UHGV virus genome: UHGV-0209830
Length of the DNA stretch: 59,500 nucleotides
Direction: 5' to 3' (one strand)
From: a virus
In this document: positions 1-59,500 of the stretch, in pieces
Position numbering within the stretch: the stretch's first letter is position 1
How the letters are laid out: each line of letters starts with the position of its first letter
Program-made: the position numbers and the translations under genes
The notes under the pieces: model-generated
Seen by the model: the letters and a program-made list of their open reading frames with translations, nothing else
The model's database searches: none
Told to the model about the DNA's origin: nothing

Positions 1-3000
1 TGTGGGGTTGTCGTAGCCGGAGCTGAAGACGCATAGCCCGCCATAGCCTGGCTGATTGCTAGAGACGGCTCCTGCTGAGGGGTGTTCGGTGATGGCGCTG
101 CAGATGAAAAGCCCTCCATAGCCTGGCTGATTGCTAGAGCCTGCTCCTGCTGGGGGGTTTTCGGTGCTGGCGCTGCAGATGAAAAGCCCGCCATAGCCTG
201 GCTGATTGCTAGAGCCTGCTCCTGCTGTGAAGTTTTCGGAGTAGAAGGGGATACTTGATCTCCCGGAAGTAGATCAATGATTTCTGTATCGTGATTAACA
301 GTGCGTTTTTGTTGTATGGCTGTTGCGATATCAGCCACTTGAGAAGCTTTTTTAAATCCAAAAGATTTACCGGTTAAGCCGGATATCTTTTCAGTAAGAG
401 CCTGATCCATTCCTTTCGCTTTTTCGGAAAGCGAAGATATAGAACCAAACGAAGTAGCCAACGCAAAATCCTTTACCAGGTCCAGACTTGTTCCAGCAAG
501 GCTGGTAGCCGCGCCGCCAAATAAATTACTTGCACCACTGATTCCGCTTTCATTTATTGCGATTAACCGCTCAAGCAAACTCGATGGAGAGCCGGTATTA
601 ACATCAGCGTTCTCTGGATTAATCGGTTGTGGTTGGTTACCTGTTTTTTGTGGCTTTTTGACTGCCTGGGCATGTTGTGCAACCTCAATTGGCTGTTGTG
701 TTGCTGTCGGAACGGCATTCAAAACTGGTTGAGCTGGAGATTTTCCATTAGCATATTTTACCTTGCGACCAACACTATATTGCGAATCGCGGGCAATTAG
801 CTGACCACCATTTTCTTTCTGAATTTTATTAATCCGCGCCAATGTTTCGTCAGAGAATTGTCCCTCCCATCGACCAGTGTTTGTGTTAAATGCTCCAAGT
901 GCGTTCTTAATGAACTCATTATTAACTGCCGGATTTCCGCCTTCTTTCGTCGCAATTGCACGAACTAATTGCGTCATAACCTCTGGTTTGCTGACATCTA
1001 TTTTTTCATTAGGCGATACACCAAGATATTTACTGACGTTATCAATATATTGGTTAGTATTGTTCTCATTTGGCGGTGCCCATTTTGAAATGATGCTGGA
1101 TACCGTCTGTAACTTCTGATATCCCGCTGCGGCACTGGTGCCGTTGTAATAGCTGGAAACCTGGTTTGCCAGTGCCCTGATCCCTTCTTCAGGTGTGTTA
1201 AATCGCGCAAAACGTTGTTCACCTTTTGCATTTGGCGATTCCAGCGTCGCCCCTTCCTGGTTGGCAAAAACAAGATTGCCGAGATTATTATTTCGGTAAT
1301 TGCGGTTTTTAGCGTTGCTGCCGCCAATATTCAGATCCGCTGCAATGGTGTTGTTGGCAGGTGAACTAAATTCAGTTGGAGAAGTATACCCGTGCTCACC
1401 AACTCCATCCTCGCCATTACGCCCACCTTGTAATTGTTCACCTAGAGAATGAATCGCATCGACAGTTTTTTTGGTGCCGTCTTCAACAGCTTTTTTTACT
1501 TGTTTCGTGTTTTCGTCAGTGGATAAAAATGTATCCTTAAGGCTACCAAAAACAGATTTGGTGACATCTACCGCGCCGTTAACACCACGAGCAATATCTC
1601 CGGTATCAAAATTCTGAAGTTTTTCACCTGCTCTTTCAAATCCTAGCGCAGAAATTCCTTTCCCTATCAAGTTCGTTGCGCCCGACACCAAGCCCCCCAT
1701 ATCGAGCACATTAGCTGTTGCGTAAGCCGTTTTTTGCTGTTCGGATACAGCATCATCGTCACTTAATCCAAAGGCTGCCTTTTGCGCATCTGTATCAGTG
1801 TAACCATCTATAGCGTCATATCCCGCCATAGCCAGCGATCCGATGATAGGGATAGCTCTTGCAGCTGTAGAAGCAGCTGATTTAACACCTATTTTTGCAG
1901 CACTTTTGAGGGCTACGGATTCGGTTTTTTTCTTTGCAACAGTTTCACCTGTTTTAACTGTGGCCTCTTCGGCAACAACACCTGCTGGCTTAACTGCCTT
2001 TGCTGTGTTTTTTGTTTCTTTAGCAATACCCTTAGATGCGTCGCTTGTGGTGCTGATGTCTTTGGCTTTACTAACCTTTGTTTTAACAGTCTTTGCAGCT
2101 CCGGCACCAGCTCCAGCAGCAGCGGTTCCGGCAGCGGCTTTTTCACCAACAGAAAGGGCTTTTTTCCCCAGATTGCGACCTTTCCTTTTCGGTTTGTTCC
2201 GTTTATTTTTACCAGCCTGATCGCCAATATTGATTTTATTTCTTCTGCTTGCTCGATTTCTCCAGAGATCACTTAAGCCGAACTTATTCCCAGAAGATAC
2301 TGATTTGCGTAGCTTAACTACTTCGTCGGAGACATTTTCCAGACCATCAATTATTTTGTTGTCATTGGTCTGAAGAATTTTTGTTTGCTCTTCTACTGCT
2401 TGTGCTGATTTTGTCTCAACAGCATTATTAAATGCTGTTGCAGAGGTTGCTTTTTGAGTATTAACCACCGCCGGATAAGTGATAGCTGGAGATGTCTCTT
2501 TCGAAGGTGAAGCCTCACCTTTCCCCTTTTCTACCCATTCTTTAAGAGATTCTGCTTTACCTGTGATCTCTTTAGTAATGTCGTACATGCCGCGAGCAGC
2601 CATCCACAACGGACCACCAGCGCCAACACCTGCGGCATCTGTTAAAGACTCTTCACTGGAAGACTGATTGCCATCTACCCCTATAATGGAGCCTAATTTC
2701 CGGAGGAAGCCTTCTTGTAGTTTGGCGTCGGCCTTATGTGCTTTCTGCCATTCTTTTTTTCTGGCTATATCTTCGTTGTTTTTCTGGGATACAAAGCGTC
2801 CGTTACTATCCCGAAGCGGTCCTTTTTGGCTTTGGGGGGATTGTGGTTCAAGAGGAGCAGAATTAGCGGCTACTGGCACAGAACCTTTCAACTTTTGGGC
2901 TGACTGGCGTGATGACGCAAAATGAACGCGCTCTGATGTGTTGGTTGCAACAATGAGACGTTCTTCTCCGTTGTTGATCAGCGTCCTCCCTTTTTTCATC

Positions 3001-3335
3001 GGAAGGCGTTTTATATATGGGTTAGCTTGGGTGTTCTTGGCATCATCAGAGACATAGGGTTCGCTTGCTATGAGTCTACGGGATAGTCTTTGACTTACTT
3101 TACCTTGATTTTCACCAAGTTGAGTTATAGACCCTCTACCAGAGAGAATGGCGTCTTTGATCTCAGCAAGAGCGTTAAGTTCGTTTGTGCTCGCCCCCTG
3201 AATAGCGTCAATTATTGCGATACGGTCTTTATTCTCTTTCAAAATAACCTCTCTTTTGCCAGCGGCGATCAACGTTTCCCGGCTTGAGCTTTGTATTTTT
3301 CTTCCAGGGCTTTTGACATATGGAGTGCTCGCCAT
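1..3335 (-). CDS. Large virion protein, 3' end outside window (over 1100 aa in window); tape-measure/injection (Sit-like) candidate
   Basis: Hand translation of minus strand from ATG near 3335 runs without stop to position 1; absent from ORF track because no stop in window; in-frame TGA just upstream of the ATG; C-terminal 25-aa tandem repeats. Confidence 0.6.
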   Translation of the reverse strand, partial: MASTPYVKSPGRKIQSSSRETLIAAGKREVILKENKDRIAIIDAIQGASTNELNALAEIKDAILSGRGSITQLGENQGKVSQRLSRRLIASEPYVSDDAKNTQANPYIKRLPMKKGRTLINNGEERLIVATNTSERVHFASSRQSAQKLKGSVPVAANSAPLEPQSPQSQKGPLRDSNGRFVSQKNNEDIARKKEWQKAHKADAKLQEGFLRKLGSIIGVDGNQSSSEESLTDAAGVGAGGPLWMAARGMYDITKEITGKAESLKEWVEKGKGEASPSKETSPAITYPAVVNTQKATSATAFNNAVETKSAQAVEEQTKILQTNDNKIIDGLENVSDEVVKLRKSVSSGNKFGLSDLWRNRASRRNKINIGDQAGKNKRNKPKRKGRNLGKKALSVGEKAAAGTAAAGAGAGAAKTVKTKVSKAKDISTTSDASKGIAKETKNTAKAVKPAGVVAEEATVKTGETVAKKKTESVALKSAAKIGVKSAASTAARAIPIIGSLAMAGYDAIDGYTDTDAQKAAFGLSDDDAVSEQQKTAYATANVLDMGGLVSGATNLIGKGISALGFERAGEKLQNFDTGDIARGVNGAVDVTKSVFGSLKDTFLSTDENTKQVKKAVEDGTKKTVDAIHSLGEQLQGGRNGEDGVGEHGYTSPTEFSSPANNTIAADLNIGGSNAKNRNYRNNNLGNLVFANQEGATLESPNAKGEQRFARFNTPEEGIRALANQVSSYYNGTSAAAGYQKLQTVSSIISKWAPPNENNTNQYIDNVSKYLGVSPNEKIDVSKPEVMTQLVRAIATKEGGNPAVNNEFIKNALGAFNTNTGRWEGQFSDETLARINKIQKENGGQLIARDSQYSVGRKVKYANGKSPAQPVLNAVPTATQQPIEVAQHAQAVKKPQKTGNQPQPINPENADVNTGSPSSLLERLIAINESGISGASNLFGGAATSLAGTSLDLVKDFALATSFGSISSLSEKAKGMDQALTEKISGLTGKSFGFKKASQVADIATAIQQKRTVNHDTEIIDLLPGDQVSPSTPKTSQQEQALAISQAMAGFSSAAPAPKTPQQEQALAISQAMEGFSSAAPSPNTPQQEPSLAISQAMAGYASSAPATTTP
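25..245. repeat. Tandem 75-bp direct repeats (about 3 units, phase 41/116/191), in-frame within the large virion gene
   Basis: Unit ccatagcctggctgattgctagag...gcgctgcagatgaaaagccc repeated; encodes repeats like PKTPQQEQALAISQAMAGFSSAAPA on minus strand. Confidence 0.8.
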
Positions 3336-3389
3336 TGTGGCAATTGTTCAACGTCACTAACGGGCTGATATCCATACAGAGTCAGGTTG

Positions 3390-4211
3390 TTAATAATGGT
3401 TAGCCATCCATTCAGATCTAATTGATGGGATAAACTCTCTATTGAGAAAGGGGACGTACAGTGTGGTTGTCACATCTGCACCCTCCTTAGCGTTTTTGCA
3501 ATGTTGCGGAGGCAGGATCAGTCGGCTTGAGCCTCTCTCAATAGACATTTTCAGGCCGTGGCGTAGGTCTTTTTGCATAAGCTGTATGCGAGCCACAAGC
3601 GGGGTAAATTCGGTTTCAAGCGCCATGCTTTCAATGATGTCAAAGCGTCGGTTAGCGGCCTGCGTGAAGTCCTCCGGATCGTCTTCAAGCGCCGTGCATA
3701 AAGCGAGTTCAGCAATTCGCATCCGTGCTACGCCAGCACTGTATTCGGGAGTTTTCATATCAGGAAGTGACGCTCGCATTCGTTCAAGGAGTTCCGCGCC
3801 TTTCCCGGTTAATGGTTTAAGTATCCAGTCAGTTGGTACTCCATTTACTGGTACGTTGGTTTTCACGTAAGGAGGTACAGTGAGTATTTCTACTGTTTGG
3901 GCCAGGTCGCTCAGGTTAATATCTGCATGATGCGTATTACCGCAGTGACTGCACTCATAGGAGTAGGTCATTACTGCATCGGGGCGCGAATTAACAAATA
4001 TCCACCAAAGAGCAGTTCTGCGGTCCTGAACTGTCCAGTTAGCACTGTCGTTAATTTCACCATCCTGCATAGAGTTAAGGTACTCTGTAGTCGTTGCCTC
4101 ATCTTCTGCCGGGTTCAGGTCAGAATATTTCAGCGCATCCTTCACGGTAGGGGCGTGGAACTGAATTTCTGTCTCAGGATGGGAAGGCAATGGGAATTTT
4201 GGAATGTTCAA
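3390..4211 (-). CDS. Hypothetical protein (273 aa)
   Basis: ORF track; TTG start as listed; between replicon and large virion gene. Confidence 0.5.
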   Translation of the reverse strand: MNIPKFPLPSHPETEIQFHAPTVKDALKYSDLNPAEDEATTTEYLNSMQDGEINDSANWTVQDRRTALWWIFVNSRPDAVMTYSYECSHCGNTHHADINLSDLAQTVEILTVPPYVKTNVPVNGVPTDWILKPLTGKGAELLERMRASLPDMKTPEYSAGVARMRIAELALCTALEDDPEDFTQAANRRFDIIESMALETEFTPLVARIQLMQKDLRHGLKMSIERGSSRLILPPQHCKNAKEGADVTTTLYVPFLNREFIPSIRSEWMANHY

Positions 4212-4339
4212 TTATTCCTCCGAAAAGCAGGTATCTGTTCATTTTCCAGAGGATAGGGAGTGTGTGATTTGCGATGGGGATTGAATGAAGATCTTTGCCG
4301 GTCGAGAAGCGATTATTGAGGGTGATTTTTACACCTTAA

Positions 4340-4450
4340 GTGACGCTACTCACATATCCACAGAGTATTTTTATAAACCTTTTTCCATTTTTAATCCTTT
4401 TTAGATCCTTTTTAGGCGTCGCTGGAGCCAGTAGTGGCGCGGGCTGTAGA
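4340..4450. promoter_or_regulatory. AT-rich origin region with DnaA-box-like atatccaca upstream of iterons
   Basis: AT-rich run with ccttttta repeats and 8/9 match to TTATNCACA immediately upstream of iteron array. Confidence 0.4.
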
Positions 4451-4457
4451 GGAGGCT

Positions 4458-4575
4458 GGTGTAAGATTTGCCCTCAATTAAATACGATCGGTGTAAGATT
4501 TGCCCTCAGAAGGTGTAAGATTTGCCCTCAAAAGGTGTAGTAATTGCCCTCAAAGTGGTGTAAAAATTGCCCTCA
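4458..4575. repeat. Origin iterons: five 19-bp direct repeats ggtgtaagatttgccctca (and variants) at about 22-32 bp phasing
   Basis: Copies near 4458, 4490, 4512, 4534, 4557 directly upstream of rep gene. Confidence 0.85.
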
Positions 4576-4599
4576 CCATTTGAAGGATCACACAGGGTT

Positions 4600-5355
4600 A
4601 TGAACAGAGCGGAATTAACAGCAAAAGCCGTCAGCCTGATTGAGTCAGCGACACCTATTAGTCGTAGTCTGGCACAAGCCAATGAGATCACGGAGGCTGC
4701 TTATCACCTGACTCGCGACCAAAAGCGACTGTTGTTTATTGTGGTGGGAAGACTTCGCTATGCTTCTAAGGATGGCGTTCTTGGTTCAGGTGCCTGTGAG
4801 TTGACGGTCAACGAATATGCAGAGATGTATAATTTGCCCTCTGCTGAAGCCAGCAAGGATATTCGTAAGGCCATTTCAGGGCTTAGCGAGAAGAAAGTTA
4901 CGATATATAACCCTGATGAATCGACCGAATCAGAAGACAGTTATGAGTCTTATCCCTGGATGATTAAGGATGCCTATTCACCACGGCGCGGGACTTACAT
5001 TATTCATCTTAATCCATATCTCATGCCGTTTTTTACTCTGCTTGATAAGAGATTCACAAGGCTGAATTTTACCGAAGTATCTCGCCTTACAAATCCTTAT
5101 TCTATGCGGCTTTATGAGTCCTTATGCCAGTACAGGAAGGATGATGGAAGCGGCTTTGCCATACTTGGCGTCGAATGGATGCGGGAGCGTTATGGGTTAC
5201 CAAAAAGCTATCAGCGGTATGCCGAATTTAAGAGAAGTTTTTTAACGAAGGCTGTAGCAGAGATTGAAAAAAATACAAAAATGAAAATAGTCTTCTCAGA
5301 GGTGACGGAAGGCGGCAAAGTTACCAGGATAAAATTTACCTATCAGCAGTCTTAA
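4600..5355 (+). CDS. repE: Replication initiator, F RepE-like (iteron-binding Rep)
   Basis: Recalled F RepE motifs conserved: EAAY..RDQKR, SAEASKDIR, ESYPWMIK, NPYLMPFF, NPYSMRLYESLCQYRK, LPKSYQRY; track ORF starts 4567 but ATG MNRAEL at 4600 lies after last iteron. Confidence 0.85.
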   Translation: MNRAELTAKAVSLIESATPISRSLAQANEITEAAYHLTRDQKRLLFIVVGRLRYASKDGVLGSGACELTVNEYAEMYNLPSAEASKDIRKAISGLSEKKVTIYNPDESTESEDSYESYPWMIKDAYSPRRGTYIIHLNPYLMPFFTLLDKRFTRLNFTEVSRLTNPYSMRLYESLCQYRKDDGSGFAILGVEWMRERYGLPKSYQRYAEFKRSFLTKAVAEIEKNTKMKIVFSEVTEGGKVTRIKFTYQQS

Positions 5356-5647
5356 GGGCAATTTTTACACCCCTCTCAAGGTGTAGAATTTGCCCTTAAC
5401 GATCGGCAATTGAGGGTAATTTTTACATCTTAATTGCATGTATCTTGTTATTAGCAAGTTGTGTTTTTATATAACGTATTGATATGTAAGGATTATGTAA
5501 AAATCGCCCTCAACCAATATCGTGCGTATCGTGCATTCTTATTGCGCTTTTTTATTATCATTCACTGTGTTAACTGATTGATATTATTGAAATATGTAAA
5601 GAATGCCTTCATTGCTGATGGATTGATGATGTAAAAAATGCCCTCAA
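5353..5647. repeat. Downstream iteron-like repeats in both orientations (incC-like copy-control array)
   Basis: taagggcaatttttacacc, ggtgtagaatttgccctta, tgagggtaatttttacatc, atgtaaaaatcgccctca, gatgtaaaaaatgccctca interspersed with AT-rich DNA. Confidence 0.7.
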
Positions 5648-5736
5648 CATTGCGCTACCTTCCCTACCCGCTATCGTTGAGGTCGTGGGTGCTGACGGGA
5701 AATGAGCAACCCTCCAGCACACATAATTAAAGCTAT

Positions 5737-6444
5737 TCAGAATTTGATCACTCCACTCACAGCCCCCTTTAACGCGCTTGTAGCCATGCCAGCGGCACCG
5801 TTGACCAAAGCAGAAACACCTGAGCCTGCGGATGTGTATTTCTGGAAAGTGATTGGATATGACAAGAACTCTGACACCTGGTCTCGTGAGCGGGTGATTT
5901 CCCCAAGTTGAGTGGGGAATACGCGCATTTCCTCTTCCAGTTCTTTACCGCCATCCTGAGTTACCCGGTAGAGCCGGATCTTCATTAGATATTCAGGAGG
6001 AAGGTTTATTGTTCCGTCCGGGTTTGTCACGCGGGAACGACGCTCTTTGAACCAGTTCATGATCTTGCCGTCTTCGGTATCCCTTACGGTCATCGTGACT
6101 GGTCCGGCGGTGACGTAGGTTGGCTTGCTGAACTCTACGCTACCTATCACCTTGTTTTCTGTCTCGATATTTCCGCTGCTGTAGGTGATATCCTTCACGA
6201 ACATATCGAAACCGTTCAGACCGTCCACTTCAACCGTCCACTGCCATCCCTGGGCGTAACGAATACGCATAGCGGCAGCAACAATATTTTTCCCGTAGGC
6301 AATATCGCTGCTGTAGTTCCCACTTACCCCGCCGCCGGATATTGCTTTATCCAGAATGTCGCTAATGAGGTTGCTGGTGAATGATTTTGTGTTAAATGAC
6401 AGTGCGGTGGTCAACGTTCTGCCAACGCTGCTGAAAATACTCAC
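5737..6444 (-). CDS. Hypothetical tail-associated protein (235 aa)
   Basis: ORF track; co-oriented in tail gene block. Confidence 0.45.
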   Translation of the reverse strand: MSIFSSVGRTLTTALSFNTKSFTSNLISDILDKAISGGGVSGNYSSDIAYGKNIVAAAMRIRYAQGWQWTVEVDGLNGFDMFVKDITYSSGNIETENKVIGSVEFSKPTYVTAGPVTMTVRDTEDGKIMNWFKERRSRVTNPDGTINLPPEYLMKIRLYRVTQDGGKELEEEMRVFPTQLGEITRSRDQVSEFLSYPITFQKYTSAGSGVSALVNGAAGMATSALKGAVSGVIKF

Positions 6445-6459
6445 TCTGCGCCTCCAGCG

Positions 6460-7020
6460 TTAAAAAATGGTAGCCCCCGGAATAATCGCCCGGTTTGAGG
6501 ACATTTTTTCTTCAATCTCCTGAACGCGGGCATATAACGTGGCTTCATCAGGTAGATCTGAGTAGTCAAATTTCCCGTCGATGGACGCTCGACGCTGGCG
6601 GGCGACATTTCTGACATTGATAAGCGCCTCCAGGTATTCTTCCAACATACCAATGATTGCAGGCGGCACTTGCCATTCGTCCAGTTTTCTGTCGCGGAGA
6701 TTAACCAGATACAGCATCCGAAAAGGCCATCGTTCTGAACCTGTCAGCTCTAATTCAATAAAGCCGGATAGTTCATCCGAATAGACCAAAAGGCCATTGC
6801 TGTCGGTGACGTGAACAAGGGATAGATAATCTTCCGGCAATGGGATTGCGGTGCCACCAGCTTTTTCGAGTTTTAGTGTCTTCACTACCCCGGCCCTGTC
6901 CTGATACGTGGTCAGCGCTTTAATCAGGAAGGCTTTCAGCGTGTCTTCTTCACGCACAAGCAGTGGGTTAAATCGCGTTTTAACGCTTTCTAATAATTCG
7001 GTTGGTGTCATCGTAGCCAC
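6460..7020 (-). CDS. Hypothetical tail-associated protein (186 aa)
   Basis: ORF track; tail gene block. Confidence 0.45.
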   Translation of the reverse strand: MATMTPTELLESVKTRFNPLLVREEDTLKAFLIKALTTYQDRAGVVKTLKLEKAGGTAIPLPEDYLSLVHVTDSNGLLVYSDELSGFIELELTGSERWPFRMLYLVNLRDRKLDEWQVPPAIIGMLEEYLEALINVRNVARQRRASIDGKFDYSDLPDEATLYARVQEIEEKMSSNRAIIPGATIF

Positions 7021-7065
7021 AACTCAAATTCAGAGGAAATCCCGTCCGGAAGGACGGGAAAGAGA

Positions 7066-7557
7066 TCACTCTACCCAGTTGTAAACAATACGCAGGGAAG
7101 GTTTCACGACTGCCGTTACGTCTTCGGAAGAGAAGTCCACGGCGTCGGAATACACTTTGCAGTGAGAGTAGGTACGAATCAGACCTTTGTGGTTGCCGCT
7201 GTTGGATTCAGCCGCCGCCTGGAAGGTGATATCAAGATACTCTTTGCCATAAACCATTTGTTTAACGGCTGCGAGTACATCCCCTTCGATTGTCTCAGAG
7301 CAGGTGACCTGGAACTCACCAGAGTTGCGCAATGGCCCGTGTTGGTTGAACTTCATGCCGCCGGGGGCATAATCCTCCACGTCTTCGCGTGTCATTTCCG
7401 GTAACTGAGTGGTACGAACAAGTACAGACAGTTTTTCGTAACCTTTAATAGTCATCCAGAATTCTGAACCAATAAGTTTTTCGCCTGCTGCCAGGTTTTT
7501 ATTAAACCGGGATTTCAGGAAGGCGATATCGGCTTTTGTATTTGCAAAACCGGACAT
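7066..7557 (-). CDS. Tail tube protein (T4 gp19-like)
   Basis: 163 aa, same length and C-terminal ..YNWVE pattern as recalled T4 gp19 (..DYWE); immediately downstream of sheath-like gene. Confidence 0.55.
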   Translation of the reverse strand: MSGFANTKADIAFLKSRFNKNLAAGEKLIGSEFWMTIKGYEKLSVLVRTTQLPEMTREDVEDYAPGGMKFNQHGPLRNSGEFQVTCSETIEGDVLAAVKQMVYGKEYLDITFQAAAESNSGNHKGLIRTYSHCKVYSDAVDFSSEDVTAVVKPSLRIVYNWVE

Positions 7558-7565
7558 AATTACTC

Positions 7566-8156
7566 CTACACAAAAACAGATGATATGTTGCTACGGTTAA
7601 TCGAGGTGTTTCCGCTGCATTGCAGGGTTACCGTGTTATGAGTGAAATAGCCTTCCGGTGTGCGCGGGGCGTCCAGTTGGTAACTCACGCTTTTGATAAC
7701 AACGTCGGTAAGGGCTATGTTCCTACCTATGTTTAACGTTACTGTCTCCGGGCGACGACCGAATGGCGCTACATTGTTCAGTTCCGGCGATTCCATCTTC
7801 AGCAATGCTGTAATGGCTGCGTTCACTTCAAGTTGCGCGTTCGTTGTCGCCATGAAATCAATTACCAGATTAAATTCAGGCGGTTGCTGACCTTCCCAAA
7901 CAAGCATTGAGTTGAAGAGGGTTTTTGTTGTTACGCCGGTTGCGGTCTGAAGCGTATCTGCAAGAGAGCCAGCCGCAGCGCTAATACCACCAAGCAAACC
8001 TCCTACTGACTGGTTTTCAAATGGTGATTGCCACATTGATGATAGTTCTGCGGTAGATCCTTCACCGATATAACCGACGACCATATCCTCTGAAGAGAGG
8101 ATATAAACCTTCATTAACGGACTTATTCCGTCAGGCATTATCGCGCCGCAAATCAA
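7566..8156 (-). CDS. Hypothetical virion protein (196 aa)
   Basis: ORF track; between sheath and tube genes. Confidence 0.45.
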   Translation of the reverse strand: MICGAIMPDGISPLMKVYILSSEDMVVGYIGEGSTAELSSMWQSPFENQSVGGLLGGISAAAGSLADTLQTATGVTTKTLFNSMLVWEGQQPPEFNLVIDFMATTNAQLEVNAAITALLKMESPELNNVAPFGRRPETVTLNIGRNIALTDVVIKSVSYQLDAPRTPEGYFTHNTVTLQCSGNTSINRSNISSVFV

Positions 8157-8205
8157 ACGCTATTTCTCCCTGGTAGAGGCCACCTTTGCAGGCGGCCTAT
8201 GTCAC

Positions 8206-8946
8206 TTACAAACCGCGTTTTTTGCGAATGCGCATTGATTTTTTGCGGTTGATATTCGCTACGGATGTATGTGCTTTGCGGCGTGCTTTTTTCAGCGCCT
8301 GTTTTTGCAATGACGTCATGCGGCGAGGACGCGGGCGTTTACGGATGATGGTAACCTTGCCATCACGAACCACTTTTTTACGTACCGCTTCCAGCATTGC
8401 GCTATCACCACCAGCAACGGTGTAAATGGCAATAGCTGTTTCCATCATGTCGGTGTCGCTTTCGGAAAGAGCGTCAAAAACACGTTCGGCAGCTGAGTCA
8501 TCTTCATCGTCGATCATTTCGGTTACATCGTCCTGATCAGCGCCAAGCGCAACAGCTGCATCAGCAAGAGCTGCGAGAGCATCGTTATAAGCATCGATTT
8601 GTTCATCGGTGAAATCGGTGCCTTCATCGATATCAGCCAGGCCAGCCATAGTGATTGCTAATGCATCAAATGAGTCAGCCTCCGGATCACCATCTTCAAC
8701 CCAACCAGCAAGCATGGACGCTGCCAGGCTGCGCATATCACCTTGTGCACGGGATTCAACCGCTTCCATCATCGCGGTTTCAATGTCGTCTTTGGGCTTT
8801 GGTTGAGTGTCCTTTCCTTTCTGTCCTGCGCTTTCCAGCATGGCGTTATCATTATTGTCCTGAGTGGATTTATCACCGCTTTCAAAGCAGCCAGAACCGA
8901 AAATCGCACGCATAAACGGATCAGCAGTATAATTTTTCATATTCAA
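8206..8946 (-). CDS. Acidic hypothetical virion protein with basic C-terminal tail (246 aa)
   Basis: ORF track; very D/E-rich with KR-rich C-terminus. Confidence 0.45.
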   Translation of the reverse strand: MNMKNYTADPFMRAIFGSGCFESGDKSTQDNNDNAMLESAGQKGKDTQPKPKDDIETAMMEAVESRAQGDMRSLAASMLAGWVEDGDPEADSFDALAITMAGLADIDEGTDFTDEQIDAYNDALAALADAAVALGADQDDVTEMIDDEDDSAAERVFDALSESDTDMMETAIAIYTVAGGDSAMLEAVRKKVVRDGKVTIIRKRPRPRRMTSLQKQALKKARRKAHTSVANINRKKSMRIRKKRGL

Positions 8947-8983
8947 ACCTCTCTCCCCCGCATCATTTAGCGGGGGTTATAAA

Positions 8984-10642
8984 TCAGCGCATCAGAATTG
9001 GCTTACCGACGATTCGGCGAGCTGTACCGGTCGGACAAACAGACCAGGCCACTTCCCACAGATCGATGTCCTTTTGGACAACCTGAACAACATATGGATC
9101 TTCACCCTGGGACTTGTCACGTGGAGTAACCAGCGCACCGGCTGCAACGTAACGGTCAAGCAATTCAGTCATTGCTTTCATTAGCGCTTCTTTGGTAATG
9201 CCATCCGGTTCGTGCTTAATCGCCTGAGCAACTTCGTAGAAATTGCGTGCGATAGCGTTCATCAGGGACGATACGTGCTGGAATCGCAGATAGTTGTTTT
9301 TGCTGTAAGTTGTTAAAGAGTCGTCAATGTAAACGGACCCGTCAGCAGCAACTGAAACTGGATTAATGCGCGCAAGAACGAACGCTTCACGATCAACTGC
9401 ACCGATATTTGGAATTCGGGCAATGTTCTGTCGTTCAATAATCGCGCGTGATATACCTGCCGGTGCGTAATGCCAACCACCAACATCCGGTACCAGCGCC
9501 ACTCCTTTTGCCTTCGCTACGAATGCGTCGCAGCTAATGCCATAGACGACATTCATTCCAGTGAAAGTATCTCGGCAGGAGAGCGGGAAGTAGTAACGGC
9601 TTGGTTGATGTGAGCCGCCAAAACTATGGCTTTTCGCTTCTGAAATAGCGTTTTCAGGTGTCTGGTTGCCCTTCAGGTCATAGAACATGTCTACGCGAAC
9701 ATCTTCAGCCAGCTTTTTGATTGCGGCTAAGGCGGATGCGTCATAACAACCCAATGACAGCAATGCGGTGTAATTAACCTCTGAAGCTTCGAGAACCTTT
9801 AATGCTTCCAGATAGTCTGCAGCGGCAATTTCGGACAGATTTCCATCAGTACCACCTTCAAAAGCCACATCCTCAAAAATGAGTTGAGCAGCGGATGCTT
9901 CTGCATTATCTGCCAGTACGGCACCAATGCGAGTGGACTGGCTTTCAAGCAGTGTCGGAATCCATGCTGGTTGGCCCATGTCGTTGGTGCCTTCTGGATT
10001 GAAAGACACCTGGTGGCTTTCCAGCACCTCAATGGACCCATCGGTTTGTTTTTCTTTCAGCGTCAGCGTAAAGAGTTTGCTTTCTTCATCATCGCGAGTT
10101 AGTGATAACGTGCGATTTTGAGATGCATCACCATCTTTGATGAAGAATAATGCCTTCTCTCCACCTTTAATCTGGGGCGTCTCTTTGGGTGTGAAGGTCA
10201 CTGATTGAGTCGTTGCAGTTGGAGCAACACCAACGCTTAATGTGTCACCTAGATTTGCTGTGGTTTCAGTAGGTTCAACGGAAAGTTCTTTGCTCGCCTT
10301 TGCCGCTTTTGCTTTGCCCACAACGGAAACAGAAATACCCGGCACCTTCATGTCTTTAGCGCAAACTCGAACGACATATCCAGAGCCGCCTTTTACTGCA
10401 CGCTCCACGTGGCGATATGGTTCAAATGCCGCGCCCAGGCGAGGGTGAATCGGTGAACCTAATACGCTTTGATAAGTCGTATCGTCAACTTTCAGTACCT
10501 TACCCGGTGCGCCACGACGCGATATTACAAGCCCAGCAAAGACGGATGCGCCACCGCTGGTATTGGTGAGGGTAGCGTCAGCATTTACTGACATTACAGC
10601 AACGCCAGCTGCCTGCCCTACCGAAAAACTAATCTTATTCAT
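8984..10642 (-). CDS. Putative contractile tail sheath protein (552 aa)
   Basis: Size, position upstream of tube gene, C-terminal region resembling sheath C-terminal domain pattern. Confidence 0.5.
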   Translation of the reverse strand: MNKISFSVGQAAGVAVMSVNADATLTNTSGGASVFAGLVISRRGAPGKVLKVDDTTYQSVLGSPIHPRLGAAFEPYRHVERAVKGGSGYVVRVCAKDMKVPGISVSVVGKAKAAKASKELSVEPTETTANLGDTLSVGVAPTATTQSVTFTPKETPQIKGGEKALFFIKDGDASQNRTLSLTRDDEESKLFTLTLKEKQTDGSIEVLESHQVSFNPEGTNDMGQPAWIPTLLESQSTRIGAVLADNAEASAAQLIFEDVAFEGGTDGNLSEIAAADYLEALKVLEASEVNYTALLSLGCYDASALAAIKKLAEDVRVDMFYDLKGNQTPENAISEAKSHSFGGSHQPSRYYFPLSCRDTFTGMNVVYGISCDAFVAKAKGVALVPDVGGWHYAPAGISRAIIERQNIARIPNIGAVDREAFVLARINPVSVAADGSVYIDDSLTTYSKNNYLRFQHVSSLMNAIARNFYEVAQAIKHEPDGITKEALMKAMTELLDRYVAAGALVTPRDKSQGEDPYVVQVVQKDIDLWEVAWSVCPTGTARRIVGKPILMR

Positions 10643-10709
10643 GCTGGTTCTTATCCTCTAAAGCGAGAGAACGAGGCAAGGCTGCCCACGGTTAATGGGC
10701 AGCCTCTGA

Positions 10710-10988
10710 TCAGGATTCGCTTACCGTGAAGGTATCGCCTACGGTTACTTCTTTCGTAGTTGGTTCAACACTGACGGTGCTTACGCTTTTATGTGCCTCC
10801 CTAACAGTGACTGTGCACTGTGCGGTTTTATTGCCGTCATTTGTTTTGATTGTCAGCACTGCCTCCCCGGCCTTAAGAGCGGTACATGTAGTGCCATCAA
10901 CCTGGACAATATCAGGGTGATCTGACTCAACAGTGAAAGATTTGTCTGTTGCGTCAGGTGGCGTGATAGTTACTTGAATGTTTGCCAT
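10710..10988 (-). CDS. Ig-like (Big_2-type) domain protein, possible decoration protein
   Basis: 92 aa beta-rich Ig-like sequence; good RBS aggag before ATG. Confidence 0.5.
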   Translation of the reverse strand: MANIQVTITPPDATDKSFTVESDHPDIVQVDGTTCTALKAGEAVLTIKTNDGNKTAQCTVTVREAHKSVSTVSVEPTTKEVTVGDTFTVSES

Positions 10989-11134
10989 TTTTTCTCCTGG
11001 ACGCCCCTTAATCAGGGGCGTGTTTTTGCCTTACTTCTGCTTTGTTTTTTTCTGTGCCTTTGAAGTGTTCGCGGCGATAGTTTCACCTTCATCTACGTCA
11101 AGTGACGTTGGTGATACCGACACGTTCGCCACCA

Positions 11135-12832
11135 TCACTTTTTTTCGTTAACCTTGCCTGTCAGCATGTCGATAGCACCTTCTTTGGCACGAGTCAGACG
11201 CAGGCGGGTGAAGTAGTTTTCACCGTTGCGAGGATGTACTTCGTTGATAGCACTGCCCCAGAGAGTGGTACGGTTAACGAGAGACGGATTGGTTTCGTGA
11301 ACGTAAGGGATTGCTGGGACTGCATCACCAGCAATCAGACCGGCTTTACCGATGCCTTCGCCACGCCCATAGAAGAAGATGTCATCCAGCCCGAAGTCAT
11401 ATCCCTGTGCCAGGAATTGCTCACAGACAGGTTGCGGCACTTCGTAAATACGAATCGTGCCAAACAGGGTGCCGATGTACTGTACATACGGCGACTGAAC
11501 GTAACCTGGTGCGATCTGGAAGTGCTGTGGAGGCAGAGAGCGCAGGAAGTTCGCGGCGTCACTACCAGCAAAGCCGCCACGAATACCCGTTGTCAGGGTA
11601 CGATTTGCCATTTCTTGAGACAGAGCGTTTACTGCGTGACGCAGGAGGCCGACCCAGGACTCATAGTTTTGAGCTTCCGGCAGAGCCACATCAAATTCAC
11701 GACCATAAACGGTATGGAATACCAGGGTGCGCAGACGCATGATGTCGGTTTCATGGGAGATCCAGTTACGCATCGCGGAGAACTGAAGTGCCGCTAATTC
11801 AAGGCCGTGCTCACGGCTTAAATCGGATGCGGACATTACCGTGTGTTCGGAAGCAAGTACGTACTGGGACGGACGAACTTCGTACTTACGCATAGCCTGG
11901 TTGATCACCGGAATCAGGCTTGGATTGCGCTCGATGTTAATTTCGACCTGAACAGCAATTTCAGTACCTACTGGCGGAGCCTGGGTAAATGTAATGTCAA
12001 TGACACCAGTGTCATAGGCAACTTTGGCAGTCGCTGAGAAAGTATTACCTTTGCTGTCTTTAGCATTGAAATAAAGGTTGCCATCGCCGTCGTCAACTTT
12101 GGACGGTTTGCGGTTGATCAGCAGTTTGTTATAACCAGCGCGAAGCGGGCAGGATTGTCCCTCAAATTGTTTGATGTTGAACTGGAAGGTTTTGGTGCTG
12201 CCATCCCCTTTAGTGGAAAGGGCATACAGGCGCTTCATTTGAGAATAAACACCAGCTGACTGCATATTCAGTTCGTCACCTTGGTTGAAGGTGCCGAATT
12301 TTGTGCCTGCTACGTTGACCAGTTCATAAATATTTGACTCGTCACGATCACAAGGAACAAAAGTACAGGCATCACTGGTAGCAGCGCCCAGAGAAGCAGG
12401 CAGAATTAGAGCAGCATATTGAGCAACTTTCATTACGCCGTCAGAGCTACGCATTGATTGCGCGACAGACTCAAACATTGCCTTACCCGTGCCTTCATGG
12501 GTATCACTGGCACATTCAGTCATCAGGCGTTCAAGAGCCAGGTGTGCGTTCGCCAGGATGTCACTTGCCGGGTAATGACCATGTTGACGTTTATACTCAT
12601 GCAGAGACATAGCCCACCCACCAGTGATCTGACGAGCGACCTCTGGATTTACGCCTTCAAACATAGGCACTTTCTGGATTGCTTTATCCAGGTTTTCCAT
12701 CATTACTGCCTGGTCAGCAATCATGTTGCCTGCTGCATCGGTGGTCGGATCGACGGTCATAGCCATGACGCTTGCCGCCCGATTCATAATCTCGCGCTCG
12801 CGATCACGAGCTGGCTGAATGTTTTTATTCAC
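11135..12832 (-). CDS. Putative major head protein precursor (565 aa); assignment tentative
   Basis: Large ORF heading the structural operon; GTG start; size compatible with the P1 major head precursor as I recall it. Confidence 0.4.
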   Translation of the reverse strand: MNKNIQPARDREREIMNRAASVMAMTVDPTTDAAGNMIADQAVMMENLDKAIQKVPMFEGVNPEVARQITGGWAMSLHEYKRQHGHYPASDILANAHLALERLMTECASDTHEGTGKAMFESVAQSMRSSDGVMKVAQYAALILPASLGAATSDACTFVPCDRDESNIYELVNVAGTKFGTFNQGDELNMQSAGVYSQMKRLYALSTKGDGSTKTFQFNIKQFEGQSCPLRAGYNKLLINRKPSKVDDGDGNLYFNAKDSKGNTFSATAKVAYDTGVIDITFTQAPPVGTEIAVQVEINIERNPSLIPVINQAMRKYEVRPSQYVLASEHTVMSASDLSREHGLELAALQFSAMRNWISHETDIMRLRTLVFHTVYGREFDVALPEAQNYESWVGLLRHAVNALSQEMANRTLTTGIRGGFAGSDAANFLRSLPPQHFQIAPGYVQSPYVQYIGTLFGTIRIYEVPQPVCEQFLAQGYDFGLDDIFFYGRGEGIGKAGLIAGDAVPAIPYVHETNPSLVNRTTLWGSAINEVHPRNGENYFTRLRLTRAKEGAIDMLTGKVNEKK

Positions 12833-12963
12833 GGTTAAGCCCTAAATTCGGGCGCGGCGTGAAGGTTCTTTTGACGGGCTAACAATACCTACTTTGTGAT
12901 TTAGTCAATAGTTTTAGTAAAATAAAATCTATTAACAGTCACGTTGTTATGTGATTTAATTTT

Positions 12964-12980
12964 AATTTTCTAACACAAAA
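12964..12980. promoter_or_regulatory. Operator-like motif copy (attttctaacacaaaat)
   Basis: Member of the dispersed TGTGTTAGAAAAT-like family, directly upstream of ORF at 12991. Confidence 0.45.
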
Positions 12981-12990
12981 TATTAGAGTT

Positions 12991-13383
12991 ATGGCGTATC
13001 GAATCTTTGTTTCGTATAAAAATGGCGCTAAGAGCCACTCTCTGAACACAACAAGTCGCTTTCTTGTTGAGGCGCAGTTGGCATCAATTCTTGCCGAAAG
13101 TGAGATACTCTCGCTCGCTGAACGGATCGTTATCCAGTTTTCTGGTAGAGATATACTCAATGTCCCCACCCTCACCCCGGCATCCGAAGTTATGGAATCA
13201 ATTAAATGGCCTGTATGCGGATGTCCTGCCAGGGTTGAAGAGCCGGTAACTGCAACGCTCTACATGCCGAAAGCTGTAAGAGATTGGCTTGCTATGGTTG
13301 GCAATGGGAAAGTCAGTGCTGGACTTCGCAAGTTAATTGAAATGGCAGATATTCCTGAGTTAAAAAATGCATGGCGACAATGA
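12991..13383 (+). CDS. Hypothetical protein (130 aa)
   Basis: ORF track; ATG start preceded by operator-like motif. Confidence 0.5.
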   Translation: MAYRIFVSYKNGAKSHSLNTTSRFLVEAQLASILAESEILSLAERIVIQFSGRDILNVPTLTPASEVMESIKWPVCGCPARVEEPVTATLYMPKAVRDWLAMVGNGKVSAGLRKLIEMADIPELKNAWRQ

Positions 13384-13399
13384 GTAAACAAGGGACAAA

Positions 13400-13858
13400 A
13401 TGAGTCACGTTAACCCCTCAAAAACACAATATCGCTTAATGCTGGCGATCGCGTCAGCTATACCAACCAGCCTGAATCCCCCGACAGGCTATCCCGCTGT
13501 TGTTGATGATTGTTTTCAGTATTACGGAGAAGACATCCTGAGCCAGTCAAAAGCGCTCAAGCAGTTATGTAAGGCAGGTATTCTTCACTGTATCGGAGAT
13601 CCGGACGATTTTGTTGTTATGCTGGCGGATCGTGACTCTTTTCTACTGTCCTGGAAAGCTGGTGCGCGCGAAGCACGTTTGGGGAATGGTATTGGTTACA
13701 TAGACTATAGCGATTGCCCGCTGGCATTTGCTGGTGGATATATGCATTGGCATGAGCGAAATAGGGGCCGTCAGCGTCAGTATCGTTTGAGTGACTTTAA
13801 CGTCTGTCACGGTTTCGAAGAAGCTGACAGCCAGGACATCTGGCTTCAGGAGCCTTGA
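13400..13858 (+). CDS. Hypothetical protein (152 aa)
   Basis: ORF track. Confidence 0.5.
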   Translation: MSHVNPSKTQYRLMLAIASAIPTSLNPPTGYPAVVDDCFQYYGEDILSQSKALKQLCKAGILHCIGDPDDFVVMLADRDSFLLSWKAGAREARLGNGIGYIDYSDCPLAFAGGYMHWHERNRGRQRQYRLSDFNVCHGFEEADSQDIWLQEP

Positions 13859-14154
13859 TCCCCCTTCCCTTCCCAAATCTCCCTGTTTTTTTGGTTATTC
13901 AGTGCGTTTCGTTGGTTGCATTCGTCGATCGTGCTGAATAACTGTTCAGCGTATGTCGGATACTTGTTTAACAGCACTGGCGTGTCTTCTGGCACTAAAC
14001 AAGGGGAGTAGTCAATCAGATTTGCCTGCGGCCTGCTGGTGGCTTCTACGGTAATTTTCACTGGCACGCTGGTTGATGGCTTTTGCCCGTTCCCGCTGCA
14101 TCCTGATAACGTCATCAGGCACACGTACATCGTTAATCCCAGCACGGCGTAACG
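13846..14154 (-). CDS. o-spanin (Rz1-like outer-membrane lipoprotein), overlapping the i-spanin gene
   Basis: Signal peptide with lipobox LSGC; starts inside and extends beyond the i-spanin ORF in another frame; track ORF 13846..14178 trimmed to internal Met. Confidence 0.6.
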   Translation of the reverse strand, partial: RYAVLGLTMYVCLMTLSGCSGNGQKPSTSVPVKITVEATSRPQANLIDYSPCLVPEDTPVLLNKYPTYAEQLFSTIDECNQRNALNNQKNREIWEGKGDQGS

Positions 14155-14470
14155 CATTTTCAAGACGAGTGATTTCATTCTGGCTTTCCTCCCGTTGTTT
14201 GATTAGGTTGGCATTCAGTTCTGCTGTTTTGCGTTGGTACTCCTTTTCCAGTGCTTTAATTCTTTCGTTTTCGGTCAGCATGGCTGAGCGAGCGTTCTCA
14301 CTTAACTGTAATGCTGTAGAAAGCGTGTTGTTCGTGCTTTCCAGTTGTGATTTTGAGTCTTCAAGCGATCGGACATACCTGATGTGTTCGATAACTGCCG
14401 TCGTTGTTCGGTAAATTCCAGAAATGGCTAAAAGAGCAATTACAATCAAAATTATCTTTTTCAAAACCAT
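14012..14470 (-). CDS. i-spanin (Rz-like)
   Basis: N-terminal TM helix, coiled-coil rich periplasmic part, overlapped by lipoprotein ORF. Confidence 0.65.
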   Translation of the reverse strand: MVLKKIILIVIALLAISGIYRTTTAVIEHIRYVRSLEDSKSQLESTNNTLSTALQLSENARSAMLTENERIKALEKEYQRKTAELNANLIKQREESQNEITRLENALRRAGINDVRVPDDVIRMQRERAKAINQRASENYRRSHQQAAGKSD

Positions 14471-14540
14471 CCTCTTCAGGTTTACTATTGGTGTTAAACA
14501 TGTACCAATTTACATCCTTTTGTGTTCCTAAGTGGTGTTG

Positions 14541-15344
14541 CTATTGTTCCTTTTTGGTGTTCTTTTGGAGCGCATCGATAACGCCTTGTGGCATGATTAA
14601 ACTGATTGCCGGACTCATTACTGCATCATCCAGTAGAGAACCAGTTAACGTGATGGCGACAGCGTTCTCTAAACCTTTGGTTGCCTGAGTGGTTGACGTT
14701 TTAATGCGACCTGTAAGGGCTACGACACTCTCACTTGCTGAGTTAATTTCGGAGAGTAAAACTTCGGCGGCTGTCACTGCTTCCCGTAGAGCATCAATTT
14801 CATCCTGAGTAATGACCGGAGCCTGAGCGCCCCCAGCACCACCCTGTCCACTATTGCTATCACCACCAGCACTTCCAGCAGCTTCTATTTTTGCGTTAAT
14901 GGCGTTCATGGCAGTTTTCAGAGCATCAAGTTTTAGCGCCGTCAATGCGTCCGTTAGAGATTGCGGAATGGAAACATTCCCCATCCCCTCAACAAGGGCG
15001 AAAGCAGGTATGGGGGCCAGCTCGTTACCTTTTACGTAGCATTCCCAGCCAATCTTCATCTGTAACAGCTCTGATGGCTTGGTGTATGGGGAAAGAGAAT
15101 CAGCCAGTAATGAAGACGCTTTGCTGGCCTCATTGAGCTGTTCAGAAAAGCCAAGCAATTGAGTAGTCCAGGCCGAAACAGAATCAGGATAGGTTTTATC
15201 GGCGTGAACTATTCCCTGTATGGCGCTGGCGAGTGATGAGGCTTTTACAGACGCTGCCCGGCTTATGGTTATAGATTCTGGTGTAGAGATACCGGCATCT
15301 GACAGAATTTTGAAGGCTTTAACTTCACCTATTGAATCAAGCAT
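14541..15344 (-). CDS. Hypothetical protein (about 267 aa)
   Basis: ORF track 14541..15443; likely start MLDSIGEV whose ATG overlaps the stop of the PAAR-like gene. Confidence 0.45.
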   Translation of the reverse strand: MLDSIGEVKAFKILSDAGISTPESITISRAASVKASSLASAIQGIVHADKTYPDSVSAWTTQLLGFSEQLNEASKASSLLADSLSPYTKPSELLQMKIGWECYVKGNELAPIPAFALVEGMGNVSIPQSLTDALTALKLDALKTAMNAINAKIEAAGSAGGDSNSGQGGAGGAQAPVITQDEIDALREAVTAAEVLLSEINSASESVVALTGRIKTSTTQATKGLENAVAITLTGSLLDDAVMSPAISLIMPQGVIDALQKNTKKEQ

Positions 15345-15628
15345 TATGCAACCTGAAAAATATCCTCGCCGTTGGCGATAACAGAACCACAAGAAAGCGG
15401 ATCGCCTACACAGACAACTCCCTTTCCACCTATCGAAAACCATACTCGCGTCGATACAGCTGCCCCTGGATGTGCACTGTTACCGTCAGTGTGACTGGGA
15501 AACATGGCACCATCTACAACAATTGGCTTACCGTTAACGGTGAACCAGGGAACAGTTTCAGCTACCAGTCGCGGCGGAAATCCTCCGTGACCAGAACAAA
15601 GGGTGTCGCTGGTGGCTATTGCGCTCAT
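15344..15628 (-). CDS. PAAR-like spike tip protein
   Basis: 94 aa with PAAR-type repeats (TVNGKPIVVDGA, CVGDPLSCGSVIANG). Confidence 0.55.
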   Translation of the reverse strand: MSAIATSDTLCSGHGGFPPRLVAETVPWFTVNGKPIVVDGAMFPSHTDGNSAHPGAAVSTRVWFSIGGKGVVCVGDPLSCGSVIANGEDIFQVA

Positions 15629-15699
15629 TCTTCACCTCCGGGTTATCCTCCTATTGTCATCACTTTGTTATTTCGTCATTCAAACTGAGAGTTAAATTT

Positions 15700-15800
15700 C
15701 GGAATATTTCTGTATTCTCACTTCATTCTCAAATAAATCTCACTGTCAGACCATAATTCATTGGGTGATTAAGGTATTCTCAAAATGAACTCAATAATCA
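15700..15800. repeat. parC-like centromere candidate: short attctca repeats upstream of parM
   Basis: attctca / atctcac copies at about 11-12 bp spacing directly upstream of parM. Confidence 0.35.
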
Positions 15801-15894
15801 CTCCTTTTTATCTCTTTTGGTGTGGATTTTTGGGTGCTTCTCTTTTAAAATTGCATTTTGGTTCTCAAATGTGTCTCAGAAGTGGAGCAAGAAG

Positions 15895-16851
15895 ATGCGC
15901 ATTTTTATCGATGATGGTTCAACCAATATCAAAATGCTGTGGGAGCACGACGGGGAAACTCGCACTCACATCAGCCCTAACAGCTTTAAGCGCGGATGGT
16001 CAGCAACATTTGGTGCTGGCAAGCCGTTTAACTATGTCATTGACGACGAAAAGTATTCGTATGATTTGATCTCGCCAGATGTTCTGCCGACGAATAACGT
16101 GGAATGGCAATACAGCCCGCTTAACGTCCTGGCTGTTCACCATGCCCTGCTGACAAGTGGCATTGAGCCGCAGGAAGTAGAAATTGTGGTCACGCTGCCT
16201 CTGGCGGAGTTTTACGACGACGACGCGCAATACAATCTCGATAACATCGAGCGCAAGAAAGCCAGTCTTATGCGCCCCGTCACGCTGAATAAAGGCAATG
16301 TGTTCACGATTAAGAAAGTTACGGTACGACCGGAGTCTATTCCGGCAGGAATTGGCCTGTGCGACAATCTGAACCCTGCCCATTCTGTTCTTATCGTCGA
16401 TTTGGGTGGAACTACCCTTGATGTTTCAATGGTCGCCGGGCAAATGACGGCAGTTTCCCGTGTTTTTGGCGATTCGAATCTTGGTGTATCACTGGTCACC
16501 AGGGAAGTAAGGCAAGCACTTGCAAGGGCCAATACCGAAACGTCAAATTACAATGTCGATCAGCTCATTATTAACCGCCACGATGAAGATTATCTGAACG
16601 ACAATATCAATGACCCATCAGCGATTGATGATGTGAAAAAGGCCATTGCCGCAAGCATTGACCGTTTGTGTACCCGCGTTCTTGATGTGATTGGCGACTT
16701 TAAAGGATATACGCATGTCATGGTGATCGGTGGTGGCGCACCGCTGGTGGCAGATGCAATTCGCGAGCAAGTTAATATTCGTGATGACCGTTTCTTCGTG
16801 GCGGATGACCCGCAACTTGCTCTTGTTCATGGCCTGAAAGCAATCGGTTAA
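15895..16851 (+). CDS. parM: ParM/StbA actin-like plasmid segregation ATPase
   Basis: Strong similarity to recalled R1 ParM (FIDDGSTNIK, HISPNSFK, ESIPAG, DLGGTTLD, GYTHVMVIGGGA); ATG at 15895 with RBS, track ORF over-extended upstream. Confidence 0.9.
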   Translation: MRIFIDDGSTNIKMLWEHDGETRTHISPNSFKRGWSATFGAGKPFNYVIDDEKYSYDLISPDVLPTNNVEWQYSPLNVLAVHHALLTSGIEPQEVEIVVTLPLAEFYDDDAQYNLDNIERKKASLMRPVTLNKGNVFTIKKVTVRPESIPAGIGLCDNLNPAHSVLIVDLGGTTLDVSMVAGQMTAVSRVFGDSNLGVSLVTREVRQALARANTETSNYNVDQLIINRHDEDYLNDNINDPSAIDDVKKAIAASIDRLCTRVLDVIGDFKGYTHVMVIGGGAPLVADAIREQVNIRDDRFFVADDPQLALVHGLKAIG

Positions 16852-16858
16852 CGAGGTA

Positions 16859-17203
16859 ATGTCCATGTCTCAGGAACGTAAGAAAGTGATGATTTATCTT
16901 CGCCCAGAGGCTTATGCCAATGAAAAGGCGGCGAGCGAGAAGATAAAAAAACATAGCGATATGGCAAGAACCGCATTGTTGGCAGGGCTTGCGCTGGGAG
17001 AAGTCGATAGCAGGCTTCCAGGATTACTGGCTTCCCTGCTGACCGAAGATAATAATCCGGAGCTGATCCGAAAAATGCTGGCATCCTTCCTGGAACTACC
17101 AGCTGCGGCTGAGGAGCGCCCTGCCTCCATTGAGCCAGCGAAGGAGCAAGTTGTTGCCAAAAGCGCGTCGGCGCGCAATCTGGCTGACTCTCTACCTGAT
17201 TGA
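16859..17203 (+). CDS. parR: ParR-like centromere-binding adaptor
   Basis: Small protein immediately after parM; RHH-like N-terminus; stop followed by terminator. Confidence 0.6.
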   Translation: MSMSQERKKVMIYLRPEAYANEKAASEKIKKHSDMARTALLAGLALGEVDSRLPGLLASLLTEDNNPELIRKMLASFLELPAAAEERPASIEPAKEQVVAKSASARNLADSLPD

Positions 17204-17221
17204 CAGAAGATGTGCTGGTTT

Positions 17222-17250
17222 AAGGCTGCAAATTGCAGCCTTTTTTATGC
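17222..17250 (+). terminator. Rho-independent terminator after parR
   Basis: ggctgcaaattgcagcc hairpin followed by tttttt. Confidence 0.7.
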
Positions 17251-17254
17251 CTTA

Positions 17255-17345
17255 ATGGTGCCTAATTGGTGTTAATCTGGCACCAGTTAGGTGCTGTTAT
17301 GGTGCAGTTTTGTATCTGGTTCCAATTTGGGGCTGATTTCGTGTT
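17255..17345. repeat. Centromere/operator-like repeat cluster upstream of parA (ggtgc, ggcacc, ggttccaatttgg, gtgttaaaca)
   Basis: Multiple short direct and inverted repeats between parR terminator and parA start. Confidence 0.4.
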
Positions 17346-17490
17346 AAACAGGATGCAATATAAGGTGTATTTGGTCTGATTGATGTTATACTTTGCCAAA
17401 CATTCATGACTCCATTATAGAGCCTGTCCCGCATCAAAAAGGCTCTTATCTGGAACCGTTTTGATACCAAAATCACACCGAGGAACGGAT

Positions 17491-18132
17491 ATGATTATAT
17501 TGGTAGCCAGCCAAAAAGGTGGCTGTGGCAAATCAACCACCAGCGTAAATATTTGTGCGGAGCTTGCCCGCGCAAATAAGGACGTAGTTCTACTTGATGC
17601 AGATAAGCAAGGAACATCTGCCCGTTGGGCATCGGACCGTAATGCGGCAGAGGTTTCTCCAGTAATTCATTGCGTCCAGAAGTTTGGGAATATTCGTGAA
17701 ACACTTCTTGATCTGGACAAGCGTTATGAATTTGTGGTTGTTGATACCGCTGGTCGTGATAGCAAAGAAATGCGCACCGGTATTACTGCGGCGGATGTTT
17801 TGCTTGTTCCATTCAGGCCATCTCAGCCAGATTTAGACACTCTGGCGCATTTTGTTGAAGTCTTTGAAGAGGCTTTGGATCTGATGCCTAATCCTAGCAT
17901 TAAGGCGTGCGCAGTCTTAACAATGGCCCCATCCAATCCGGTTGTGAATGAAGCCAATGAGGCCAAAGAGTACCTGGCTGAATATCCGCAACTGAAGTTG
18001 CTGAAAACCATCATTCGCGATCGCAAGGTTTACCGCGATTGTATGGCTGAAGGGAAGGGCGTTGTTGAGATGGACAACGGGAAAGCTAAAGGTGAAATCC
18101 AGATGTTGGTTAAGGAGTTATTAAGTGATTAA
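17491..18132 (+). CDS. parA: Small ParA-family partition ATPase (type Ib, ParF-like)
   Basis: Deviant Walker A KGGCGKST near N-terminus, about 213 aa from ATG at 17491 with RBS gaggaa. Confidence 0.85.
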   Translation: MIILVASQKGGCGKSTTSVNICAELARANKDVVLLDADKQGTSARWASDRNAAEVSPVIHCVQKFGNIRETLLDLDKRYEFVVVDTAGRDSKEMRTGITAADVLLVPFRPSQPDLDTLAHFVEVFEEALDLMPNPSIKACAVLTMAPSNPVVNEANEAKEYLAEYPQLKLLKTIIRDRKVYRDCMAEGKGVVEMDNGKAKGEIQMLVKELLSD

Positions 18133-18412
18133 GCCTCGTAAATCGGTAAAAGCCCCCGAAGTAAAAGACCTCGATCTTGAACGCCGAATTGAGGCTTTTG
18201 CCAGCAAAGCTGATTTGGTGCCGGGTGAGCAACCAGAAGACAACAAAGTGCTCGATAAGGACGCCCCACGTGATTTTAAATCCATTCGTGTTGGCTTCAA
18301 TGAATACGAGTACCAGGTACTTGATGCGTTAAGCAAAAAGCATAATCGCAGCAAATTGAATATGATCCGCCATGCTATCCTCATGTTAGCGGAGTCTGAG
18401 GAAGCAAAATAA
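18125..18412 (+). CDS. ParG-like small centromere-binding partner
   Basis: 95 aa, GTG start overlapping parA stop, helical C-terminal RHH-like region. Confidence 0.55.
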   Translation: MIKPRKSVKAPEVKDLDLERRIEAFASKADLVPGEQPEDNKVLDKDAPRDFKSIRVGFNEYEYQVLDALSKKHNRSKLNMIRHAILMLAESEEAK

Positions 18413-18680
18413 AGTCTTTCAGGGTGGTTTTAGAACTTAAAAAATCTTGAACCAAAGATGCACCAATACACTACTAATTTGGTGCACCTTTACATCCTTT
18501 TTGGTTCCAATTGTGTACCATTTGTCATTAATTTACTTATGCGCAAAAGTGGGCTTCATGAAAAAGCTCATTATTGAAATAACGATAGAAAGCAATTTCT
18601 AATCAACTAGTGGTTGTCAGCCTATTCGGCTTATAAGATCATACGCTGTTATACGTTTTTTACGCTTTGAGGAATCCACA

Positions 18681-20342
18681 ATGAGTGAGGCAGAAGCCCG
18701 CCCGACTAACTTTATTCGTCAGATCATCGATGAAGATCTGGCAAGTGGTAAGCACACCACAGTACATACCCGTTTCCCGCCGGAACCGAATGGCTATCTG
18801 CATATTGGTCATGCGAAATCTATCTGCCTGAACTTCGGGATCGCCCAGGACTATAAAGGCCAGTGCAACCTGCGTTTCGACGACACTAACCCGGTAAAAG
18901 AAGATATCGAGTACGTCGAGTCGATTAAAAACGACGTTGAATGGTTAGGTTTTCACTGGTCTGGTAACGTCCGTTACTCCTCCGATTATTTTGATCAGCT
19001 CCACGCCTATGCTGTTGAACTGATCAACAAAGGCCTGGCGTATGTTGACGAACTGACGCCGGAACAGATCCGCGAATACCGCGGCACCCTGACGCAGCCG
19101 GGTAAAAACAGCCCGTACCGCGATCGCAGCGTTGAAGAGAACCTGGCGCTGTTCGAAAAAATGCGTGCCGGTGGTTTTGAAGAAGGTAAAGCCTGCCTGC
19201 GTGCGAAAATCGACATGGCGTCGCCGTTTATCGTGATGCGCGATCCGGTGCTGTACCGCATTAAGTTTGCTGAACACCACCAGACTGGCAACAAGTGGTG
19301 CATCTACCCGATGTACGACTTCACCCACTGCATCAGCGATGCGCTGGAAGGTATTACGCACTCTCTGTGTACGCTTGAGTTCCAGGACAACCGTCGCCTG
19401 TACGACTGGGTGCTGGACAACATCACCATTCCTGTTCACCCGCGCCAGTACGAATTCTCGCGCCTGAATCTGGAATACACTGTGATGTCCAAGCGTAAGC
19501 TGAACCTGCTGGTGACCGACAAGCACGTTGAAGGCTGGGATGACCCGCGTATGCCGACCATTTCCGGTCTGCGTCGTCGTGGTTACACTGCGGCTTCTAT
19601 TCGTGAGTTCTGCAAACGCATCGGCGTGACCAAGCAGGACAACACCATTGAGATGGCGTCGCTGGAATCCTGCATCCGTGAAGATCTCAACGAAAACGCC
19701 CCGCGCGCAATGGCGGTTATCGATCCGGTGAAACTGGTTATCGAAAACTATCAGGGCGAAGGTGAAATGGTCACCATGCCGAACCATCCGAACAAACCGG
19801 AAATGGGTAGCCGCCAGGTGCCGTTTAGCGGTGAGATTTGGATCGATCGCGCCGATTTCCGCGAAGAAGCTAACAAGCAGTACAAACGTCTGGTGCTGGG
19901 TAAAGAAGTGCGTCTGCGTAATGCTTACGTCATTAAGGCAGAACGCGTCGAGAAAGATGCCGAAGGTAATATCACCACCATCTTCTGTACTTATGACGCC
20001 GACACCTTAAGCAAAGATCCGGCTGATGGTCGTAAAGTCAAAGGTGTTATTCACTGGGTGAGCGCGGCACATGCGCTGCCGGTTGAAATCCGTTTGTATG
20101 ACCGTCTGTTCAGCGTGCCTAACCCAGGTGCTGCGGATGATTTCCTGTCGGTGATTAACCCGGAATCGCTGGTGATCAAACAGGGCTTTGCTGAACCGTC
20201 GCTGAAAGATGCGGTTGCGGGTAAAGCATTCCAGTTTGAGCGTGAAGGTTATTTCTGCCTCGACAGCCGCCATTCCACGGCGGAAAAACCGGTATTTAAC
20301 CGCACCGTTGGGCTGCGTGATACCTGGGCGAAGTTAGGTTAA
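18681..20342 (+). CDS. glnS: Glutaminyl-tRNA synthetase
   Basis: Near-identical to recalled E. coli GlnRS; HIGH motif and VMSKR present; own leader and terminator. Confidence 0.97.
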
Positions 20343-20365
20343 TAGGTATTTCGCCACATAAAAAA

Positions 20366-20393
20366 GTAAACGCCGCTACTGCGGCGTTTTTTA
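20366..20393. terminator. Bidirectional rho-independent terminator between glnS and dam
   Basis: aaacgccgc-tact-gcggcgttt hairpin flanked by A-run and T-run. Confidence 0.75.
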
Positions 20394-21296
20394 CTTCATT
20401 ATTGCAATTATATCGTTAGCAACTACACGTGTTGACGCCTTGCAGGAAACCGACCGTCTGGCTGCCATATGATGTACTTTAAACCCGTTTCCTTCATATA
20501 GTTCACGGATGCTTGGCGCACCACTATTTGTAATCACTACCTTAGCGCCGCGCTGGTGGGCTTCCACCAATAGAGATACCAGCCGTTTCTGTTCGTCGAA
20601 ACGGAAGCTATTTCCTGAATAACTGGTAAACCCTTCTGTATCCGGCAGCGGTTCATACGGCGGATCGCAAAAAATCACATCGCCTTCACCAGCCGCCTCG
20701 ATGACGCCAGCAAAGTCACCTGATACAAAGGACGTGTTTTTGAGTACGTCATCAGCCAAAAATGCCTCCATCTCTGCATGTGGGAAGTAGGGCGCTTTGT
20801 ATTTGCCATACCCCACGTTGAACTCGCCATTTTGGTTGTACCGCGTTACGCCATTAAAACAGTGCCGATTAAGGTACAAAAAGGCGGCAGCATGATGTAG
20901 CTGGTCATACTTTCCTCTGTTAAATGCCTCACGCACTTCGAGGTAACCGTCAGCGTTGTTGTAATTTTGGAAAAAACTATATGACAGCGTGACGAGCGAA
21001 TGTCCTTCTCGCTGCAATGTCTGATAGAAGTTAATCAGGTCACCGTTAATATCATTAAGCAGGTTGTGGCGAAATCCTGCATTCGTAAATACAGAACCGC
21101 CACCAACGAACGGTTCTATTAACCGCTTGCCGTGTGGTAGATGCTCAAGCACTGTAGGCAACTCTGAGAATTTACCGCCTACCCATTTGAAGATCGGACG
21201 CTCATATTCATCCGGAGTCCGAATGGTGCGCATATAGCTAATTTCAGCCATCGTATCCTGTTTTTCTATGGCTATGCTTGCTATAGATTTACTCAT
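20391..21296 (-). CDS. dam: DNA adenine (N6) methyltransferase, Dam family
   Basis: KWVGGK, FVGGGSVF and DPPY motifs; track ORF 20391..21392 trimmed to MSKS start just after the upstream stop. Confidence 0.9.
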   Translation of the reverse strand: MSKSIASIAIEKQDTMAEISYMRTIRTPDEYERPIFKWVGGKFSELPTVLEHLPHGKRLIEPFVGGGSVFTNAGFRHNLLNDINGDLINFYQTLQREGHSLVTLSYSFFQNYNNADGYLEVREAFNRGKYDQLHHAAAFLYLNRHCFNGVTRYNQNGEFNVGYGKYKAPYFPHAEMEAFLADDVLKNTSFVSGDFAGVIEAAGEGDVIFCDPPYEPLPDTEGFTSYSGNSFRFDEQKRLVSLLVEAHQRGAKVVITNSGAPSIRELYEGNGFKVHHMAARRSVSCKASTRVVANDIIAIMK

Positions 21297-21969
21297 AGAG
21301 CACCCCCTTATTCGCTTCGAAAACTGCCTTTGCGAATCCATGTGGAGTAGCACTTCGAAAATTAGCCCTGTCAGGCCCTGGTGGCGCGGCATGGATTCTG
21401 TTATCTGGCTTGCCTAATGATTCGTCCATTAGGGCATCAGGCATGACAAAGCCCTGGCCGCTCCAGAGGCATGTTTTTTTGGTGTAGTTATCTTCCTGAC
21501 AATATGCAGTGAAGAAGTAAGGGTGAAAGATGTGATCTGGCTTACGCCAGAATGTCGATATTTTGCTGACCGGATTTTCAATCATGTACGGACAACCGAT
21601 CATCTTTGCAATGTCATAACACTGCCAGACAACCTGCATTGCTTTGAACTGGAAAACCGGATCTTTATTAGCCTTGTCCGAAAACCAGCGCGCGCCGGAA
21701 ACAGCCAGGTCAGTACACGGTGGGAACCCGGCCAGAAACACGATGCGCTGCAAATTCTTACGGAGAAAAGCGTATACTTCATCGCTATCGATGATCGCAC
21801 TAATACGCGTCAGAACGGCACCTGATTGCATCCGCTCGTCACTGGTCGATAAGTGCTGTGGATCGACGATAGCGGCATCGACACCGTATTCCAGCCAGGG
21901 GGCAACCATTGCCCCCGTAAAATCACACAGACTCACAACAAGCGGTCGGTTATTATCGTTCTGCTTCAC
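21289..21969 (-). CDS. Cytosine-C5 methyltransferase-like protein
   Basis: GFPPC motif (C5-MTase motif IV-like); track start overlaps rdgC and is probably over-extended; start uncertain. Confidence 0.55.
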   Translation of the reverse strand: MKQNDNNRPLVVSLCDFTGAMVAPWLEYGVDAAIVDPQHLSTSDERMQSGAVLTRISAIIDSDEVYAFLRKNLQRIVFLAGFPPCTDLAVSGARWFSDKANKDPVFQFKAMQVVWQCYDIAKMIGCPYMIENPVSKISTFWRKPDHIFHPYFFTAYCQEDNYTKKTCLWSGQGFVMPDALMDESLGKPDNRIHAAPPGPDRANFRSATPHGFAKAVFEANKGVLYE

Positions 21970-22858
21970 CGCCAATAGCCTCCACCAGCGCGTTAAACAG
22001 TGCAGATAATTCGCCCGTAAAGAGCACGAAATCAGCATCAAATCGTTGTGCTACATCCTCCCGGTCGATATCGTCGTTCTGGTCATAGAGATCATCACAG
22101 AATGTCAGGGCTTTGATACTCATATCATCGTTGACTCTGAACGACGCGCGGTCCATCCAGTTAATTGCAACGGTCGTAGCTACTTTCCCCGCCTCAATGT
22201 GAGACATAATCTCGTCGGACTGTAGATCAACTTTGTTGCAGCGAACGGCACCACCATTATCGAGCAGACCCTTTAATGTGGCGTCTTCACCTGCTGTAAA
22301 TCCGGCAGGGAAGCTTTTTTTAAACCACTCGGTCATTGTAATTTCCAGCGGTTCGCGTGGTGTGAATGGAATGACAGGCAGGCTACCGAGCGATTTTCGC
22401 AATAAAGCCAGCTGGTCCTCTGCCTTTTTGGCGCTGCTTGCCTCAACGAATACCAGATGGTTGCTGCGGTCGATCAGGATTTTTGCGAGTGATTTTCTCG
22501 TGAAAGCACGAGGAAGAAGAGAGTGAAGCACTTCATCCTTCAGCGAATCTTTTTCGGTCTTCTTCAGCTTTCTGTCTTGCTCTTCTTCAAGTTTCAGGAT
22601 TTTTTTCTGTAACTCTTCTTTGAGTACTTGAGAAGGCAGGATTTTTTCCTCTCGTTTATGCTGCATCAGAAGAAAACCCTGGTATTCATGGGTGAGGTTG
22701 TCGCCAAGAATTGGGGTCCAACCAGCTTTAGCCATATCCTGAGAACCGCATGGGGTAAACACAAACTTGCTAAGGGCTGCATTTACTACTGCGGTATCCC
22801 AGTTAACTTCGCGTGAAAGACGATAGATGAAGATATTTTTGAAAGCGACTGATCTCAT
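21953..22858 (-). CDS. rdgC: Recombination-associated protein RdgC
   Basis: YRLSRE, FTPCGSQDMAK, KKTEKDSLKDEVLHSLLPRAF, SAKKAEDQLALLRKSLGSLPV match recalled E. coli RdgC. Confidence 0.9.
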   Translation of the reverse strand: MRSVAFKNIFIYRLSREVNWDTAVVNAALSKFVFTPCGSQDMAKAGWTPILGDNLTHEYQGFLLMQHKREEKILPSQVLKEELQKKILKLEEEQDRKLKKTEKDSLKDEVLHSLLPRAFTRKSLAKILIDRSNHLVFVEASSAKKAEDQLALLRKSLGSLPVIPFTPREPLEITMTEWFKKSFPAGFTAGEDATLKGLLDNGGAVRCNKVDLQSDEIMSHIEAGKVATTVAINWMDRASFRVNDDMSIKALTFCDDLYDQNDDIDREDVAQRFDADFVLFTGELSALFNALVEAIGGEAER

Positions 22859-22868
22859 TTCTCACCAT

Positions 22869-22904
22869 TTGTGTTAGAAAATACGCGTTAATTATCTAAC
22901 ACAA
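22869..22904. promoter_or_regulatory. Palindromic operator-like site (tgtgttagaaaat-N-attatctaacaca) upstream of rdgC operon
   Basis: Inverted pair of the dispersed motif. Confidence 0.5.
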
Positions 22905-22917
22905 ATGGGTGCATTTT

Positions 22918-23571
22918 CTATCCTTTCTTGAAATCGAAGTTGCCAGCAGTGGCCTGAAAGGTTCCCCCTGCCTTGAAAGCTATGTCCCCGTTAGCGGTGA
23001 CAGCAATATTTTCCCCATTAACATTGATGTTGTTGGCTGATTTGACGTTAACACTCCCTCCTGCATTCACGATTACATCAGCCGGACCAATGATATATAT
23101 CTGCCCGGACTCATTCATGCCAATCCTTGAGCCTGCTGCCGTATTGGCAATTTCATAGCCGCCACCAGCAGTTCGTACTTCAAGAATATTGTTGCGGTGA
23201 ATAACGAAGTCTTTCGTTGCTGAGATTTGGGGGCGGGGAGGTGCTCCATCTACTTCCGGCGGCGTCCAGCCGCTACCATTGCCTGATGCCTCCGGCGCGA
23301 CGTTTGGAACTCCGCCAGGCGCATCCTGAGCCGCGCCAACTATCATTGGGCGTCTGGTGTCTATTCGACCGTTAACATCTAAATAAGGAAACTCTACCCA
23401 GACCAGGTCACCTTTGACTGTAGGTACAAAAGCGTTCCCGATGGGTAACAGGTATTCCGCCCAGGGTAGATCGTCATCAGGAACGCCATTCCAGTCAGGT
23501 AAAACACGGACTTGAGCACGCATAAGCCCTGCCGGGTGCACAGTTCCAACAATTTGCGCTCTACGCTTCAT
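22918..23571 (-). CDS. Baseplate central spike protein (gpV-like)
   Basis: N-terminal pattern VGTVHP..RAQVRV...P...LPWA.....G.....F.P.VGDLVWVEF typical of baseplate assembly protein V; Gly-rich C-terminal repeats. Confidence 0.65.
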   Translation of the reverse strand: MKRRAQIVGTVHPAGLMRAQVRVLPDWNGVPDDDLPWAEYLLPIGNAFVPTVKGDLVWVEFPYLDVNGRIDTRRPMIVGAAQDAPGGVPNVAPEASGNGSGWTPPEVDGAPPRPQISATKDFVIHRNNILEVRTAGGGYEIANTAAGSRIGMNESGQIYIIGPADVIVNAGGSVNVKSANNINVNGENIAVTANGDIAFKAGGTFQATAGNFDFKKG

Positions 23572-24548
23572 TTATTCGGCACTCCCAATATCATTCGTGT
23601 TGTGTAGCCTACGCGGTCCTCAAAGTGCGCAACATTTTTTACTATCAGCTTACGGGGCATTGATTCATCAATGCGGTTTTCCTGGTCATAGCGGTATACG
23701 ATAATCTCTATTACCATCCCCGGTTTTATATCAGGATTGCCTGCGACTTCTATATCCATTTTGGGGACGAGAGACAGCTGCATATTGCGAAGAGTTTCCA
23801 TATCAGAGTCGGATATATAACGCACTGGGAGTGAGCTATCGCCATATTCGACGTAGCCATCGGTCATGGAATACCCAACAAAACGATATTGATTCTTTGC
23901 TGTTGTCGCATGTTCCTGTTGGAGTAGGCGCATTTTGGACAAAGTGTATTCTGCTTTAGGGTTATTCCCCTCGTAGGTAAATGATGGCGTTTGCTTCATC
24001 AGATCAGCCAGGGTGTAAAAGTTAAATTCCCCCCGACATACCCAACACAATGCACCTTTGTCTCGCGCTATCTCCGAAAGCATTTTTGACGGTTTGTCAC
24101 CAGCATTCAGATGATATGTAACTGCGCGTTTTAGCACGCTGCTGGTAATTTTAAGTTTGCCGGAATATGCCTTGAATATAGCGTCTGGTGTTTTGTTGGT
24201 ATGTAAATTTGTGCGCGGGGAGGGGATCTTAAACCTGCGCACGTCTTCACTGACAGCAATAACGGTAACAACATCACCAGCCAGCATTGCAGACGTAACA
24301 AAGAAATCTGTTTTAAAAGTGCCAGCATTACCGTTTGGATCGCCCATTTCAGCCACCAGCGATGCACCGTATTTGGCTTTCCAGTCATCAATTACGGTGC
24401 CGGTAGCGTCATGAATTTCCAGTTTTAGCAAAGGGGCTTTGAGGCAGGTTTTTTCTACATATACTGCGGTAAAAATCCAGTCTCGTGGCACTTTGTTATC
24501 GTTAATGAGCACTGACTGTAGAAAATATTGTTGTAACTCCTGGGCCAC
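23568..24548 (-). CDS. Hypothetical baseplate-associated protein (326 aa)
   Basis: ORF track; overlaps neighbours by 4 bp in a baseplate operon. Confidence 0.5.
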   Translation of the reverse strand: MAQELQQYFLQSVLINDNKVPRDWIFTAVYVEKTCLKAPLLKLEIHDATGTVIDDWKAKYGASLVAEMGDPNGNAGTFKTDFFVTSAMLAGDVVTVIAVSEDVRRFKIPSPRTNLHTNKTPDAIFKAYSGKLKITSSVLKRAVTYHLNAGDKPSKMLSEIARDKGALCWVCRGEFNFYTLADLMKQTPSFTYEGNNPKAEYTLSKMRLLQQEHATTAKNQYRFVGYSMTDGYVEYGDSSLPVRYISDSDMETLRNMQLSLVPKMDIEVAGNPDIKPGMVIEIIVYRYDQENRIDESMPRKLIVKNVAHFEDRVGYTTRMILGVPNK

Positions 24549-24551
24549 TTA

Positions 24552-25319
24552 TCACCCCATAGATATCGAGGTTTCGGTAATAATACGTTTTGCGTCCAAC
24601 TCCCATGCTGTGATCACGTCTGCAATCACACTTATCGGCGCTTGTGTGGCATAAATACGCTCTTCTCCAATTGGTGCTGAAACATCCGTAAAGCCGACTT
24701 CTTTGGCATCCTGTATCGAGCAAATCAGCGGGACCGGGACACGAACAAGGTGAGTGGTTGCTTCAAATTGTGTACCTGTCATCAGGCGAAGCCGTGCGCC
24801 CAGCGAATTACACATCAGACTCATGGTCGCTTTATCAGTTGCCATTAACGTAACGTCATACGTCAGAATGGCCTGGGTGTATTCCAGTTCTGCTAAAGGC
24901 GTTCCGCTATCTGGTTCGCAAAAACTGGCTACTTTTTTGCGGTCAATCTGCTGATCATCGTTGATATAATTGATATCCATAGTGCGTGAGATATTGACCA
25001 GGGGGAGAGCATCCCGGTTAATGTTCTGGTTTTCAGGTTTTCTCCCTTGCCCGGCATTTGCGCGACGAACTGCTTTAAGAAACTCGATCGCATTGTCGAA
25101 ACGGGCCATATAGACACGCTCTGCTGGTGGACGATTCAGGAATGACGCAAAGCGTTTTTCTTCCGGCGCGGGGGCCACCAGTAAGATATCAGAAAAAATG
25201 TTGCTGATTAGCGTCGCAAACGCGTTATCCACGTTTTCAAAACCCGTGGTCTGGAATTTTCCTGTGCGTAAGGTTTGCCATTCACCGGTTCGCGCCAGGA
25301 GGGTTTTATTTGAAGTCAT
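24552..25319 (-). CDS. Hypothetical baseplate-associated protein (255 aa)
   Basis: ORF track; operon context. Confidence 0.5.
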   Translation of the reverse strand: MTSNKTLLARTGEWQTLRTGKFQTTGFENVDNAFATLISNIFSDILLVAPAPEEKRFASFLNRPPAERVYMARFDNAIEFLKAVRRANAGQGRKPENQNINRDALPLVNISRTMDINYINDDQQIDRKKVASFCEPDSGTPLAELEYTQAILTYDVTLMATDKATMSLMCNSLGARLRLMTGTQFEATTHLVRVPVPLICSIQDAKEVGFTDVSAPIGEERIYATQAPISVIADVITAWELDAKRIITETSISMG

Positions 25320-26149
25320 TCGATCACCCCGTTTTGAGTCGTATCAAAATTCCTGGCAGGTATGCAGTAGTAAAGCGAACCAACATGCTGTGTGCCGTAG
25401 CTAAAAATACGGTGCACGTACCACCAGCGGCGGGCTACGCCGTTTACCATCTCTTCATTCCATTCAAGAATTGAGCCGACGGGGACGTTATTTGCTGCAA
25501 TACGCAGAATCAGAACATCATCGGTTAAGCCATCCTGCTCACCGTCTGCGTCAATTGCATGGAAAGAGTCACGCCCGTCAGGGTTATCCAGCACATAAAC
25601 GATTTCAGGTTCCTGGTAAGTCAGTTCGCGTTGGTTGTTATCCAGTTCAGTGAATGACTCTTCTCCTGTTTCGTCGCTGACTACCCCATATGTGCCAACA
25701 TCTGGTCGATATAAGAGAGCCTGAAACGCGTCTGGGCTGGATTCAATAATCAGCATCCAGTCTGCGCGGATTTGGTCATTAAAGGCTTTATGCCCGTTAT
25801 AGCGTGCTTTTAACTGTGGAGTCGGTTCTCTGCCAGCCAGGGAAGGTGGAAGTATGGCTATATCTGATTCGCCAGCGTCCGGAGTAAGGCCACCGTTGCT
25901 ATCAGCAAAATTATCATGGCTATCAGCTTCGGCGGTGGATTGCTCTTCCAGAATGCTGAATGAATCCGGTCCGGCATTGCCATGTTCCGGCGCGCTTCCT
26001 GCATCCGCTTCAACCGTCGCTGGCGTTTCTCTCTGCGTGCTGTCATGTTCTGACTCCTTACTTGCCAGGTTTGCATCGTCAGCAAACCATTCGTCAAAAC
26101 GGCCCATAAGCATCCTCAAAGGTCGATTTATCAGGTATCGAGGGTGCAT
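25316..26149 (-). CDS. Hypothetical baseplate-associated protein (277 aa, start uncertain)
   Basis: ORF track; operon context. Confidence 0.45.
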   Translation of the reverse strand: MHPRYLINRPLRMLMGRFDEWFADDANLASKESEHDSTQRETPATVEADAGSAPEHGNAGPDSFSILEEQSTAEADSHDNFADSNGGLTPDAGESDIAILPPSLAGREPTPQLKARYNGHKAFNDQIRADWMLIIESSPDAFQALLYRPDVGTYGVVSDETGEESFTELDNNQRELTYQEPEIVYVLDNPDGRDSFHAIDADGEQDGLTDDVLILRIAANNVPVGSILEWNEEMVNGVARRWWYVHRIFSYGTQHVGSLYYCIPARNFDTTQNGVIE

Positions 26150-26252
26150 TATCTGGAGATTGTGATTTCAATTCATATCCCAGCATGGGACTAAAGTGCT
26201 TTACATTGTCCCATATTGGGACTACTCTGCTTACAGAGAAAAGGAATCTGTG

Positions 26253-26555
26253 ATGAAAATAATTTCGATAAAAACACTAAGGGATTTCTGGGCGAAGAAT
26301 CCCGATGCAGAACAGCCATTAAAGGCATGGGTTGATGAAGCAACAAAGGCTGACTGGAAAAATCCGGCTGAAATCAAAGAACAGTACCGGACAGCCAGCA
26401 TCCTTAAAAACAGGCGCGTGGTGTTCAATATTAAGGGAAATGATTACAGGTTAATTGTCGCAATTGCTTATCAGCGAGGATGGATGTTCGTTAAGTTTAT
26501 TGGAACACATAAGGAATACGATGCCATTGAAGCGGATACAATAGAACTGGAGTAA
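26253..26555 (+). CDS. higB: HigB-family mRNA interferase toxin
   Basis: VFNIKGNDYRLIVAI...FIGTHKEYDAI matches recalled HigB pattern; ATG at 26253 with RBS aaggaa. Confidence 0.8.
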   Translation: MKIISIKTLRDFWAKNPDAEQPLKAWVDEATKADWKNPAEIKEQYRTASILKNRRVVFNIKGNDYRLIVAIAYQRGWMFVKFIGTHKEYDAIEADTIELE

Positions 26556-26558
26556 ATC

Positions 26559-26918
26559 ATGAACATTAAACCTATCCGTACAGAACAAGATTATGAGGCC
26601 GCACTGCGTGCGGTCGAACCGATGTTCGATAACGAACCGGAAATGAACACACCGGAAGGCGATTTCTTTGAAATAATGTGCCTGCTCATTGAAGAGTACG
26701 AGAAAAAGCATTACCCAATTGAGCCACCATCACCTATTGAAGCCATTAAATTCCGTATGGAACAGCAAGGGCTGACCGTGAAGGATCTGGAACCGGCGAT
26801 TGGTAAGTCAAATCGTGTTTACGAAGTGCTAAATGGGACACGAAATTTAACGTTACCTATGATTCGTCGTTTACATTCCCAGTTTGGCATTCCTCTTGAA
26901 AGCCTGGTTGGTGTATGA
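26559..26918 (+). CDS. higA: HigA antitoxin (HTH, XRE-like)
   Basis: Immediately downstream of higB; C-terminal HTH segment. Confidence 0.75.
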   Translation: MNIKPIRTEQDYEAALRAVEPMFDNEPEMNTPEGDFFEIMCLLIEEYEKKHYPIEPPSPIEAIKFRMEQQGLTVKDLEPAIGKSNRVYEVLNGTRNLTLPMIRRLHSQFGIPLESLVGV

Positions 26919-26952
26919 GTTTGGCGGTCTGTATGACCGCCTTTGTTGTCAA

Positions 26953-28149
26953 TCAAGAACCTTTCTTCACGTACTCCATAAACATTTTTTCAGCTTGCTC
27001 AGGTGACGTTCCTGCCATGACCAGTGCATCAATGAACGCCTGCTTCTTCAGTGCGAACTGATCGGCAAGGCGTTGCTGAAGTTCCTTATTTTTCTGTTTC
27101 TCACGTTGCAAGGCCGCTTCTTTTGCAGCCGCCCGTTTTTTCTGTGCGTCTGACAACTTTCTGGCCCTGGTCAGCTGGTCACGTAGCTTGTCAATCTTCC
27201 CGTTGTCCTTTGCCAGTTTTGTACTTAAAGCGGCCTGGCGCTTCTGATAGAGCCTCCATTCGCGTTTGGCGGCTTCAACGTTCGTTTTACTGCTACGATT
27301 GCGATTAAACTCCTTCTCGTCTTCTTTTGAGAAGTGTTTAGTTGTACGGCGGCGATCGTCACCAAATGCAATTTGCGTTGCAGCCTTTTGTAGCGCACGA
27401 GCAATACTCATTTGCCAACTGGCGGACTGTAACCGCGTCATTGAGTGGATCACGTGTTTACAGGCGACGCCTTGCAGCTTCGGGTTGCGAACTTTTGGAT
27501 AGGCGTATTCTTTTGGCGGTGCCAGGGCAAAGTTACCCGCAGTGGCGATGTAACGATACCAGTATTGATGACGACCACAGTCACAATCGAAAGACACTCG
27601 CCCGGCGCACAGTGATTTAGTGATTTTGAGAGCTGATTTATCGTCTTCTGCGATGTCATCAACCATCTGATCCCATTCTTCAAAGCGTATCCGGACGATA
27701 TGGTGCTGGTGGACGGATATATCCGATGCTTCTACGCGGATATTAATCACATTGTGGCGAAGAGATACGGGGGTAGCTCTTTTGATACCAGATCCGTCAT
27801 CCACGGCGTTATTTGCACGCTTAATATCGATTGCCTGGCTGGATGCCACCAGCTGGGCGTATGTGATGCCAGCCGTCTTGCTGTCATATTTTTCGCGCGT
27901 TTTACTCCGTAGCTTTTCGAAACCTTTCAGGTCGTCTCGCGTGAAGAACGTGCCGCCTTTTTTCTTCCCTAACTTGAGAATATCTTCGGCGGATTTGTTC
28001 CTCAGTCTACCTGGCGTCAGCGTCCGGTGAGCTTGTCGGCGCTTACGGGTTTGTTCTTTCCTGATAATCTCGAATAAACGCGTGAAGTCCTTAGAGGACA
28101 GGCCGTCAGTGATATAGCGCCCGTCCTGTTTTTTCAGGAAATCAGGCAT
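26953..28149 (-). CDS. SWIM-type zinc-finger protein with coiled-coil C-terminus (398 aa)
   Basis: CDCGRHQYW...(32)...CKH pattern; KR/Q-rich coiled coil; function unknown. Confidence 0.5.
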   Translation of the reverse strand: MPDFLKKQDGRYITDGLSSKDFTRLFEIIRKEQTRKRRQAHRTLTPGRLRNKSAEDILKLGKKKGGTFFTRDDLKGFEKLRSKTREKYDSKTAGITYAQLVASSQAIDIKRANNAVDDGSGIKRATPVSLRHNVINIRVEASDISVHQHHIVRIRFEEWDQMVDDIAEDDKSALKITKSLCAGRVSFDCDCGRHQYWYRYIATAGNFALAPPKEYAYPKVRNPKLQGVACKHVIHSMTRLQSASWQMSIARALQKAATQIAFGDDRRRTTKHFSKEDEKEFNRNRSSKTNVEAAKREWRLYQKRQAALSTKLAKDNGKIDKLRDQLTRARKLSDAQKKRAAAKEAALQREKQKNKELQQRLADQFALKKQAFIDALVMAGTSPEQAEKMFMEYVKKGS

Positions 28150-28471
28150 TTTCTATCTCCGGTTCCGCGCTCGCGTAATCACGGATCTTGTTCCTCAGCC
28201 ATGCCACATCAGGAAGAGTTAACGTGGTCCCGGCGGGCATTTCTTCCATTTCTGACTCATGGCCCACCAGCACCCGGAATACCCAGCGCAAATCTGCATT
28301 GCCATACGCCCTGTAGGCTGCAAGGTCTGAACGATATACTTCATCAATCTTTATCGTGTACTGGAAATTATCAGAGTGATACTCCGATACCCGCTTAATC
28401 ATTTCCTGGTGAAACAGCGCACGAAAAATATCGTCTTCAATGTACCTATCGTCGAGTCTGCTATAGCCCAT
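28142..28471 (-). CDS. Hypothetical protein (109 aa)
   Basis: ORF track; start overlaps stop of next gene. Confidence 0.45.
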   Translation of the reverse strand: MGYSRLDDRYIEDDIFRALFHQEMIKRVSEYHSDNFQYTIKIDEVYRSDLAAYRAYGNADLRWVFRVLVGHESEMEEMPAGTTLTLPDVAWLRNKIRDYASAEPEIENA

Positions 28472-28664
28472 AACAAAGCCTCTCAGTCATAACCTGGGGG
28501 AAACTGTATGCAGGGTGTGAAATGCGAGAAACAGACAGGCCACCAGTTCAGGGGGATGTGGTTCATAAATCCCCTCACTGGTGACAAGTGACTTTCATTA
28601 ATCTTTATGCGGGGGCCAGCTTCATTTGCTGGCATTAGATTAAAAATTAAACGGAGTGAATGAC

Positions 28665-28802
28665 ATGGATGTTATCTTCGAATTATTAATGCTAATTGAT
28701 CTGTTTATGAACGCTTCATTGACCACGCAAATACTGGCGTCAATATTTTTGTTACTCTTCTACCTGGTATTGAGGGAGTTAACAAAGCTACTAATGTGAT
28801 CA
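28665..28802 (+). CDS. Small hydrophobic protein (about 45 aa) candidate
   Basis: ATG preceded by ggag RBS; not in track (under 60 aa); convergent with gene ending at 28800. Confidence 0.3.
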
Positions 28803-29453
28803 AAGTATCACGGTATCTTCATCAACTTCTTTCCCAGTCAGTGTCTTTGGCTGGGAGGTGCCTGCTTTAACTTTTTCATGCCCAATAATGGACAGGAACG
28901 AAGCGAGTATGCCTGTTTTTTGCTCTTTCTCGACTGTACCGGTCATCTGCTCTACGTAATCCGCACTGGCTACATTGTGGTATACGGTCGCGTAGCAACA
29001 CAGGATCATCAAAATATGCTCCGGCCTGATATCCTGCCAGTTCACCCGGTAGACTTCTTCTCCGTTACCGTTGTATTCGGTGTCAACGATGGAGTCAGGG
29101 ATTTCGAAAGCACCTTTGTTATTTTGCGGCAGGGATAATAGCTTCTGGAGTTTTAACTCTCTGTATCTTTCCATCCCGACGATGATTGCTGCTCTGCCAT
29201 CGGCATGACGGGTCTTGAGAGTCACCTGGCTTGCTCCGGTGCCAGCGGAGATCGTTGGCGTAATTTCGTCTACCAGTACCTTAAATTTGCTTTTCCGCAG
29301 GGCTGCTATAGCTGGAGGAATTTTTTGCTTTTGCTCCAATGCTGACGCGGGAAGGGGTTTTACTTCGTTAATAATGAGAGCACCGTCTTTCAGTATTGCA
29401 GTGAGCATTTGAGGCTTGCTGGTGGTCAGGCTGAATATTGCGATCTTTTCCAT
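28800..29453 (-). CDS. Hypothetical protein (about 217 aa)
   Basis: Track ORF 28800..29495 starts with GTG inside a hairpin; ATG MEKIAIF with RBS ggaggaagg is the more likely start. Confidence 0.5.
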   Translation of the reverse strand: MEKIAIFSLTTSKPQMLTAILKDGALIINEVKPLPASALEQKQKIPPAIAALRKSKFKVLVDEITPTISAGTGASQVTLKTRHADGRAAIIVGMERYRELKLQKLLSLPQNNKGAFEIPDSIVDTEYNGNGEEVYRVNWQDIRPEHILMILCCYATVYHNVASADYVEQMTGTVEKEQKTGILASFLSIIGHEKVKAGTSQPKTLTGKEVDEDTVIL

Positions 29454-29721
29454 TGTCCTTCCTCCACGGATGACGGATACAAAAAAAGGCCGCACATGGC
29501 GGCCTGCTTTGGCGTTATGACTCCCTACCGCGCTTCGGCTGAAAGTTAATCGTCAAAAGAACCTTCAACGGGAGCCGTTAGCGCGATGGATTATGTGCAG
29601 TTTGTGATTTCCAAAATAGTGTCAACCACTTTTGGTGGATTTTATTTTTTAACCGAAATTTGGCCTAAATCATGTTTATGTAGTTAATTGTTTTTATAAC
29701 ATAAAACTTCATTTTGTTTGC

Positions 29722-30345
29722 ATGAAGGATGGTGTAGTGAAGTTAAGGGCTTTAGGGGCCGCGCTCGCGGCTATGTTGGGATGCGTATCTGCTAATACTG
29801 CCAATGCAACTGCGTTACCTGCACAATTCAGGGCAGGGCAGCAGGTTATGAATAACGCTGGTGGAGATCATTCACAAGCGGCCATTATGGACTTTTGCAA
29901 GAGGGAGGGCATTCCATTACGGCCTGTTGGAACTCAGTTTATTGGTAAAACTGACTTTTGCGTTTTTGCATATACAGCATATCTGACGGACAAAGCTATA
30001 ACAAAAACAGGTTATTCAACCAAAGATACTCTTTCCAGATTAAGTCAGGGATGGCAGCAATTCGAAGTGTATCGCCAGCAAGGATTAGGTGAGTTATTGC
30101 AACCTCTTTTTATGCTTGCGTTGGTGCCAGAGGGGCAGCAATTTTTGGTTAAAAAGGGAATGCTTCGCCAAAGTGATATTGCCGGGTTCGATAGCATGAT
30201 GGCTTATGAGCGCAAACTAACCGAGCAGCGAAATAAAAAACCATCTGCTTCATGTGTGCAAAGTAAAACAGCAGAATACAGTGCAGTAGCCGGGCCTTTA
30301 GCCAAACAAATGGCAGAGCAATGGTGTAAAAAATACGGGCAATAA
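29722..30345 (+). CDS. Secreted/periplasmic hypothetical protein (207 aa)
   Basis: N-terminal signal peptide. Confidence 0.5.
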   Translation: MKDGVVKLRALGAALAAMLGCVSANTANATALPAQFRAGQQVMNNAGGDHSQAAIMDFCKREGIPLRPVGTQFIGKTDFCVFAYTAYLTDKAITKTGYSTKDTLSRLSQGWQQFEVYRQQGLGELLQPLFMLALVPEGQQFLVKKGMLRQSDIAGFDSMMAYERKLTEQRNKKPSASCVQSKTAEYSAVAGPLAKQMAEQWCKKYGQ

Positions 30346-30365
30346 GTTACGCAGCGGAGGCAGAA

Positions 30366-30758
30366 TTGAAAAGATTGGCTATTGCTTTACTGGCGTCTTT
30401 CCCTTTGATCGCGAGCGCCGGAAATTTACAAGTTAAGTGCGGTCGGTTTGATATAAAAATCTATCCAGATGCCATATTTCTGAATGGGAATAAGGTTGAT
30501 AACGCACACCGAAAAACTGAATCTGACGTAATGAGCTATGTGTTCCAGGAGTATGCGGAGATGGGGGGAACTTACACGCTGTACTCGCTGGATGTTCCTT
30601 CTCGCGGTGATATGACATTATCCCATCAATGGCAGAACGCCGATGGCGAAGCTCTGCGCGAGGTTAAAACAGAAAAATGTGGCACTTTCCATTCTTTTAA
30701 AGGGAAAGCGCCAAATGTTAAATCTGTGCTTGAAAAACAGCGCGCAGGTGAGCTTTAA
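30366..30758 (+). CDS. Secreted/periplasmic hypothetical protein (130 aa)
   Basis: Signal peptide MKRLAIALLASFPLIASA. Confidence 0.5.
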   Translation: MKRLAIALLASFPLIASAGNLQVKCGRFDIKIYPDAIFLNGNKVDNAHRKTESDVMSYVFQEYAEMGGTYTLYSLDVPSRGDMTLSHQWQNADGEALREVKTEKCGTFHSFKGKAPNVKSVLEKQRAGEL

Positions 30759-31145
30759 ACACCTTTAACCACGGAGATGCCGTTCCCTGCACGATAGCGG
30801 CGGGGAACGGAATTCTCCATCAGGTCACGAATTACTCCCGCCTCATGTAGTTCCACTGTTTCCCAGTATCTGTTTGTCACCAATTACGCCCCGTTCCGCC
30901 AGGGGAAGGTATGAACGAGCTTCTGCTTCGGTTGCAGCCATGACGCAGATATACAGGTGTTTTTGGCAGGAATAGAAACGCCAGATAAATTCAGAATGAG
31001 TTGGGGTGGGGATAGTAGCGATATTGGCAGCCTCCTTTGACTAAGTTAAGGAGCTACCGCGTGAGGTTCCAATTCCGGCACCCGTTTTTCTAAGGTGCCG
31101 TAGAAATATACCCCACGATAAGGCCAGGGCGCAAAAGTCAGTATT

Positions 31146-31313
31146 TTATGCTTTGGCGGATTTCTTCCGGGCTTGCTTGCAGGCGTAGGCCATTGCTTTA
31201 GCTTTCACTTCATCCAGCTTCCCGGTGATCACTTCTTTTCCGAGAGTGACAAACCAGTCATAGCAACCGCCAGTGATGTTCTGGATTTGAAAGTTGAGGT
31301 AGCGAACGGTCAT
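31146..31313 (-). CDS. Small basic protein candidate (55 aa)
   Basis: Hand-found ORF with ATG and SD-like ggggtg; below track size cutoff. Confidence 0.25.
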   Translation of the reverse strand: MTVRYLNFQIQNITGGCYDWFVTLGKEVITGKLDEVKAKAMAYACKQARKKSAKA

Positions 31314-31644
31314 TTTGACACCCCCAGCGCGAGTAAAGAATGCAGATTATCGCGTGAGTGGCGGACAACGAGTGACGGGAAAAGACAGTAGCTGTTCATA
31401 GTGTAGTGACTCCTTGCTTTCGGAGCCGCCATCGACTGTTCCACGGTCTGGTGGCGGCGCAATAAAGGCTGGAACACCGTGAGTCAACGGGGGCTTTTCA
31501 GCCACCTATATTGCGCCGCCATAGGTATGGCGGCGGCAATAATACGAAAAACTATACAGTTTGTCTCAAAAAGTTGACCGGTGTGCCAATCGGTAGTGAA
31601 TGTACATCGGAGAAATTTATAATTCAACTTAAAATGTTAGAAAA

Positions 31645-32262
31645 CTAATTCATCAATTCAATCGCCATCTGATACAACGTCATTTCATCAGCATTGTGCC
31701 GCCTGAAATCTGCTTTACCGCCTATTTTTCCATCAGCATGAACAGGAACCAACCAGGGGTATTGCTCGCGGATCTCTGCTGGCGCTGCGTGTTGATGGTG
31801 CCATTTACACAAAGGGAGGACGTATTTATGCGCGTTCTCTGCTGTTCTTCCGAAGATGTGGTGCAGGGATACCACAGGGCTATGCTGTCCGTGCATATGG
31901 CAGGCAATGCAGGGGAGAGCACCGATGGCAGTTTGTATCCGGCGCTCATCTGCTGTGAGTGTTCTGCCTTTCAGGCCGCGTGACGCGCGAGTTTTTTTGA
32001 CAGGAGCAGAAGCGGCCTTCTCTTTTCTTCGCTGTTCATATTGCTTCGCTTTTTCAATTTTCTTTTGCCGATATTCAGGCGATGCGGCTTTTTCTCGCGC
32101 ACGCTGCTGCTGGCGTTGAGCTTGCTGAAGACGCTTTGCCCTTTGTTCCTCCCGCCATTTCGGATCAGCCAGTTTTTGCAGGGCTTTTTGTGTCTGTTTC
32201 TCCCAATAGCTTTGCTTCATAGAAATACCCGGTTTGTCTACATAGCCGCTATGGTTGATCAA
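31645..32262 (-). CDS. HNH-type endonuclease with KR/Q-rich N-terminus (Ref-like candidate)
   Basis: C-terminal CIACHMHG...HH...CKWHH zinc/HNH-like motifs; disordered basic N-terminus; operator-like palindrome at its start, as for P1 ref. Confidence 0.4.
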   Translation of the reverse strand: MINHSGYVDKPGISMKQSYWEKQTQKALQKLADPKWREEQRAKRLQQAQRQQQRAREKAASPEYRQKKIEKAKQYEQRRKEKAASAPVKKTRASRGLKGRTLTADERRIQTAIGALPCIACHMHGQHSPVVSLHHIFGRTAENAHKYVLPLCKWHHQHAAPAEIREQYPWLVPVHADGKIGGKADFRRHNADEMTLYQMAIELMN

Positions 32263-32264
32263 AC

Positions 32265-32298
32265 ATGTTAGAAAATCAAAATTGATTTTCTAACACAA
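32265..32298. promoter_or_regulatory. Near-perfect palindromic operator-like site (gttagaaaatcaa-N-ttgattttctaac) in divergent promoter region
   Basis: Best palindromic copy of the dispersed motif. Confidence 0.55.
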
Positions 32299-32464
32299 AA
32301 TGAAGATACTTTTTTCAGACGCTATATCAGGAGGTCATGATGCTTGTCGCAATTAGTGCAATCCACCAGCAATCCGGTACAGAAATTGGGTTGCTATATG
32401 TCCTGTTTTTCACTGTCCTGGCGTTGTTTGAGCTGGGCATTGAACTCTTTGCTCTCATCAACTT

Positions 32465-33103
32465 TTGCGTAACGTTCCTGGGGAAACTTTGATGTCAAAA
32501 CGCATTATGAAAATTTACATCGCGGGGCCGATGACTGGTTATCCCGACTACAACCGCACAGCGTTTTTTTCGAAAGCAAAAGAGCTGATGGAGGTAGGGC
32601 ATATTGTTCTGAATCCGGCGCTGTTACCTGCTGGCCTCTGCGAGAGCGAATACATGGATATTTGCCTTGCAATGGTGCGTTCGGCTAATGCGGTCTATTT
32701 GCTCAAGGGGTGGGAGGAATCAGTTGGCGCTCGTGCAGAGCACGAGCTGGCTCAAAAGCTGGGGCTGAATGTAATTTATGAGTCACCAACCAACATTGAA
32801 TGCCAGGTTGCTCCGCATATTTACCGGGAACTGGTCAATGCACTGCGTGATATCGCTGCTGTATATCACGGCACAGAACAGCTTCGTGAGCGCTTAGCCC
32901 ATACCATTTCCTATTACCTTTCTTTATCTCATGAGCACAAGCTCCGCCAGAAGGTAATGATCAAATTTATCATGAGGTTATCGAAATCCCTGGCAAACGC
33001 CGATCCAAAGAATCCATTACCGAAAGAGGCAATGAATTACCTGAAGTCCTGCAACGTTGTTTCTGAAGATGGCGTTCTTTTGGTTAGAAGGAGTTCTGCG
33101 TGA
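32465..33103 (+). CDS. DUF4406-like (nucleoside 2-deoxyribosyltransferase-like fold) protein
   Basis: N-terminal MKIYIAGPMTG...NR.AF...A..L...G..V.NPA pattern; likely start at MSKRIM (about 32492). Confidence 0.45.
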   Translation: MRNVPGETLMSKRIMKIYIAGPMTGYPDYNRTAFFSKAKELMEVGHIVLNPALLPAGLCESEYMDICLAMVRSANAVYLLKGWEESVGARAEHELAQKLGLNVIYESPTNIECQVAPHIYRELVNALRDIAAVYHGTEQLRERLAHTISYYLSLSHEHKLRQKVMIKFIMRLSKSLANADPKNPLPKEAMNYLKSCNVVSEDGVLLVRRSSA

Positions 33104-33417
33104 GCTGGCGGGGATGGGGAAGGGCAGAAATCATGATACTCCGCCAGTGCGCCGGGACTATGACAGTCGAGGGTATTGGGAGACTGATCGGGCGTACCGG
33201 TGGTGCTGTCAGGACTAAAGCGCGGGAGTTGGGGATCAGCATGATTCTGAAAGGAGACTTTCATCCGTCAGCCAAATACCGGCAGAGCGATATAGAACTG
33301 GCACGGCAGCTTCATCAGTGTGGTGTTCCCCGCCGTGAGATCGCAGAAAAACTCGAAATGCCCCTGGGAATGATTAATCAGTACGTTTATTTCGAAAGGA
33401 GAGTGTATGAAGTCTGA
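33100..33417 (+). CDS. Small HTH DNA-binding protein
   Basis: Two HTH-like segments. Confidence 0.45.
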
Positions 33418-33763
33418 AGGTTTAACGCCCGCACAACTGGCAGAGCGTAACGCTGAATTACTCAGGATTACCCAGGAAAAAGCCTTCCACATACTCGAAC
33501 GATTAGAGACGCTCTCTACGGAGGAGGAGATATCCCCGGAGATGCTGGTTGAGTGCAGCCGTGTGATATTGCGTCGCAAGAACGACATCGCGCGGCTGAC
33601 ATCTGGCGCACTATCCGTATCAGCCAGTCCAACGCTTTATTGCAGCTTCTGCAACAAATCCCAGCACACCGTTAAAAAGTTAATTGCCGGGGACAACGCT
33701 TTCATATGCAACGAGTGCGTGAAAGATTGCAACAACATTATCCAGGAAGATCAAAGGGAATAA
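33407..33763 (+). CDS. Protein with C-terminal ClpX-type C4 zinc-binding domain
   Basis: [38 protein letters not shown] closely matches recalled E. coli ClpX N-terminal ZBD. Confidence 0.7.
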
Positions 33764-33765
33764 GC

Positions 33766-34461
33766 ATGAAATTTTCCAAATTTTCTGAGTTGGTGAATCG
33801 TATTTTGTCCAACAACCACAGCCATCGTCGCGATATGGATGTAACGATCGTTGTTCATTCGCCTGGCAGCATTGGTTCAACACCTTCAGTTGAGGTTCAG
33901 TCAATTCACGCTGGTTTTGATTGGGATTCCGGGAAAGTGCTGATTTTCCCAGCACAGCCACTGACCACGCTAACACCAGAACAGATTACTGATATTACTG
34001 ATAGTGTGCGCAAAGGTCAGTCCTGGCACGCATATCAGGAATACAAGAAGCATAAAGAGCAGTTGGAAAAATTATCGATTGAACTTGATGCCGCAAAACA
34101 GCGCATTGCAGAGCTGGAGGGTAATTGCGCGGCGCTGGCGGCGGAGAATGCGGGAATAAAGTCTGCAATTCCAGAATCACGGGATATTGAGGATGACAAT
34201 GACAATATGGATGACGTATCTCTCGCGGAAGACTTCGGGTTCAATCATGCAATAGAACGGATGAGGAGACAGATACCTGAAACGCCAACCACTGATGCTT
34301 TCCTGGCTGAAGTCCGGGCGCAGGGATTGGAGATGTTTGCACAGAAATGTAACTCAAAATCCGAACAGTCGCTTGCATCTGATATACGCGATAACTGGAA
34401 ACTACTCGGTGAACATGCAACTGACTTTGCCGATGAGCTTCGAAGAGGAAGCAGCAAGTGA
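33766..34461 (+). CDS. Hypothetical protein with coiled coil (about 231 aa)
   Basis: Track ORF 33706..34461 trimmed to MKFSKF; shares ETPTTDAFLAE motif with ORF 37345..38043. Confidence 0.45.
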   Translation: MKFSKFSELVNRILSNNHSHRRDMDVTIVVHSPGSIGSTPSVEVQSIHAGFDWDSGKVLIFPAQPLTTLTPEQITDITDSVRKGQSWHAYQEYKKHKEQLEKLSIELDAAKQRIAELEGNCAALAAENAGIKSAIPESRDIEDDNDNMDDVSLAEDFGFNHAIERMRRQIPETPTTDAFLAEVRAQGLEMFAQKCNSKSEQSLASDIRDNWKLLGEHATDFADELRRGSSK

Positions 34462-34733
34462 ATATCGACACGACAATAACGATCGATACGCTCCTGAATA
34501 CCGGTCTGGCGCTTCTCGGTTGGCTTTACATCATGTCCCGTACATGGCGATGGCTGGGTTCCATTTTCCTGAAACAGTGGAAAAAACGGCGCAAACAGGA
34601 ACTACGCCAGAAGGCATTAGAAGCGTTCTATGACGCATTTGAACTTGGCAGCATTGAACCAGGCACAACAGCGAGGATAGCGACAAAAGGCGACCTGATG
34701 ATAGTGATGTTCAGACAGGAGAAAACCAAATGA
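34458..34733 (+). CDS. Small membrane protein (91 aa)
   Basis: ORF track; hydrophobic segment. Confidence 0.4.
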   Translation: MNIDTTITIDTLLNTGLALLGWLYIMSRTWRWLGSIFLKQWKKRRKQELRQKALEAFYDAFELGSIEPGTTARIATKGDLMIVMFRQEKTK

Positions 34734-34954
34734 CAGAACAGACGATGACAAATCGCGAACTTGTTGATGCCGCGATTGAACTTGCTGGCGATTTTTATTC
34801 CATGATGGGGTACACGCATCGCCCAGGCTTCAAATATTGGGAGTCTCCGCACCCGCAAGAGCAACGGGTATTTCAAATGGCCTGCCGCGCTTTTGAAGTT
34901 ATTCGCGGTTCTGATGTGATGGACGCGGTTGCTGATTTGGAGGATGAAGAGTGA
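34730..34954 (+). CDS. Hypothetical protein (74 aa)
   Basis: ORF track; stop-start overlap with neighbours. Confidence 0.4.
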   Translation: MTEQTMTNRELVDAAIELAGDFYSMMGYTHRPGFKYWESPHPQEQRVFQMACRAFEVIRGSDVMDAVADLEDEE

Positions 34955-35262
34955 ACACAATTAAAGAAATGCCGGTAGAACGTGATGAATATGGCTGCTG
35001 GACACATCCGGAGTATGAAAAGTTTTGCGCAGGTCGTGAATATATATCCACTGAGGAATTTGACGCCTGGATGAAGGAAAATAATCTTCAGTGGACTATT
35101 CGCAGTATGGATGAAGATGATTTTAATCTGGACGCAGATGGTCCCGATATTGCCGCCTGGGAACCAGAGCGACCAGAGGGCGAAGGATGGTTTGTAGGCT
35201 CTATTCATGACACTGAAGATGGCCCGGTTTGTATCTGGCTGCGGGAGAAGGTTGCCGCATGA
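34951..35262 (+). CDS. Hypothetical protein (103 aa)
   Basis: ORF track. Confidence 0.4.
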
Positions 35263-35951
35263 ATCAGGCGCTGCATGAAGTGAATTTATATAGCCGTATT
35301 GATGGTTCAGGCTACAGAAACATATGGGTTGTTGGTGATTTGCACGGTTGCTGCACCCTACTTATGAATGAACTCCATCGTGTGGATTTTGACCCGACAC
35401 AGGATTTACTGATATCGGTTGGCGACCTTATCGATCGCGGCACCGAAAATGTTGAATGCCTGGAGCTATTGCAGATGCCCTGGTTTCGGTCGGTTATGGG
35501 AAACCACGAGCGATTAATGATCGATGCGTTAAGTCCCGCAGGCAATGTGAATAACTGGCTAATGAATGGCGGTCAATGGTTCTTCATGCTGGACACTGAT
35601 CAGGAAATATTAGCCAGGGCGCTGGTGGAGCTGGTAAAGCGTCTGCCCTATATCATTGAGCTGAACACCGGGCATGAAACTATCGTTATAGCCCATGCCG
35701 ACTATCCAGGTGGAGAGTACCAGTTCGGTAAGGAGGTGCCGCTTTTTGATGTTGTCTGGTCGCGCAGTCGCGTCGGTGATTCGATAGATGGCATTGGTGG
35801 AGAAATCACAGGCGCAGATCGCTTTATCTTTGGGCACACACCGGTACGAAGACCAAAAGCATACTGGAATCAGCACTACATAGACACGGGCGCGGTTTTT
35901 TGCGGAAATCTGACGCTAATGCAGGTGAAGGGAGGGCAGCTTAAAGTCTGA
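35259..35951 (+). CDS. Ser/Thr protein phosphatase (lambda-PPase-type metallophosphatase)
   Basis: GDLHG, GDLIDRG and GNHE motifs; track ORF 35229 trimmed to MNQALHEV. Confidence 0.8.
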
Positions 35952-35976
35952 TCAAATCATTTACGCACTCAAAAAC

Positions 35977-36010
35977 ACGTTAGAACGTTGATTTTAGTTT
36001 TCTAACATAC
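35977..36010. promoter_or_regulatory. Operator-like inverted pair upstream of ORF 36050
   Basis: gttagaacgttgattttagttttctaac. Confidence 0.45.
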
Positions 36011-36049
36011 TATTTTACCGCTCGGAACAAAACAGAGTCGGTATACATT

Positions 36050-37045
36050 ATGAGTGCAATAATCACACCTCATTTCGTAAACGGAGCTGGTGTGGCTGTC
36101 TTTCCGGTAGACAAGCCCACCAGCAACTACATTGGCGCAGGTCGCCGTTTCATTATCTCTCCACTTCCGCGCGAACAGGCTGAAAACACGCCAGATGGCG
36201 TAGTGGATCTGAACTATTCGCTGGTTGCCAACCAGTCTCTGAAAGCATTTTTTCAAAGCGAGCGCGTATTTAACGCATTAGGCGGTGAAGATTCGCTTGT
36301 TCATTGGGTAAGTTCCAATATCCACGATTGCCAGGCGCACGATAAGCGCGATTGCAGCCACCAGCTAACCACTCATTTCTATAACGGCTCTGCCGTTCGC
36401 CTGTGCTGGAAGCATGATGCGGAATACATGATGAAGGGGTACGGCAAGCTGGATGACCAGTTATCCCTGAATCGTGCCAACTGGGTTATGAACTGGGCTG
36501 CGAGCGAGTTAAAACTACCGCCAGAACGCGATCTGAGCATGGTTGAACTCACTTTTTGGGCCATTCGCCGGAATCTGAAAGACGAGCTGCCAGATGAAGC
36601 CGGTCGCATTGCATTTTGTCAGCCAAAACAGGAAATCCCTACCGGCACACTGAAAGAATCGGATATCACCTGGGAGCACAGCACCCGTGAGCTGGTGGAC
36701 ATAACCGCAGAACAGATCGTCAACCTGTCTGTAGATGAGGATTCCGGCCTGCTGTATATGCGCCGACCAAAAGCGGTCCTCGGTAAAAGCCCGGCTTATC
36801 TCCGGTTTGTGGTTTCTCGTCCGTGCATCGGATGCGGTGGCAAAGTTAACCACCCGTTCATGTACCGCGCCCGCTCGTTAAACGAACACGATCGCTGGGC
36901 CGTTCCTCTTTGCGATGAATGCGCCAGAAGCGCAGAAAACGATGTCCGGGCATGGGAAAAAGCACATGGCATACGCCTTTACGTAGCCGCCAACCAGCTT
37001 TTCGACTTCGCCATCGAGCGCGGAGTGATCACGTTCAATAACTGA
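36050..37045 (+). CDS. Hypothetical protein with C-terminal Cys-rich zinc-ribbon-like region (331 aa)
   Basis: ORF track; CIGCGG...CDEC. Confidence 0.5.
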   Translation: MSAIITPHFVNGAGVAVFPVDKPTSNYIGAGRRFIISPLPREQAENTPDGVVDLNYSLVANQSLKAFFQSERVFNALGGEDSLVHWVSSNIHDCQAHDKRDCSHQLTTHFYNGSAVRLCWKHDAEYMMKGYGKLDDQLSLNRANWVMNWAASELKLPPERDLSMVELTFWAIRRNLKDELPDEAGRIAFCQPKQEIPTGTLKESDITWEHSTRELVDITAEQIVNLSVDEDSGLLYMRRPKAVLGKSPAYLRFVVSRPCIGCGGKVNHPFMYRARSLNEHDRWAVPLCDECARSAENDVRAWEKAHGIRLYVAANQLFDFAIERGVITFNN

Positions 37046-37058
37046 TGGGAACAATGCA

Positions 37059-37358
37059 ATGAGTCAAGGTAATGGTGACGGAGCTGCAAAGTGCAGAATC
37101 TCCACTTGTTTGATTAATGACAAAAAAATAGAACCGTGCGCGGCGTTGGCACAATCCCTGGAGCAGGATGCTGAATACACGACGCGGAAAGGTCTGCTGA
37201 AATACAAAATCTATAACCATGAATTAATTCATTCACAAGACCTGATCATGCTGCGGTCAGGCGAGCTTTCTAAATCGCCGATTCGAATTTCATTTTGCCC
37301 GTTCTGTGGTGAAAGTCTGAAAACGTGGGAAGCGGAGGCAACCAGTGATCAAAATTAA
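37059..37358 (+). CDS. Hypothetical protein (99 aa)
   Basis: ORF track. Confidence 0.4.
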   Translation: MSQGNGDGAAKCRISTCLINDKKIEPCAALAQSLEQDAEYTTRKGLLKYKIYNHELIHSQDLIMLRSGELSKSPIRISFCPFCGESLKTWEAEATSDQN

Positions 37359-38043
37359 CTATCAAGAACTGCGCGAGGCGGCGGAACAGGCAACGCAAGA
37401 TGAATGGGTAGCATATATTTTGCCGGGTCATAACGGCATTTATCCTGCGCGCACGTCTGAGGGTAGGCATTGCGGATACTTTATTGACTGGCCTGGCATT
37501 GATGGACAAAGGAATGCTGGTGCTAATGCCCGTTATATCGCGGCTATCCCACCAAAAGTTGCGCTGGCACTCCTGGGCGAAATTAAGCGCCTGGAGGACA
37601 CAAATATTGATGCTATGTGCCGAATAGCACCGCTTGAGACTAAGCTCGCGGCTCTGGTGGCAGAGAACGCCGGGCTGAAACTCGCAATGGCTGTAACTCT
37701 TAATCATGTGTCGGTCACGGATGCAGGGCAGGCCGGAGTTGCTGCAATGATAATCAACGATGCTCTGCACCACAGCGAAACCCCAGCCACCGATGCTTTT
37801 CTGGCTGAAGGGAAGACTGAAGCACGCAAGGAAGGCGCTTATTTTGTGGCGAACAGAATGTTGGCAGCCTGGAAAGCTGGTTTTATTGATGATACTGCGA
37901 AGAACGCCGCGGATATTGCCCGGATGATCCTTACCTCTACTGAGTTTATGGCTAATGCGCCGGAAGGCGATTTTGATCGCTCATTCTCTGATGGCGTTCT
38001 CGAAGATATCGCCGAACAGCTTCGTAAAGGAGTCATCCAATGA
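37345..38043 (+). CDS. Ea22/Ead-like protein
   Basis: N-terminus MIKINYQELREAAEQA and coiled coil; paralogous to next ORF. Confidence 0.4.
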   Translation: MIKINYQELREAAEQATQDEWVAYILPGHNGIYPARTSEGRHCGYFIDWPGIDGQRNAGANARYIAAIPPKVALALLGEIKRLEDTNIDAMCRIAPLETKLAALVAENAGLKLAMAVTLNHVSVTDAGQAGVAAMIINDALHHSETPATDAFLAEGKTEARKEGAYFVANRMLAAWKAGFIDDTAKNAADIARMILTSTEFMANAPEGDFDRSFSDGVLEDIAEQLRKGVIQ

Positions 38044-38753
38044 GCAAGATTGATTATCAAAAGCTTCGTGAAATCGCTGAAAAAACAAAAATTGCTGGTG
38101 AAGCACCTGTAATGCCTTTCGATCAGCGAATTAATGCGCTTAACGATTTTATGAAGCACTTTTCGCCAGATATCGCGCTGGCATTGTTGGATGAATGGGA
38201 AAGAAACCAGCAATACATAAAACGCCGCGATCAGGAGAACGAGGATATTGCGCTAACGGTAGGGAAGCTGCGCGTTGAGCTGGAAGGCAAAGACAGCAAA
38301 ATAGCCAATCTTACCGCCGAACGCGATGCTCTTCGTGAAGGTGAGATGGGCGACGCTAGGCATAGCAACACACGGGCCGCAGCTGATATCTACTTCCAAC
38401 TGGTCGAGGAGTGCGAAATTCCTGCTGGCGGTTCTCTGGTCGAGTACGTTGACGATATGCGCGAGAAGCTGGAAGCCGCAGAGAAGCGCATTGCAGAACT
38501 GGAAAGCAACGAAGTCCGTGAAGTCGGAAATCAGTTTCTTGTTGTTCGCCATCCTGGGAAAACTCCTGTCATCAAGCACTGCACTGGTGACCTGGAAGAG
38601 TTTCTGCGGAAGTTAATCGAACAAGACCCGTTAGTAACTATCGACATCATTACGCATCGCTATTACGGGATTGGCGGTCAATGGGTTCAGGATGCAGTTG
38701 AGTATCTGCATATGATGTCTGACGCTGGCATTCGCATCAAAGGAGGTGAGTAA
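38040..38753 (+). CDS. Ea22/Ead-like protein
   Basis: N-terminus MSKIDYQKLREIAEK; coiled coil. Confidence 0.4.
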   Translation: MSKIDYQKLREIAEKTKIAGEAPVMPFDQRINALNDFMKHFSPDIALALLDEWERNQQYIKRRDQENEDIALTVGKLRVELEGKDSKIANLTAERDALREGEMGDARHSNTRAAADIYFQLVEECEIPAGGSLVEYVDDMREKLEAAEKRIAELESNEVREVGNQFLVVRHPGKTPVIKHCTGDLEEFLRKLIEQDPLVTIDIITHRYYGIGGQWVQDAVEYLHMMSDAGIRIKGGE

Positions 38754-39116
38754 TGCGTGTGGCATGTATCGGCTTGTTACCGTACCCGACTCGTTTTTGG
38801 GCTTCTGCGCTAATTGCAAAGCCGCATGTCCTGATGGCTGACAACATCATCCCGGCACCAAAGCGCCGCCATACCGGTATTGCATCGGCACGACGAGCAG
38901 CAAAGAAACGCAGGAGAGCAAAACGATGAAAAACCGTAAAGCAAAGATTCTGTTAGTTCGTAGAAACGCTCCTGGCGTCTGGCAGTGGGTGAGACTCAGC
39001 AACCGACGGGCGGGGTTAATGAAACATTACGGGATGATGGATTGTGGTTTTTGCAAAAAGCCCAGCGCGGCGCAAAACCGCTGGAAAAACCACTTGCGTA
39101 CTAAAGGAGAGTGATA

Positions 39117-39325
39117 TGGCTATTGCCGCAAGTTACACCATGCATCTCTATTGTGACTGCCGCCAGTGTACGGAAGGTGTATATCCAGTGCCAGACTTCG
39201 GAGAGTATATCGGCACGTCATGGGCTGGTTGTGCAAAAGAGGCGCGTAAGGATGGCTGGCGAATAAGCAAAGACAAAACACGTGCTTTTGCGCCTGGGCA
39301 TAAAGTTTTGAGGAGTAACAAATGA
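39117..39325 (+). CDS. Small Cys-containing hypothetical protein
   Basis: Internal ATG MAIAASYT of track ORF 39044..39325. Confidence 0.3.
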
Positions 39326-40023
39326 CCACTATTACCAGAGAACAAGCTCTGAAAATTATTGAGGCAGCCGATGAGGTTATTAGTGCGCTTGCCGGAACTA
39401 ACGAGGATGTTCACCCTGGTAGCGATAACATGCTACGCCTGTGGGATGACCTGAATGACCGTTACGCGCCGCCGGAAGTTGTGCGTGAGCTGGCACGGAT
39501 TGCACTGGCATCGCTGGAAGCAGAGCCTATTGGTGAAGTTTCAGAGAAGCGACACGGCCTTGTTATGGATGGAACGGTAGACCTTGGCGGGAAATCAACT
39601 TATCGCATCATTAAGGGAGAAAAAGCGATGAAGTTGTTGCCGTTGGGGACGAAGTTTTATATCGCACCGCCAGCGCCGGTAATACAGGCTGATGTCGCGC
39701 AAGCAATTGAAAATCTCAAGCAGAAATTAGTGGAATGCAATCGCTATAACTACTGCGCAGATGCAGTTAAGGGCGTCGAGGATGCCTGCCGCGCAGTCAT
39801 GCTTCAGTCCGGAAACTTTCGGGAAAGCGACGTTATTACACCAGATCATCATAAACAAGCCGAGAAAAGTGGCCTGGAAAGGTGTCACCTTGAGACGGCA
39901 TTAAACATTAAGCCGGGGCATACGCTTGGCATTATTGATGCACTATTGGTTCATAAGATGGCCAGGGCTTTATTGCCGCTGGTGGCTGAAAAGCATGAGG
40001 CGGACCATGCCAACGAAAGCTGA
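39322..40023 (+). CDS. Hypothetical protein (233 aa)
   Basis: ORF track. Confidence 0.5.
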   Translation: MTTITREQALKIIEAADEVISALAGTNEDVHPGSDNMLRLWDDLNDRYAPPEVVRELARIALASLEAEPIGEVSEKRHGLVMDGTVDLGGKSTYRIIKGEKAMKLLPLGTKFYIAPPAPVIQADVAQAIENLKQKLVECNRYNYCADAVKGVEDACRAVMLQSGNFRESDVITPDHHKQAEKSGLERCHLETALNIKPGHTLGIIDALLVHKMARALLPLVAEKHEADHANES

Positions 40024-40291
40024 ATTACAGGTGCGCGTAGATGAGCTTGAAAAAGAGAACGCGAGCCTCAAAAAAATGCTGTCGCGGGCGGAAAGGGAAT
40101 TATCAGGCAAATTATTGCCAGAAGAACTGCCACCAGCAGATATACCTGATCGAGTGTCCTGGTGGATGAAGTATTTCCGTGCACCGTGGGAGGCGTTTTG
40201 GTGCTACGACCATCGCAGATGGTGTGATGAACTTGATAGCAGTTTTCCCTACTTTGCGGAAGGGAACACCTGCCCTCAATGCAGGGGATAG
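40007..40291 (+). CDS. Hypothetical protein (about 94 aa)
   Basis: Internal ATG MPTKAELQ of track ORF 39926..40291. Confidence 0.3.
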   Translation: MPTKAELQVRVDELEKENASLKKMLSRAERELSGKLLPEELPPADIPDRVSWWMKYFRAPWEAFWCYDHRRWCDELDSSFPYFAEGNTCPQCRG

Positions 40292-40626
40292 CATTTGACG
40301 AAATCGATCACCCTATCCTGAACTTCAGAAAGAAGGTCTTTTTCACGCGCCAGGACGTCAGGATATTGACGTTCTGGCCTTACCAGATGCCGGAGCTTCC
40401 CATTAAGCAGAATGGCCTCAGAAAACACTTTTACGCTGTGCTTTATCCCCTCTGTTTCACTTTTCAGCGTCAAAATAAAGCGCAATTGCTTATTAGCCTG
40501 ATTCGGATTCAATACACGAATTTGCAGTTCGTCTATGCTGTTTCGCAATGGGATTGATGCCACCACACTGGTGCAGTCCCTGATTGTCTGAATTGAACGG
40601 CTAACATTGAGAACGTTATTGTGCAT
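40276..40626 (-). CDS. Hypothetical protein (116 aa)
   Basis: ORF track; opposite strand to neighbours. Confidence 0.4.
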   Translation of the reverse strand: MHNNVLNVSRSIQTIRDCTSVVASIPLRNSIDELQIRVLNPNQANKQLRFILTLKSETEGIKHSVKVFSEAILLNGKLRHLVRPERQYPDVLAREKDLLSEVQDRVIDFVKCYPLH

Positions 40627-40658
40627 GTGCCTGATCCACTAACTCCTGGAGGTTTCTT

Positions 40659-40910
40659 GTGTCAGATCGAAATATAGCAGCTAAAAGCCAGGAAGAGCGA
40701 GACAAGGTGAACGTAGACCTTGCCGCCAGCGGCGTTGCTTACAAAGAACGGCTGAATATACCTGTGATTGCAGAGCAGGTGGCCCGTGAGCAACCGGAAA
40801 ACCTGCGCGCCTATTTCATGGAACGGCTACGGCACTACCGGCAGTTAAGCCTCCAGTTGCCAAAAGGGAGCGATCCGGTGTATCAGAAAGAAGATATAGC
40901 CAAAAAATAA
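40659..40910 (+). CDS. hot: Hot, homolog of DNA polymerase III theta subunit (HolE-like)
   Basis: [43 protein letters not shown] matches recalled HolE; GTG start with ggagg RBS. Confidence 0.8.
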
Positions 40911-40969
40911 CGCACCACCAGGCGAGCGCAAAGCATCGCGCTATTGCACACTTCAAGCATCTTTAATGT

Positions 40970-40989
40970 ATACTGTATGAATAAACAGT
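40970..40989. promoter_or_regulatory. LexA box (SOS operator) upstream of humD
   Basis: tactgtatgaataaacagta fits CTGT-N8-ACAG consensus about 20 bp before humD. Confidence 0.75.
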
Positions 40990-41008
40990 ATCATTGAGGT
41001 AAAACGCT

Positions 41009-41398
41009 ATGGGCTTCCCTTCTCCTGCGGCGGATTATGTTGAAAGCCGAATTTCTCTTGATCAGCAACTAATCAGGCATCCATCAGCAACCTACTTCAT
41101 GCGGGCAGCTGATAGCCATCACCGTGAGGGAATATTGCAGGGTGCTTTGCTGGTGGTTGATTCCTCGCTTACTCCGGTTGATGGTTCTCTGCTTGTGTGC
41201 GCTATGGAGGGTGAATATCGCATAAAGAGATACAGGAAGTATCCGCGCCAGCACCTGGAGGATTTAAGCACCGGGAGGAAAGAGGCGTTACCAGTGGATG
41301 ACGATGGATGCACGGGGAGTAATGCTGTTTTTGGTGTGATCACTCATGTCATCAATGATGTCCGAAGTGGGGAATTTGATGATTGTCCGGTGATTTAA
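41009..41398 (+). CDS. humD: HumD (UmuD-like)
   Basis: UmuD-like sequence; LexA box upstream; hot and phd-doc on either side. Confidence 0.75.
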   Translation: MGFPSPAADYVESRISLDQQLIRHPSATYFMRAADSHHREGILQGALLVVDSSLTPVDGSLLVCAMEGEYRIKRYRKYPRQHLEDLSTGRKEALPVDDDGCTGSNAVFGVITHVINDVRSGEFDDCPVI

Positions 41399-41470
41399 GC
41401 TGCAAAGTGCTGGTGCTTTATACCTGTGAAGTTTATAGTTGTGTACACATAACAAGTACATGAGGTGTTT

Positions 41471-41692
41471 ATGCAATCCATTAACTTCCGTACCGCGCGC
41501 GGCAACCTTTCTGAAGTGCTCAACAATGTTGAAGCCGGGGAAGAGGTTGAAATCACCCGCAGAGGCCGAGAGCCAGCAGTAATTGTCAGCAAGGCTACTT
41601 TTGAAGCCTACAAAAAAGCGGCGCTGGATGCTGAATTTGCATCCCTGTTTGACACCCTGGACTCCACCAACAAGGAACTGGTTAACCGATAA
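41471..41692 (+). CDS. phd: Phd antitoxin
   Basis: [49 protein letters not shown] matches recalled P1 Phd; track starts 2 codons upstream at GTG. Confidence 0.9.
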
Positions 41693-42072
41693 TGAGGCAT
41701 ATATCACCGGAAGAACTTATTGCGCTTCATGATGCGAATATAAGCCGCTACGGCGGCCTGCCGGGAATGTCAGATCCGGGTAGGGCAGAGGCCATTATCG
41801 GGAGAGTTCAGGCCAGAGTTGCCTACGAAGAGATCACCGACCTTTTCGAAGTCTCCGCCACCTACCTGGTGGCTACGGCGAGAGGGCATATATTCAATGA
41901 TGCCAATAAGCGTACCGCGCTAAACAGTGCGCTGCTATTTCTACGCCGTAACGGTATACAGGTATATGATTCTCCCGTGCTGGTGGAACTTGCGGTGGGG
42001 GCCGCAACTGGTGAAATCCCCGTATCTTCAGTAGCGGAAAAACTACGTGAATTATTTGGTTCCAATATTTGA
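41692..42072 (+). CDS. doc: Doc toxin (Fic-fold)
   Basis: Overlaps phd stop; matches recalled P1 Doc with a divergent C-terminus. Confidence 0.9.
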
Positions 42073-42155
42073 AAAGAAGCCCGCTCAACCAGGCGGGCTT
42101 CCTACTATCACTCAATGATTTTTTCTGCTGTCAGCCAGCTAATTCGGTGATGTTT

Positions 42156-42956
42156 TTAGGCGTCAGCATCCTCCGCTACCTCTGCTTCAACATCAGCCAC
42201 GGCTTCATCGGACGGTTCTTCTTTGGCCTGCTCTGCAATCGCCGCACGGCATTTGGCCCTTGCTGTGGCGATTGCTTCAGCACGCACATCATCAGGAATC
42301 ATTGACGTGATATACATATCCAGTTCTTCGGCGCGGAACACTGTTTGGTCCAGATATTCGCGTAGCATCCAGGTAAATTCGAAATCACACGCGATAATCT
42401 CTGCGCTACCTTCTGCACCATTTGGGAAATGAATAAAAGCCTGTTTAGCCAAACCGATAACACGACATGCGGTTGCCAAAACAGCGGCAACCAGGTTTAC
42501 ATTTTCACACGCTACGGGCTGATTAACGCCGGAGATTACTCCATTTAACTGTCGGTTATATGGAAGGTAGTTTGAGATGCGTTCTACGCGCCATGTGCCA
42601 GTCAGGCTGCCATTCTTAAAGATAATTGGTGTAACGGATAGCCCAAGCTCGCGTATAAGTCGTTGCGCTATAGCAGGATCATTAAACATGTCTAATGCTA
42701 CACATTCGAAAGACTGTGCAAGGGTAAACAGTTCTTCCAGAGAGTAGTCTTTGCCCCTGGCGGTGATGTAACGATGAACGCCGCTTTCTGCATCACTCCA
42801 TATAGCTACGCCATGCTCTTCATTCAGCTCTTCATTAAAGCCGAGATACGTCATGATAGTACGTTCAATCGTGTCAAACGGCAGTGACATGTCGGCGTTA
42901 ACAGCCACCAGCAGGCCATTACGCAAGCGGTATTGAATTGCTTTAGTATTTTCCAC
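42156..42956 (-). CDS. Hypothetical protein (266 aa)
   Basis: ORF track. Confidence 0.5.
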   Translation of the reverse strand: MENTKAIQYRLRNGLLVAVNADMSLPFDTIERTIMTYLGFNEELNEEHGVAIWSDAESGVHRYITARGKDYSLEELFTLAQSFECVALDMFNDPAIAQRLIRELGLSVTPIIFKNGSLTGTWRVERISNYLPYNRQLNGVISGVNQPVACENVNLVAAVLATACRVIGLAKQAFIHFPNGAEGSAEIIACDFEFTWMLREYLDQTVFRAEELDMYITSMIPDDVRAEAIATARAKCRAAIAEQAKEEPSDEAVADVEAEVAEDADA

Positions 42957-42962
42957 GTTAAA

Positions 42963-43625
42963 TCACTCCACTACAAACCAGTCACATGCCAGCAAGTCGC
43001 CTACAGAAGGCAACCACGGAACAACTACACCTTGTGCATTTTTTAAGGCGAAATAAGCACCATACGGAACGAGATCGCCGGGGAAATATCCCTTAATGGC
43101 TTCCATTCGTGCCGGGTACTGTCCTTCAGGAACCAGCCAGCAGAATTGGTTTTCGCCGTTCCACCCGCGCCGGGCAACTTTCTTGCCATCCTTCAGCCAC
43201 ATCAGCGCGTCAGAAAAGTCGGCTGCTTCAAGGTCGATTTCTTCTTGTAGAGTAGCGATACCGCCAGCAGAAATAGTTACGTCCCTGGCTGTAATGAATG
43301 TCACCCCATTGTGACCTTCAATGCTGAGCGATACCCCATTTTCGGAGGCGTCGTTAACCCGGCTATAGCATTTTTCAAATGCTTTCTCTGGCACATAGAC
43401 CAGATAGCCATTTTCAGCAGTGACGAGATATCCTCCTATTTGCGGTCGGAATTTTTCCAAGAACACACCATCAACACGAAGCGCCATTCCTTTTGGCTCA
43501 ACGACTTCGATACTGCCAAAAATGGGCGCATAAGCTTTGCCGACAATAACAATATCTTTGATTTTCGATGCCCGAATGATGCTGTGGCATTTGTATTTGG
43601 GGAACACCTGAAAAGTGCTGACCAT
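42963..43625 (-). CDS. Hypothetical protein (220 aa); C-terminal W-rich domain
   Basis: ORF track; C-terminal WLKDGKKVARRGWNGENQFCWLV...DWFVV. Confidence 0.45.
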   Translation of the reverse strand: MVSTFQVFPKYKCHSIIRASKIKDIVIVGKAYAPIFGSIEVVEPKGMALRVDGVFLEKFRPQIGGYLVTAENGYLVYVPEKAFEKCYSRVNDASENGVSLSIEGHNGVTFITARDVTISAGGIATLQEEIDLEAADFSDALMWLKDGKKVARRGWNGENQFCWLVPEGQYPARMEAIKGYFPGDLVPYGAYFALKNAQGVVVPWLPSVGDLLACDWFVVE

Positions 43626-43639
43626 AATCCTTCCTCTAC

Positions 43640-44134
43640 TTAAAACTTTGCGTACTGAAGCGGTGTACGCTTGATTTCAACGCGGTCTTCCGATGTGCTA
43701 CCAAAGCCACCAGCGCCTCGCTCTGTTTCATCGAGTTCATCAACTTCTACCAGCGATACCGGTTCAACACGCTCAAAAATGCCTTGCATGACCGCCATTC
43801 CTGGCTTGAGGCAAACGCCTTCACCACCGGGATCTGTAATCAGTTTTGCCATGATTTCACCGCGATAATCGGAGTCGATAATTCCTACGCAGTTAGCCAG
43901 GCGAGTATGTTTTTTGCAGCCCAATCCGGAACGCGGATAGAGTTTCAGACACCAGCCGGGCGGGATCTCCATAGCCAGTCCGGTGTACACCCACCAGCTT
44001 GAGGAAATTGCACCATTGCTATCGACACATGGTTTTATTTCAACAGCCTCAAAATCCATCGCCGCCGATCCGGAGGTGGCATAAGCTGGAAGTTTTGCTG
44101 CCGGATGTAGGCGTTTCACTTTTACGTAAATCAT
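43640..44134 (-). CDS. dut: dUTP diphosphatase (dUTPase)
   Basis: RSGLG, GIIDSDYRGE, RGAGGFGSTS motifs. Confidence 0.85.
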   Translation of the reverse strand: MIYVKVKRLHPAAKLPAYATSGSAAMDFEAVEIKPCVDSNGAISSSWWVYTGLAMEIPPGWCLKLYPRSGLGCKKHTRLANCVGIIDSDYRGEIMAKLITDPGGEGVCLKPGMAVMQGIFERVEPVSLVEVDELDETERGAGGFGSTSEDRVEIKRTPLQYAKF

Positions 44135-44607
44135 TGTTTTTTAGCTCTCTGCGTGAAGGTGTAAACCCGACGTTTGATATGTGGAACGGTAGGAACAGGA
44201 ATACAGGAACTTTCAATAACTCCTTGCTCCTCCAGCGATCGCACCGCCCGCAAGAACTGCGACGTGTCGCCGCCAAACTGGCGGGCATAGGTGCTGCCGT
44301 TATGAAGTATTTGAGCTATTACCCGGGCTTTTGTCTGGCTGTCACGATATGCGAATAGCCGCACGGCCTCTTCTGGCGCAATCGATAACTGATAGCCTTT
44401 ACCGGCACGGTGTCGAATGAATCCATGCGCCAGTAGGTTTTTGAGTTCGTTACGAGTGCGAACAGATCCGTAATCCAGGAAGTGTGGATTGATAACGACT
44501 GGCTTAAACCATTCCGTAGGTGCTTTAGCTAATAGAGCTAACAGCTTCCCGGACAATCCTGGATAGGAAGACGGGTAACAATTCAGAGATGGGTAATAAG
44601 TTTTCAC
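44131..44607 (-). CDS. Hypothetical protein (158 aa)
   Basis: ORF track; 4-bp overlap operon. Confidence 0.45.
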   Translation of the reverse strand: MKTYYPSLNCYPSSYPGLSGKLLALLAKAPTEWFKPVVINPHFLDYGSVRTRNELKNLLAHGFIRHRAGKGYQLSIAPEEAVRLFAYRDSQTKARVIAQILHNGSTYARQFGGDTSQFLRAVRSLEEQGVIESSCIPVPTVPHIKRRVYTFTQRAKKQ

Positions 44608-44960
44608 CGACGCCCCCTTGCCGGATATCGACCTGCATTAGTATCCGGTGCAATAAAGCCGGTAGTGGGGCGAGTGAAAGCGAGATTAATCTTCTCGACC
44701 ATAGTGCGATAATTTTCCTGATAGTGGGCCAGGAGTTTTTCGGCGGCAATGATGGTTACTTTCCGGACGTAGCTTTCTGCTTCCTCCAGATTTCGCCAGT
44801 TTTTTTCGAGGGTAAACACAGGGACGGCCTCAAGCCCGGTCATGATGCCGAATACAACGACAGCATGACTGTTCTTAACACCAGCGGCGAAGGTTACGGT
44901 GTAACCATCCACCGTGAAGCGTCTTGATTCCGTGATTTGACTCTGCAAAGCACCCTCCAA
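44604..44960 (-). CDS. Hypothetical protein (118 aa)
   Basis: ORF track. Confidence 0.45.
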   Translation of the reverse strand: MEGALQSQITESRRFTVDGYTVTFAAGVKNSHAVVVFGIMTGLEAVPVFTLEKNWRNLEEAESYVRKVTIIAAEKLLAHYQENYRTMVEKINLAFTRPTTGFIAPDTNAGRYPARGRR

Positions 44961-45002
44961 AATAGGCGAGGGTACTTTACAGCAAAGATATCAATCTAAA
45001 AA

Positions 45003-45019
45003 GATGTGTTAGAAATTTA
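45003..45019. promoter_or_regulatory. Operator-like motif copy (gatgtgttagaaattta)
   Basis: Dispersed motif family, upstream of ORF starting 44960. Confidence 0.4.
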
Positions 45020-45021
45020 AT

Positions 45022-46050
45022 TTACGAATCCATCAAGCGGCTATTAGCCCCCACAGACACACCGCCACGGCGCAGATACCGCATAAGTGTTTCCGGTTTC
45101 TTCCAGGTTCCTTCCTGCATGATCTCCACCATAGACACCTGCTTTTCAGCCATATCAATAGCGGCCCCGACGCGTGCACTATGCCCGGTCCACGTCCGGT
45201 ATCTTCCTTTGTTTGGCGTAGCATCTCTTTTATTCAGCAACCCCCAGGCGTCGCTGAATATTTTCTCCATTGCAGGTGCAGTAAGGGGCGTTGTCGTAAT
45301 CCTGGCCTTATTGCTACGGTGTATCGGCGGGAACAGCACCGCGTCAGGATGTTCACGAAGCCCGGAAACATCCAGCCAGTCATTCAGCACAGCAGTAGTG
45401 CGACGGGAAAGCACCTTATCAAGCCCGGCGGCGGTCGTTATTGTCTTCGTGTGTGAAATATGTAGCGTGACAGTGTCACCTGTTTGGTCCAGATCTCCTA
45501 CACGAATACGCGAGATTTCCGACATACGCATCAGCGTATTGTATGCAACAAAGAGAAAAGCCCGGTTGCGCTGGTCCACCAGCCGTTCTGACCTGGACAG
45601 CAGGACGTCGAGCAGTTTCAGGTCGTCCCACCGCAACGGTATAGCCTGGCCTGTTCGCTCGCCTTTTTCCGTTGCCGCTTCACGCCGGATGCGCCGCATG
45701 GCCAGAGACACACTTTTATCGTCCGACAGCGGCGGGAGGCCACATTGCGAAAGCAGCATGTTAAGCATGGCATAGTGCTTATCAATGGTGGTCGAAGCCA
45801 GATCGGCATCATGCAACTGAAGAAAATACTCGCGGGCCATTTCTGGTGAGATCGGAAACCAGGCAAGCTGGCGAGCGTGACACCAGCGCGCCCAGGAATG
45901 AAACACCAACCGGAGGTCGCGCAGAGTATTCGGCGCATAAGCCCCCTGGTCATTCATGAACCGCATAAAGTTTTCTGCGGCTTCCTGGTACTCTTTGCCA
46001 ATGTTGCGCAGAAAACCACCGGAACTGCCAGAGATAATCAACTCACTCAT
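45022..46050 (-). CDS. cre: Cre-like tyrosine site-specific recombinase
   Basis: Roughly half-identical to recalled P1 Cre including WTGHSARVGAA.DMA and RIRV.D motifs. Confidence 0.85.
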   Translation of the reverse strand: MSELIISGSSGGFLRNIGKEYQEAAENFMRFMNDQGAYAPNTLRDLRLVFHSWARWCHARQLAWFPISPEMAREYFLQLHDADLASTTIDKHYAMLNMLLSQCGLPPLSDDKSVSLAMRRIRREAATEKGERTGQAIPLRWDDLKLLDVLLSRSERLVDQRNRAFLFVAYNTLMRMSEISRIRVGDLDQTGDTVTLHISHTKTITTAAGLDKVLSRRTTAVLNDWLDVSGLREHPDAVLFPPIHRSNKARITTTPLTAPAMEKIFSDAWGLLNKRDATPNKGRYRTWTGHSARVGAAIDMAEKQVSMVEIMQEGTWKKPETLMRYLRRGGVSVGANSRLMDS

Positions 46051-46201
46051 GGAACTATTTCACCTCTATATACAGATGACGCTACGCGAAAAATATAAAA
46101 ATGACAGGGTAGCTATAAGTTAATTTTCAAAATACAAGCCTTTGATTCGAAGCACGTATTTTCAGTGATGTCAATACTGTTCATCTACACATGATTATAG
46201 T

Positions 46202-46235
46202 CTAACTTTAAATAATGCCAATTATTTAAAGTTAT
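46202..46235. other. lox-like recombination site (13-bp inverted arms around 8-bp spacer)
   Basis: ctaactttaaata-atgccaat-tatttaaagttat; arms share TAACTT and TA with recalled loxP arm ATAACTTCGTATA; about 170 bp upstream of cre. Confidence 0.65.
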
Positions 46236-46415
46236 AAAATGCCGATTTTTTTGTAATCCATCATAGATTGATGATGGACAGTAACACGTTGCCTTCATGG
46301 TCTTTAATTTGCGAAGTGTGGTTTCAACGGTTGGTTTTCTAACGTTGATGACAAAAAAATCATAGTCCGATCCTTTACTCGCTCTGTTATTCGACATAAA
46401 TTTGTCATAGTAATT

Positions 46416-46432
46416 TTATGTTAGAAAACTAA
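46416..46432. promoter_or_regulatory. Operator-like motif copy upstream of ORF 46444
   Basis: ttatgttagaaaactaa. Confidence 0.4.
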
Positions 46433-46443
46433 ATCGCGTAGGA

Positions 46444-47484
46444 ATGATGAGTATGAAGTCGATCGAGAAAGAGTACAAACGGTTCCTGCAAACCGCAGAA
46501 CGGTGGAAAGAGCTGGTGGTCGCAAACTCTGTTTTCCATGATACCAGTTATGCTGGTGAGGAATTCCGCCATGTTGCATTAACGCATGACCAAAACATAT
46601 TAGAAGAAGCTGAAAAATGTCTTGCTGAATGGAAAGCCTTCGTTGACATGTGCCGCGATGCCGACGGCAAAGCGTCGAACATTGTTGAGTCCGTATATTC
46701 TCCGATCCCATTCATCATTGAGGACACCAATCAAAGCACGCATGTCGTTGTGCAAAGCGCTACAACAACACGTGCATTTACACGTGAACAATTGCTAAAA
46801 AAATACGACAAAATCATAAAGAAAAGCCTGAAAAATAGGGTTTTTTCTCAAATCGTAGGTGCTCTTGAAGAAGAACAGCGCTTCTTTGAAGCTGAGCCTG
46901 AAGGCGAGATCTACCGGGCGCGTAAAGAGGCATATACAGATGTTGTGCTGACAACAAACATCGAAGGCAGTAATGCCCTTTCTCGCTTTAGAGTTGGCGC
47001 ACATGGCGCATTGGTTTTCGCAAGACTACCGAAGACAACGATCCCCGTTGTCAATAATGTTGGTGAACGCCGGAGCATTACAATTTATTCTGGCGTCGAA
47101 TCGGTACCTTGCAGCCTTCTCGGCGATTTTAACTTATATCGTGTTCGTGACCTGGAAAAACACCAGCCAAGCTACGTTGCGAAGTCGTATATCTTAAGGA
47201 ACATCGATATTCGCAATGAAAGCCTTAAGCAGAAATCCGCTAAGATGCTGGAGGATGCCGATCCGGCTATTCGCCATATCATTGAGCGTAAGATACGCAC
47301 ATCACGTGAAGCAATGGCAAGGCTGGATAAAATGGATCTGGAATTGTTAGACGTAATGATGGCCTCTGGAGACGACCTGACCGGCATTAAACTGAATGAA
47401 GCTCGTAAAAAATACGGCAAAGCAATCGAAGAACGTTACGGATACACATTCCCCCAAACGCAGTACGCCGCGAAGCTCTGGTAA
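46444..47484 (+). CDS. Hypothetical protein (346 aa); candidate C1-type repressor by position only
   Basis: Between lox/cre and pacB, convergent with pacB, operator-like motif upstream; no sequence-level confirmation. Confidence 0.3.
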   Translation: MMSMKSIEKEYKRFLQTAERWKELVVANSVFHDTSYAGEEFRHVALTHDQNILEEAEKCLAEWKAFVDMCRDADGKASNIVESVYSPIPFIIEDTNQSTHVVVQSATTTRAFTREQLLKKYDKIIKKSLKNRVFSQIVGALEEEQRFFEAEPEGEIYRARKEAYTDVVLTTNIEGSNALSRFRVGAHGALVFARLPKTTIPVVNNVGERRSITIYSGVESVPCSLLGDFNLYRVRDLEKHQPSYVAKSYILRNIDIRNESLKQKSAKMLEDADPAIRHIIERKIRTSREAMARLDKMDLELLDVMMASGDDLTGIKLNEARKKYGKAIEERYGYTFPQTQYAAKLW

Positions 47485-47511
47485 TCACAACCGGCCCCGC
47501 ATCGCGGGGCT

Positions 47512-49020
47512 TTATATATCCAGATCCGGCATTTCGATATCCGCCAGAACCTGATCTCGGAAAGTTGCCATTTCGGCACCAATATCTTCATTAGCAGGCA
47601 CATAGTCCACCAGCATAGTGAAGCAGTAGGTATCCCATCGGTCAGGCGATTTGATGTTTAGCTTTTGCCGCATGTGCTCTTTGCGCATCATCGCCATTTT
47701 CCCTTCTTCATTCAGTAAAAAGGGGATTTTTGACGCTTGCTCTGCCGTTTTAGGGTCACTGTCTATCCGCATACGCCCTGACTTTATGGCATCACGCGCC
47801 ATGATATTTGCGTAGGCACGCTGATTAACAAATCGCTCCCTGTCTTTGTTCGCAAACATGGGTTTTCCCCACCGAATACGTACCGGGTTCGCACCACGAC
47901 GCACCAACTGCGCACACGTATCAGAACCAAAACCATCAGCATCAACCGCGATTGTTATATTCGGGTATTTTTCCGGCGTACATTCGTTATATATGAAGTC
48001 AGCAAAGGCCAATGGGTCCATAGTGCCAGGCATCTCCATTACCTTAAAGTTAACAACGCGCCGCTTATCCCTGTGACCTGATACCTTGCAGATGTTGAGG
48101 ACCGACTTATCTCGCCCATTACCAACGTCAGCCGTTGCCACCCATCCCCAGTTTTTCTCCAACAACACCTTGCGGCGAGCAGAGCGATCGCATTCATCAC
48201 GACCAAGCAAATAGCCGTTAATTTCTCGTGGGAACTGACCAAGCACCTTGACCATGTACTCAATAGAATCGCGCCCGCCATATTCCAGAAGCTTCTCCTT
48301 GATGAATTGTGGTGTGACGAACGGTGATTCTTCCGAGTTAAGAACAATTGCTGTCCAGATCCCTTTCGGGTTGTCTGGGGTTTTTGCTCGAGAATGGTGC
48401 GAATCGTAGAAATAACCACTTGGCCTTGTTGGCTGGGATAGCATCAACATCCGGTTATCTTCTTCAGTAAGAGCACCGGTCATTACGCCGATCGCCTTAT
48501 CAGATATACCAGATGCTTCATCCAGAATTAGAAGCAAATGTGCCGCGTGTTCCCCCGCCAGCGCTTCTTCGTTGCCGAGTCGATAACCTTTGCAGAGAAC
48601 TTCCCAAATCCCCTTACGGGAGCGCTCATAAAACATGGTGTCAGAGAGGACAAAATAGGTCTGCAACCACCCATGACGCTTAACTGCATTCGCCCAATAC
48701 TGTTTAACGTATTTGAATACGCCTGTTTTTACCTGGCCTATCTTGTTAGCAACAATGATGACACGGGCATCGGGGAACAGGATCATAAAAATCAACAGCA
48801 ACATCGCGGTAAGGGACGACTTCCCCGTTCCGTGTCCGGACGTGACGGTAGTCCTACTCCCCGTTTCCTGTACGGACTGAATGATCTGCTGCTGCTGCGG
48901 GGAGGGGAACATCCCAAAAATATCGACAACAGCCTGGGTAAAGTTGTAGCGGTATTTGATTACCATATCGCGCCAGCGTGGATCTCTGGTGACGCATTTA
49001 ACCTTGCGCCCGCCAGCCAT
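47512..49020 (-). CDS. pacB: Terminase large subunit (PacB-like)
   Basis: Walker A GHGTGKS, large-terminase size, directly downstream of pacA-like gene. Confidence 0.8.
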   Translation of the reverse strand: MAGGRKVKCVTRDPRWRDMVIKYRYNFTQAVVDIFGMFPSPQQQQIIQSVQETGSRTTVTSGHGTGKSSLTAMLLLIFMILFPDARVIIVANKIGQVKTGVFKYVKQYWANAVKRHGWLQTYFVLSDTMFYERSRKGIWEVLCKGYRLGNEEALAGEHAAHLLLILDEASGISDKAIGVMTGALTEEDNRMLMLSQPTRPSGYFYDSHHSRAKTPDNPKGIWTAIVLNSEESPFVTPQFIKEKLLEYGGRDSIEYMVKVLGQFPREINGYLLGRDECDRSARRKVLLEKNWGWVATADVGNGRDKSVLNICKVSGHRDKRRVVNFKVMEMPGTMDPLAFADFIYNECTPEKYPNITIAVDADGFGSDTCAQLVRRGANPVRIRWGKPMFANKDRERFVNQRAYANIMARDAIKSGRMRIDSDPKTAEQASKIPFLLNEEGKMAMMRKEHMRQKLNIKSPDRWDTYCFTMLVDYVPANEDIGAEMATFRDQVLADIEMPDLDI

Positions 49021-50384
49021 TAATCATCCTCCGGCGGTTCTATCGCGATATCATCATCTCCGGCGTCATACCCTGCATCAGATGCATCATAATCACCGTA
49101 AATTTCAGCCGTTGCCGAAGGGTCAATATCCAGCTCTTCGTCGTTGGCCTCGAATTCTCCAGCTTTACGCTCGCCATTGCGGTCATAATCTCCGCACCCC
49201 AATTCTTCAACAATGGTTGCCACATCCGCCCGGCGCTCTGCCAGCCATTGCGGATGGTTAGCCTGAAGCGTTGCAAACTCCCTTGCCTCTTTGTCCAGCT
49301 GTTCATCATCAACATCATTGACGTCAGAAACAGGTGGTTCGAGAAGAGTGATAGCTTTCGCCGCGCGCGCCGCGAGGATAGCCGGGACGCTGACCCCCTG
49401 GCGCTCGATGTATTCAGCAACACCGATATCATCCAGTTCCTCGCGCTCACGCATACGTATAGCGGCGGCGATAACTCTGGCTGCGCGTGCGTCAGCGCCA
49501 ATGCGATATTCAATCTCTTTGCCACGCTGTTCGGCCTGTAGGCGTGCTAATTCGAGTTTTTCTCTGGCCTCAGCCTCTTTGAATGCTTGCTGGCGAGCGC
49601 TCTGACGAAGCTTTTCATCCCCCTGTCGCAGCTTTTGTTCGGACTGATATATAGCTGCCAACCTACTGATAAAATCATTCATGTAGTAGGCCGCGTCACT
49701 GATTAGACCGAGAAGGCGCTGCCCAGGGTGCATTCCTTCTGGCTCTTTATCGCCCAGGGTGTCTATTTCCGCCTGTAGACGTTCGGCCTCCTGATCAACA
49801 ATGCTTTGATACTGAAGTGCGCGCTCTTGCGCCATTTGAATTGCTAACCGCAGGTGTTCTTCTGCGCCGTTCTTCATCATATCGCGAGCAACATTCGTAG
49901 TTGGCAATGTGGCACGCTGCACAGCACCGTCAGGGATCATTGCAGAAGATCCCTCAATTTTTGGGGCGCTTTTATCTTCTTCGGGGATCATTTTCGCCAT
50001 TTTTTCGCGCAATGATCTCCTGACGGATTCTTTTATCTCATTGTTATTATTTGAATTATTTTCATGATCCGAAGTTTTCTTTCTCGGCATACTTCGGAAA
50101 GAACCTGCGCCCTGCGAATTGTCAATTTCTGTAAATTTTGTTTTTTCTGCACCCTCTTCCTGCTTTTTTGTTGCTCTTCCTGCCCGTTTTTTTTCAGGTG
50201 ATTTGGTGCTTTTTTTTGTTGTCTTTACCTGCGACCGCACCTCATTTTTTTTCATATTGAGATGCTTTCTGGCTGTATTGAAGCTAAGGCCATGCTCCTC
50301 ACAGTATTCCTTTACAGTGATCCCTTTTTCTTCACGCAACGCTATAAAGCGGGCGCGGTGCTCCTCCCAATTAACCAGACTCAT
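49020..50384 (-). CDS. pacA: Terminase small subunit / pac-recognition protein (PacA-like)
   Basis: Synteny with pacB, acidic C-terminus, GATC cluster inside the gene. Confidence 0.55.
   Translation of the reverse strand: MSLVNWEEHRARFIALREEKGITVKEYCEEHGLSFNTARKHLNMKKNEVRSQVKTTKKSTKSPEKKRAGRATKKQEEGAEKTKFTEIDNSQGAGSFRSMPRKKTSDHENNSNNNNEIKESVRRSLREKMAKMIPEEDKSAPKIEGSSAMIPDGAVQRATLPTTNVARDMMKNGAEEHLRLAIQMAQERALQYQSIVDQEAERLQAEIDTLGDKEPEGMHPGQRLLGLISDAAYYMNDFISRLAAIYQSEQKLRQGDEKLRQSARQQAFKEAEAREKLELARLQAEQRGKEIEYRIGADARAARVIAAAIRMREREELDDIGVAEYIERQGVSVPAILAARAAKAITLLEPPVSDVNDVDDEQLDKEAREFATLQANHPQWLAERRADVATIVEELGCGDYDRNGERKAGEFEANDEELDIDPSATAEIYGDYDASDAGYDAGDDDIAIEPPEDD
49925..50075. other. 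Candidate pac site: five GATC-containing hexamers within about 135 bp inside pacA
   Basis: GATC at about 49935, 49948, 49986, 50014, 50066 in TGATC(C/T)-like contexts. Confidence 0.4.
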
Positions 50385-50773
50385 AAAGCAACACCACGCT
50401 TTTTAACGGCGGCATTCCACAGCTTATTCGCCATGTCCACCAGCTCTCGTTGCTCTTTTCGCGCCTGTTCGACTGATTTCCTGCTACAGTTTTTAACCAG
50501 TAAACTGCCGTATTCAGGGGTTCGCCCACGCACCTTGAACTGATATCCGTTCAGGCCATGCAACCAGTATTTTCGTGGGTAAACGCGATCATCAAGCTCA
50601 CAGATTGCCCTGCTTGAACGAACAAAATGACGAATGATGTTAGTTACACTTACTCGTGAGACATGGAGATGAGGGTATTTTTCTTTGGCGAGAATGGTAA
50701 TTTCAGTGACTGTCAGATAGCAGTCAGCCCTAATCATGATATCCGCAATTTCTGCGCTGCTGATTTGTTCCAT
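50381..50773 (-). CDS. Hypothetical protein (130 aa); Lpa-like late-promoter activator candidate by synteny
   Basis: Immediately upstream of pacA with operator-like palindrome upstream; no sequence-level confirmation. Confidence 0.35.
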   Translation of the reverse strand: MEQISSAEIADIMIRADCYLTVTEITILAKEKYPHLHVSRVSVTNIIRHFVRSSRAICELDDRVYPRKYWLHGLNGYQFKVRGRTPEYGSLLVKNCSRKSVEQARKEQRELVDMANKLWNAAVKKRGVAL

Positions 50774-50848
50774 TAATCCCCCGGGCAGGAAATGACCGAG
50801 GGGATGATAATGAGAATGTTAAAATTGTATAGACTGGCAAAAAGATGA

Positions 50849-50882
50849 TTGTATTAGAAAATTAATACTAAATATCTAACGC
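50849..50882. promoter_or_regulatory. Operator-like inverted pair upstream of Lpa-like gene
   Basis: ttgtattagaaaattaatactaaatatctaacgc. Confidence 0.45.
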
Positions 50883-51274
50883 TACCAGCGAGACAAACGA
50901 ACAACATGTTTCACTTTTGCGATCCACTTTCCGCGACAACTATTGATTACGGCCTGTGCCAGCTTCAAATTGGCTTCAAAATCAGCCTTACTACCATCTG
51001 ACTCCACCAGCATTCCGCCATCTATTTCTGGTAAACATAGATAATCCTGCTCAACCTGCAGCGGCATTGATGGCTCTCTGAATGGCGTTACTTGCTCTGC
51101 TTTCCAGCGAAAGCTAACCCTCATCCCCCTGGTGGTCATTACCAGATAGCCTGTTATAGTGCTTTTATGGCCCACATCAGTACGCGTGGCATTGCATGAC
51201 ACGATCTTACAGTTAGCGATAGACCACTCCATATTGGTGGCCTGTTGAGTGCTTAATTTGGTAGTCCCGTACAT
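50882..51274 (-). CDS. Hypothetical protein (130 aa)
   Basis: ORF track. Confidence 0.45.
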   Translation of the reverse strand: MYGTTKLSTQQATNMEWSIANCKIVSCNATRTDVGHKSTITGYLVMTTRGMRVSFRWKAEQVTPFREPSMPLQVEQDYLCLPEIDGGMLVESDGSKADFEANLKLAQAVINSCRGKWIAKVKHVVRLSRW

Positions 51275-51849
51275 CAGAAAGCCTCCCAGTCAGTCGCGAT
51301 AATATCCACACCAGTTGCAAACCAGTCTGTCTGCGCCTGTAAATCACCATTCATCATTACCAGGCGAGGCATCACCATCACATCGCACCCTTCCACAATA
51401 TCGAATGCCTCTTCCGGCAAGAATTCGAAGAGCTTTTCTTTGCTGCCAATGCTGCCACGGAACATCGATATATAGCTCCCTTTAGGCCATGATGTCCGCC
51501 GGGCATCAAGCCCTTTCATCATCCAGTAAAAAGCCGAGGAAAAAGGGATATTCTTTTTGCCAATGATTACATTATTCGCTTCTGTGTACTTCAGGAACTT
51601 AACTAACCTTACCATTGACTCGGATAACGCAACGTATGGCTCATGATTGATTGCTGACACGCTTACACCGTGCAATCCAACGCTTACCACTGTCATATCG
51701 CCGCTCTGTGCGGTTTCGATATTGACGCCTTTGCGAACTAATGAGGCGTAAAGTTCCTCTCGCTTTTGGGTCCAGCGTTCCCGCTTCCCTATGAAGTCAC
51801 TCAAAATGAGATCTTCTTCTGCATATGCGTTATCGTTCGCCATTAACAT
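51274..51849 (-). CDS. Hypothetical protein (191 aa)
   Basis: ORF track; strong RBS aaaaaggag. Confidence 0.5.
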   Translation of the reverse strand: MLMANDNAYAEEDLILSDFIGKRERWTQKREELYASLVRKGVNIETAQSGDMTVVSVGLHGVSVSAINHEPYVALSESMVRLVKFLKYTEANNVIIGKKNIPFSSAFYWMMKGLDARRTSWPKGSYISMFRGSIGSKEKLFEFLPEEAFDIVEGCDVMVMPRLVMMNGDLQAQTDWFATGVDIIATDWEAF

Positions 51850-51969
51850 AACGTCTCCTTTTTACACACGCGACCATCTCTCGGTTAAACCGATAGAGAT
51901 GTCGAAACTTCGTATTAATTAAGGGTTACAGCCTGAGCGGCTATATGATGAATTGAAAGGAGTTGTGGC

Positions 51970-51984
51970 GGTGGTGCCTCCACC
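51970..51984. other. Conserved-loop hairpin, copy A (ggtgg-tgcct-ccacc)
   Basis: One of three hairpins with identical loop and covarying stems. Confidence 0.5.
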
Positions 51985-52302
51985 TGCCAGGTTAGCCACT
52001 CCTGGCGACGTCACTTATCAGAACGTAGTGAATGAAAATGGCTTCGTCACGAGCGCATAGCCGCAATTACCACAACGGAAACGGCGCTCGCGTTAATTAA
52101 ACGCCTTTTCCTGTTGTGCGCCGTACTCTTCCGGCTGTCACACCGAATCGCCAGGGTGGTGAGTCCTCGGTCCGACGATATGAACGGGGCTTGCACATTC
52201 CGGCTACCTGGTTTGTTGCCTGAGCAAGGGGAAAAGGTAACCCCTTTAACGTCACCAGACCGCTAACGACGCATGTGCCATACGCCGTGTTACAACCAAA
52301 TA

Positions 52303-52378
52303 TGGTGGCCCCTACCGGACTTGAACCGGTGACCGTGCGATTATGAGTCGCCAGCTCTAACCACTGAGCTAAAGGGCC
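52303..52378 (-). tRNA. tRNA with CAT anticodon, tRNA-Ile2 (lysidine) type
   Basis: 76 nt cloverleaf with encoded CCA; anticodon loop CTCATAA; near-identical to recalled E. coli ileX; Met not excluded. Confidence 0.8.
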
Positions 52379-52532
52379 AGATTACTGTTAATTCCGCTTA
52401 CGCTTTTTGCCAGGACCGCGTAAGGCTTTTGCTGCTTGCTCGACCCCATATGCAACCACCAGCAGAAATAAAAATGTCCACCAAGGGTTCTTGTCGGCAA
52501 ACGTCCAAAATTCCATCATGTTCTCTATTTGG

Positions 52533-53360
52533 TTATTTCACCGGAACAAACGGTACAGCGGTATTACTGGTCATATACTGCGGTAGCGTTCCGTTCCATT
52601 TGTTGATCGCTTCCAACTCCATAACGCCGGGGTTCTGGCGCAGAGCTTCACCGCGTAAACGAATGGCATCAGCTTCAGCCTGGGCTTTTGTGCGAATGGC
52701 ATCGGCCTGTCCGGCAGCTTCTGCGCGCAGCATGTTGGCTTCTGCTTCGCGTTGCTTGACTTCCTGCTCGCGTTGCAGAGTTTTCTGGTTCGCCGTGACT
52801 TTGGCATTAATGCTGTCGATAACGGTTGGCGGGTACTCCGGCTTGCCCACATATGAGAGGCTCATTACCTGAATACCGATGGGCGTCATTTCTTCCTGGA
52901 TGTCTTTAAGAGCTGCATCCAGTAGTTCAGACTTGCCACCGTCGATAAATTTGTCGGTGGTCATTTTGCTGGCCAGTCGGTTAAGTGCGTCGGCAATCTT
53001 CTGGCGCAGGTCGGTGTCGGTAATGTCATCCACGCCTTTGCGGTAGGTCTGAAATACAGTTGTGACTTTTGCCGGATCAACCTTGTAAGCTACACCAATG
53101 TGGTAACCAATTGTTGTCCCGTCGCTCATTTGGAAGCTGAACGGATCATCATAGGTCTTCATTTGCTTAAAGGTCGGGAAGATATAAACTTCTGTGTTCC
53201 AGCCTGTCCAGTAGCGACCAACGCCAACTACTTCGCCGACACCTTTATCATCCCCCAGCTTATTTACTTTGATCCCTACATTGCCTGGTTCTACCCGGTC
53301 GCATCCGGTCAGACATAAAGAACCAAAAATAATCGCTGCACTAATCAACGTTTTTTTCAT
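52533..53360 (-). CDS. SPFH/band-7 domain lipoprotein
   Basis: Lipobox LTGC signal; SPFH-like core followed by A/E/Q-rich coiled coil. Confidence 0.55.
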   Translation of the reverse strand: MKKTLISAAIIFGSLCLTGCDRVEPGNVGIKVNKLGDDKGVGEVVGVGRYWTGWNTEVYIFPTFKQMKTYDDPFSFQMSDGTTIGYHIGVAYKVDPAKVTTVFQTYRKGVDDITDTDLRQKIADALNRLASKMTTDKFIDGGKSELLDAALKDIQEEMTPIGIQVMSLSYVGKPEYPPTVIDSINAKVTANQKTLQREQEVKQREAEANMLRAEAAGQADAIRTKAQAEADAIRLRGEALRQNPGVMELEAINKWNGTLPQYMTSNTAVPFVPVK

Positions 53361-53578
53361 TAATCAATTTCCTGGATTTTTTTGCGAAAAAAGACTACTG
53401 CAAAAGCCGGGTAAATGAGCGCGAGAAGGACTCCCAACAATACAAGTATTGTGCTGTCAGATGAGATCATATTTGGCAAAAGCCAAACATACAGAACCAT
53501 TGACACAATCAAACAGAGGACGACATAAATATATAGCCGCACCCATAGCGTTCGACATTTGTTCGGATTGTTCTGCAT
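53360..53578 (-). CDS. Small two-TM membrane protein (72 aa)
   Basis: ORF track; stop overlaps start of SPFH gene. Confidence 0.45.
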   Translation of the reverse strand: MQNNPNKCRTLWVRLYIYVVLCLIVSMVLYVWLLPNMISSDSTILVLLGVLLALIYPAFAVVFFRKKIQEID

Positions 53579-53618
53579 CCTCTCACTCCATTGTTTAACG
53601 AATAAAAAAGCTGCGGTG

Positions 53619-53633
53619 CCTGGTGCCTCCAGG
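53619..53633. other. Conserved-loop hairpin, copy B (cctgg-tgcct-ccagg)
   Basis: Same loop as copies A and C, stem covaries; about 45 bp upstream of small membrane gene. Confidence 0.5.
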
Positions 53634-53841
53634 TGACGTTAACCAGTTAACAATTAACGCCGGGATGTTTGATTTAACCACTAATAAGGATTGTTTTAAC
53701 TGTTCCGCGTGCGCTTAGCCGCATTCACCGCAATGGTAAGAGCACTTGGCTGGCTGGGCGGCGATGACGCCTGTACGCATTTGGTGATCCGGTTCTGCTT
53801 CCGGCATTCGCTTAATTAGCCAAATACTCTTAACGTTGCGC

Positions 53842-53928
53842 TGGCGGAGAGTAATGGAATCGAACCATCATCGCTTGCGCAATGGGACGGTTTTCAAGAC
53901 CGCTTGAGCACCATGCTCCCTACTCTCC
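53842..53928 (-). tRNA. Atypical type-II tRNA-like gene with TGA anticodon (tRNA-Ser(UGA)-like)
   Basis: 87 nt; acceptor GGAGAGT/ACTCTCC, G discriminator, CCA, T-loop TTCGATT, anticodon loop CTTGAAA; D-arm shortened and variable arm irregular. Confidence 0.45.
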
Positions 53929-54393
53929 GGCCGTTGTGGTGGCCGGTACTGAATCTCCGGCATACGGTGCAGCCAATTAGGACTACGGACGATCACCGCT
54001 CGCGAAAGGGAAGATTTGCGGCCGCATTTCCCTAACATCCAAGAAAGCTATCGCATCAGTCTGCGAATCCACCACAACGTTGAGAACACTGGTTGTCACG
54101 CTGCCTCGCGACCTTTATTCATAGATTGGGATATGACCCCGTTACGCCAATGTTCTCAACGTTGTAGTGCCGGTTACGGTTCCGGCCAGGCTTCTTCCTC
54201 AACGGGGTGTTCTCCATACGGACTACCGTTTATTGGTCGTTCCTGCGGTTTATGTTGTGAAGCCAGATGCTTATCTTCTGGTTGCTTCAAAGAGCTGCAC
54301 TTCATCACAACGGTAAGGGTACTTCGTAGGGATTCGAACCCTCTGCCAAGCTCGGCGATCTCCGACGTCGCAAAATACCCTTACCTGTTGTGT

Positions 54394-54469
54394 TGGTGCC
54401 GGTTAACGGACTCGAACCGCTGACATCCTGCTTACAAGGCAGGCGCTCTACCAACTGAGCTAAACCGGC
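54394..54469 (-). tRNA. tRNA-Thr (TGT anticodon)
   Basis: 76 nt cloverleaf, anticodon loop CTTGTAA, T-loop TTCGAGT, encoded CCA. Confidence 0.8.
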
Positions 54470-54471
54470 AT

Positions 54472-54547
54472 TGGCGATGGTGGATGGATTTGAACCATCG
54501 ACCCGTTGATTAACAGTCAACCGCTCTAACCGCTGAGCTACACCATC
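54472..54547 (-). tRNA. tRNA-Asn (GTT anticodon)
   Basis: 76 nt cloverleaf, anticodon loop CTGTTAA, T-loop TTCAAAT, encoded CCA. Confidence 0.8.
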
Positions 54548-55257
54548 ACTTGCCGGGTACGTCTCCGGCGAGGGCTTCCACCTCCGTATGCTTTTCGGCG
54601 CACCGCGCCCTGGCTGCAATTCGGTAACAGGGGATGCATAACCCTGGCTTCCAGCGTGATTAGCGCCTTCAGCATGACGGGATATACCCGTTGCAAGACA
54701 TTATCCCAGAAAGCCATTAACCAATGGCTGTTACGCGGGAGGGACGTAACAGGTAAGGGCGCTGACCAGAAAGACCTGACCCTTCTCATTCATCTGGTTA
54801 ATCACACCAGCGCCCTTGCCTGTTATGCCTCCCCGTTCCCTAATACACAGACGGGGACACTCTGCGGTCGATTTTTTGACGGGGGACGACTCATACCCCG
54901 TGGCGTCAGGCTTCTTAGGCCGCTACCATCATCAGATCATCGTTTGCATTTACTTTAATGGTCGGTTTCTAAACCGCCGCAAAGTCGCTAACCATGACGA
55001 AAACCCTAAAAAAGCCCACCCGAAGATGGGCAAATACGCTACGTATCACACAAGAAAGAAGCCGACTGCCTGAACTGGATTCACTTTCAAATGCCCGCTG
55101 AAAGGGATCACAAGTCGGCTTCTTTCTTGATGCGGCACTCTCTCCGCCCGTCACCGCTCTGTCTCGGTTGTCGCGTTTGCCACGCCAGCCATAACGAGGT
55201 TTAAAGTCTTTGCACGTTCCCATCACTCGACTGCCGTCTGAGGCTGTTCGTTGCAGC

Positions 55258-55272
55258 GGGGGTGCCTCCCCC
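55258..55272. other. Conserved-loop hairpin, copy C (ggggg-tgcct-ccccc)
   Basis: Same loop, third stem variant. Confidence 0.5.
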
Positions 55273-55755
55273 TGGGGATATCCCCGGCCTTACCCCATTC
55301 TTTCAAGACACAATGCAAGGCCACATCCGCATAGGTGCATTACCGCAACATTAAGGAGGCATAGGGCGGTTACCTTTTGCCCTGAGTCTCCTTAATGTTG
55401 AAGATGTGCATTGATGATTAGATGCAGCATGTACCGTTACTCTCTGCCGGACCATCATCAATGAACACCTTAAAAAGACCTTCCGTGGCTCAACATGGAC
55501 TGTCGTTTACTCCGCAAAGTGCTCTCTCTGAAACCACTTTCCGCACTAAACCTGCTGAACTTTGGCCTGCACGGTGCCAAAGCGTGCTCTTGCATTGCTA
55601 TACTTTTCTAACGCTTTAATTTGTTAAATGCTGGTGGGCGAACAATAACCAATAAGTGACTATCAAGCCCAGCAAGCGAAACGTGGGTGCCGCCCACCAG
55701 CAAGGAAAATTCTATGTTAAGTTACCTTCACAATCAATACGTTCGAATCGTAATT

Positions 55756-55774
55756 TTAGATTTCTAACACATTA
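55756..55774. promoter_or_regulatory. Operator-like motif copy at upstream edge of the RNA island
   Basis: ttagatttctaacacatta. Confidence 0.4.
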
Positions 55775-56995
55775 TTTCCCGTAAAGATCTTCTACACCCC
55801 CATTCTTCTTATCCCATTCGTTCGCCCATACCCGGCAAGCGTCAATGATTTCCTGACGACGATCTCCTTGCATGAACGGAATGCTTTCATGGAAACAGCT
55901 TGGAATGCAGGCCACACTGAATACAGTATCAAACTCCGTCTGCTTGATTGCCTCCAGCGTCTCCGGACGCATTTTTAATTCATCGATTGGCGCATCCTTA
56001 GAGTCCATAATCCGGCGATATAAGCGCGGAAAATCCGTCTCCAGGTACGCCATAATTTTATCTGCGAGACATTCGTCTATGTCGGTATTCCAGTCCTTTT
56101 CGAAGCCCGGCAGGCGATAGTAAAGCGGCGTTCCCCATACCGATGGGATCACATCCATCGTTAACAGGCGATTGGTTCTGATTTGTTGATGGTAATTAGC
56201 CGTCAGCAGTGCTTCGCCACGCTGCCCAGTTTCCGCAACCAGGCCGTGCGGATACTCATGGATGTAGGCAATGGCATCCCGCCCATCATACATAAGTGGA
56301 AATGTCTCTGGTCTTTGTCCCATGCCACAAGCACGGTTCAGATCGTGACCAAGCTGTGAGCACTCTCGCTTTAATGTTTCGATAATGCTCTGTGCTGTAG
56401 CCAACTTTTTACGCAGTGTGACGCCTTCGCCTTGATAATCAATGCATTGCTGATTGAGCTTGGTTAAACGCTCTTTTAGTTCCCGGCGCTCTCTTTTCAG
56501 CGTGCGGTTATCCTTCTCCGCAACATCCAGCCGCTTTGTCAGGCTGGGCGGATAGTCTTTTTTGTAACGGTTCAAATCGGCTTCGGCAGATTTACGCAGT
56601 GTATTTGCCTGTTCAAGACGCGCTTCCAGATTGCCGATCTCATTACGCATATTCACGGCAAATTGATTAACTGCATCACCCAGGCTTTCAACTGTCGCTG
56701 ATACGCCTGTGACTTGTGAAAAACGGATCAAGCCATCATTAACGGCTTGTTGGTATTCCTCAAACTGATCCACCAGCTTATTGTAATCAACTGCCCCATC
56801 ATCAAGCAGCTTGTTGATTTCCGCCACCAGGTTATCTGTAGTGGCAATGACACTCTCGTGCAGTCGCTTTGACAGGTCATCACCCGGATTCCGTTTCTGT
56901 ATAAGAGCGATTTGTGTGCGCAGCGTTTCAATTGCTGTCGAGATAATTTCCAGATTAGAAGTATCAGTGTGTTGACTCATTGCTGTTCCCGTCAC
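55772..56995 (-). CDS. Hypothetical protein with coiled coil (407 aa)
   Basis: ORF track; operator-like motif just upstream. Confidence 0.55.
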   Translation of the reverse strand: MTGTAMSQHTDTSNLEIISTAIETLRTQIALIQKRNPGDDLSKRLHESVIATTDNLVAEINKLLDDGAVDYNKLVDQFEEYQQAVNDGLIRFSQVTGVSATVESLGDAVNQFAVNMRNEIGNLEARLEQANTLRKSAEADLNRYKKDYPPSLTKRLDVAEKDNRTLKRERRELKERLTKLNQQCIDYQGEGVTLRKKLATAQSIIETLKRECSQLGHDLNRACGMGQRPETFPLMYDGRDAIAYIHEYPHGLVAETGQRGEALLTANYHQQIRTNRLLTMDVIPSVWGTPLYYRLPGFEKDWNTDIDECLADKIMAYLETDFPRLYRRIMDSKDAPIDELKMRPETLEAIKQTEFDTVFSVACIPSCFHESIPFMQGDRRQEIIDACRVWANEWDKKNGGVEDLYGK

Positions 56996-57005
56996 CTTGT
57001 TAAAT

Positions 57006-57022
57006 TAGTTTTCTAACATATT
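57006..57022. promoter_or_regulatory. Operator-like motif copy upstream of ORF 56995
   Basis: agttttctaacatattt. Confidence 0.4.
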
Positions 57023-57060
57023 TTATTAGTTTGATGACGGTATCGGAAGATGCAATAAAC

Positions 57061-57088
57061 AAAAAACCCGCTAATTGGCGGGTTTTTA
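57061..57088. terminator. Rho-independent terminator (bidirectional-type)
   Basis: aaaaaacccgc-taattg-gcgggttttt. Confidence 0.7.
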
Positions 57089-57093
57089 TGCAA

Positions 57094-57408
57094 TTACTGT
57101 GTTGCAGCCTCATAAATAAGATACGCGATAAATACAGGTACGATGGCCCATTGCAGCAATGAAAGTAGCCTCATTACTGTTATTGGGGTAACTCCATCCA
57201 CGTATTGTTTCTCTGACATTTTCCCTAACCAACTAACCGACAACAGTGCCGAGTTTTCACCCAATTCCAGCTCTCTGAGAGCTTCACGGATTAACGGCGC
57301 TGTCACAGCCTTAACCGGTGTGCTCAACGTGATACTCCGCGTCCTCCCCGCATCGTCAGCGAACGCCAGACTCACATAATATTTTTTGCTCAATGTACAA
57401 ACTCCCAA
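57094..57408 (-). CDS. Hypothetical protein with C-terminal TM helix (start uncertain)
   Basis: ORF track; possible shorter start at MSEKQY; followed by terminator. Confidence 0.35.
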   Translation of the reverse strand: MGVCTLSKKYYVSLAFADDAGRTRSITLSTPVKAVTAPLIREALRELELGENSALLSVSWLGKMSEKQYVDGVTPITVMRLLSLLQWAIVPVFIAYLIYEAATQ

Positions 57409-57590
57409 TCATCAGCGCTTGCACTTTCCGGGGTTATGTGAACCTTATCGCCAGTAACAATATTGCGAGCTTCAAAACTTCCATTGATACGTTTCGAGAT
57501 CTCAATACATAGAGCCTGTTGCCATGAGCGACGCCGAGCGATAGCATTAGTTCCTGCAGGGATAAGTTCAGCCACGTTAAGTAAACGCAA
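57390..57590 (-). CDS. Hypothetical small protein (66 aa)
   Basis: ORF track. Confidence 0.3.
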   Translation of the reverse strand: MRLLNVAELIPAGTNAIARRRSWQQALCIEISKRINGSFEARNIVTGDKVHITPESASADDWEFVH

Positions 57591-57604
57591 AACGATTTCT
57601 CCGT

Positions 57605-58048
57605 TTAATCAAGATTTACATATTCCGTGATAGCTTTTATGGCTTCATCGGCACTGCGCGCCTCAAAGCAGTAATAGCCTGCTTCCGTGAGGCGAGTCAT
57701 CCAGACGAGCTGTTCGGGAGTCAGACGGTTTCTCCCGTGCTTCATCTCAATGCGCATTCCGTGATACCCACCACGAGCAAGGTCAATAGAAAGGTCCGGA
57801 TAGCCCTTCTTCTGACCTTCTGCCACCATCTTAATGGCTGTCCTTTTGCCTCTCAGGCCGCCGTTCGGTGTTGAGTGTGTGTGCTCATACACGTATCGCA
57901 TGTTGCGATACAGCCAATCCAGAACGCGAACCTGTTCGTAATGTTCGTAATTCCGTTTTAATAAGTCAGGATTTCTTTCTAACTCTCTCAGTGCAGCAGC
58001 GTGCGGGGATATTTCAGAATACGCACTATGATGCCTGCGTCTTCGCAT
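57605..58048 (-). CDS. VRR-NUC domain nuclease
   Basis: GYPDLSIDL...GYHGMRIEMKHG...LTPEQLVWM pattern. Confidence 0.6.
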   Translation of the reverse strand: MRRRRHHSAYSEISPHAAALRELERNPDLLKRNYEHYEQVRVLDWLYRNMRYVYEHTHSTPNGGLRGKRTAIKMVAEGQKKGYPDLSIDLARGGYHGMRIEMKHGRNRLTPEQLVWMTRLTEAGYYCFEARSADEAIKAITEYVNLD

Positions 58049-58066
58049 CAGTTTTCTAACACAAAG
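58049..58066. promoter_or_regulatory. Operator-like motif copy abutting VRR-NUC start
   Basis: cagttttctaacacaaag. Confidence 0.4.
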
Positions 58067-58258
58067 TTCCTTAAATCATGAACACGATAATAACAAGATC
58101 GTTAGCTTTATCAAAATCGAGGGGAATACTACTAAAGAGATAGGTGAATGCAACAGGTCGGACTTGTTTTTAGAATAAATGGTGATGCGGGTCAACAAGC
58201 CGGGTAAATTGTATGTCATTTACCCAACTTGTTATTTTTAATGGTTTACTTTATCCGG

Positions 58259-58498
58259 TTAGTTAATTTCCGTAACCGCCTTGTCGATAGCAATCATCCA
58301 TCCTTCATAGGATAAATCATCAACAAGCCCCACCAGCTTATCGTCAGTGTGCGGAAAACAAATCCATCCCCATTTCGAAGGGTTTTCTATATGCCGCAGG
58401 GTAAATACTCGCTTATAACGGTGGTATTCAAGGGCGTATCCCTTCCCTTGTGAGTACGCTTTTAAGTCGTCGATCGTAAACCTACGATTCTTTCGCAT
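58259..58498 (-). CDS. Hypothetical protein (79 aa)
   Basis: ORF track. Confidence 0.4.
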   Translation of the reverse strand: MRKNRRFTIDDLKAYSQGKGYALEYHRYKRVFTLRHIENPSKWGWICFPHTDDKLVGLVDDLSYEGWMIAIDKAVTEIN

Positions 58499-58500
58499 GG

Positions 58501-58935
58501 CTACCCCACGATTCGATATTTCTCTATAGACTCGTCGTAACTTGTGTATACGTATGGCTCTGTATCATCAGCATAAAGCGCGACTTCCAGAGCATGAACA
58601 GGATTGTATACCGCGTCATTTTCCAGGCGATCGCTCGAATACAGATGCCCAGCCAAAACCGTAAGCGCCGGGCGACTCATTTTGTAGATCTCTGCCACAT
58701 CACTATCTACAACTTGTCCAAATGATATGTCGCCGCGCTCCAGCAATAACGTTTTAAGCGCAGGCCACCACGGCCCATAAAGGTGATAAAGCTGTGGATC
58801 TCGTTTCAGCCTTTCCACCATGCCATTCAGATATGCATCCAGAAATGCCTCTTCACTCCTGCCATTGAGCGCCTGCGGCAAAATGTCCTCAAGGTAGGAT
58901 TCCGTTGGTTTTACTGTGTCGATCAATGTTGTCAT
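58501..58935 (-). CDS. Hypothetical protein (144 aa)
   Basis: ORF track. Confidence 0.45.
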   Translation of the reverse strand: MTTLIDTVKPTESYLEDILPQALNGRSEEAFLDAYLNGMVERLKRDPQLYHLYGPWWPALKTLLLERGDISFGQVVDSDVAEIYKMSRPALTVLAGHLYSSDRLENDAVYNPVHALEVALYADDTEPYVYTSYDESIEKYRIVG

Positions 58936-58971
58936 TTTAATTCGGCCTCTTTCGAGGCCGCTCCATATCTG

Positions 58972-59487
58972 TTAAGCCGCCGCTTCAATGATTTTACGCA
59001 CTTCATCAATTGAATAGCGCGTCGATACCATCCAGGCCGGACGGTCAAAGTCCACATCGGCAACCGGGTTAACTTCGAAGTTCCAGAAACGCCCACCGAT
59101 TTTCTTGATGGCATCTTTTGCGTTGCGAATAGATGAAGATCCGGGCATATCTGCAATGAGATAAACAGCACCAGCGTCTTCACTTACGCTCCACCAGCGA
59201 CCGCGGACACGTGCTTTGGCGCGAATAGGCTTATCGTTTACCACGATAATGTAATCATCATTTGCTGCCTCGTCAGCCTTGTTCTCAGCAGCATCAGCCT
59301 GTTCTTCCCGTTCAGTCTTAGCCGCCGCAAGACGTTCAGCAATCTCTGACTCCGTAGCGCCACTATTTTTAAGCGACACAAAGTCATCCCACGTTGCAGA
59401 TTTCAGAGCATCAGGCAACTCTTCCACATACCCGCCCGCTTTTAAGGCGTTAGCATGGCGTATAGCCATCCCGACAAGACGATTCAA
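58972..59487 (-). CDS. Hypothetical protein, start uncertain (frame stays open to window edge)
   Basis: ORF track; no stop between 59487 and 59500 in frame. Confidence 0.4.
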   Translation of the reverse strand: MNRLVGMAIRHANALKAGGYVEELPDALKSATWDDFVSLKNSGATESEIAERLAAAKTEREEQADAAENKADEAANDDYIIVVNDKPIRAKARVRGRWWSVSEDAGAVYLIADMPGSSSIRNAKDAIKKIGGRFWNFEVNPVADVDFDRPAWMVSTRYSIDEVRKIIEAAA

Positions 59488-59500
59488 GCTATCTGCATCT

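Follow-up and report, generated by a model that had tools for sequence, protein, structure and literature searches.

Why should a phage-plasmid carry a complete gene for an aminoacyl-tRNA synthetase that its hosts already possess? Essential housekeeping genes are, to our knowledge, rare on phages or plasmids. In the window analyzed here (the whole 59,500-nucleotide stretch of the virus genome UHGV-0209830), however, a preliminary description had pointed to a full-length, host-type glutaminyl-tRNA synthetase gene (glnS) carried as cargo at positions 18413-20393. The locus is organized as follows:

17491-18132, plus strand: ParA-type partition ATPase of the phage-plasmid backbone (left flank), in the region annotated D6_60/D6_61 in phage D6
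18125-18412, plus strand: small orf61-like gene of the phage-plasmid backbone (left flank), annotated D6_61
18413-18592, plus strand: cassette-specific upstream spacer, non-chromosomal and only on D6-like plasmids
18593-18680, plus strand: native glnS promoter and 5'UTR, aligning with the sequence upstream of K-12 glnS
18681-20342, plus strand: glnS coding sequence, 553 amino acids, assigned by TIGR00440, Pfam domains and identity to K-12
20343-20390, no strand assigned: 3' spacer with a bidirectional intrinsic terminator, from a terminator scan of both strands
20391-21296, minus strand: Dam-family adenine methyltransferase gene (TIGR00571 dam, 247.7 bits), convergent with glnS, in the D6_63-D6_65 region
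after dam: unclassified ORF, a putative dcm in the D6 annotation
21953-22858: rdgC (PF04381 RdgC)

The window belongs to a plasmid-prophage of the phage D6 family, which is related to P1. In this D6-type backbone glnS has the parA-orf61 partition genes on its left and the convergent dam gene on its right, and the gene order around it is the same in the window, in phage D6 (orf60-orf65) and in NZ_CP173462.1, a urinary E. coli plasmid that matches window positions 18300-20500 at 100%. The host of this plasmid is strain 98228, whose chromosome record (NZ_CP173463.1) is not colinear with K-12. Over the 4.1 kb around glnS, Escherichia phage D6 shows 97.3% nucleotide identity to the window and has the gene annotated as orf62, glutaminyl-tRNA synthetase; 97 PLSDB plasmids from E. 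coli, Shigella and Salmonella, each about 90 kb in size, cover the same 4.1 kb completely with 97-100% identity. The ParA protein matched NCBIfam NF041546 (ParA_partition) with E=2.1e-46 and 158 bits, under the 180-bit cut-off of that model, and its Pfam ParA/MinD-type ATPase domains support the partition ATPase call.

The simplest objection to such a locus is that a chromosomal segment was mis-joined to plasmid sequence during assembly. The same junctions recur in phage D6, in IMG/VR contigs and in at least 97 independent plasmid assemblies, and the flanks were chromosomal in none of 5426 genomes. The window contains neither nagE nor chiP, the chromosomal neighbours of glnS, and has phage-plasmid genes in their place. 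The preliminary description had itself raised both a chimera and chromosomal flanks as possible faults; with the arrangement repeated in D6 and about 100 independent plasmids, both are excluded, and the probability that we assign to an assembly artefact is practically nil.

The encoded protein scored 1068.9 bits against NCBIfam TIGR00440 (glnS), whose curated equivalog cut-off is 425.8 bits, and covered model positions 1-524 of 524. It contains the domains PF00749 (class I catalytic), PF03950 and PF20974, both anticodon-binding beta-barrel domains included, with the HIGH motif at residues 41-44 and a KMSKS-type motif, VMSKR, at residues 268-272, and solved structures of the E. coli enzyme, such as 1o0b, align with it over its full length. 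Identity to the K-12 enzyme extends to 551 of 553 residues (99.6%). The only differences are I112V, V552L and the loss of the last residue, E554, the C-terminus being AKLG-stop in the window and AKVGE-stop in the chromosomal protein. Among plasmid alleles the recurrent changes (V97I, Q106K, I112V and D510E, beside a few singletons) are conservative or mild. The window glnS is an intact gene for an essentially wild-type GlnRS of Escherichia type, as the preliminary description had it, and judging from this identity the enzyme should charge tRNA-Gln like the host GlnRS.

Two of the functions proposed earlier for the gene can be weighed at this point. The preliminary description had seen in it the classic arrangement for resistance, in which a second synthetase guards the cell against a toxin or inhibitor that acts on GlnRS. 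As a general pattern only, a duplicated synthetase on a mobile element often confers resistance, and protection by dosage alone would be a possible variant. However, a resistant target finds no support here because the enzyme is essentially wild type. Near identity to a sensitive housekeeping enzyme largely refutes target modification: the sole internal change, I112V, is conservative and produces the native Citrobacter residue, and the other plasmid alleles differ, singletons aside, by V97I, Q106K and D510E only. Moreover, no toxin or antibiotic biosynthesis genes were found near glnS, whose surroundings comprise rdgC and genes for partition, methylase and tail proteins. We regard a resistance or immunity function as very unlikely. 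The second proposal, that GlnRS acts together with the tRNA genes of the element in phage translation, takes its appeal from the presence of four such genes. Yet these correspond to Met(cat), Ser(tga), Thr(tgt) and Asn(gtt), with no tRNA-Gln among them, and neither the Gln content (3.7%) nor the codon share (CAG, 0.61) of the element's ORFs revealed an unusual demand for glutamine. Co-operation of this kind is highly improbable.

Megablast comparisons placed the chromosomal homology in the window between 18593-18613 and 20332-20338; by eye, the homology may include the old stop codon and reach about 20345 on the right. Complete E. coli chromosomes match the window only over this segment, at 96.5-97.5% in the matches sampled, and the abrupt loss of identity that the preliminary description had anticipated is seen on both sides. 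Just 9 of 5517 records match glnS at 99% or more, and at least seven of these nine are D6-like plasmids. The K-12 sequence downstream of glnS is unrelated to that of the window, the chromosomal terminator not having been taken along. GC content reaches 54% in positions 19001-20000 compared to about 47% around them, which fits a chromosomal origin of the segment.

The 180-nt spacer at 18413-18592 has a different history. It is present in 75 of 5426 complete E. coli genomes, on D6-like plasmids only and at no chromosomal place, and the search of these genomes for its origin gave no match outside D6-like plasmids. Its similarity to the spacer of glnS-less relatives was not significant (p=0.09 on the left, p=0.25 on the right). 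A 13-nt inverted repeat (18454-18466/18479-18491) and TGCACC..ACA direct repeats were identified in it, and the spacer is a candidate for the terminator of the parA-orf61 operon or for a protein-binding site.

The 88 nt upstream of the glnS ATG are the native promoter and 5'UTR, from an Escherichia chromosome. The promoter scan identified a -35 hexamer TTGTCA (18614-18619) and a -10 hexamer GATCAT (18637-18642) separated by a 17-nt spacer, and a Shine-Dalgarno sequence GAGGAA is located at 18669-18674. A Dam site, GATC (18637-18640), falls inside the -10 hexamer. At the other end, a hairpin at 20368-20389, preceded by an A-run and followed by a T-run, was predicted as a terminator on either strand; positioned between the stop codons of glnS (20342) and dam (20391), it is common to both genes, so the leader and the bidirectional terminator first noticed in the sequence both hold. 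An Rfam scan of the locus gave sub-threshold terminator-like matches only and no known RNA element, and the P1 C1 operator consensus had no match in the window at three or fewer mismatches. The window glnS is most likely transcribed alone from its native sigma-70 promoter, and its expression in the lysogen should therefore be independent of phage repression. In K-12 the glnS promoter is Dam-repressed, and mutation of either dam or the Dam sites of the promoter relieves the repression, according to the account of Plumbridge and Soll (1987) given in PMC11741368; deletion of dam in K-12 changed glnS by +1.08 log2 (PMC11741368). The element's own dam adjoins this Dam-sensitive promoter, although any relevance of that proximity is speculation.

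To establish how widespread the cassette is, we used the D6-type orf61 as a marker of the family; it was found in 92 of 5426 complete E. coli genomes, always on plasmids. The same insertion is present in the D6 family at large: 70-75 of the 92 D6-like plasmids have the glnS cassette, as do about 17 IMG/VR contigs. The remaining 17-22 plasmids, roughly a fifth, persist without it, which means that glnS is dispensable for the element. In 2019 glnS was stated to be present in all D6-like genomes (PMC6799933), a statement that fails in the larger set analyzed here. Two further candidates for viral carriers of the gene were discarded: L112 (85% identical) proved to be a chromosomal flank next to fimbrial genes, and L120 an unrelated large-phage GlnRS. 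No integrated element or chromosomal copy of the orf61-spacer region, as might arise via glnS homology, was found in the 5426 complete E. coli genomes.

Empty sites define the insertion. In pPSS-08-1_2 (NZ_AP027678.1) and in A3176 unnamed2, orf61 is followed by dam without glnS, and the roughly 140 nt between the two genes include a separate terminator. Homology between these glnS-less relatives and the window breaks off at 18413 and sets in again at about 20391; positions 18413-20393, the bounds given in the preliminary description, are therefore exactly the cassette that stands in place of a short spacer. The empty spacers of these two plasmids have diverged considerably, and S. dysenteriae plasmids contain yet another, third variant. 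This divergence indicates that the empty state is old and not the product of a recent deletion. As for the hosts, all but at most about 7 of the 5426 genomes have a chromosomal glnS match, a bound obtained by counting, from which it follows, again as a counting bound, that at least about 90% of the carrier genomes keep their chromosomal gene. In CP042632.1 and NZ_CP027382.1 glnS is not annotated, and these copies may be frameshifted.

The origin of the plasmid gene was approached with an alignment of 12 plasmid glnS alleles (among them three from Salmonella hosts, that of the backbone-divergent E. coli plasmid pZ1323HEC0010-2 and that of E. fergusonii pEF-4), six E. coli chromosomal alleles and those of E. 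ruysiae, Salmonella and Citrobacter. All plasmid copies, including those of D6, the window, pZ1323HEC0010-2 and the very divergent pEF-4, have the left junction in common and are preceded by homologous spacers. Both capture marks, the start of homology 88 nt before the ATG and the terminator hairpin, are the same in the window, D6, eight further plasmids, pZ1323HEC0010-2 and pEF-4. The shared junction and spacer point to a single capture, and together these data indicate that an ancestor of the D6 family probably acquired glnS once, long ago. All plasmid alleles are of Escherichia type, 31-91 nt from the E. coli alleles; those from Salmonella hosts are likewise Escherichia-type and differ from Salmonella glnS by about 250 nt. 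The plasmid and chromosomal copies can be told apart by 36-50 SNPs. At 18 sites most plasmid alleles are separated from all sampled E. coli chromosomes, and 15 of these have a state shared with an outgroup. Since most of these sites fall in the first 370 nt of glnS, the 5' part branches outside the sampled E. coli alleles.

The rest of the gene has a more mixed ancestry. The D6 allele is a mosaic, of plasmid type up to nucleotides 800-1000 or so and of K-12/O157 type thereafter, and the CP081308 allele contains a chromosome-type tract at about nucleotides 250-900; the maximum chi-square values for these two alleles were 30-43 (p=0.0005). In the window and CP029365 alleles the 3' part is CT01-like. 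Among the plasmid alleles, 511 of 1711 informative site pairs failed the four-gamete test. The window was further compared with pEF-4, segment by segment. The upstream spacer is 60% identical between the two (87% between the window and pZ1323HEC0010-2), whereas the adjoining promoter is 91-95% identical in these plasmids, the promoter and 5'UTR of pEF-4 matching at 91.5%. The glnS coding sequences are 95.5% identical with a dS of 0.22, while dS reaches 0.94 in parA and synonymous sites are saturated in rdgC. Conservation thus changes in a sharp step where chromosomal homology ends. The pattern would be explained most simply by repeated conversion between the plasmid glnS and its chromosomal counterpart.

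Gene conversion on this scale raises the question of whether the cassette does anything at all, because a neutral passenger of no benefit could be kept intact and host-like by frequent conversion from the chromosome. The clear mosaicism with chromosomal alleles, the far better conservation of the chromosome-homologous segment than of its immediate flanks, the minority of otherwise similar plasmids without the cassette and the few copies that may be frameshifted, those in the two records mentioned above, are all in line with this view. However, the plasmid-signature SNPs in the 5' 560 nt have not been erased, and almost all of them are synonymous. Plasmid-only states comprise 51 synonymous and 8 non-synonymous changes, of which 22 and 4, respectively, are singletons private to one plasmid; the neutral expectation is roughly the reverse of that split, with the proviso that unsampled chromosomal alleles could be the source of some of these 'private' states. 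Copies are also intact in Salmonella, whose own glnS, about 15% divergent, is a poor donor for conversion, and the cassette has been kept across a backbone divergence that saturates synonymous sites. Values of dN/dS for plasmid-plasmid and plasmid-chromosome glnS pairs were between 0.006 and 0.03, although such low values could partly reflect the import, by gene conversion, of chromosomal variation that had already been filtered. By these computations the plasmid glnS is under strong purifying selection, and we consider the neutral passenger rather unlikely.

A selected gene could still serve the element as a maintenance device. In the Salmonella plasmid pBT1 the plasmid cysS is required, and the chromosomal cysS is down-regulated with its sequence unchanged (PMC6333337); the authors of PMC6799933 put forward maintenance of this type for the glnS of D6-like plasmids. 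By analogy, the element or the extra GlnRS would lower expression of the chromosomal glnS so that loss of the plasmid becomes harmful, and the conservation of glnS under purifying selection agrees with such a role. Against it, the element already carries two partition systems as well as toxin-antitoxin modules, and about a fifth of D6-like plasmids manage without glnS. By the count given above nearly all genomes retain the chromosomal gene, the ongoing gene conversion shows that both copies coexist, and no mechanism for silencing the chromosomal glnS is visible in the sequence. Plasmid maintenance is therefore unlikely in our judgment, though by no means negligible.

The reading that we hold to be fairly probable is that glnS is a host gene captured once and maintained by selection because a dosage or back-up supply of GlnRS benefits the element, with no inhibitor-resistant variant involved. 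Under this reading, an ancestor of the D6-like elements would have captured a 1.75-kb Escherichia chromosomal fragment in a single event, extending from 88 nt upstream of glnS, with promoter and 5'UTR, to the stop codon. Its insertion point would have been the intergenic region between orf61 and dam, and the transcript would now end at a plasmid terminator. In the lysogen extra GlnRS would be made from the native promoter, which is about two-fold Dam-repressed in K-12, and during lytic replication of the element the dosage of glnS would rise steeply. Purifying selection would keep the plasmid copy functional, and repeated gene conversion would make it evolve in concert with the host gene. Arguments against this reading are the persistence of D6-like plasmids that do without the cassette, the ordinary glutamine demand of the element's ORFs and the lack of a C1-operator-like site that would tie glnS to the lytic switch. 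Our best guess for the selected effect is a dosage or back-up supply of an essential translation enzyme; both the expression level and the benefit of extra GlnRS are what we infer from the features of the locus.

A bolder alternative is that glnS is a pBT1-like dependence device, or a Dam-sensitive back-up against an attack on glutaminyl-tRNA charging. In the latter variant a host or competitor would attack the charging of tRNA-Gln, and the promoter would be turned up on the under-methylated DNA of the replicating phage, with the element's dam gene adjoining. In either variant the phage-plasmid would shuttle alleles of an essential gene among Escherichia lineages by gene conversion. We consider this alternative rather improbable as a whole.

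Beyond the preferred dosage or back-up reading, several consequences follow from the data. Strong purifying selection maintains glnS in the D6 family, whose hosts are E. coli, Shigella, Salmonella and E. fergusonii. The options for its function are narrowed, given that the enzyme is wild type and so offers no resistant target, and that the element has no partner tRNA-Gln. Sequence exchange between a mobile element and the chromosome takes place inside an essential gene, and the plasmid copy is a possible route of allele flow. The natural glnS-plus and glnS-less relatives allow a direct comparison, and simple genetics could distinguish dosage or back-up supply from addiction and from passenger status.

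The glnS gene (orf62) of phage D6 and of D6-like plasmid prophages was reportedly described by Gilcrease and Casjens in 2018. It has since been presented as a moron of the D6 family with a possible fitness or maintenance role, pYU39_89 being one example of a D6-like plasmid prophage with glnS (PMC6799933). The presence of the gene on D6 and its relatives was thus already known since 2018-2019, and we found no later functional work on it in the literature. Phage D6 orf62 is the same gene as that of the window, at the same locus between orf61 and dam and with the same junctions, but the window allele is a different mosaic, lacks the V97I, Q106K and L466Q changes of D6 and resembles in its 3' part another E. 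coli chromosomal lineage than the D6 allele does. Along with the integrity of the gene and its distribution, the computations reported here add to the earlier description: 1) the exact limits of the capture, 2) the retained Dam-sensitive promoter, 3) the indications of a single origin, 4) the purifying selection, 5) the gene conversion with the chromosome and 6) the natural glnS-less relatives.

Resistance and self-immunity synthetases of mobile elements, such as the plasmid-borne mupirocin-resistant IleRS (MupA/IleRS2) and the AgnB2 LeuRS of pAgK84, have diverged from the housekeeping enzyme and resist a known inhibitor, and some are linked to inhibitor biosynthesis genes. The window glnS resembles them as a second synthetase on a plasmid; however, it is not divergent from the housekeeping enzyme (99.6% identity) and has no linkage to inhibitor biosynthesis. 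The cysS of pBT1 in Salmonella Typhimurium D23580 is closer in that there, too, a large low-copy element carries a second copy of a housekeeping synthetase gene beside an intact chromosomal one. Nevertheless, pBT1 cysS is 79% identical to the chromosomal gene in nucleotides and 89% in amino acids, and the need for it was shown experimentally (PMC6333337), whereas the window glnS is about 97% and 99.6% identical, respectively, and recombines with the chromosomal copy. A last comparison is with phage translation cargo, represented by the tRNA genes of the P1 family and the synthetases of large phages, with which the window shares the carriage of translation components, its four tRNA genes included. 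A 159-kb IMG/VR contig encodes a large-phage GlnRS of its own, only 48% identical and located among phage-specific ORFs. The D6-family glnS, in contrast to such large-phage enzymes, is a recent-looking, host-identical copy that has kept its host promoter.

Two different partition modules lie next to each other immediately upstream of glnS, and the spacer that follows them holds two small features:

15817-18412: ParM/StbA-StbB and ParA-orf61 partition modules, adjacent
18454-18491: 13-nt inverted repeat, AAAGATGCACCAA / TTGGTGCACCTTT, just 3' of orf61
18559-18603, plus strand: 14-codon mini-ORF, MKKLIIEITIESNF, ending right where chromosomal homology begins

In some pairs of D6-like plasmids parA has diverged far more than rdgC, whereas the opposite was found in other pairs; this reversal shows that the backbone of these plasmids underwent module shuffling. 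The inverted repeat, which is accompanied by TGCACC..ACA direct repeats, is kept in phage D6 and in the backbone-divergent E. coli plasmid pZ1323 and is degenerate in the very divergent E. fergusonii plasmid pEF-4. It could be the terminator of the par operon or a protein-binding site. The mini-ORF is likewise conserved in D6 and pZ1323, is absent from pEF-4 and probably arose by chance.

Downstream of glnS, two ORFs lie between it and rdgC:

20391-21296, minus strand: dam, a Dam-family gene equal to D6 orf63
21289-21969, minus strand: ORF between dam and rdgC, annotated in phage D6 as 'putative DNA-cytosine methylase'

The product of the first ORF aligned with 264 of the 267 positions of TIGR00571, the model for the Dam family. 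In the identical plasmid, NZ_CP173462.1, the NCBI pipeline flagged dam as an N-terminally incomplete pseudogene, probably by comparison with the longer Dmt fusion protein of P1. A glnS-less D6-like plasmid (NZ_JBWKMP010000003.1, L087 4419-6573) has its dam split by an IS3-family insertion. The second ORF had been called dcm in the preliminary description, a label that is unsupported because Pfam and NCBIfam searches gave no match at E<=0.001.

One further gene call in the window concerns a tRNA:

53842-53928, minus strand: tRNA-Ser(tga), called by ARAGORN

The Rfam tRNA model did not report this gene at its gathering threshold, at which only Met, Thr and Asn genes were reported; the miss may reflect the lower score of a tRNA with a long variable arm.

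Strain 98228, which carries the identical plasmid, has a chromosome (NZ_CP173463.1) whose gene order is not colinear with that of K-12: the hya/app genes map to 3.99 Mb, and nuo/lrhA are found at 4.33 Mb. This order points to a major rearrangement or to a problem with the assembly.

A GlnRS gene was also found in a 159-kb viral contig (IMGVR_UViG_3300023174_006137, here L120):

L120 3983-5566: GlnRS, 527 aa

This protein is only 48% identical to the GlnRS of the window, most of the adjoining ORFs had no Pfam or PHROG match, and a single weak DUF559 match was obtained among the ORFs nearby. It is apparently an independent phage-borne GlnRS. The divergent D6-like plasmid pEF-4 (L085 6745-6760, L085 being pEF-4) is missing 12 nt before the shared terminator and encodes a GlnRS of 554 aa. 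The C-terminus of this enzyme reads ...AKVEG, whereas chromosomal GlnRS ends in ...AKVGE and the D6-type enzyme in ...AKLG, so that three variants are distinguished.

Follow-up and report, generated by a model that had tools for sequence, protein, structure and literature searches.

A D6-like phage-plasmid carries the P1/D6-type methylation operon of rdgC, a small dcm-like gene and dam

The closest described counterparts of the locus presented here are found in phages P1 and D6. The gene order in P1 is Odmt (the C1 operator Op68), the promoter Pdmt, uhr, hrdC and dmt. The Dmt protein comprises 754 amino acids and carries a PF00145 domain in its N-terminal part, which provides the C5-methyltransferase function, and a PF02086 domain in its C-terminal part, which provides the Dam function. 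Lytic growth of P1 requires neither hrdC nor dmt, and so any phenotype associated with these genes may be conditional. In D6 (MF356679; Gilcrease & Casjens 2018), orf63 through orf65 are the same three genes as those reported here, in the same order and with the same glnS neighbour. Their annotations describe a Dam protein ‘similar to C-term half of P1 dmt only’, a ‘putative DNA-cytosine methylase’, and a protein of the ‘RdgC family, similar to P1 hrdC’.

The stretch of DNA that was analysed (hereafter the window) is the 59,500-nucleotide virus genome UHGV-0209830. It represents a D6-like plasmid prophage of the P1 family, with 98.8% identity to phage D6 and 99.8% identity to E. coli plasmids, and all 101 of the places where it matches E. 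coli genomes are on plasmids. Relative to D6, the window diverges by about 1% and is a variant D6-like plasmid in which some segments elsewhere are not collinear. The operon runs on the minus strand from position 22858 to position 20391 and encodes, in order, an RdgC homologue, a 226-amino-acid Dcm-like protein, and Dam. A preliminary description made from the nucleotide sequence had listed these three genes in this order, and all three are present where it placed them. A palindrome precedes the operon and a bidirectional terminator follows it. The rdgC and dcm genes overlap by 17 nucleotides, and dcm and dam overlap by 8 nucleotides (ATGAGTAA), which fits a single transcription and translation unit. 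At the distal end, a hairpin resembling a bidirectional intrinsic terminator (20368..20389, both strands) has a 9-bp stem with six G-C pairs and T-rich tails, and is located between the stop codon of the convergent glnS gene (20342, plus strand) and that of dam (20391).

The methylation operon of P1/D6-type phage-plasmids is already known, and this rdgC-dcm-dam module is an instance of it. The module is real but ordinary, and has already been annotated in D6. In both P1 and the window, the operon begins with a C1-type operator and a promoter, and its genes supply an RdgC homologue, then a C5-methyltransferase function and lastly a Dam function. However, the window operon lacks the uhr gene that is present in P1, and its operator appears to be bivalent (palindromic) rather than monovalent. 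Also unlike its P1 counterpart, it follows the gene 5 baseplate operon immediately and adjoins glnS. The most conspicuous difference is the one highlighted in the preliminary description, namely that separate genes occur here in place of the P1 fusion. The C5 function of the window is assigned to a separate 226-amino-acid protein of another family, whereas in P1 it resides in a PF00145 domain that is fused to Dam. The further claim that the presence of RdgC on a phage-plasmid is unusual does not hold, because P1 has the same operon (C1 operator-uhr-hrdC-dmt). Specifically, P1 hrdC is located immediately upstream of dmt under a C1 operator and its product is 52% identical to the RdgC homologue of the window, whose relatives are encoded on 231 viral contigs. 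The association with a methylase is more restricted. A methylase gene immediately downstream of rdgC is found only at P1/D6-type loci and is absent at the other ~55 rdgC loci.

The palindrome upstream of rdgC consists of two arms of 18 nucleotides each (22865-22882 and 22891-22908) that are 94% complementary and are separated by 8 nucleotides. Each arm includes a candidate operator 16-mer. The proximal 16-mer (ATTTGTGTTAGAAAAT, 22867..22882) is flanked by the -10 element and the ribosome-binding site of rdgC, and the distal, inverted 16-mer (ATTTGTGTTAGATAAT on the minus strand, 22891..22906) holds the -10-like sequence GATAAT. The 11-mer half-site occurs eight times in the window versus 1.05 occurrences expected, a count that was reached in none of 100 shuffles. 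Likewise, nine 16-mers with three or fewer mismatches are present, versus a mean of 0.56 in shuffles. In D6, the 16-mer sites are found upstream of c1, lpa, icd/ant, hrdC and ref, all homologues of P1 genes under C1 control. Moreover, the position and orientation of the proximal half-site are conserved in a diverged relative (L012). The operator-like character attributed to this palindrome at the outset is thus borne out by both the enrichment of the half-site and its conservation.

Copies of the 16-mer are also found ahead of the c1, lpa and ref homologues, and the palindrome is therefore probably a bivalent operator to which C1 would bind. The c1 repressor gene of the window (46447..47481, plus strand) was located by tblastn, and its product is 99.4% identical to the C1 protein of D6, whose annotation reads ‘similar to P1 gene C1’. 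An operator-like 16-mer is found just upstream of this gene at 46414-46429, and its product is presumably the trans-acting regulator of the operator pair. A by-eye alignment with P1 Odmt indicates that about 10 of 16 positions agree with the P1 operator (consensus ATTGCTCTAATAAATTT). The distal 16-mer also overlaps a sigma-70-like promoter candidate (22891..22920, minus strand) composed of TAGAAA, an 18-nucleotide spacer, and GATAAT. The -35 element and the stop codon of the upstream gene, the gene 5 (baseplate) homologue, overlap. With 9 of 12 matching positions, the promoter match is weak and is not significant alone, as the region contains three promoter-like sites versus 4.7 expected. An equivalent arrangement, read by eye as TAGAAA-17-AATAAT, is found at the same place in L012.

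The same palindrome is predicted to form a stable RNA hairpin (-22.1 kcal/mol, z=-5.3), and the gene 5 homologue ends 10 nucleotides before it. Both features would be compatible with a hairpin or terminator that mainly serves to separate the tail/baseplate operon from rdgC, rather than with a repressor operator. However, the stem is not followed by a U-tract, and the half-site is also found as single copies at other intergenic sites by the c1, lpa and ref homologues. Furthermore, L012 retains only one half-site and thus cannot form the hairpin, and P1 carries a C1 operator at the equivalent place. We consider it unlikely that hairpin formation is the main role of this element. In addition to its probable function as a C1 operator, the palindrome may act post-transcriptionally because of the strong RNA hairpin that is predicted.

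The first gene of the operon (21953..22858, minus strand) corresponds to D6_65 and encodes a 301-amino-acid homologue of RdgC and P1 HrdC. E. coli RdgC is a recombination-associated DNA-binding protein that inhibits RecA in vitro. Like this protein, the window homologue matches PF04381 over its full length (E=2.8e-102; residues 6-298 versus profile positions 3-298 of 298), and it passes the NCBIfam RdgC model NF001462 with a score of 382.5 versus a cutoff of 330. Its score against NF001460, the equivalog model for the enterobacterial chromosomal protein, is 406.5 and falls below the cutoff of 501. Unlike E. coli RdgC, the window protein is phage/plasmid-borne and its gene appears to be co-transcribed with methyltransferase genes. 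Modulation of RecA by this phage-plasmid protein is a reasonable proposal by analogy with E. coli RdgC.

The last gene, dam (20391..21296, minus strand), corresponds to D6_63 and encodes a 301-amino-acid protein of the Dam family (D12 class) of N6-adenine DNA methyltransferases. It matches PF02086 (E=1.7e-56; 192.2 bits versus a cutoff of 22) and TIGR00571 (247.7 versus a cutoff of 114.85). Two motifs can be read directly from the protein sequence, namely the FxGxG motif for AdoMet (F63-V-G-G-G67) and the catalytic DPPY motif (D211-P-P-Y214). The start of dam, which overlaps the stop of dcm, has AAGGGGG as its Shine-Dalgarno sequence. At 69% identity to residues 478-753 of P1 Dmt, the protein is by sequence the orthologue of the C-terminal half of Dmt, and this level of identity to the Dam half of the P1 protein points to a GATC-specific m6A activity.

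The RefSeq annotation of near-identical plasmids suggests that dam or dcm, or both, might be pseudogenes. In NZ_CP020051, for example, PGAP describes dam as ‘incomplete; missing N-terminus’ and predicts a Dcm-like protein of only 206 amino acids. In the window, neither ORF is disrupted or truncated when compared with its family profile, and no frameshifts or premature stop codons were seen. The short start chosen by PGAP for dcm removes L14, C15, D16, T18 and G19, each with a conservation of 90% or more across 40 close relatives. In addition, the GTG start of the longer reading frame is also used by an alternative allele of the locus (see below). A pseudogene status for either gene is thus very improbable. 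The ‘partial’ flag on dam is probably explained by an N-terminal Dam leader of ~25 residues. The PGAP calls in these plasmids are therefore misleading, given that the small dcm loses a conserved N-terminal motif and that both genes are intact.

The middle gene (21289..21969, minus strand; D6_64) begins with a GTG start codon preceded by a GGAGG Shine-Dalgarno sequence and encodes the 226-amino-acid Dcm-like protein. This small Dcm belongs to phrog_757 (E=4.3e-78 over residues 2-224), and its family has 1591 phage records, with 1592 representatives at 50% clustering. The protein has no Pfam match at E<=10, including to PF00145, and no NCBIfam match at E<=1. Among 86 diverse relatives, PF00145 is the sole recurrent Pfam family, with six sub-threshold matches of which the best has E=0.0039. 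Searches of PDB sequences with phmmer and with two family profiles yielded nothing significant; profile A1 returned ornithine decarboxylase as noise, and profile A2 returned DNMT2 at a non-significant E=0.38. When A1 was compared by hhalign with a thin alignment of canonical C5 enzymes, only motif IV was aligned and the probability was 0.5%. That alignment consisted of N-terminal variants of P1 Dmt and E. coli Dcm, since further homologues were only close relatives of P1 Dmt.

The absence of catalytic motifs had been named beforehand as the finding that would overturn the Dcm assignment. This did not occur, because Cys85 (PPC) and Glu131 (ENP) are invariant in the 86 diverse relatives, as are D36 and K164. 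In motif IV, Cys85 is embedded in FPPC and aligns to the PCQ of both P1 Dmt and DNMT2. Motif VI is represented by E131-N-P, in which N132 is at least 90% conserved among the same relatives. The candidate for motif I takes the variant form LCDFTGAM, with a single conserved glycine (Gly19), to which motif I of DNMT2 aligns in the non-significant profile match noted above, and D36 is a candidate for the acidic residue of motif II. At the position of motif VIII, the sequence YTKKTCLW places Lys164-Lys165 where canonical enzymes have arginines. Only ~12-30 poorly conserved residues are present between this KK motif and a C-terminal RSATPxGFA helix, and therefore the protein has no separate target-recognition domain.

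Canonical C5-methyltransferases of the PF00145 family, such as DNMT3A, DNMT1, E. coli Dcm, and the N-terminal part of P1 Dmt, have a Rossmann-type methyltransferase fold in common. The small Dcm resembles these enzymes in its predicted fold, its motif IV Pro-Cys nucleophile and its motif VI Glu-Asn-x. It differs in being ~100 or more residues shorter, in lacking a recognisable target-recognition domain, in its variant motifs I and VIII, and in scoring below every Pfam threshold. An AlphaFold2 model of the small Dcm (pLDDT 85.4) has DNMT3A/3B, DNMT1 and ZMET2 as its top Foldseek matches in the PDB (E~1e-4, probability 1.0, query-normalised TM ~0.5). In BFVD, the model matches phage proteins annotated as ‘DNA-cytosine methylase’ and canonical viral C5-methyltransferases.

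A family member with experimental data is encoded by the T1-like phage K42 (KarlJaspers-like, Drexlerviridae), whose Dcm is reported to trigger the retron Ec86/Eco1 (bioRxiv 10.1101/2023.08.16.553469; Cell Rep 2024;43:114857). As measured by LC-MS, K42 Dcm raised the level of 5mC in Ec86 msDNA in a manner dependent on its catalytic residues, and its CCWGG specificity was assumed from host Dcm and is supported only by msDNA mutants (bioRxiv 10.1101/2023.08.16.553469). Residues C85, E131, K164 and K165 of the small Dcm align to C82, E128, K175 and K176 of the K42 protein. This comparison was made via a 236-amino-acid homologue from the Warwickvirus ‘tuinn’, which has the same residues at the same positions. 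The K42 and D6-type proteins thus represent one family of about 226-236 amino acids with a DNMT3A-like fold and with the Cys (FPPC), Glu (IENP) and Lys-Lys (KKTC) motifs in common. Despite this relationship, the D6-type protein is only about 37% identical to the family members from T1-like phages, which carry an insertion of ~14 residues before the KK motif that the D6-type protein lacks. The genetic settings also differ, as K42 is a virulent siphovirus whose dcm forms no operon with rdgC or dam.

Some characteristics of the small Dcm would be equally consistent with a protein that is inactive, that acts on RNA or tRNA like DNMT2, or that makes another modification. These include its lack of PF00145 or NCBIfam matches and of a target-recognition domain, its variant motif I (DFTG), and the fact that the sole PDB sequence match of its family profile, albeit non-significant, is DNMT2. 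However, the Cys and Glu residues required for C5 chemistry are invariant, the top fold matches are to DNA C5-methyltransferases, and the K42 family member increased 5mC in DNA through these very residues. We consider it improbable that the protein is something other than a DNA 5mC methyltransferase. The conserved residues, the predicted fold, and the activity of K42 Dcm together suggest that the small Dcm makes 5-methylcytosine. The observed-to-expected ratios of CCWGG (0.94) and GATC (0.75) are like those of other 4-mer palindromes and are uninformative regarding methylase specificity.

The locus as a whole is likely to be a D6-type version of the P1 ‘uhr-hrdC-dmt’ early operon that is controlled by C1, with three coupled genes and a shared terminator. 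According to this model, a sigma-70-type promoter overlapped by two inverted operators for the D6 C1 repressor would drive expression of three translationally coupled genes, encoding the RdgC homologue, the small Dcm-like C5-cytosine methyltransferase, and the GATC-modifying Dam. The transcription unit would end at the bidirectional terminator that it has in common with glnS. In a lysogen, C1 would presumably repress the promoter, and the operon would be expressed upon induction or infection. Late in the cycle, transcription continuing from the tail/baseplate operon upstream may contribute to its expression. By analogy with P1, methylation of GATC by Dam might contribute to packaging-site function and to protection from restriction. 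The small Dcm would add 5-methylcytosine, perhaps at CCWGG-like sites, and thereby protect phage DNA in hosts that lack matching methylation. RdgC would bind DNA and probably damp RecA-dependent reactions. The membership of the small Dcm in the K42 Dcm family also leads to the prediction that D6-like phage-plasmids should be sensed by the retron Eco1/Ec86.

Comparison of the window with three related elements (L019, L027 and L032) reveals an exchangeable cassette (21222..21952, minus strand) that comprises the small dcm and the first ~25 codons of dam. These elements match the window at 93-97% identity as far as position 21953 and at 98% from position 21221 on; the intervening segment is unrelated. 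In some near-identical D6-like elements, the cassette is replaced by a P1-type C5-methyltransferase domain that is fused in frame to Dam. A common ribosome-binding site and GTG start serve both alleles, which also agree in their first four codons, and the small-Dcm allele keeps its own stop codon. Exchange of the C5 module between related D6-like elements, with exact boundaries, is evident from these alignments and is one small new detail provided by this analysis.

The cassette comparison also bears on the origin of the separate genes, which the preliminary description implicitly treated as a split of the P1 fusion. Such a fission, which would make the 226-amino-acid gene a decayed relic of the C5 domain of P1, would explain why dcm and dam match the two halves of P1 Dmt in order and position, and why both alleles begin at a common start codon. 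However, this idea is rejected because BLASTP found no similarity of the 226-amino-acid protein to P1 Dmt (E=2.9). Moreover, the small Dcm is a member of phrog_757, an independent phage family of large size whose full-length members are strongly conserved, and the sharp cassette boundaries within sequences of 93-98% identity indicate cassette exchange rather than decay. Derivation of the small Dcm from the C5 half of Dmt is thus effectively refuted, and we assign it almost no probability. The part of the implied relationship that stands is that of Dam, which is orthologous to its counterpart in Dmt.

With two unrelated C5 modules being swapped ahead of a Dam core that is itself conserved, the locus is a good illustration of modular exchange among phage-plasmids, and such exchange could affect host range. 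More tentatively, the slot between rdgC and the Dam core might be a site for hot-swappable methylase cassettes in the P1/D6 population, such that the allele present alters which cytosines are methylated and which defences are met. We regard this as possible but not as the expected outcome, and the functional effect of allele choice is speculation. If true, the cytosines methylated would differ between alleles, and allele choice would alter the defences that are evaded or tripped, including EcoRII-type restriction, methylation-dependent type IV systems, and the retron Eco1/Ec86.

A fusion was also encountered in metagenomic sequence (P0121). The ORF located upstream of it does not encode RdgC, and this fusion therefore lies outside the conserved rdgC context.

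The operon occupies the minus strand of the window and comprises three genes, as judged from Pfam, TIGR00571 and reading-frame analysis, in agreement with the preliminary description of separate dcm-like and dam genes downstream of rdgC. The rdgC-like gene (22858..21953) encodes a 301-aa protein with a match to PF04381 (E=2.8e-102). It is followed by the open reading frame for a 226-aa Dcm-like protein (small Dcm; 21969..21289), which begins with a GTG codon preceded by GGAGG, and then by dam (21296..20391; 301 aa), whose product matches PF02086 (E=1.7e-56), scores above the TIGR00571 cutoff, and carries FVGGG and DPPY motifs. Adjacent genes overlap by 17 nt (rdgC/dcm) and 8 nt (dcm/dam; ATGAGTAA), as is common among translationally coupled genes. 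A hairpin resembling a bidirectional terminator (20368-20389, both strands) lies between dam and the convergent glnS (18681-20342, plus strand), a full-length glutaminyl-tRNA synthetase gene whose 553-aa product contains four GlnRS Pfam domains and is probably nearly identical to E. coli GlnS. This gene (D6_62) is conserved cargo in all D6-like genomes (PMC6799933).

Over its 2.6 kb, the region shares 98.8% identity with Escherichia phage D6 (MF356679), a plasmid prophage related to P1, and as much as 99.8% with E. coli plasmids of ~90 kb. Each of the 101 places in complete E. coli genomes that match this region is on a plasmid. The window and D6 are collinear across the operon, and the D6 c1 repressor gene is also present (46447-47481). 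The D6 GenBank record describes orf63 as 'site-specific DNA-adenine methylase; similar to C-term half of P1 dmt only' and orf64 as 'putative DNA-cytosine methylase', and it assigns orf65 to the RdgC family with similarity to P1 hrdC. The rdgC-dcm-dam feature is real and for the most part was read correctly, but it has been annotated before in D6, and only three points are added here: the precise family assignment of the Dcm-like protein, a likely bivalent C1 operator, and an allelic cassette exchange.

Both methylase reading frames look intact despite the RefSeq/PGAP calls for a near-identical plasmid (NZ_CP020051). In that record, dam (6049-6867; window 20391-21296) is flagged as a partial pseudogene 'missing N-terminus', and the Dcm-like gene (6947-7567; window 21289-21969) is started at Met21, which drops a conserved LCDxTG motif. 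The upstream GTG start, a point earlier marked for checking, is supported because it is conserved and because the alternative allele described below uses the same start.

In P1, the C1 operator Odmt (Op68) and the promoter Pdmt are followed by uhr, hrdC and dmt. The 754-aa Dmt protein is indeed a fusion, as the preliminary description stated, with a PF00145 C5-methyltransferase domain at its N terminus and a PF02086 Dam domain at its C terminus. Window Dam shares 69% identity with residues 478-753 of Dmt. The preliminary description regarded RdgC on a phage-plasmid as unusual, which is incorrect: P1 hrdC sits before dmt and its product is 52% identical to window RdgC, and therefore RdgC is the norm in this group. 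RdgC relatives are encoded on 231 viral contigs. Among the viral-contig rdgC loci compared, a methylase gene directly after rdgC was not found outside the P1/D6 group. Another group of phage contigs, of ~40-45 kb and with RdgC ~55% identical (L043-L052 and L062), has its Dam gene 3-4 kb upstream of rdgC and in opposite orientation, not immediately behind it. In a CRISPRi screen of P1, hrdC and dmt were non-essential for lytic growth (PMC10695390).

The idea that the small Dcm is a split-off P1 C5 domain was rejected (BLASTP against P1 Dmt, E=2.9). Pfam and NCBIfam searches with this protein yielded zero matches; it does match phrog_757 'DNA methyltransferase' (4.3e-78). Clustering at 90% identity divides the family into at least 7924 clusters, and at 50% there are 1592 representatives. 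A tblastn search recovers members from 1591 phage records, among them T1-like Drexlerviridae, Dhillonvirus, rV5-like phages, Klebsiella siphoviruses, and phages of Campylobacter and Flavobacterium. Lambdoid prophages carry members as well, in their nin region. Alignment of 86 diverse representatives, which addresses the earlier concern over catalytic motifs, reveals invariant D36, C85 (FPPC), E131 (ENP), P133, P150, K164, T166 and W169. An AlphaFold2 model (pLDDT 85.4, pTM 0.85) consists of a Rossmann-type core only, with a low-confidence loop after PPC. By fold, its closest PDB entries are methyltransferase domains, those of DNMT3A, DNMT3B, DNMT1 and ZMET2 (E~1e-4, probability 1.0); in BFVD it matches 'DNA-cytosine methylase' proteins of phages and, at greater distance, canonical C5 enzymes of viruses. 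Sequence links to PF00145 are weak but consistent: it is the sole recurring Pfam family among the relatives (6 of 86, best E=0.0039), and DNMT2 is the sole match of the family profile to PDB sequences, with an alignment that spans motifs I to IV (E=0.38). Small Dcm domains are also found joined to an HNH endonuclease domain (P0195, 348 aa) and inside uncultured-phage proteins of 1126 and 1397 aa (BFVD A0A6J5SE15 and A0A6J5NPY6), one of which is named 'Helicase/UvrB N-terminal'.

A functional precedent comes from phage K42, a KarlJaspers-like member of the Drexlerviridae studied by Wang et al. (bioRxiv 10.1101/2023.08.16.553469; cited as Cell Rep 2024;43:114857 in PMC12673091). In that preprint, K42 Dcm triggers retron Ec86 and raises 5mC in its msDNA as measured by LC-MS, and escape mutants have lost the 711-bp dcm gene. 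The protein was modelled on DNMT3A with catalytic residues C82/E128/K175/K176; its CCWGG specificity was assumed from host Dcm and backed only by msDNA mutants. In the 711-bp ORF of the K42-related Warwickvirus 'tuinn', C82 (FPPC), E128 (IENP) and K175-K176 (FKKTC) align with C85, E131, K164 and K165 of the window protein. This correspondence places the small Dcm, at ~37% identity, in a family with reported 5mC activity. In the BASEL study, such methylases show no simple link to restriction resistance (PMC8594841).

Comparison of the 25 viral-contig loci with RdgC at least 60% identical to that of the window reveals two alleles at one slot, with small Dcm and a separate Dam in 18 and a canonical C5 domain fused to Dam in seven. 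Three fused-allele contigs (L019, L027 and L032) share 93-97% nucleotide identity with the window from the tail genes to 21953, the end of rdgC, and 98% identity again from 21221 (~codon 26 of dam) through glnS. Only the interval between differs (21952-21222; 731 bp in the window, 1309 bp in L019), and the L019 C5 segment is 92% identical to P1 dmt. Both alleles start at an identical GGAGG-N9-GTG and agree in their first four codons (VKQN); the right-hand junction falls at RTPDEYERP, the start of the Dam core. Because the exchanged segment is sharply bounded within near-identical backbones, the separate and fused states reflect exchange of two very distantly related C5 modules before one conserved Dam core. 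Gene fission as the origin of separate dcm and dam was rejected, given that the differing segment is flanked by 93-98% identity.

Fusion to Dam has arisen independently for both kinds of C5 module, since a metagenomic 563-aa protein (P0121; 218-1909 of contig L011) naturally joins a small Dcm, 65% identical to that of the window, to a Dam domain (49%). The ORF upstream of it in L011 is not RdgC. In addition, a 473-aa protein with PF00145 only (P0271), which matches the C5 half of P1 Dmt at 99% identity, represents 123 E. coli member sequences; the canonical C5 domain is therefore also called as a separate protein in some P1-type plasmids.

The operator-like palindrome noted before the operon is an inverted repeat with 18-nt arms at 22865-22882 and 22891-22908. 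It follows the stop codon that ends the gene 5 (baseplate) homologue and precedes the start of rdgC. Each arm contains one copy of the 16-mer ATTTGTGTTAGAAAAT, which occurs nine times in the window with up to three mismatches, compared with a mean of 0.56 in shuffles; its 11-mer core occurs eight times (1.05 expected). In D6, copies of the 16-mer closely precede c1 (194) and also lie ahead of lpa (4627) and icd/ant (21266), between gene 23 and orf52 (54207), and between ref and orf88 (76636). Two more (64111 and 64135) are paired in front of the hrdC homologue, a place equivalent to that of Odmt in the P1 record. Several of the neighbouring genes are homologues of C1-controlled P1 genes. Aligned by eye, the 16-mer agrees with the P1 operator at ~10 of 16 positions. 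A -10-like GATAAT lies within the distal arm, and TAGAAA is found 18 nt upstream, overlapping the gene 5 stop codon. The diverged relative L012 (small Dcm 63% identical) retains the promoter, as TAGAAA-17-AATAAT, and of the two half-sites only the proximal one (ATTTTCTAACACAGAAT). From the repetition of the 16-mer, its placement in D6 and the conservation of one half-site in L012, the palindrome is likely a bivalent C1-type operator overlapping the promoter. In read-through RNA it would form a strong hairpin (-22.1 kcal/mol, z=-5.3), and a U-tract is absent from the window sequence there.

The analysis shows which genes are present, that they are coupled, their orthology, the fold and conserved catalytic residues, how the operator is repeated and placed, and the exchange of cassettes. 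The regulatory scheme is a proposal: C1 would repress the operon promoter in the lysogen, and upon induction or infection the operon would produce RdgC, small Dcm and Dam. Dam would methylate GATC; in P1, pac cleavage depends on Dam methylation, which also gives protection from restriction. Small Dcm would make 5mC that protects from restriction. By analogy with E. coli RdgC, a RecA inhibitor in vitro, the window RdgC would bind DNA and limit RecA reactions.

Further operator-like 16-mers lie at 12965-12980, 32285-32300, 45002-45017, 46414-46429, 50847-50862 and 58051-58066. An inverted partner (TGTTAGAAAATCAATTTTGATTTTCTAACA) stands a few bases from the copy at 32285; that at 46414 precedes c1 by 18 nt, and that at 50847 is the counterpart of the D6 site upstream of lpa. 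The diverged D6-like L012 retains the rdgC, small dcm and dam trio together with StbA/StbB; it has an AbiH-family gene upstream and a 371-aa unannotated gene downstream of dam in place of glnS (noted segments, 467-1456 and 7837-8952). Window segments without a megablast match to D6 (≥400 bp), at 26168-26961, 29773-31070, 33456-34455, 37365-39827 and 52384-53612, are places where the window plasmid departs from D6 through insertion or replacement.

Follow-up and report, generated by a model that had tools for sequence, protein, structure and literature searches.

In phage P1, genes 26-25-7-24-6-5 follow one another, a gap of 3 bp separating 25 from 7, and gp7, gp25 and gp26 are among 21 genes that are extremely conserved in P1-like phages (PMC9603915). 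The accessible part of the P1 literature describes mat, 25 and 26 as known essential genes (PMC10695390), and within that part neither mat nor gene 25 is assigned a mechanism. P1 gp26 has been modelled in the baseplate by cryo-EM (bioRxiv 10.1101/2025.07.21.665459). In D6-like phage-plasmids, a higA-higB pair has been interpreted as a post-segregational killing system (PMC6799933). Experiments have established PD-lambda-2 as an abortive-infection system (Vassallo et al, 2022; PMC9519451).

Here we analyze a 59,500-nucleotide stretch of viral DNA (UHGV virus genome UHGV-0209830; hereafter the window), a D6-like P1-family phage-plasmid that shares 97% nucleotide identity with phage D6. An initial annotation had described the block at 26196-29510 as a candidate defence or addiction island, in which a HigB/HigA pair follows a baseplate operon and adjoins three proteins of 398, 109 and 217 aa that it considered unassignable. 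All five open reading frames are real and lie where they were placed, with some details corrected below.

Organization of the locus

The block is almost certainly two things: the front of a conserved late morphogenetic operon (mat, 26 and 25) and an inserted HigBA cassette (Table 1). The three proteins left unassigned have clear P1 counterparts in gp25, gp26 and Mat. The 398-aa protein shares 55% identity with P1 gp25 (E = 3e-122) and matches phrog_1722 ("tail protein"; E = 1e-195), and its gene lies between 26 and 7 as in P1. We identified 306 homologues at E ≤ 0.001; those listed are mostly ~400 aa long, many of them on 80-100 kb contigs. The 109-aa protein is 41% identical to P1 gp26 (E = 1e-18) and matches phrog_1269 ("baseplate wedge subunit"; E = 2e-36), with a sub-threshold match to Pfam Phage_gp53 (13.6 bits against a cut-off of 21). 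The 217-aa protein is 34% identical to P1 Mat over 208 aa (E = 3e-36) and matches phrog_1837 (E = 2e-94). No protein of the block matched NCBIfam, and an Rfam search of positions 25000-31000 returned nothing at E ≤ 1. Beyond the block, the gene 7 product is 46% identical to P1 gp7 and 95% identical to D6 orf69 (tblastn), and belongs to phrog_1906 ("tail"); its start at ATG 26107 (MGRFDEW) is the one found in uninterrupted relatives and in the RefSeq 263-aa calls.

Table 1 Features of the locus, in window coordinates.
Feature	Position	Strand	Context or basis
Gene 7 counterpart, tail protein, 263 aa	25316-26107	-	First gene of downstream half-operon 7-24-6-5
Inserted cargo cassette, 845 bp	26108-26952	Opposite to operon	Between genes 25 and 7
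Candidate late promoter for 7-24-6-5	26148-26168	-	Box AAATCACAA, 6 nt, then GATAAT
Two operator-like palindromes, TCCCAGCATGGGA and GTCCCATATTGGGAC	26178-26221		higBA promoter region; inverted repeat I1 and sequence
higB, RelE-fold mRNA-interferase toxin, 100 aa	26253-26555	+	Pfam, PDB and PADLOC matches
higA, antitoxin with C-terminal Xre-type helix-turn-helix, 119 aa	26559-26918	+	Pfam and PDB matches
Intrinsic-terminator-like hairpin and T-rich tail ending higBA	26923-26949	+	GGCGGTCTGTATGACCGCC then TTTGTTGT
Gene 25 counterpart, virion-associated "tail stability" protein, 398 aa	26953-28149	-	P1 gp25 homology and position
SWIM-like Cys2-Cys-His motif of gp25	27454-27585	-	C189-x-C191 ... 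C230-x-H232
Gene 26 counterpart, T4 gp53-like baseplate wedge protein, 109 aa	28142-28471	-	Overlaps gene 25 by 8 nt
Second small insert, between mat and 26	28585-28799	+ (opposite strand)	Promoter-like site and 44-aa ORF
mat counterpart, "maturation control", 217 aa	28800-29453	-	First gene of operon
Late-promoter-like box (29590-29610) and leader ending in terminator hairpin	29477-29610	-	Upstream of mat

In about 22 diverged relatives, mat-26-25-7-24-6-5 forms one uninterrupted operon, as seen directly in L008-L011 and from match coordinates in L013-L023, L025, L027, L029, L031 and L032. This operon is spread over Enterobacterales phage-plasmids, and an order resembling 26-25-7-6 is also seen in distant proteobacterial contigs. 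When L008-L011 and P1 were compared with the window, the junction between genes 25 and 7 in these uninterrupted relatives measured -4 to +4 bp. The higB/higA pair, annotated as lying after the baseplate operon, is instead inside it, between genes 25 and 7. The gp25, gp26 and Mat counterparts are conserved core genes in a conserved operon, the kind of finding that the initial annotation had itself named as refuting its island proposal.

A second interruption lies between mat and 26. The ~330-bp gap at this position is found only in the D6/E. coli subclade, and elsewhere the two genes abut or overlap. It contains a hydrophobic 44-aa ORF (28665-28799) that corresponds to phrog_38362.

A HigBA-type cassette between genes 25 and 7

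The larger insert has a GC content of 0.428, compared to 0.476-0.493 in its flanks. HigB matches Pfam HigB_toxin (PF09907; E = 3.3e-34, 117 bits against a cut-off of 27) over profile positions 1-74 of 74, and aligns with E. coli and Shigella HigB (PDB 5IFG/5YCL) over residues 1-92. HigA matches Pfam HTH_3 at residues 63-115 (24.2 bits against a cut-off of 23) and the HigA chains of 5IFG/5YCL over residues 6-112 (E = 1.5e-8), and is 97% identical to D6 orf72. Both window proteins are full-length against their profiles. The toxin gene is upstream of the antitoxin gene, which begins 3 nt past the higB stop codon. An AAGGA ribosome-binding site lies 7 nt 5' of ATG 26253, and the Pfam, PHROG, PADLOC and PDB alignments of HigB all begin at residue 1 of the resulting 100-aa form; higB therefore likely starts at this ATG, and not at GTG 26196 as annotated. 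The Pfam, PDB and PADLOC profile matches uphold the identification of the pair as HigB/HigA, and by homology it is a type II toxin-antitoxin of the E. coli K-12 HigBA kind.

The slot between genes 25 and 7 varies among relatives

The higB/higA pair is accessory cargo: its GC content is lower, it lies on the opposite strand, and it is present, absent or swapped in close relatives. Within the block originally proposed, only higB/higA is variable in this way, while mat-26-25 is conserved. Genes 25 and 7 adjoin in most relatives, leaving the slot empty, and the cassette is missing from most diverged relatives. Where the slot is filled, it holds an orf73-like gene alone (L007), HigB and HigA only (the window and L028), HigB, HigA and orf73 (some relatives), or, in a further variant that includes D6, a RelE-like toxin and HigA plus an orphan or truncated higA and orf73.

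D6-type gene 25 (≥80% of the query) is found in 99 of 5,426 complete E. coli genomes, and the full window-type cassette in 19, every time on plasmids. Most D6-like E. coli plasmids carry only a truncated higA pseudogene of the window type beside a different toxin-antitoxin pair, indicating that the cassette does get replaced and decay. The slot may be a site of competition between addiction modules, in which a RelE-type pair may have displaced HigB and left the old HigA as an orphan; such an orphan HigA could counteract addiction to window-type plasmids. The slot variants form a series that shows toxin-antitoxin pairs turning over, an orphan antitoxin among them, in a phage-plasmid family that is clinically widespread.

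Candidate promoters, operators and terminators

The box, spacer and hexamer found 5' of gene 7 (Table 1) also occur upstream of mat, gene 23 and pmgB, giving 4 matches in the window against 0.01 expected, an enrichment that is circular because the pattern was derived from the same four sites and then counted. Each of the four interrupted genomes that we examined (the window, D6, L006 and L007) has a late-promoter-like box just ahead of gene 7, and its recurrence in D6, L006 and L007 is the sole independent support for the late-promoter box. We infer from sequence that the box before gene 7 may serve as a late promoter for the tail genes cut off by the insertion. The locus is a clean case of a late structural operon interrupted by a toxin-antitoxin cassette in the opposing orientation, in which an apparent extra copy of a late promoter would restore expression of the genes behind it.

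We also considered P1-type late promoters as drivers of both operon halves, using a position weight matrix (PWM) built from 10 P1 late promoters. It gave a single strong hit (28585-28604; score 19.5, reached by 5 of 200 shuffles), within the insert between mat and 26 and on the wrong strand, and the P1 late-promoter box showed no enrichment in the window (16 matches against 12.7 expected); we therefore rejected this arrangement. A sigma-70 consensus scan performed no better than on shuffled sequence.

Both palindromes upstream of higB read TCCCA-N3-TGGGA, and the second is positioned between a -35-like TTTACA and a -10-like TACTCT. By analogy with the self-regulation of type II toxin-antitoxin pairs, HigA would bind these palindromes and autoregulate higBA. 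At the other end of the cassette, the higBA terminator immediately adjoins the stop codon of gene 25; read on the minus strand, its hairpin lacks a following T-run. The mat leader contains a strong hairpin (29487-29505) with a T-rich tail extending to about 29477, and a hairpin followed by a T-run is also found directly before mat in L006, L007, L008, L010 and L011.

Role of the HigBA cassette

We consider it likely that the locus as a whole is best explained by the front half of the operon, a HigBA cassette acting by addiction, and a restored late promoter. For HigBA itself, plasmid addiction is the main role that we favor, if with less assurance. HigB would be a ribosome-dependent mRNA endonuclease, and HigA would neutralize it and repress the operon at the two promoter palindromes. 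In a daughter cell that loses the low-copy plasmid prophage, labile HigA would decay and HigB would halt growth. HigBA would be a second addiction module alongside phd-doc, which is also present in the window (41465-42072), and the tail genes separated by the insertion seem to have a late-promoter-like box of their own just upstream of gene 7.

Prophage toxin-antitoxin pairs often defend against other phages, and HigBA might instead be mainly an abortive-infection or anti-phage module that guards the lysogen in inter-phage competition, with addiction secondary. HigB closely matches PADLOC PD-Lambda-2_A (PDLC03979; E = 1.2e-41, positions 1-96 of 97), and for HigA the match to PD-Lambda-2_B (E = 9.5e-43) spans positions 1-119, so that the window has close counterparts of A and of the N-terminal part of B. 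However, defence by PD-lambda-2 needs a B protein with a C-terminal ImmA/IrrE peptidase domain and a third gene, C. The 119-aa HigA covers only positions 1-119 of the 402 in the B profile and has no peptidase domain, the best 120 homologues listed are all 113-134 aa with no ~400-aa fusion among them, and the 34 bp from the higA stop codon to the gene 25 stop codon hold no ORF for component C. In PD-lambda-2, moreover, B alone is toxic and A rescues, the reverse of the canonical HigBA arrangement expected in the window. We therefore rule out membership of the window pair in PD-lambda-2. A low-copy plasmid prophage would also benefit directly from addiction, and we regard a mainly anti-phage role as unlikely.

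Less probable still is a cassette without function, left behind by recombination in a slot that tolerates insertions and now heading to decay. The truncated pseudogenes beside other toxin-antitoxin pairs in most D6-like E. coli plasmids fit such a fate, but both window ORFs are full-length and tightly coupled, with palindromes and terminator intact, and copies of the intact cassette that are 95-100% identical are carried by Shigella and Salmonella plasmids as well as by at least 19 complete E. coli genomes.

That all five genes form a defence, anti-defence or addiction island, with the SWIM-like protein and its two partners as effectors or sensors, is highly improbable: gp25 has no assigned structural role and gave a weak signal in virion mass spectrometry, but the three genes match P1 genes that the accessible literature calls essential, all sampled lineages keep mat-26-25 in a common operon with tail genes, most of these lineages have no toxin-antitoxin pair in the slot, gp26 is part of the P1 baseplate model, and none of the three proteins matched any PADLOC-DB defence family at E ≤ 0.01. 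More than 150 large plasmids, mostly from Klebsiella and many typed as conjugative, keep mat-26-25 with a diverged HigA/HigB and without 7-24-6-5, as a functional island might. Among the matches listed, these copies are 83-84% identical to the window, with one at 81%, and this near-equal identity points to one remnant that was passed on by descent and probably kept alongside an addictive toxin-antitoxin pair; we therefore did not accept the plasmids as support for an island. What survives of the island proposal is higB/higA, as accessory cargo; the three other proteins fall outside it, and we see no ground for keeping the block among candidate defence systems.

Candidate functions for gp25 and Mat

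The annotated SWIM-type zinc finger of the 398-aa protein holds as a signature and fails as a family assignment. The CxCxnCxH pattern C189-x-C191-x38-C230-x-H232 is invariant, with an x38 spacer that is long compared to the typical range of SWIM domains. Pfam searches at E ≤ 10 listed no family, SWIM (PF04434) included, for the window gp25 or for P1 gp25, and a Foldseek search with gp25 found nothing significant in the PDB. The AlphaFold 2 model of gp25 has a pLDDT of 81. One speculative role for gp25 is that of a SWIM-like factor that binds zinc and acts in assembly or ejection.

In fold, Mat appears to resemble the RNase H-like nuclease domain of terminase large subunits (TerL; compared structures: T4 gp17 3CPE, RB49 3C6A, Sf6 5C12 and HCMV UL89 3N4P). 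Unlike TerL, Mat (217 aa) has no ATPase domain and stands alone. Its invariant acidic residues are D62, E63, D85, E95, E99, E145 and D165; RNase H-like nucleases normally have an acidic residue in strand beta-1, whereas Mat has no conserved one there (residues 2-8). A profile search of Mat against PDB sequences found nothing, as did an hhalign comparison of Mat with PacB, the window's own TerL, and a search of PacB against PDB sequences. Mat would be a stand-alone terminase-nuclease-like or resolvase-like protein acting in DNA maturation or packaging alongside PacA and PacB.

Taken jointly, a terminase-nuclease- or resolvase-like Mat, a zinc-binding SWIM-like gp25, and a slot shaped by module competition with an orphan HigA make a tentative reading that we hold to be rather doubtful. 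If true, it would give a biochemical assignment to two essential P1-family genes that never had one. The locus also supplies testable structural hypotheses: a terminase-nuclease-like fold for mat and an invariant Cys2-Cys-His site for gene 25.

Comparison with known systems

The P1 late operon and that of the window have matching genes in the same order and on the same strand. P1 mat is located elsewhere, beside ref near cre, whereas mat is the first gene of the operon in D6-like phage-plasmids and in most other relatives. Between 25 and 7, where the window has its cassette, P1 carries no cargo, and the window Lpa is only 31% identical to P1 Lpa. With SWIM zinc fingers (e.g. ZSWIM8), gp25 has the signature in common and lacks the family profile match.

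Phage D6 and D6-like plasmid prophages (MF356679; pYU39_89; PMC6799933) carry their toxin-antitoxin genes in the same slot and orientation as the window. The D6 toxin differs: orf70 is of the RelE/ParE type, has no match to the window HigB, and is accompanied by its own HigA, orf71. D6 retains the window-type higA as an orphan (orf72) together with orf73, whereas in the window orf73 is missing and the cognate HigB is present.

Like E. coli K-12 HigB/HigA (YgjN/YgjM; 5IFG) and the Shigella pair (5YCL), the window cassette combines a PF09907 toxin, encoded first, with an antitoxin made of an N-terminal toxin-binding part and a C-terminal Xre-type helix-turn-helix, and both proteins align over nearly their full length. 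The similarity to K-12 HigBA is nonetheless low (E of about 1e-7 to 1e-8), and HigA is 119 aa in the window compared to 138 aa in K-12. The K-12 pair is chromosomal, whereas the window pair resides on a phage-plasmid, within a tail operon.

Genes 25, 26 and mat are core P1 genes

Sequence comparison places the window among the P1-family phage-plasmids, in the D6-like group. Its 25800-30800 region aligns with Escherichia phage D6 across 71% of the region's length at 97% identity, and a whole-window tblastn search against P1 recovered counterparts of pmgB, tub, pmgC, bplB, pmgG, 21, 22, 23, hrdC, dmt, 5, 6, 24, 7, 25, 26, mat, ref, ppp, humD, phd, doc, cre, pacB and lpa. The phd-doc addiction module is present besides HigB/HigA (HigBA), and the element therefore has two toxin-antitoxin pairs.

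The initial annotation had grouped HigBA with neighboring 398-, 109- and 217-aa proteins as a candidate defence or addiction island. Every ORF that it listed is found in the window, and the observation is confirmed in part: the proposed interpretation holds for HigBA but not for the other three proteins, which are instead core P1 genes, the finding that the annotation had itself named as refuting its proposal. In tblastn searches against the P1 genome, the three proteins matched gp25 (55% identity, E 3e-122), gp26 (41%, E 1e-18) and Mat (34%, E 3e-36), respectively, and D6 records carry the same annotation. PHROGs labels the 398-aa protein 'tail protein' and the 109-aa protein 'baseplate wedge subunit', and none of the three matched a defence model in a PADLOC scan. 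A set of 21 genes called 'extremely conserved' in P1-like phage-plasmids includes gp7, gp25 and gp26 (PMC9603915), and the list of P1 'known essential genes' takes in mat, 25 and 26 (PMC10695390). P1 gp26 resembles T4 gp53, and the cryo-EM structure of the P1 baseplate includes a model of it (bioRxiv 10.1101/2025.07.21.665459); P1 gp25 is a low-abundance virion protein without an assigned structural role.

Distant gp25 homologues (30-40% identity; relatives' loci L033-L048) occur on Desulfobacteraceae, Psychrobacter, Collimonas and Burkholderiaceae contigs, some of them 0.15-1.9 Mb long and chromosomal in appearance. The motif CDCGRH..[WF][YL]RY.AT.G...RNP.L.G..CKH is nearly unaltered in these proteins, and the gp25 family therefore extends well past P1-like phage-plasmids.

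HigBA interrupts a late operon

We compared the surroundings of gene 25 in metagenomic and genomic relatives, and found that mat-26-25-7-24-6-5 forms a single tightly packed operon by gene calls in L008-L011, where genes 25 and 7 overlap or abut, and by match coordinates in L013-L023, L025, L027, L029, L031 and L032, which span Pantoea, Enterobacter, Rosenbergiella, Xenorhabdus, Serratia, Erwinia, Yersinia and Buttiauxella. The order 26-25-7-24-6-5 recurs in P1, where genes 25 and 7 are 3 bp apart, and a 26-25-7-6-like arrangement is retained on remote contigs of Desulfobacteraceae and further Proteobacteria (L033-L035). The slot between genes 25 and 7 (25/7 slot) is occupied in only one subclade (the window, D6, L006, L007, L012, L028 and L050), whose gp25 is at least 63% identical to that of the window.

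Comparison with uninterrupted relatives places the start of gene 7 at ATG 26107 (MGRFDEW), which in turn defines the insert. Its GC content is 0.43, versus 0.48-0.49 in the flanks. HigB matches Pfam PF09907 (E 3.3e-34), and HigA, whose gene begins 3 nt after higB, carries an HTH_3 domain (Pfam). For higB, ATG 26253 appears a better start than the GTG at 26196 chosen initially, because an AAGGA ribosome-binding site precedes it and every profile alignment begins at residue 1 of the resulting 100-aa form. The insert also contains a hairpin with a T-tract and two TCCCA-N3-TGGGA palindromes, one of which we read as lying between -35-like and -10-like hexamers.

The window shows no enrichment of P1-type late-promoter boxes, and the Lpa that it encodes shares only 31% identity with P1 Lpa. 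Four copies of a different box, AAATCACA(A/C)-N6-NATNNT, are present versus 0.01 expected, a statistic that is circular because the pattern was taken from the same four sites. All four lie on the coding strand, 5' of the late genes pmgB, 23, 7 and mat. Relatives give independent support: D6, L006 and L007 have a similar box 5' of gene 7, and D6, L006, L007 and L009 have one 5' of mat. Insertion-free relatives have no space for a promoter 5' of gene 7. We infer that genes 7-24-6-5 are driven by their own late-promoter copy, in which case the slot would tolerate cargo.

Turnover in the 25/7 slot

A D6-type gene 25 (at least 80% of the gene) is present in 99 of 5,426 complete E. coli genomes; 97 of these carry some cassette trace, on plasmids in every case, and 19 carry the full window-type pair. 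Slot contents vary among relatives (see table). D6 orf72 is an intact, orphan window-type higA next to another toxin-antitoxin pair; the majority of D6-like plasmids in E. coli carry this gene as a truncated pseudogene. An orphan antitoxin of this type could be an anti-addiction factor against window-type plasmids.

The gene orf73 (242-245 aa, AT-rich) recurs in the slot with or without a toxin-antitoxin pair, with counterparts in L006, L007 and L050, and is missing from the window. It has no PADLOC or NCBIfam match; judged by eye, it has hydrophobic segments and resembles a membrane protein that contains a coiled-coil stretch.

Table. Coordinates of features and contents of the 25/7 slot
Feature	Location	Strand	Details
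HigBA insert	window 26108-26952		845 bp
P1-type late-promoter match and 44-aa ORF	window 28585-28799	plus	promoter match PWM 19.5
mat leader	window 29477-29610	minus	~130 nt, from late-promoter-like box to mat
Inverted pair GTCAAAAGAACCTTCA / TGAAGGTTCTTTTGAC	window 29552-29567 and 12860-12875		exact, 16 nt
ref-mat slot	window 29722-30758	plus	
phd-doc addiction module	window 41465-42072		Phd 100%, Doc 91% identity to P1
D6 orf72	L001 7239-7598		window-type higA
D6 orf73	L001 7661-8389		
pE2863-2 higA pseudogene	L049 2508-2702		window-type, truncated
Remnant in Klebsiella pneumoniae pA1966-IMP	L005 7775-11343		MK036889.1
25/7 slot, L007			orf73-like gene, nothing else
25/7 slot, L006			diverged HigB/HigA, orf73
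25/7 slot, L028			diverged HigB/HigA only
25/7 slot, L050			window-type HigB/HigA, orf73
25/7 slot, window and seven plasmids			window-type HigB/HigA only
25/7 slot, D6			RelE/ParE-type toxin with own HigA, intact orphan window-type higA, orf73
25/7 slot, pE2863-2			as D6, except window-type higA truncated (pseudogene)

Sequence features around mat

One member of the inverted pair is in the mat leader and the other in that of the major-capsid gene 23, each just 3' of a late-promoter-like box; allowing up to 3 mismatches, the window has no further copies. The pair may represent either complementary leader RNAs or one asymmetric protein-binding site in opposite orientations. The mat leader ends in a strong intrinsic terminator (AGGCCGCCATGTGCGGCCT then T7) ~25 nt 5' of the mat start, and a hairpin with a T-run occupies the same place in L006, L007, L008, L010 and L011. 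This arrangement suggests attenuation/antitermination control or a small RNA; the leader has no Rfam match.

The sole strong P1-type late-promoter match in the window, with a score attained by 5 of 200 shuffles, faces away from the operon toward a very hydrophobic 44-aa ORF (phrog_38362). Both sit in an insert of ~330 bp that separates mat from gene 26 in the D6/E. coli subclade alone, and the putative promoter, instead of responding to the element's own Lpa, could answer to one of P1 type.

Contents also vary in a second slot, between ref and mat. In the window it encodes 207-aa and 130-aa proteins of unknown function (phrog_12786 and phrog_13864) that look secreted, judging from signal-peptide-like N-termini; elsewhere it holds a colicin M-like gene (L008), two toxin-antitoxin pairs (L009) or simB-like genes (D6).

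A remnant on large plasmids

The segment ref'-mat-26-25-HigA-HigB, without 7-24-6-5, occurs on over 150 large plasmids, of which most come from Klebsiella and many are typed as conjugative, and derives from a diverged D6-like lineage. Remnants of the pA1966-IMP type lie between lactate and arsenic operons of large IncFIB/IncFII conjugative plasmids; their mat, 26 and 25 ORFs are intact, and other phage genes are absent. Among the copies listed, identity to the window is 83-84% (81% in one), and this near-uniformity suggests a single inherited remnant. We did not accept the remnant as evidence for a functional five-gene unit, since uniform identity points to one inherited event. Most simply, its persistence can be read as retention alongside an addictive toxin-antitoxin pair.

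Comparison of HigBA with known systems

A defence role for HigBA, less likely than addiction, is possible: in PADLOC, HigB scores as PD-Lambda-2_A and HigA matches PD-Lambda-2_B at positions 1-119 of its 402, both components of the three-component anti-phage system PD-lambda-2. Defence by PD-lambda-2 requires a third gene and the peptidase domain that B carries (PMC9519451); the window pair differs in having neither, and the nearest 120 HigA homologues listed are all 113-134 aa long. The pair is thus a canonical HigBA of two genes, and we rejected its identity as PD-lambda-2. Both window proteins align over essentially their full length with the HigB/HigA structures of E. coli K-12 and Shigella.

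We infer that HigBA is a second plasmid addiction module beside phd-doc, in agreement with the published reading of D6-like plasmids, in which higA-higB is interpreted as post-segregational killing (PMC6799933). As a whole the block is not new: it is annotated in RefSeq and D6 and discussed in that paper. To it we add, modestly, the terminase-nuclease-like reading of the Mat fold, the SWIM-like gp25 motif and the toxin-antitoxin turnover series.

Follow-up and report, generated by a model that had tools for sequence, protein, structure and literature searches.

The zinc-binding domain (ZBD) at the N-terminus of ClpX reportedly forms a very stable dimer, and in isolated form it is said to bind both lambda O and SspB. 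SspB, RssB, and further adaptors dock on this N-domain, as do substrates such as lambda O (PMC7804408, PMC10755785, PMC9963277). Residues F16 and I46 sit in a hydrophobic side pocket of ClpX, in a region that overlaps the lambda O-binding site and also binds SspB, RssB, and trigger factor (PMC7804408). Tethering to the ClpX ZBD suffices to induce degradation, as seen with the CLIPPERs (PMC12373786).

Tampering with host AAA+ proteases is a known phage strategy. T4 PinA and T7 Gp4.5 act on Lon, and lambda CIII acts on FtsH. The E. coli anti-phage system CmdTAC requires ClpXP for activation. T5 Gp00X drives RpoS degradation by ClpXP (PMC11806420), ClpS is encoded by phages (PMC7824862), and SPO1 Gp53 reportedly acts on ClpCP (PMC6873191). 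The ClpX type of zinc domain is also found outside the Clp system: the Bacillus anti-sigma factor CsfB is a dimeric, ClpX-NTD-like treble clef with about 20% identity to ClpX (PMC5890618), and fusions of the ZBD to cyanobacterial sigma factors have been reported (PMC11119718). The literature searched contained no experimental work on free-standing ClpX zinc fingers of phages. To our knowledge and in that literature, there is no phage protein for which action on E. coli ClpX through imitation of the substrate-receptor domain has been demonstrated.

The stretch of DNA analyzed here (the window, 59,500 nucleotides of the virus genome UHGV-0209830) is a D6-like (P1-type) phage-plasmid. The genes flanking the locus match phage D6 and many ~90-kb non-mobilisable plasmids of E. 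coli and Salmonella. The protein under study is encoded by an open reading frame of 118 codons from ATG to TAA, which the sequence-only reading had located exactly (33407-33763; Table 1). It carries the only ClpX-type zinc domain in the window; no second copy was found there.

The reading frame is preceded by a strong Shine-Dalgarno sequence. Its first 11 nt are shared with the end of the preceding gene, which encodes a small helix-turn-helix (HTH) protein; this overlap suggests translational coupling. The Ead/Ea22-like gene begins 2 nt past the stop codon of the zinc-finger gene. The gene order is ref on the minus strand, followed on the plus strand by genes for a DUF4406 protein, the HTH protein, the zinc-finger protein, the Ead/Ea22-like protein, a DUF4752 protein, two small ORFs, and a ppp-like phosphoesterase. 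As their stops and starts overlap or abut, with no convincing terminator in between, these eight plus-strand genes constitute one tightly packed operon.

Table 1. Features of the zinc-finger locus; positions refer to the window, residue numbers to the encoded protein.
Feature	Position	Strand	Basis or remark
Perfect 13+2+13 palindrome, GTTAGAAAATCAA-AA-TTGATTTTCTAAC	32267..32294	.	Between ref (minus) and the plus-strand operon
Upstream gene, small HTH "DNA-binding protein"	33100..33417	+	PGAP name; weak Sigma70_r4_2 match
Shine-Dalgarno AAGGAG	33394..33399	+	5 nt before ATG; read from the sequence
Zinc-finger CDS, 118 aa	33407..33763	+	ATG to TAA; hairpin plus ClpX-type ZBD; PHROG 6797
Mosaic leader, residues 1-20	33407..33466	+	Sequence comparison; pLDDT 55-57
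Helical hairpin, residues 21-66 (helices 23-39 and 44-65)	33467..33604	+	Family consensus, model
Linker, residues 67-76, Ser/Ala-rich, flexible	33605..33634	+	pLDDT <50 at 69-72
ClpX-type C4 zinc-binding domain, residues 77-117	33635..33757	+	Pfam, structure-database matches, predicted fold
C79 ligand codon	33641-33643	+	
C82 ligand codon	33650-33652	+	
C101 ligand codon	33707-33709	+	
C104 ligand codon	33716-33718	+	
Downstream Ead/Ea22-like coiled-coil gene	33766..34461	+	Pfam PF13935, E=3.7e-9

The palindrome ahead of this operon is probably a repressor operator for it. Its half-site occurs 14 times in the window when up to two mismatches are allowed, compared to 1.9 expected occurrences, and these copies lie mainly in intergenic DNA ahead of operons. 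By analogy with the C1 operators of P1, the recurring half-site may mark dispersed operator sites for the immunity repressor of the element; the P1 C1 operator consensus itself was absent from the window. If the palindrome acts as an immunity operator, the operon would be silent in the lysogen and switched on early in lytic growth.

The C-terminal 40 residues had been read as a ZBD of the ClpX type, an assignment that is borne out by Pfam, by matches to solved structures, and by the predicted fold. Residues 78-114 align with positions 2-39 of the 39-position Pfam model PF06689 (zf-C4_ClpX), at E=2.2e-17 and with 63.1 bits against a gathering cut-off of 27. The best solved-structure matches were those of the E. 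coli ClpX ZBD (1OVX and 2DS5-2DS8; E about 4e-14 for 1OVX and 2DS5). The cysteine ligands follow the spacing CxxC-18-CxxC, and C79, C82, C101, and C104 are invariant in 27 of 27 family ZBDs. In an AlphaFold model, the domain superimposes on 2DS5_A with an rmsd of 0.5 Å over 38 residues and a TM (target) of 0.85, and it is predicted to adopt a treble-clef fold of beta-hairpins and a C-terminal helix. The earlier wording "nearly a copy" was an overstatement for what is clearly a homologue: 26 of 40 positions (65%) are identical to E. coli ClpX residues 11-50. Basal members of the family reach 78-83% identity to the E. coli ClpX ZBD.

With ClpX, the protein shares the sequence of this domain, the C4 ligand spacing, and the predicted treble clef. 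It differs in that it lacks the AAA+ module and carries the domain at the C-terminus, behind a hairpin. The ClpX AAA+ models (NCBIfam TIGR00382 and PRK05342) were matched only over model positions 5-49, with 40-45 bits against cut-offs of 359-371. A genuine ClpX was consequently rejected, given the length of 118 aa, the missing AAA+ module, and scores far under the NCBIfam cut-offs.

The 70 residues preceding the ZBD had been described as unrelated. They are indeed unrelated to ClpX, but comprise three distinct parts, namely the leader, the hairpin, and the linker of Table 1. The AlphaFold2 model, built from a 19-sequence family alignment with a mean pLDDT of 78, predicts a low-confidence helix at residues 8-19, the two hairpin helices, a disordered linker at residues 66-76, and the ZBD at 77-117. 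The pTM of this single-chain model is low (0.34), which fits two independently mobile modules.

Residues 1-17 of the leader exactly match the first residues encoded by D6 orf91, a gene with an Ea22-like C-terminus that does not belong to the zinc-finger genes. In D6, the true homologue is orf93; it begins with MTTSHSAIT, and the same start is found in most family members. Many plasmid matches start only at nt 61 of the ORF. From these comparisons, the window gene is an in-frame recombinant whose leader stems from an orf91-type gene. In the recombinant, the coupled junction with the upstream HTH gene has been retained, whereas orf92 and the body of orf91, as present in D6, are gone.

When residues 1-73 were searched against 1.84 billion representative proteins, only eight matches were obtained. 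All eight had the same architecture or were truncated or frameshifted copies of it, from which we conclude that the hairpin exists only fused to the ZBD. No fold matching the hairpin was found in the PDB or among the predicted viral structures of BFVD, where the ZBD alone was matched. BLASTP of the hairpin against the neighboring Ea22-like and other proteins revealed only the 17 aa of the leader shared with D6 orf91, and Pfam PF13935 (Ead/Ea22-like) had no match in the zinc-finger protein. The hairpin as a fragment of Ea22 was rejected, as the BLASTP similarity is limited to the recombinant leader. In two rare proteins (P0025 and P0029), an Ea22-type coiled coil is joined directly to the same ZBD, and the junction of these fusions again lies in the linker.

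Full-length relatives were found in Escherichia or Salmonella only, and share a common hairpin consensus, a Ser/Ala-rich linker, and the ZBD. Their genes reside in D6-like phage-plasmids, in P2-like prophages, and in one integrated element, where the zinc-finger gene adjoins metG; ~108-kb phage-plasmids carry it as well. In P2-like prophages, as in the cultured phage P88, the gene follows the replication gene A and a ParM/partition pair and precedes the portal gene. Close DNA relatives were present in 131 of 5426 complete E. coli genomes (about 2%). Plasmids accounted for 144 of the 150 matching places, some of them with two copies. Some D6-like plasmids hold a different gene in the zinc-finger slot, which marks the gene as accessory. 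An Ead/Ea22-like gene is adjacent or one gene off in most contexts examined. We treat this association as a sign of a shared, recombining pool of accessory genes, because similarity between the hairpin and Ea22 is undetectable.

To examine residue conservation, 27 distinct family ZBDs were compared with 23 distinct N-termini of genuine ClpX, in which almost every ZBD position is invariant (positions in ClpX numbering unless stated otherwise). Invariant in the phage family are C14, F16, C17, K19, G30, I35, C36, E38, C39, V40, and C43, and nearly invariant are L12, S15, I28, V33, N44, and I47. A further ten positions vary in the family and are invariant or nearly so in ClpX (G18, H22, E23, K26, P31, F/Y34, L42, D45, I46, and E49). 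Among them, position 46 stays hydrophobic, and position 42 is hydrophobic in 24 of the 27 members. In the window protein, D/E41-L42 of ClpX is replaced by K106-D107 (numbering of that protein). N44, the E. coli ClpX state, is kept in 26 of 27 family members and varies among ClpX generally.

On a helical wheel, we infer a conserved face of the C-terminal helix (39/40/43/44/47) and an opposite, variable face (41/42/45/46/48/49). The conserved face is compatible with dimerisation of the ZBD, though no proof of it. The pocket anchor F16 has thus been kept, while the helix side of the ligand pocket is the diversified surface. Pooled Nei-Gojobori pN/pS was 0.37 for the hairpin and about 0.6 (0.61-0.67) for the ZBD; as these values derive from seven crown-group genes with small counts and non-independent pairs, they indicate a tendency only. 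Both modules show purifying selection, with a tendency toward weaker constraint in the ZBD.

ClpX-type ZBDs were also detected in phages outside this family. A Pseudomonas Detrevirus encodes a 65-aa protein consisting of the ZBD only, adjoining replication and nin-like genes. In Pantoea phage PdC23 the domain lies in an unannotated small ORF, and in the T4-like Caulobacter phage Cr30 its annotation is truncated. Position 44 of the Cr30 domain is Met, as in 7 of 23 sampled ClpX; Met44 is absent from E. coli ClpX and from the enterobacterial phage family, which have N44. M44 is typical of alphaproteobacterial ClpX. Basal members of the phage family carry S32 and Y34 as in E. coli ClpX, and Y34 was found in none of the 23 sampled ClpX sequences (mostly from other lineages). 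The S32/Y34 pair together with the 78-83% identity makes the domain look captured from a host clpX, beyond mere similarity of fold. These signatures weakly suggest more than one independent capture. As ZBDs recur in unrelated phages (P88, Cr30, Detrevirus, and PdC23), the ZBD itself looks like the useful unit.

We propose, tentatively and with rather more doubt than assurance, that the protein mimics the N-domain of ClpX and perturbs N-domain-dependent substrate or adaptor selection by ClpX(P) early in lytic growth. In this proposal, phages would have captured the ZBD from an enterobacterial clpX and fused it, via a flexible linker, behind a phage-specific hairpin. The protein would be made from the operator-controlled early operon when the phage-plasmid enters lytic growth. 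Its ZBD, probably a zinc-stabilised dimer, may then interfere with the branch of ClpX activity that depends on the N-domain, including the adaptors SspB and RssB and the substrates lambda O and MuA. A subset of ClpXP substrates, putatively phage proteins, host regulators, and defence antitoxins, would be spared or re-prioritised; candidates are lambda O-type replication proteins, RpoS, and antitoxins, including chaperone-addicted ones such as that of CmdTAC, whose breakdown by ClpXP sets off abortive infection.

Several observations lead to this proposal. The ZBD appears captured from clpX, and phages of several hosts keep ZBD-only versions, which makes N-domain mimicry the most economical explanation. 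Since the same gene occurs in three unrelated temperate replicons, in regions that are early or accessory, its function is likely directed at the host and not replicon-specific. All zinc ligands are intact, F16 is invariant, and the predicted fold matches, features that speak for mimicry. As the N-domain is the docking site of adaptors and substrates, a surplus of free ZBD should compete for these ligands, and the likeliest route would be such competition by a free decoy. Capping of ClpX N-domains is less likely, because the reportedly very stable N-domain dimer disfavours exchange into existing hexamers during an infection, compared to the decoy route. The sequence-only reading had suggested heterodimerisation with host ClpX that blocks or redirects ClpXP; this is plausible, with mixed evidence from the sequence. 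Against faithful mimicry, surface positions that are invariant in ClpX vary here, among them the pocket positions L42 and I46. The tendency toward a higher pN/pS in the ZBD than in the hairpin is likewise unexpected for a faithful decoy. An N-domain decoy would also not protect substrates whose degrons are recognised by the pore, for instance C-terminal AA tags of the ssrA type as in CmdA, since these degrons need no N-domain.

These objections are the strength of a different explanation, a serious rival although on balance unlikely, in which the ZBD is only a scaffold. It would serve as a zinc-stabilised dimerisation module, and the hairpin or the retuned surface would bind a target unrelated to ClpX, in the manner of CsfB; such a target might be a regulator of the host, a sigma factor, or a different protein of the phage. 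The hairpin as the more constrained module (pN/pS 0.37 vs 0.61-0.67) and the divergence of the ClpX-invariant surface, with the zinc site, the core, and one helix face kept, would be expected of such a scaffold, and the ZBD is found on other N-termini in P0025 and P0029. CsfB demonstrates that the dimeric fold can work outside Clp (PMC5890618), and the sigma factor fusions reported for cyanobacteria (PMC11119718) point the same way. However, the identity of the phage domains to ClpX is 65-83% compared to about 20% for CsfB, the phage proteins that consist of the ZBD alone lack any further domain that could be dimerised, and the family retains F16 throughout and a hydrophobic residue at position 42 in 24 of 27 members. 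CsfB (Gin) of B. subtilis resembles the phage protein as a dimeric treble-clef zinc domain, but has no Pfam cross-match to it, and the phage protein is clearly ClpX-derived. A more active role, which we consider unlikely, is that of a hijacking adaptor, with the ZBD entering mixed dimers with ClpX N-domains and the hairpin delivering a host or rival-phage protein to ClpXP for destruction; this corresponds to the redirecting part of the sequence-only reading. The reported stability of the ClpX N-domain dimer makes exchange within an infection cycle doubtful, and both the dimer-interface helix face and the target are putative. Yet two modules joined by a flexible linker, as modeled, are typical of tethering adaptors, and the N-terminal module attached to this ZBD varies. 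The conserved helix face 39/40/43/44/47 includes N44 in 26 of 27 members, even though this position is variable among ClpX. Phage ClpS and T5 Gp00X provide precedents, and the CLIPPERs establish that tethering to the ZBD is enough for degradation (PMC12373786). A bolder variant, which we regard as decidedly unlikely, is a subunit-mimic adaptor whose ZBD would pair with host ClpX N-domains while the fast-evolving pocket face or the hairpin captures a host immunity or regulatory protein for destruction by ClpXP; ZBD-only versions would then be plain decoys.

Two further explanations tie the protein to the lysogen or to the plasmid. It is very unlikely that the protein serves as an exclusion factor, made by the prophage as a decoy that denies ClpX N-domain function to superinfecting phages such as Mu-like ones, whose transpososome must be remodelled by ClpX. 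The gene of P2-like prophages does lie between gpA and the portal gene, the position that tin and old occupy in P2. In P88, however, the gene directly follows early lytic genes in the same orientation, and its position behind a probable operator in the window suggests that it is repressed in the lysogen. PADLOC-DB (E<=0.01) gave no match for the zinc-finger protein or eight neighboring proteins, in the window and in a P2-like locus. Least probable of all, to a degree that we would hardly expect it, is a dedicated protector of the plasmid antitoxin Phd against ClpXP, an idea of the sequence-only reading that found no support. P1 Phd is a ClpXP substrate, and related plasmids carry phd/doc about 8 kb downstream, but P88 carries the zinc-finger gene without phd/doc, the slot is variable in D6-like plasmids, some of which hold another gene there, and a stabilised Phd would weaken post-segregational killing.

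The preferred reading, mimicry of the N-domain, would place the protein beside regulators with which it shares no sequence. IraP, IraM, IraD, SspB, and RssB have the same proposed effect of altering what reaches ClpXP via the N-domain; these proteins are sequence-unrelated ligands that bind the adaptor or ClpX, whereas the phage protein would imitate the receptor domain. PinA, Gp4.5, CIII, Gp53, Gp00X, and phage ClpS are likewise small proteins that phages make early and that inhibit or divert a protease of the host, but none of them copies a domain of its target and none is related in sequence to the phage ZBD protein.

The fate of lambda O, MuA, RpoS, UmuD', and several antitoxins depends on ClpXP, as does that of at least one toxin-antitoxin-chaperone system directed against phages. 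If correct, N-domain mimicry would join the known tampering of phages with host AAA+ proteases and would explain the recurrence of free-standing ClpX zinc fingers in phages of several bacterial phyla. It would also provide a natural, genetically encoded tool that blocks only the N-domain branch of ClpXP. The subunit-mimic variant, if true, would be the first case of protease hijacking by a bacterial virus via imitation of the receptor domain of the protease. As the family is small, easily expressed, and present in the cultured phages D6 and P88, the tuning of proteolysis by domain mimicry is simply testable.

The domain and the family name were already known, PGAP naming the family "ClpX C4-type zinc finger protein"; its members combine a hairpin with a C-terminal ZBD and have no ATPase. 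The name "carboxylate--amine ligase" in older records is a legacy misannotation with no supporting Pfam or NCBIfam match. A role as toxin-antitoxin partner was rejected, with phrog_4681 matched at E=0.12 only and no toxin neighbor. PHROG 6797, of unknown function, was matched with E=3.6e-51 by residues 16-117 on profile positions 3-104 of 107. Its members D6 orf93 and P88 gp19 have the same hairpin-linker-ZBD build as the window protein, which differs from these relatives in its 20-residue recombinant leader and in ending two residues earlier.

The zinc-finger ORF is, judged from its alignment with phage D6, an in-frame recombinant. Residues 1–17 are identical to the start of D6 orf91, a protein with an Ea22-like C-terminus, and the remainder past the leader is the counterpart of D6 orf93. 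Compared with D6, the body of orf91 and the whole of orf92 are absent from the window. The leader and the upstream HTH gene overlap, which may be why their junction has been preserved. At the other end, relatives terminate in …QEEQRESA, and their reading frames run into the start of the following gene. In the window, a TAA stop occupies the codon aligned to Ser119 of the relatives; this shortens the protein by 2 aa and uncouples the overlap.

In most of the contexts compared (the window and loci L002–L013), Ead/Ea22-like genes adjoin the zinc-finger gene or lie one gene away. In rare proteins (P0025 and P0029), an Ea22-type coiled coil (…AAENAGLK) is fused directly to the ClpX-type zinc-binding domain (ZBD) of this family. 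The short motif AALAAENAG(L/I)K, common to several genes of the region, looks like a hotspot for recombination. The coordinates of the features are collected in the table.

Coordinates of the features discussed, in the window unless another record is named
Feature	Record	Position
orf91-like leader of the zinc-finger ORF		33407-33466
Compared regions of phage D6	L001	4308-4664, 5329-5649
Conserved stretch, hairpin helix 2		33557-33580
C-terminal end with TAA stop		33758-33768
Ead/Ea22-like gene		33766-34461
GTTAGAAAAYYAA copy, perfect palindromic pair		32267-32294
GTTAGAAAAYYAA, examples among 13 other copies		12962, 22888, 29641, 29688, 31636, 35994, 45008, 46331, 46420, 50853, 57005
gp170, Caulobacter phage Cr30	L017	about 1501-1725
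ZBD-only ORF, Pantoea phage PdC23	L019	about 2500-2660

Within the hairpin, residues 51–58 of helix 2 form a conserved basic-hydrophobic stretch (SRVILRRK, or CRVMLRRK in most relatives). This stretch bears a loose resemblance to the tail with which SspB binds ClpX (…ALRVVK) and could dock into a ZBD pocket, either within or between molecules. The likeness could also be coincidence, and the predicted structure contains no confident inter-domain contact.

Many records of the family (P0002–P0024 from the searches, D6 orf93, and P88 gp19) carry the label "carboxylate--amine ligase". This name was rejected as it found no support in Pfam, NCBIfam, or structure search, and it therefore appears to be a propagated misannotation. 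Two further public phage records contain annotation errors: gp170 of Cr30 is annotated from mid-ZBD (start LIASVN…) with the CSFC half omitted, and the ZBD-only ORF between gp57 and gp58 of PdC23 is missing from the annotation. Among metagenomic proteins, P0028, P0030, P0032, P0037, and similar sequences carry a tandem pair of ClpX-type ZBDs or a ZBD with a second zinc ribbon. In a separate group, a ZBD stands between a basic leader and a C-terminal domain of ~90 aa. Diversity among free-standing ZBD proteins is therefore found in both bacteria and phages.

The motif GTTAGAAAAYYAA occurs in 14 copies in the window at ≤2 mismatches (1.9 expected), the majority of them 5′ of operons, and one copy between ref and the zinc-finger operon forms a perfect palindromic pair. 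The motif probably serves the D6-type immunity repressor as its dispersed operator; the operator consensus of P1 C1 does not occur in the window.

The plasmid NZ_CP122910.1, a close relative of the window, carries full-length glnS (glutamine--tRNA ligase), rdgC, a HigB/HigA pair besides phd/doc, and an S24 (UmuD/HumD-like) peptidase. UmuD′ is a ClpXP substrate dependent on the ClpX N-domain. In the P2-like prophages and phage P88 (L002–L010, L020/L021), a ParM/StbA-type segregation pair, unusual in integrating P2-like phages, lies immediately 3′ of replication gene A; D6-like plasmids possess a partition module of the same type.

Follow-up and report, generated by a model that had tools for sequence, protein, structure and literature searches.

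The window analysed here, a 59,500-nt (59.5-kb) stretch of the viral genome UHGV-0209830, carries a recombinase gene and a short palindrome next to a repressor gene and two terminase genes. The recombinase gene, dre, is an ORF on the minus strand (45022..46050, the end coordinate including the stop codon) with an ATG start, and encodes a Cre-type tyrosine site-specific recombinase of 342 aa. A Shine-Dalgarno-like GAGGTG read from the sequence (46061..46066, minus strand) lies 10 nt upstream of the ATG. The palindrome is a rox site, the 32-bp target of Dre (46203..46234); it lies 152 nt upstream of the dre ATG, in the intergenic region between dre and c1. The c1-type prophage repressor gene (46444..47484, plus strand) is an ORF divergent from dre, and was identified by collinearity and by its position, which is that of c1 in the phage D6 record AY753669 and of the 'prophage repressor' D6_1 in MF356679. 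It is followed by the terminase genes pacB (47512-49020) and pacA (49020-50384), both on the minus strand and assigned from ORFs, D6 annotation and collinearity. They lie 1.3-4.2 kb from rox, as in D6 and P1. The interval singled out by an initial annotation of this DNA frames the dre-rox module closely, since its left end is exactly the dre stop codon and its right end falls one base past the palindrome.

The protein belongs to the Cre family, as the initial annotation had proposed. Its residues 158-327 match the Pfam profile PF00589 (Phage_integrase) with 61.4 bits (E = 1.2e-16; the cut-off is 27.1 bits), while the Pfam N-terminal SAM-like domain scores 21.6 bits, slightly below its cut-off of 22.3. 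All 17 matches of a PDB sequence search with Dre are P1 Cre or engineered Cre derivatives. The best of them, a Cre chain, aligns with residues 22-341 (E = 1.8e-68) and includes the N-terminal DNA-binding domain. There is no structure of Dre among these 17 matches, and the residue mapping used in this work comes entirely from alignment. The identity with P1 Cre is 41.3% over aa 23-341 (tblastn) and 40.5% in a global alignment (137/338), which is less than the half estimated initially. Published values for Dre and Cre are 37-41% (PMC4777119, PMC3553980, PMC7438526). A cross-check of the catalytic set in the global alignment showed that all seven Cre residues are kept: R173, E176, K201, H289, R292, W315 and the tyrosine nucleophile Y324 of Cre correspond to R175, E178, K202, H290, R293, W316 and Y325 of Dre. 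R175, H290, R293, W316 and Y325 are also given as catalytic residues of Dre in a previous study (PMC4777119). The protein therefore shows what is looked for in this family, i.e. a PF00589 profile above threshold, the catalytic residues, full-length similarity to Cre and an adjoining palindrome.

The palindrome is real and far above chance. It consists of a left arm TAACTTTAAATAAT (46203-46216), an asymmetric spacer GCCA (46217-46220) and a right arm ATTATTTAAAGTTA (46221-46234), which together form a perfect 14-4-14 inverted repeat and an exact match to the rox target sequence TAACTTTAAATAATGCCAATTATTTAAAGTTA. This 32-mer has a single copy in the window, and none of 100 dinucleotide-preserving shuffles gave a match at three or fewer mismatches. 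The site is base-for-base the same as the misc_recomb feature of AY753669 described as 'region of crossover (rox) site for Dre recombinase'. The expectation of a lox-like site with its own arm sequence is thus borne out: the site is rox, and loxP has no match at three or fewer mismatches anywhere in the window. The proposed loxP geometry of 13-bp arms and an 8-bp spacer holds in part. When the site is read in the loxP register (46202..46235), it becomes CTAACTTTAAATA-ATGCCAAT-TATTTAAAGTTAT and is identical to loxP at 22 of the 34 positions. This register is used in some papers, but the perfect symmetry of the site is 14-4-14, and the 13-bp arms are complementary at 12 of 13 positions, the outermost C and T being unpaired. 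The flanking bases outside the 14-4-14 core differ among relatives, with the right-hand one being T or G. The literature is divided in the same way. Rox is given as 14-4-14 in two studies (PMC4777119, PMC12331466), and another handles rox and loxP as 13-bp half-sites that differ at three positions (PMC7438526). Mutagenesis of the spacer indicated that the crossover region of rox includes the first base of each arm and has a length probably near that of loxP (PMC4777119). Given these half-sites and this crossover length, the 13-8-13 description is not functionally unreasonable.

The pair formed by this gene and this site is already known. Dre/rox of phage D6 was first described by Sauer and McDermott in 2004, as cited in later work (PMC4777119, PMC3553980), and has become a widely used genome-engineering tool; the finding is real, not new. 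The window Dre is identical to D6 Dre (AAV84949.1, annotated in GenBank as 'dre' and 'dre: tyrosine recombinase') at 339 of 342 residues (99.1%) without gaps, and the D6 protein is the same in two independent D6 records (AY753669; MF356679, orf118). The exact window protein is also public (EOU4430203.1, DAP60915.1) and falls in a 90%-identity cluster of 845 members. The novelty implied by the initial annotation therefore falls away, since rox, too, is identical and the protein was already in NCBI.

The identity extends well beyond the module. When the region 44900-46450 was searched by megablast against annotated phage records, Escherichia phage D6 was the only match, with 97% DNA identity. 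The intergenic region between dre and c1 also aligns at 97%, and includes the identical 32-bp rox. At the scale of the whole window, blastn revealed collinearity with positions 41579..91159 and then 1..12795 of D6, with 90% of the window covered at 90-98% identity; the D6 record opens at the centre of rox. D6 and the window share the length of Dre (342 aa), the 152-nt spacing between rox and the ATG and the gene order dut-orf3-orf2-dre-rox-c1-pacB-pacA-lpa. They differ by approximately 3% at the DNA level, by the replacement of several accessory genes elsewhere in the window, and by the base that precedes the one left of rox, where the window reads tcTAAC and D6 reads ccTAAC. This collinearity implies a D6-like plasmid prophage as the source of the window. 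The same module is found in 144 PLSDB plasmids (118 from Escherichia, 16 from Salmonella, nine from Shigella and one from Enterobacter), and in 124 of 5426 complete E. coli genomes, where 124 of the 127 places are on plasmids of approximately 90 kb. The best DNA match is 98.8% identical, hence the prophage itself is absent from PLSDB and from the complete E. coli collections. We conclude that the region is almost certainly the dre-rox module of a phage-D6-like plasmid prophage, i.e. of a P1-like phage-plasmid, from Escherichia, Shigella or Salmonella.

The replaced accessory segments can be located. The segment 52521-53611 has no counterpart in D6 and occupies the place of tciA/tciB. Its minus strand encodes an SPFH/Band_7 protein of 275 aa, whose N-terminus resembles that of a lipoprotein (52533-53360; Pfam E = 7.8e-31), and has a hydrophobic ORF of 72 aa (53360-53578). 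The segment 29780-30902 stands in place of positions 72.3-75.1 kb of D6 (simB, pmgF, anti-repressor, icd), and has two ORFs, of 207 aa (29722-30345) and 130 aa, with signal-peptide-like N-termini; neither has a match in Pfam. The first of them begins 58 nt within D6-homologous sequence. ARAGORN called four tRNA genes in the window, all on the minus strand (52303-52378, 53842-53928, 54394-54469 and 54472-54547), with anticodons CAU, UGA (Ser), UGU (Thr) and GUU (Asn), and also called them at the homologous positions of D6 (locus L004, 6084-7850). Three of these are annotated in the GenBank record of D6, on the plus strand, and the CAU tRNA has no annotation there. In P1-like phages the CAU tRNA may be an Ile (lysidine) tRNA. 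An imperfect inverted repeat of 24 nt (46244-46267 and 46338-46361, 79% complementary, 70 nt apart) is found between rox and c1. Two elements of P1 were searched for across the whole window. The P1 C1 operator consensus ATTGCTCTAATAAATTT had no match at three or fewer mismatches, which indicates that the intergenic region between dre and c1 lacks P1-type C1 operators, and the P1-type pac site, a cluster of TGATCA/G hexamers, had no such cluster.

We then considered whether the three substitutions affect specificity. The reference behaviour is well established: D6 Dre recombines rox and is inactive on loxP, and Cre is inactive on rox (PMC7438526, PMC12331466, PMC3553980). The discrimination between the two sites has been mapped to K43, R259 and G263 of Cre, and changing these residues to R, P and K makes Cre active on rox (PMC4957104, PMC7438526). 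The initial annotation had suggested that the DNA-contacting residues be aligned to those of P1 Cre, and this alignment proved informative: the counterparts in the window Dre are R44, P259 and K263, i.e. the rox-type residues, and they are invariant in the ten natural Dre variants compared. We also mapped onto Dre a further list of positions, which we take to be the other DNA contacts in Cre-loxP structures. Nearly all the positions aligned with these DNA-facing residues are invariant in the ten natural variants, and between the window Dre and D6 Dre there is no change at any position aligned to a DNA-contact residue of Cre. Specificity for rox over loxP rests largely on R44, P259 and K263.

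The substitutions themselves (Q102, Q160 and G270 in the window; H, L and V in D6) correspond to R101, I158 and R270 of Cre in the alignment. One could argue that H102Q, L160Q and V270G shift the target preference, which would make this allele a functionally new Dre/rox variant and a further orthogonal system. The protein is indeed not identical to D6 Dre, and close relatives carry natural rox variants, with spacers CCCC and ACTA and with changes in the arms. We regard this as very improbable. The rox of the window is that of D6, and R44, P259, K263 and the other aligned contact positions are unchanged. Moreover, the three substituted positions are polymorphic among relatives that share the same rox: Q102 is the majority allele among the nine relatives, H being found in D6 and one plasmid only; Q160 is common to the window and its closest plasmid relative; position 270 is G, V or A; and the Q102, Q160 and G270 alleles occur together with an unchanged rox. 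Finally, the main specificity paper (PMC7438526) was searched for two of the three corresponding Cre residues, R101 and R270, and mentions neither. There is thus no sign in the sequences of an altered specificity caused by the three substitutions. Because the specificity residues and rox are identical to those of D6, we infer that this allele would behave as D6 Dre does, orthogonality included. The suggestion of an orthogonal pair of the Cre/lox type is in this way supported, in the form of Dre/rox, with an orthogonality that is published for D6 Dre and expected for the allele.

The likely mechanism follows from the homology with Cre. One Dre monomer would bind each arm of rox, and two sites would synapse within a Dre tetramer. 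Tyr325, helped by R175, E178, K202, H290, R293 and W316, would cut one pair of strands to form 3'-phosphotyrosine links; strand exchange would give a Holliday junction, which would isomerize before the second pair of strands is exchanged. The asymmetric centre GCCA would set the direction of the site. All seven catalytic residues are conserved, and for this reason the chemistry of Dre should be that of Cre. The general path, from one monomer per arm and tetramer synapsis to the 3'-phosphotyrosine and the Holliday junction, is described in the literature (PMC4777119, PMC7438526).

The P1 system is the natural point of comparison for the role of the module. Cre/loxP resembles Dre/rox in fold family, in catalytic residues, in having a simple palindromic target near the gene and in the c1 and pacAB neighbourhood. 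In P1, Cre/lox resolves plasmid multimers and cyclizes terminally redundant infecting DNA. By analogy with these functions, and given the conserved synteny, Dre/rox likely turns multimers into monomers for the stable inheritance of the low-copy prophage, and likely also circularizes terminally redundant linear DNA upon infection. The two systems nevertheless differ in several respects. Their half-sites differ at three internal positions (CGT in loxP, TAA in rox), the symmetry of loxP is 13-8-13 and that of rox is a perfect 14-4-14, and neither enzyme is active on the site of the other, as published (PMC12331466, PMC7438526). In P1, cra and three mapped promoters stand between lox and cre, with 435 nt from the centre of lox to the ATG; the window, unlike P1, has no cra and 152 nt between rox and the ATG. 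Another related pair is the Panto/pox system of Pantoea sp. aB. Panto is a Cre-type recombinase reported to be 52% identical to Dre; pox differs from rox at one arm position, Panto recombines rox and Dre recombines pox (PMC4957104). We liken the two through this published description, and they differ in host, in spacer and in the protein, Panto being more distant from Dre.

The name of the Pfam family, 'Phage integrase', and the three chromosomal places among the 127 found in complete E. coli genomes could suggest that the recombinase is a phage integrase and the palindrome the attP core for chromosomal integration, instead of a site for plasmid resolution or cyclization; we reject this reading, which is hardly credible given that 124 of the 127 places are on plasmids, that the collinear D6 is a plasmid prophage with replication and partition genes, that rox is a simple symmetric lox-type site without arm-type repeats, and that D6 Dre recombines a pair of identical minimal rox sites with no accessory factor when placed in heterologous hosts, mammalian cells and B. 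subtilis among them (PMC3553980, PMC12331466). The three chromosomal places may themselves be integrated copies or assembly artefacts.

To place the module in its natural diversity, we compared the window with nine relatives, i.e. eight plasmids and D6, whose dre genes range from 99.6% to 79% DNA identity. The distance between rox and the ATG is exactly 152 nt in all nine; six of them match the 32-bp rox of the window at every position, even where the identity of dre is down to 79%. The site also remains unchanged where the left flank, on the dre side, is down to 75% identity and the right-hand sequence, on the c1 side, is unrelated. A core that is 100% identical amid such diverged flanks argues for selection on the site itself. 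The variants that exist are of several kinds. The closest plasmid relative (L006, NZ_JBSWAS010000004.1, 2104-2135) has a CCCC spacer, a Shigella dysenteriae plasmid has TAGCTTTAAATAAT-ACTA-ATTATCTAAAGTTA, with one change per arm, and one E. coli plasmid has a single change in the right arm. We also scanned IMG/VR for both rox arms with any spacer of 4 nt and retrieved 23 loci. The spacer is GCCA in 21 of them, including one locus without dre that reads TGGC in its stored orientation; the other two have CCCC and GCTA. In the 20 IMG/VR loci with both dre and rox, the orientation of the spacer relative to dre is constant. The locus with GCTA (L019) has identical rox arms, and its adjoining Dre homologue is 70% identical. 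The arms are thus constant across Dre proteins down to approximately 70% identity. Altogether, natural variants of rox are found at loci L006, L026, L019, L011 and L007. This variation fits the published cross-recombination by Panto of a near-identical site.

Six relatives (L007 and L009-L013) show a mosaic joint at the right edge of rox, at positions 46234/46235 of the window. In these, similarity on the c1 side is lost directly past the final base of rox (50-62% identity over the first 50 nt), and the dre side is 73-95% identical, with rox at 87.5-100%. A joint exactly at the recombination site fits Dre-mediated exchange of modules between heteroimmune D6-like plasmids.

A last feature overlaps rox. 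A candidate sigma-70 promoter facing dre (46194..46221, minus strand) matches the consensus at 11 of 12 positions. Its -35 hexamer TTGGCA (46221..46216) is formed by the rox spacer and adjacent arm bases, and its -10 hexamer TATAAT (46199..46194) follows after a 16-nt spacer. This is the only match of at least 11 of 12 in the 59.5-kb window, where approximately one is expected by chance. Amid diverged flanks, seven of the nine relatives keep TATAAT intact as the -10, and the other two match it at five of six positions. In the closest relative, the CCCC spacer brings the -35 down to three of six matches (TGGGGA) and the rox arms are kept. Given the conserved -10, we infer that dre may be transcribed from a promoter that overlaps rox. 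A literature search on autoregulation of Dre found nothing relevant. The presence of a candidate -35 within rox makes it plausible that Dre bound at rox regulates its own gene; in P1, the cre promoters lie away from lox.

The same elements could be taken further, to mean that the palindrome is mainly an operator or promoter element for dre and c1 and that recombination is secondary. The candidate -35 in the spacer and the conserved -10 are in line with this, but experiments have established that recombination takes place at precisely this 32-bp sequence (PMC4777119, PMC3553980, PMC12331466), the promoter match is within the chance expectation for a window of this size, and in the closest relative it is the -35 that is weakened and the arms that are retained. 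A primary regulatory role is accordingly most improbable. The two roles are not mutually exclusive.

The value of this locus as a discovery is small, since Dre/rox has been a standard orthogonal partner of Cre/loxP since 2004. Its practical value is for annotation: plasmid records as a rule call this gene no more than 'tyrosine-type recombinase/integrase', and the name dre can now be assigned to it and rox marked at 46203-46234. In addition, the natural spacer variants could be mined as ready-made heterospecific rox sites. A broader reading, which we put forward tentatively and hold to be unlikely as a whole, would join a -35 in the rox spacer and autorepression by Dre with spacer alleles acting as incompatibility types and a mosaic joint left by Dre exchange. 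If it were true, Dre bound at rox would repress its own synthesis, an arrangement not seen in P1. The spacer alleles GCCA, CCCC, GCTA and ACTA would limit the Dre-mediated co-integration of co-resident D6-like plasmids and would also tune the expression of dre, and the sharp mosaic joint at rox would be a trace of modules exchanged by Dre in nature.
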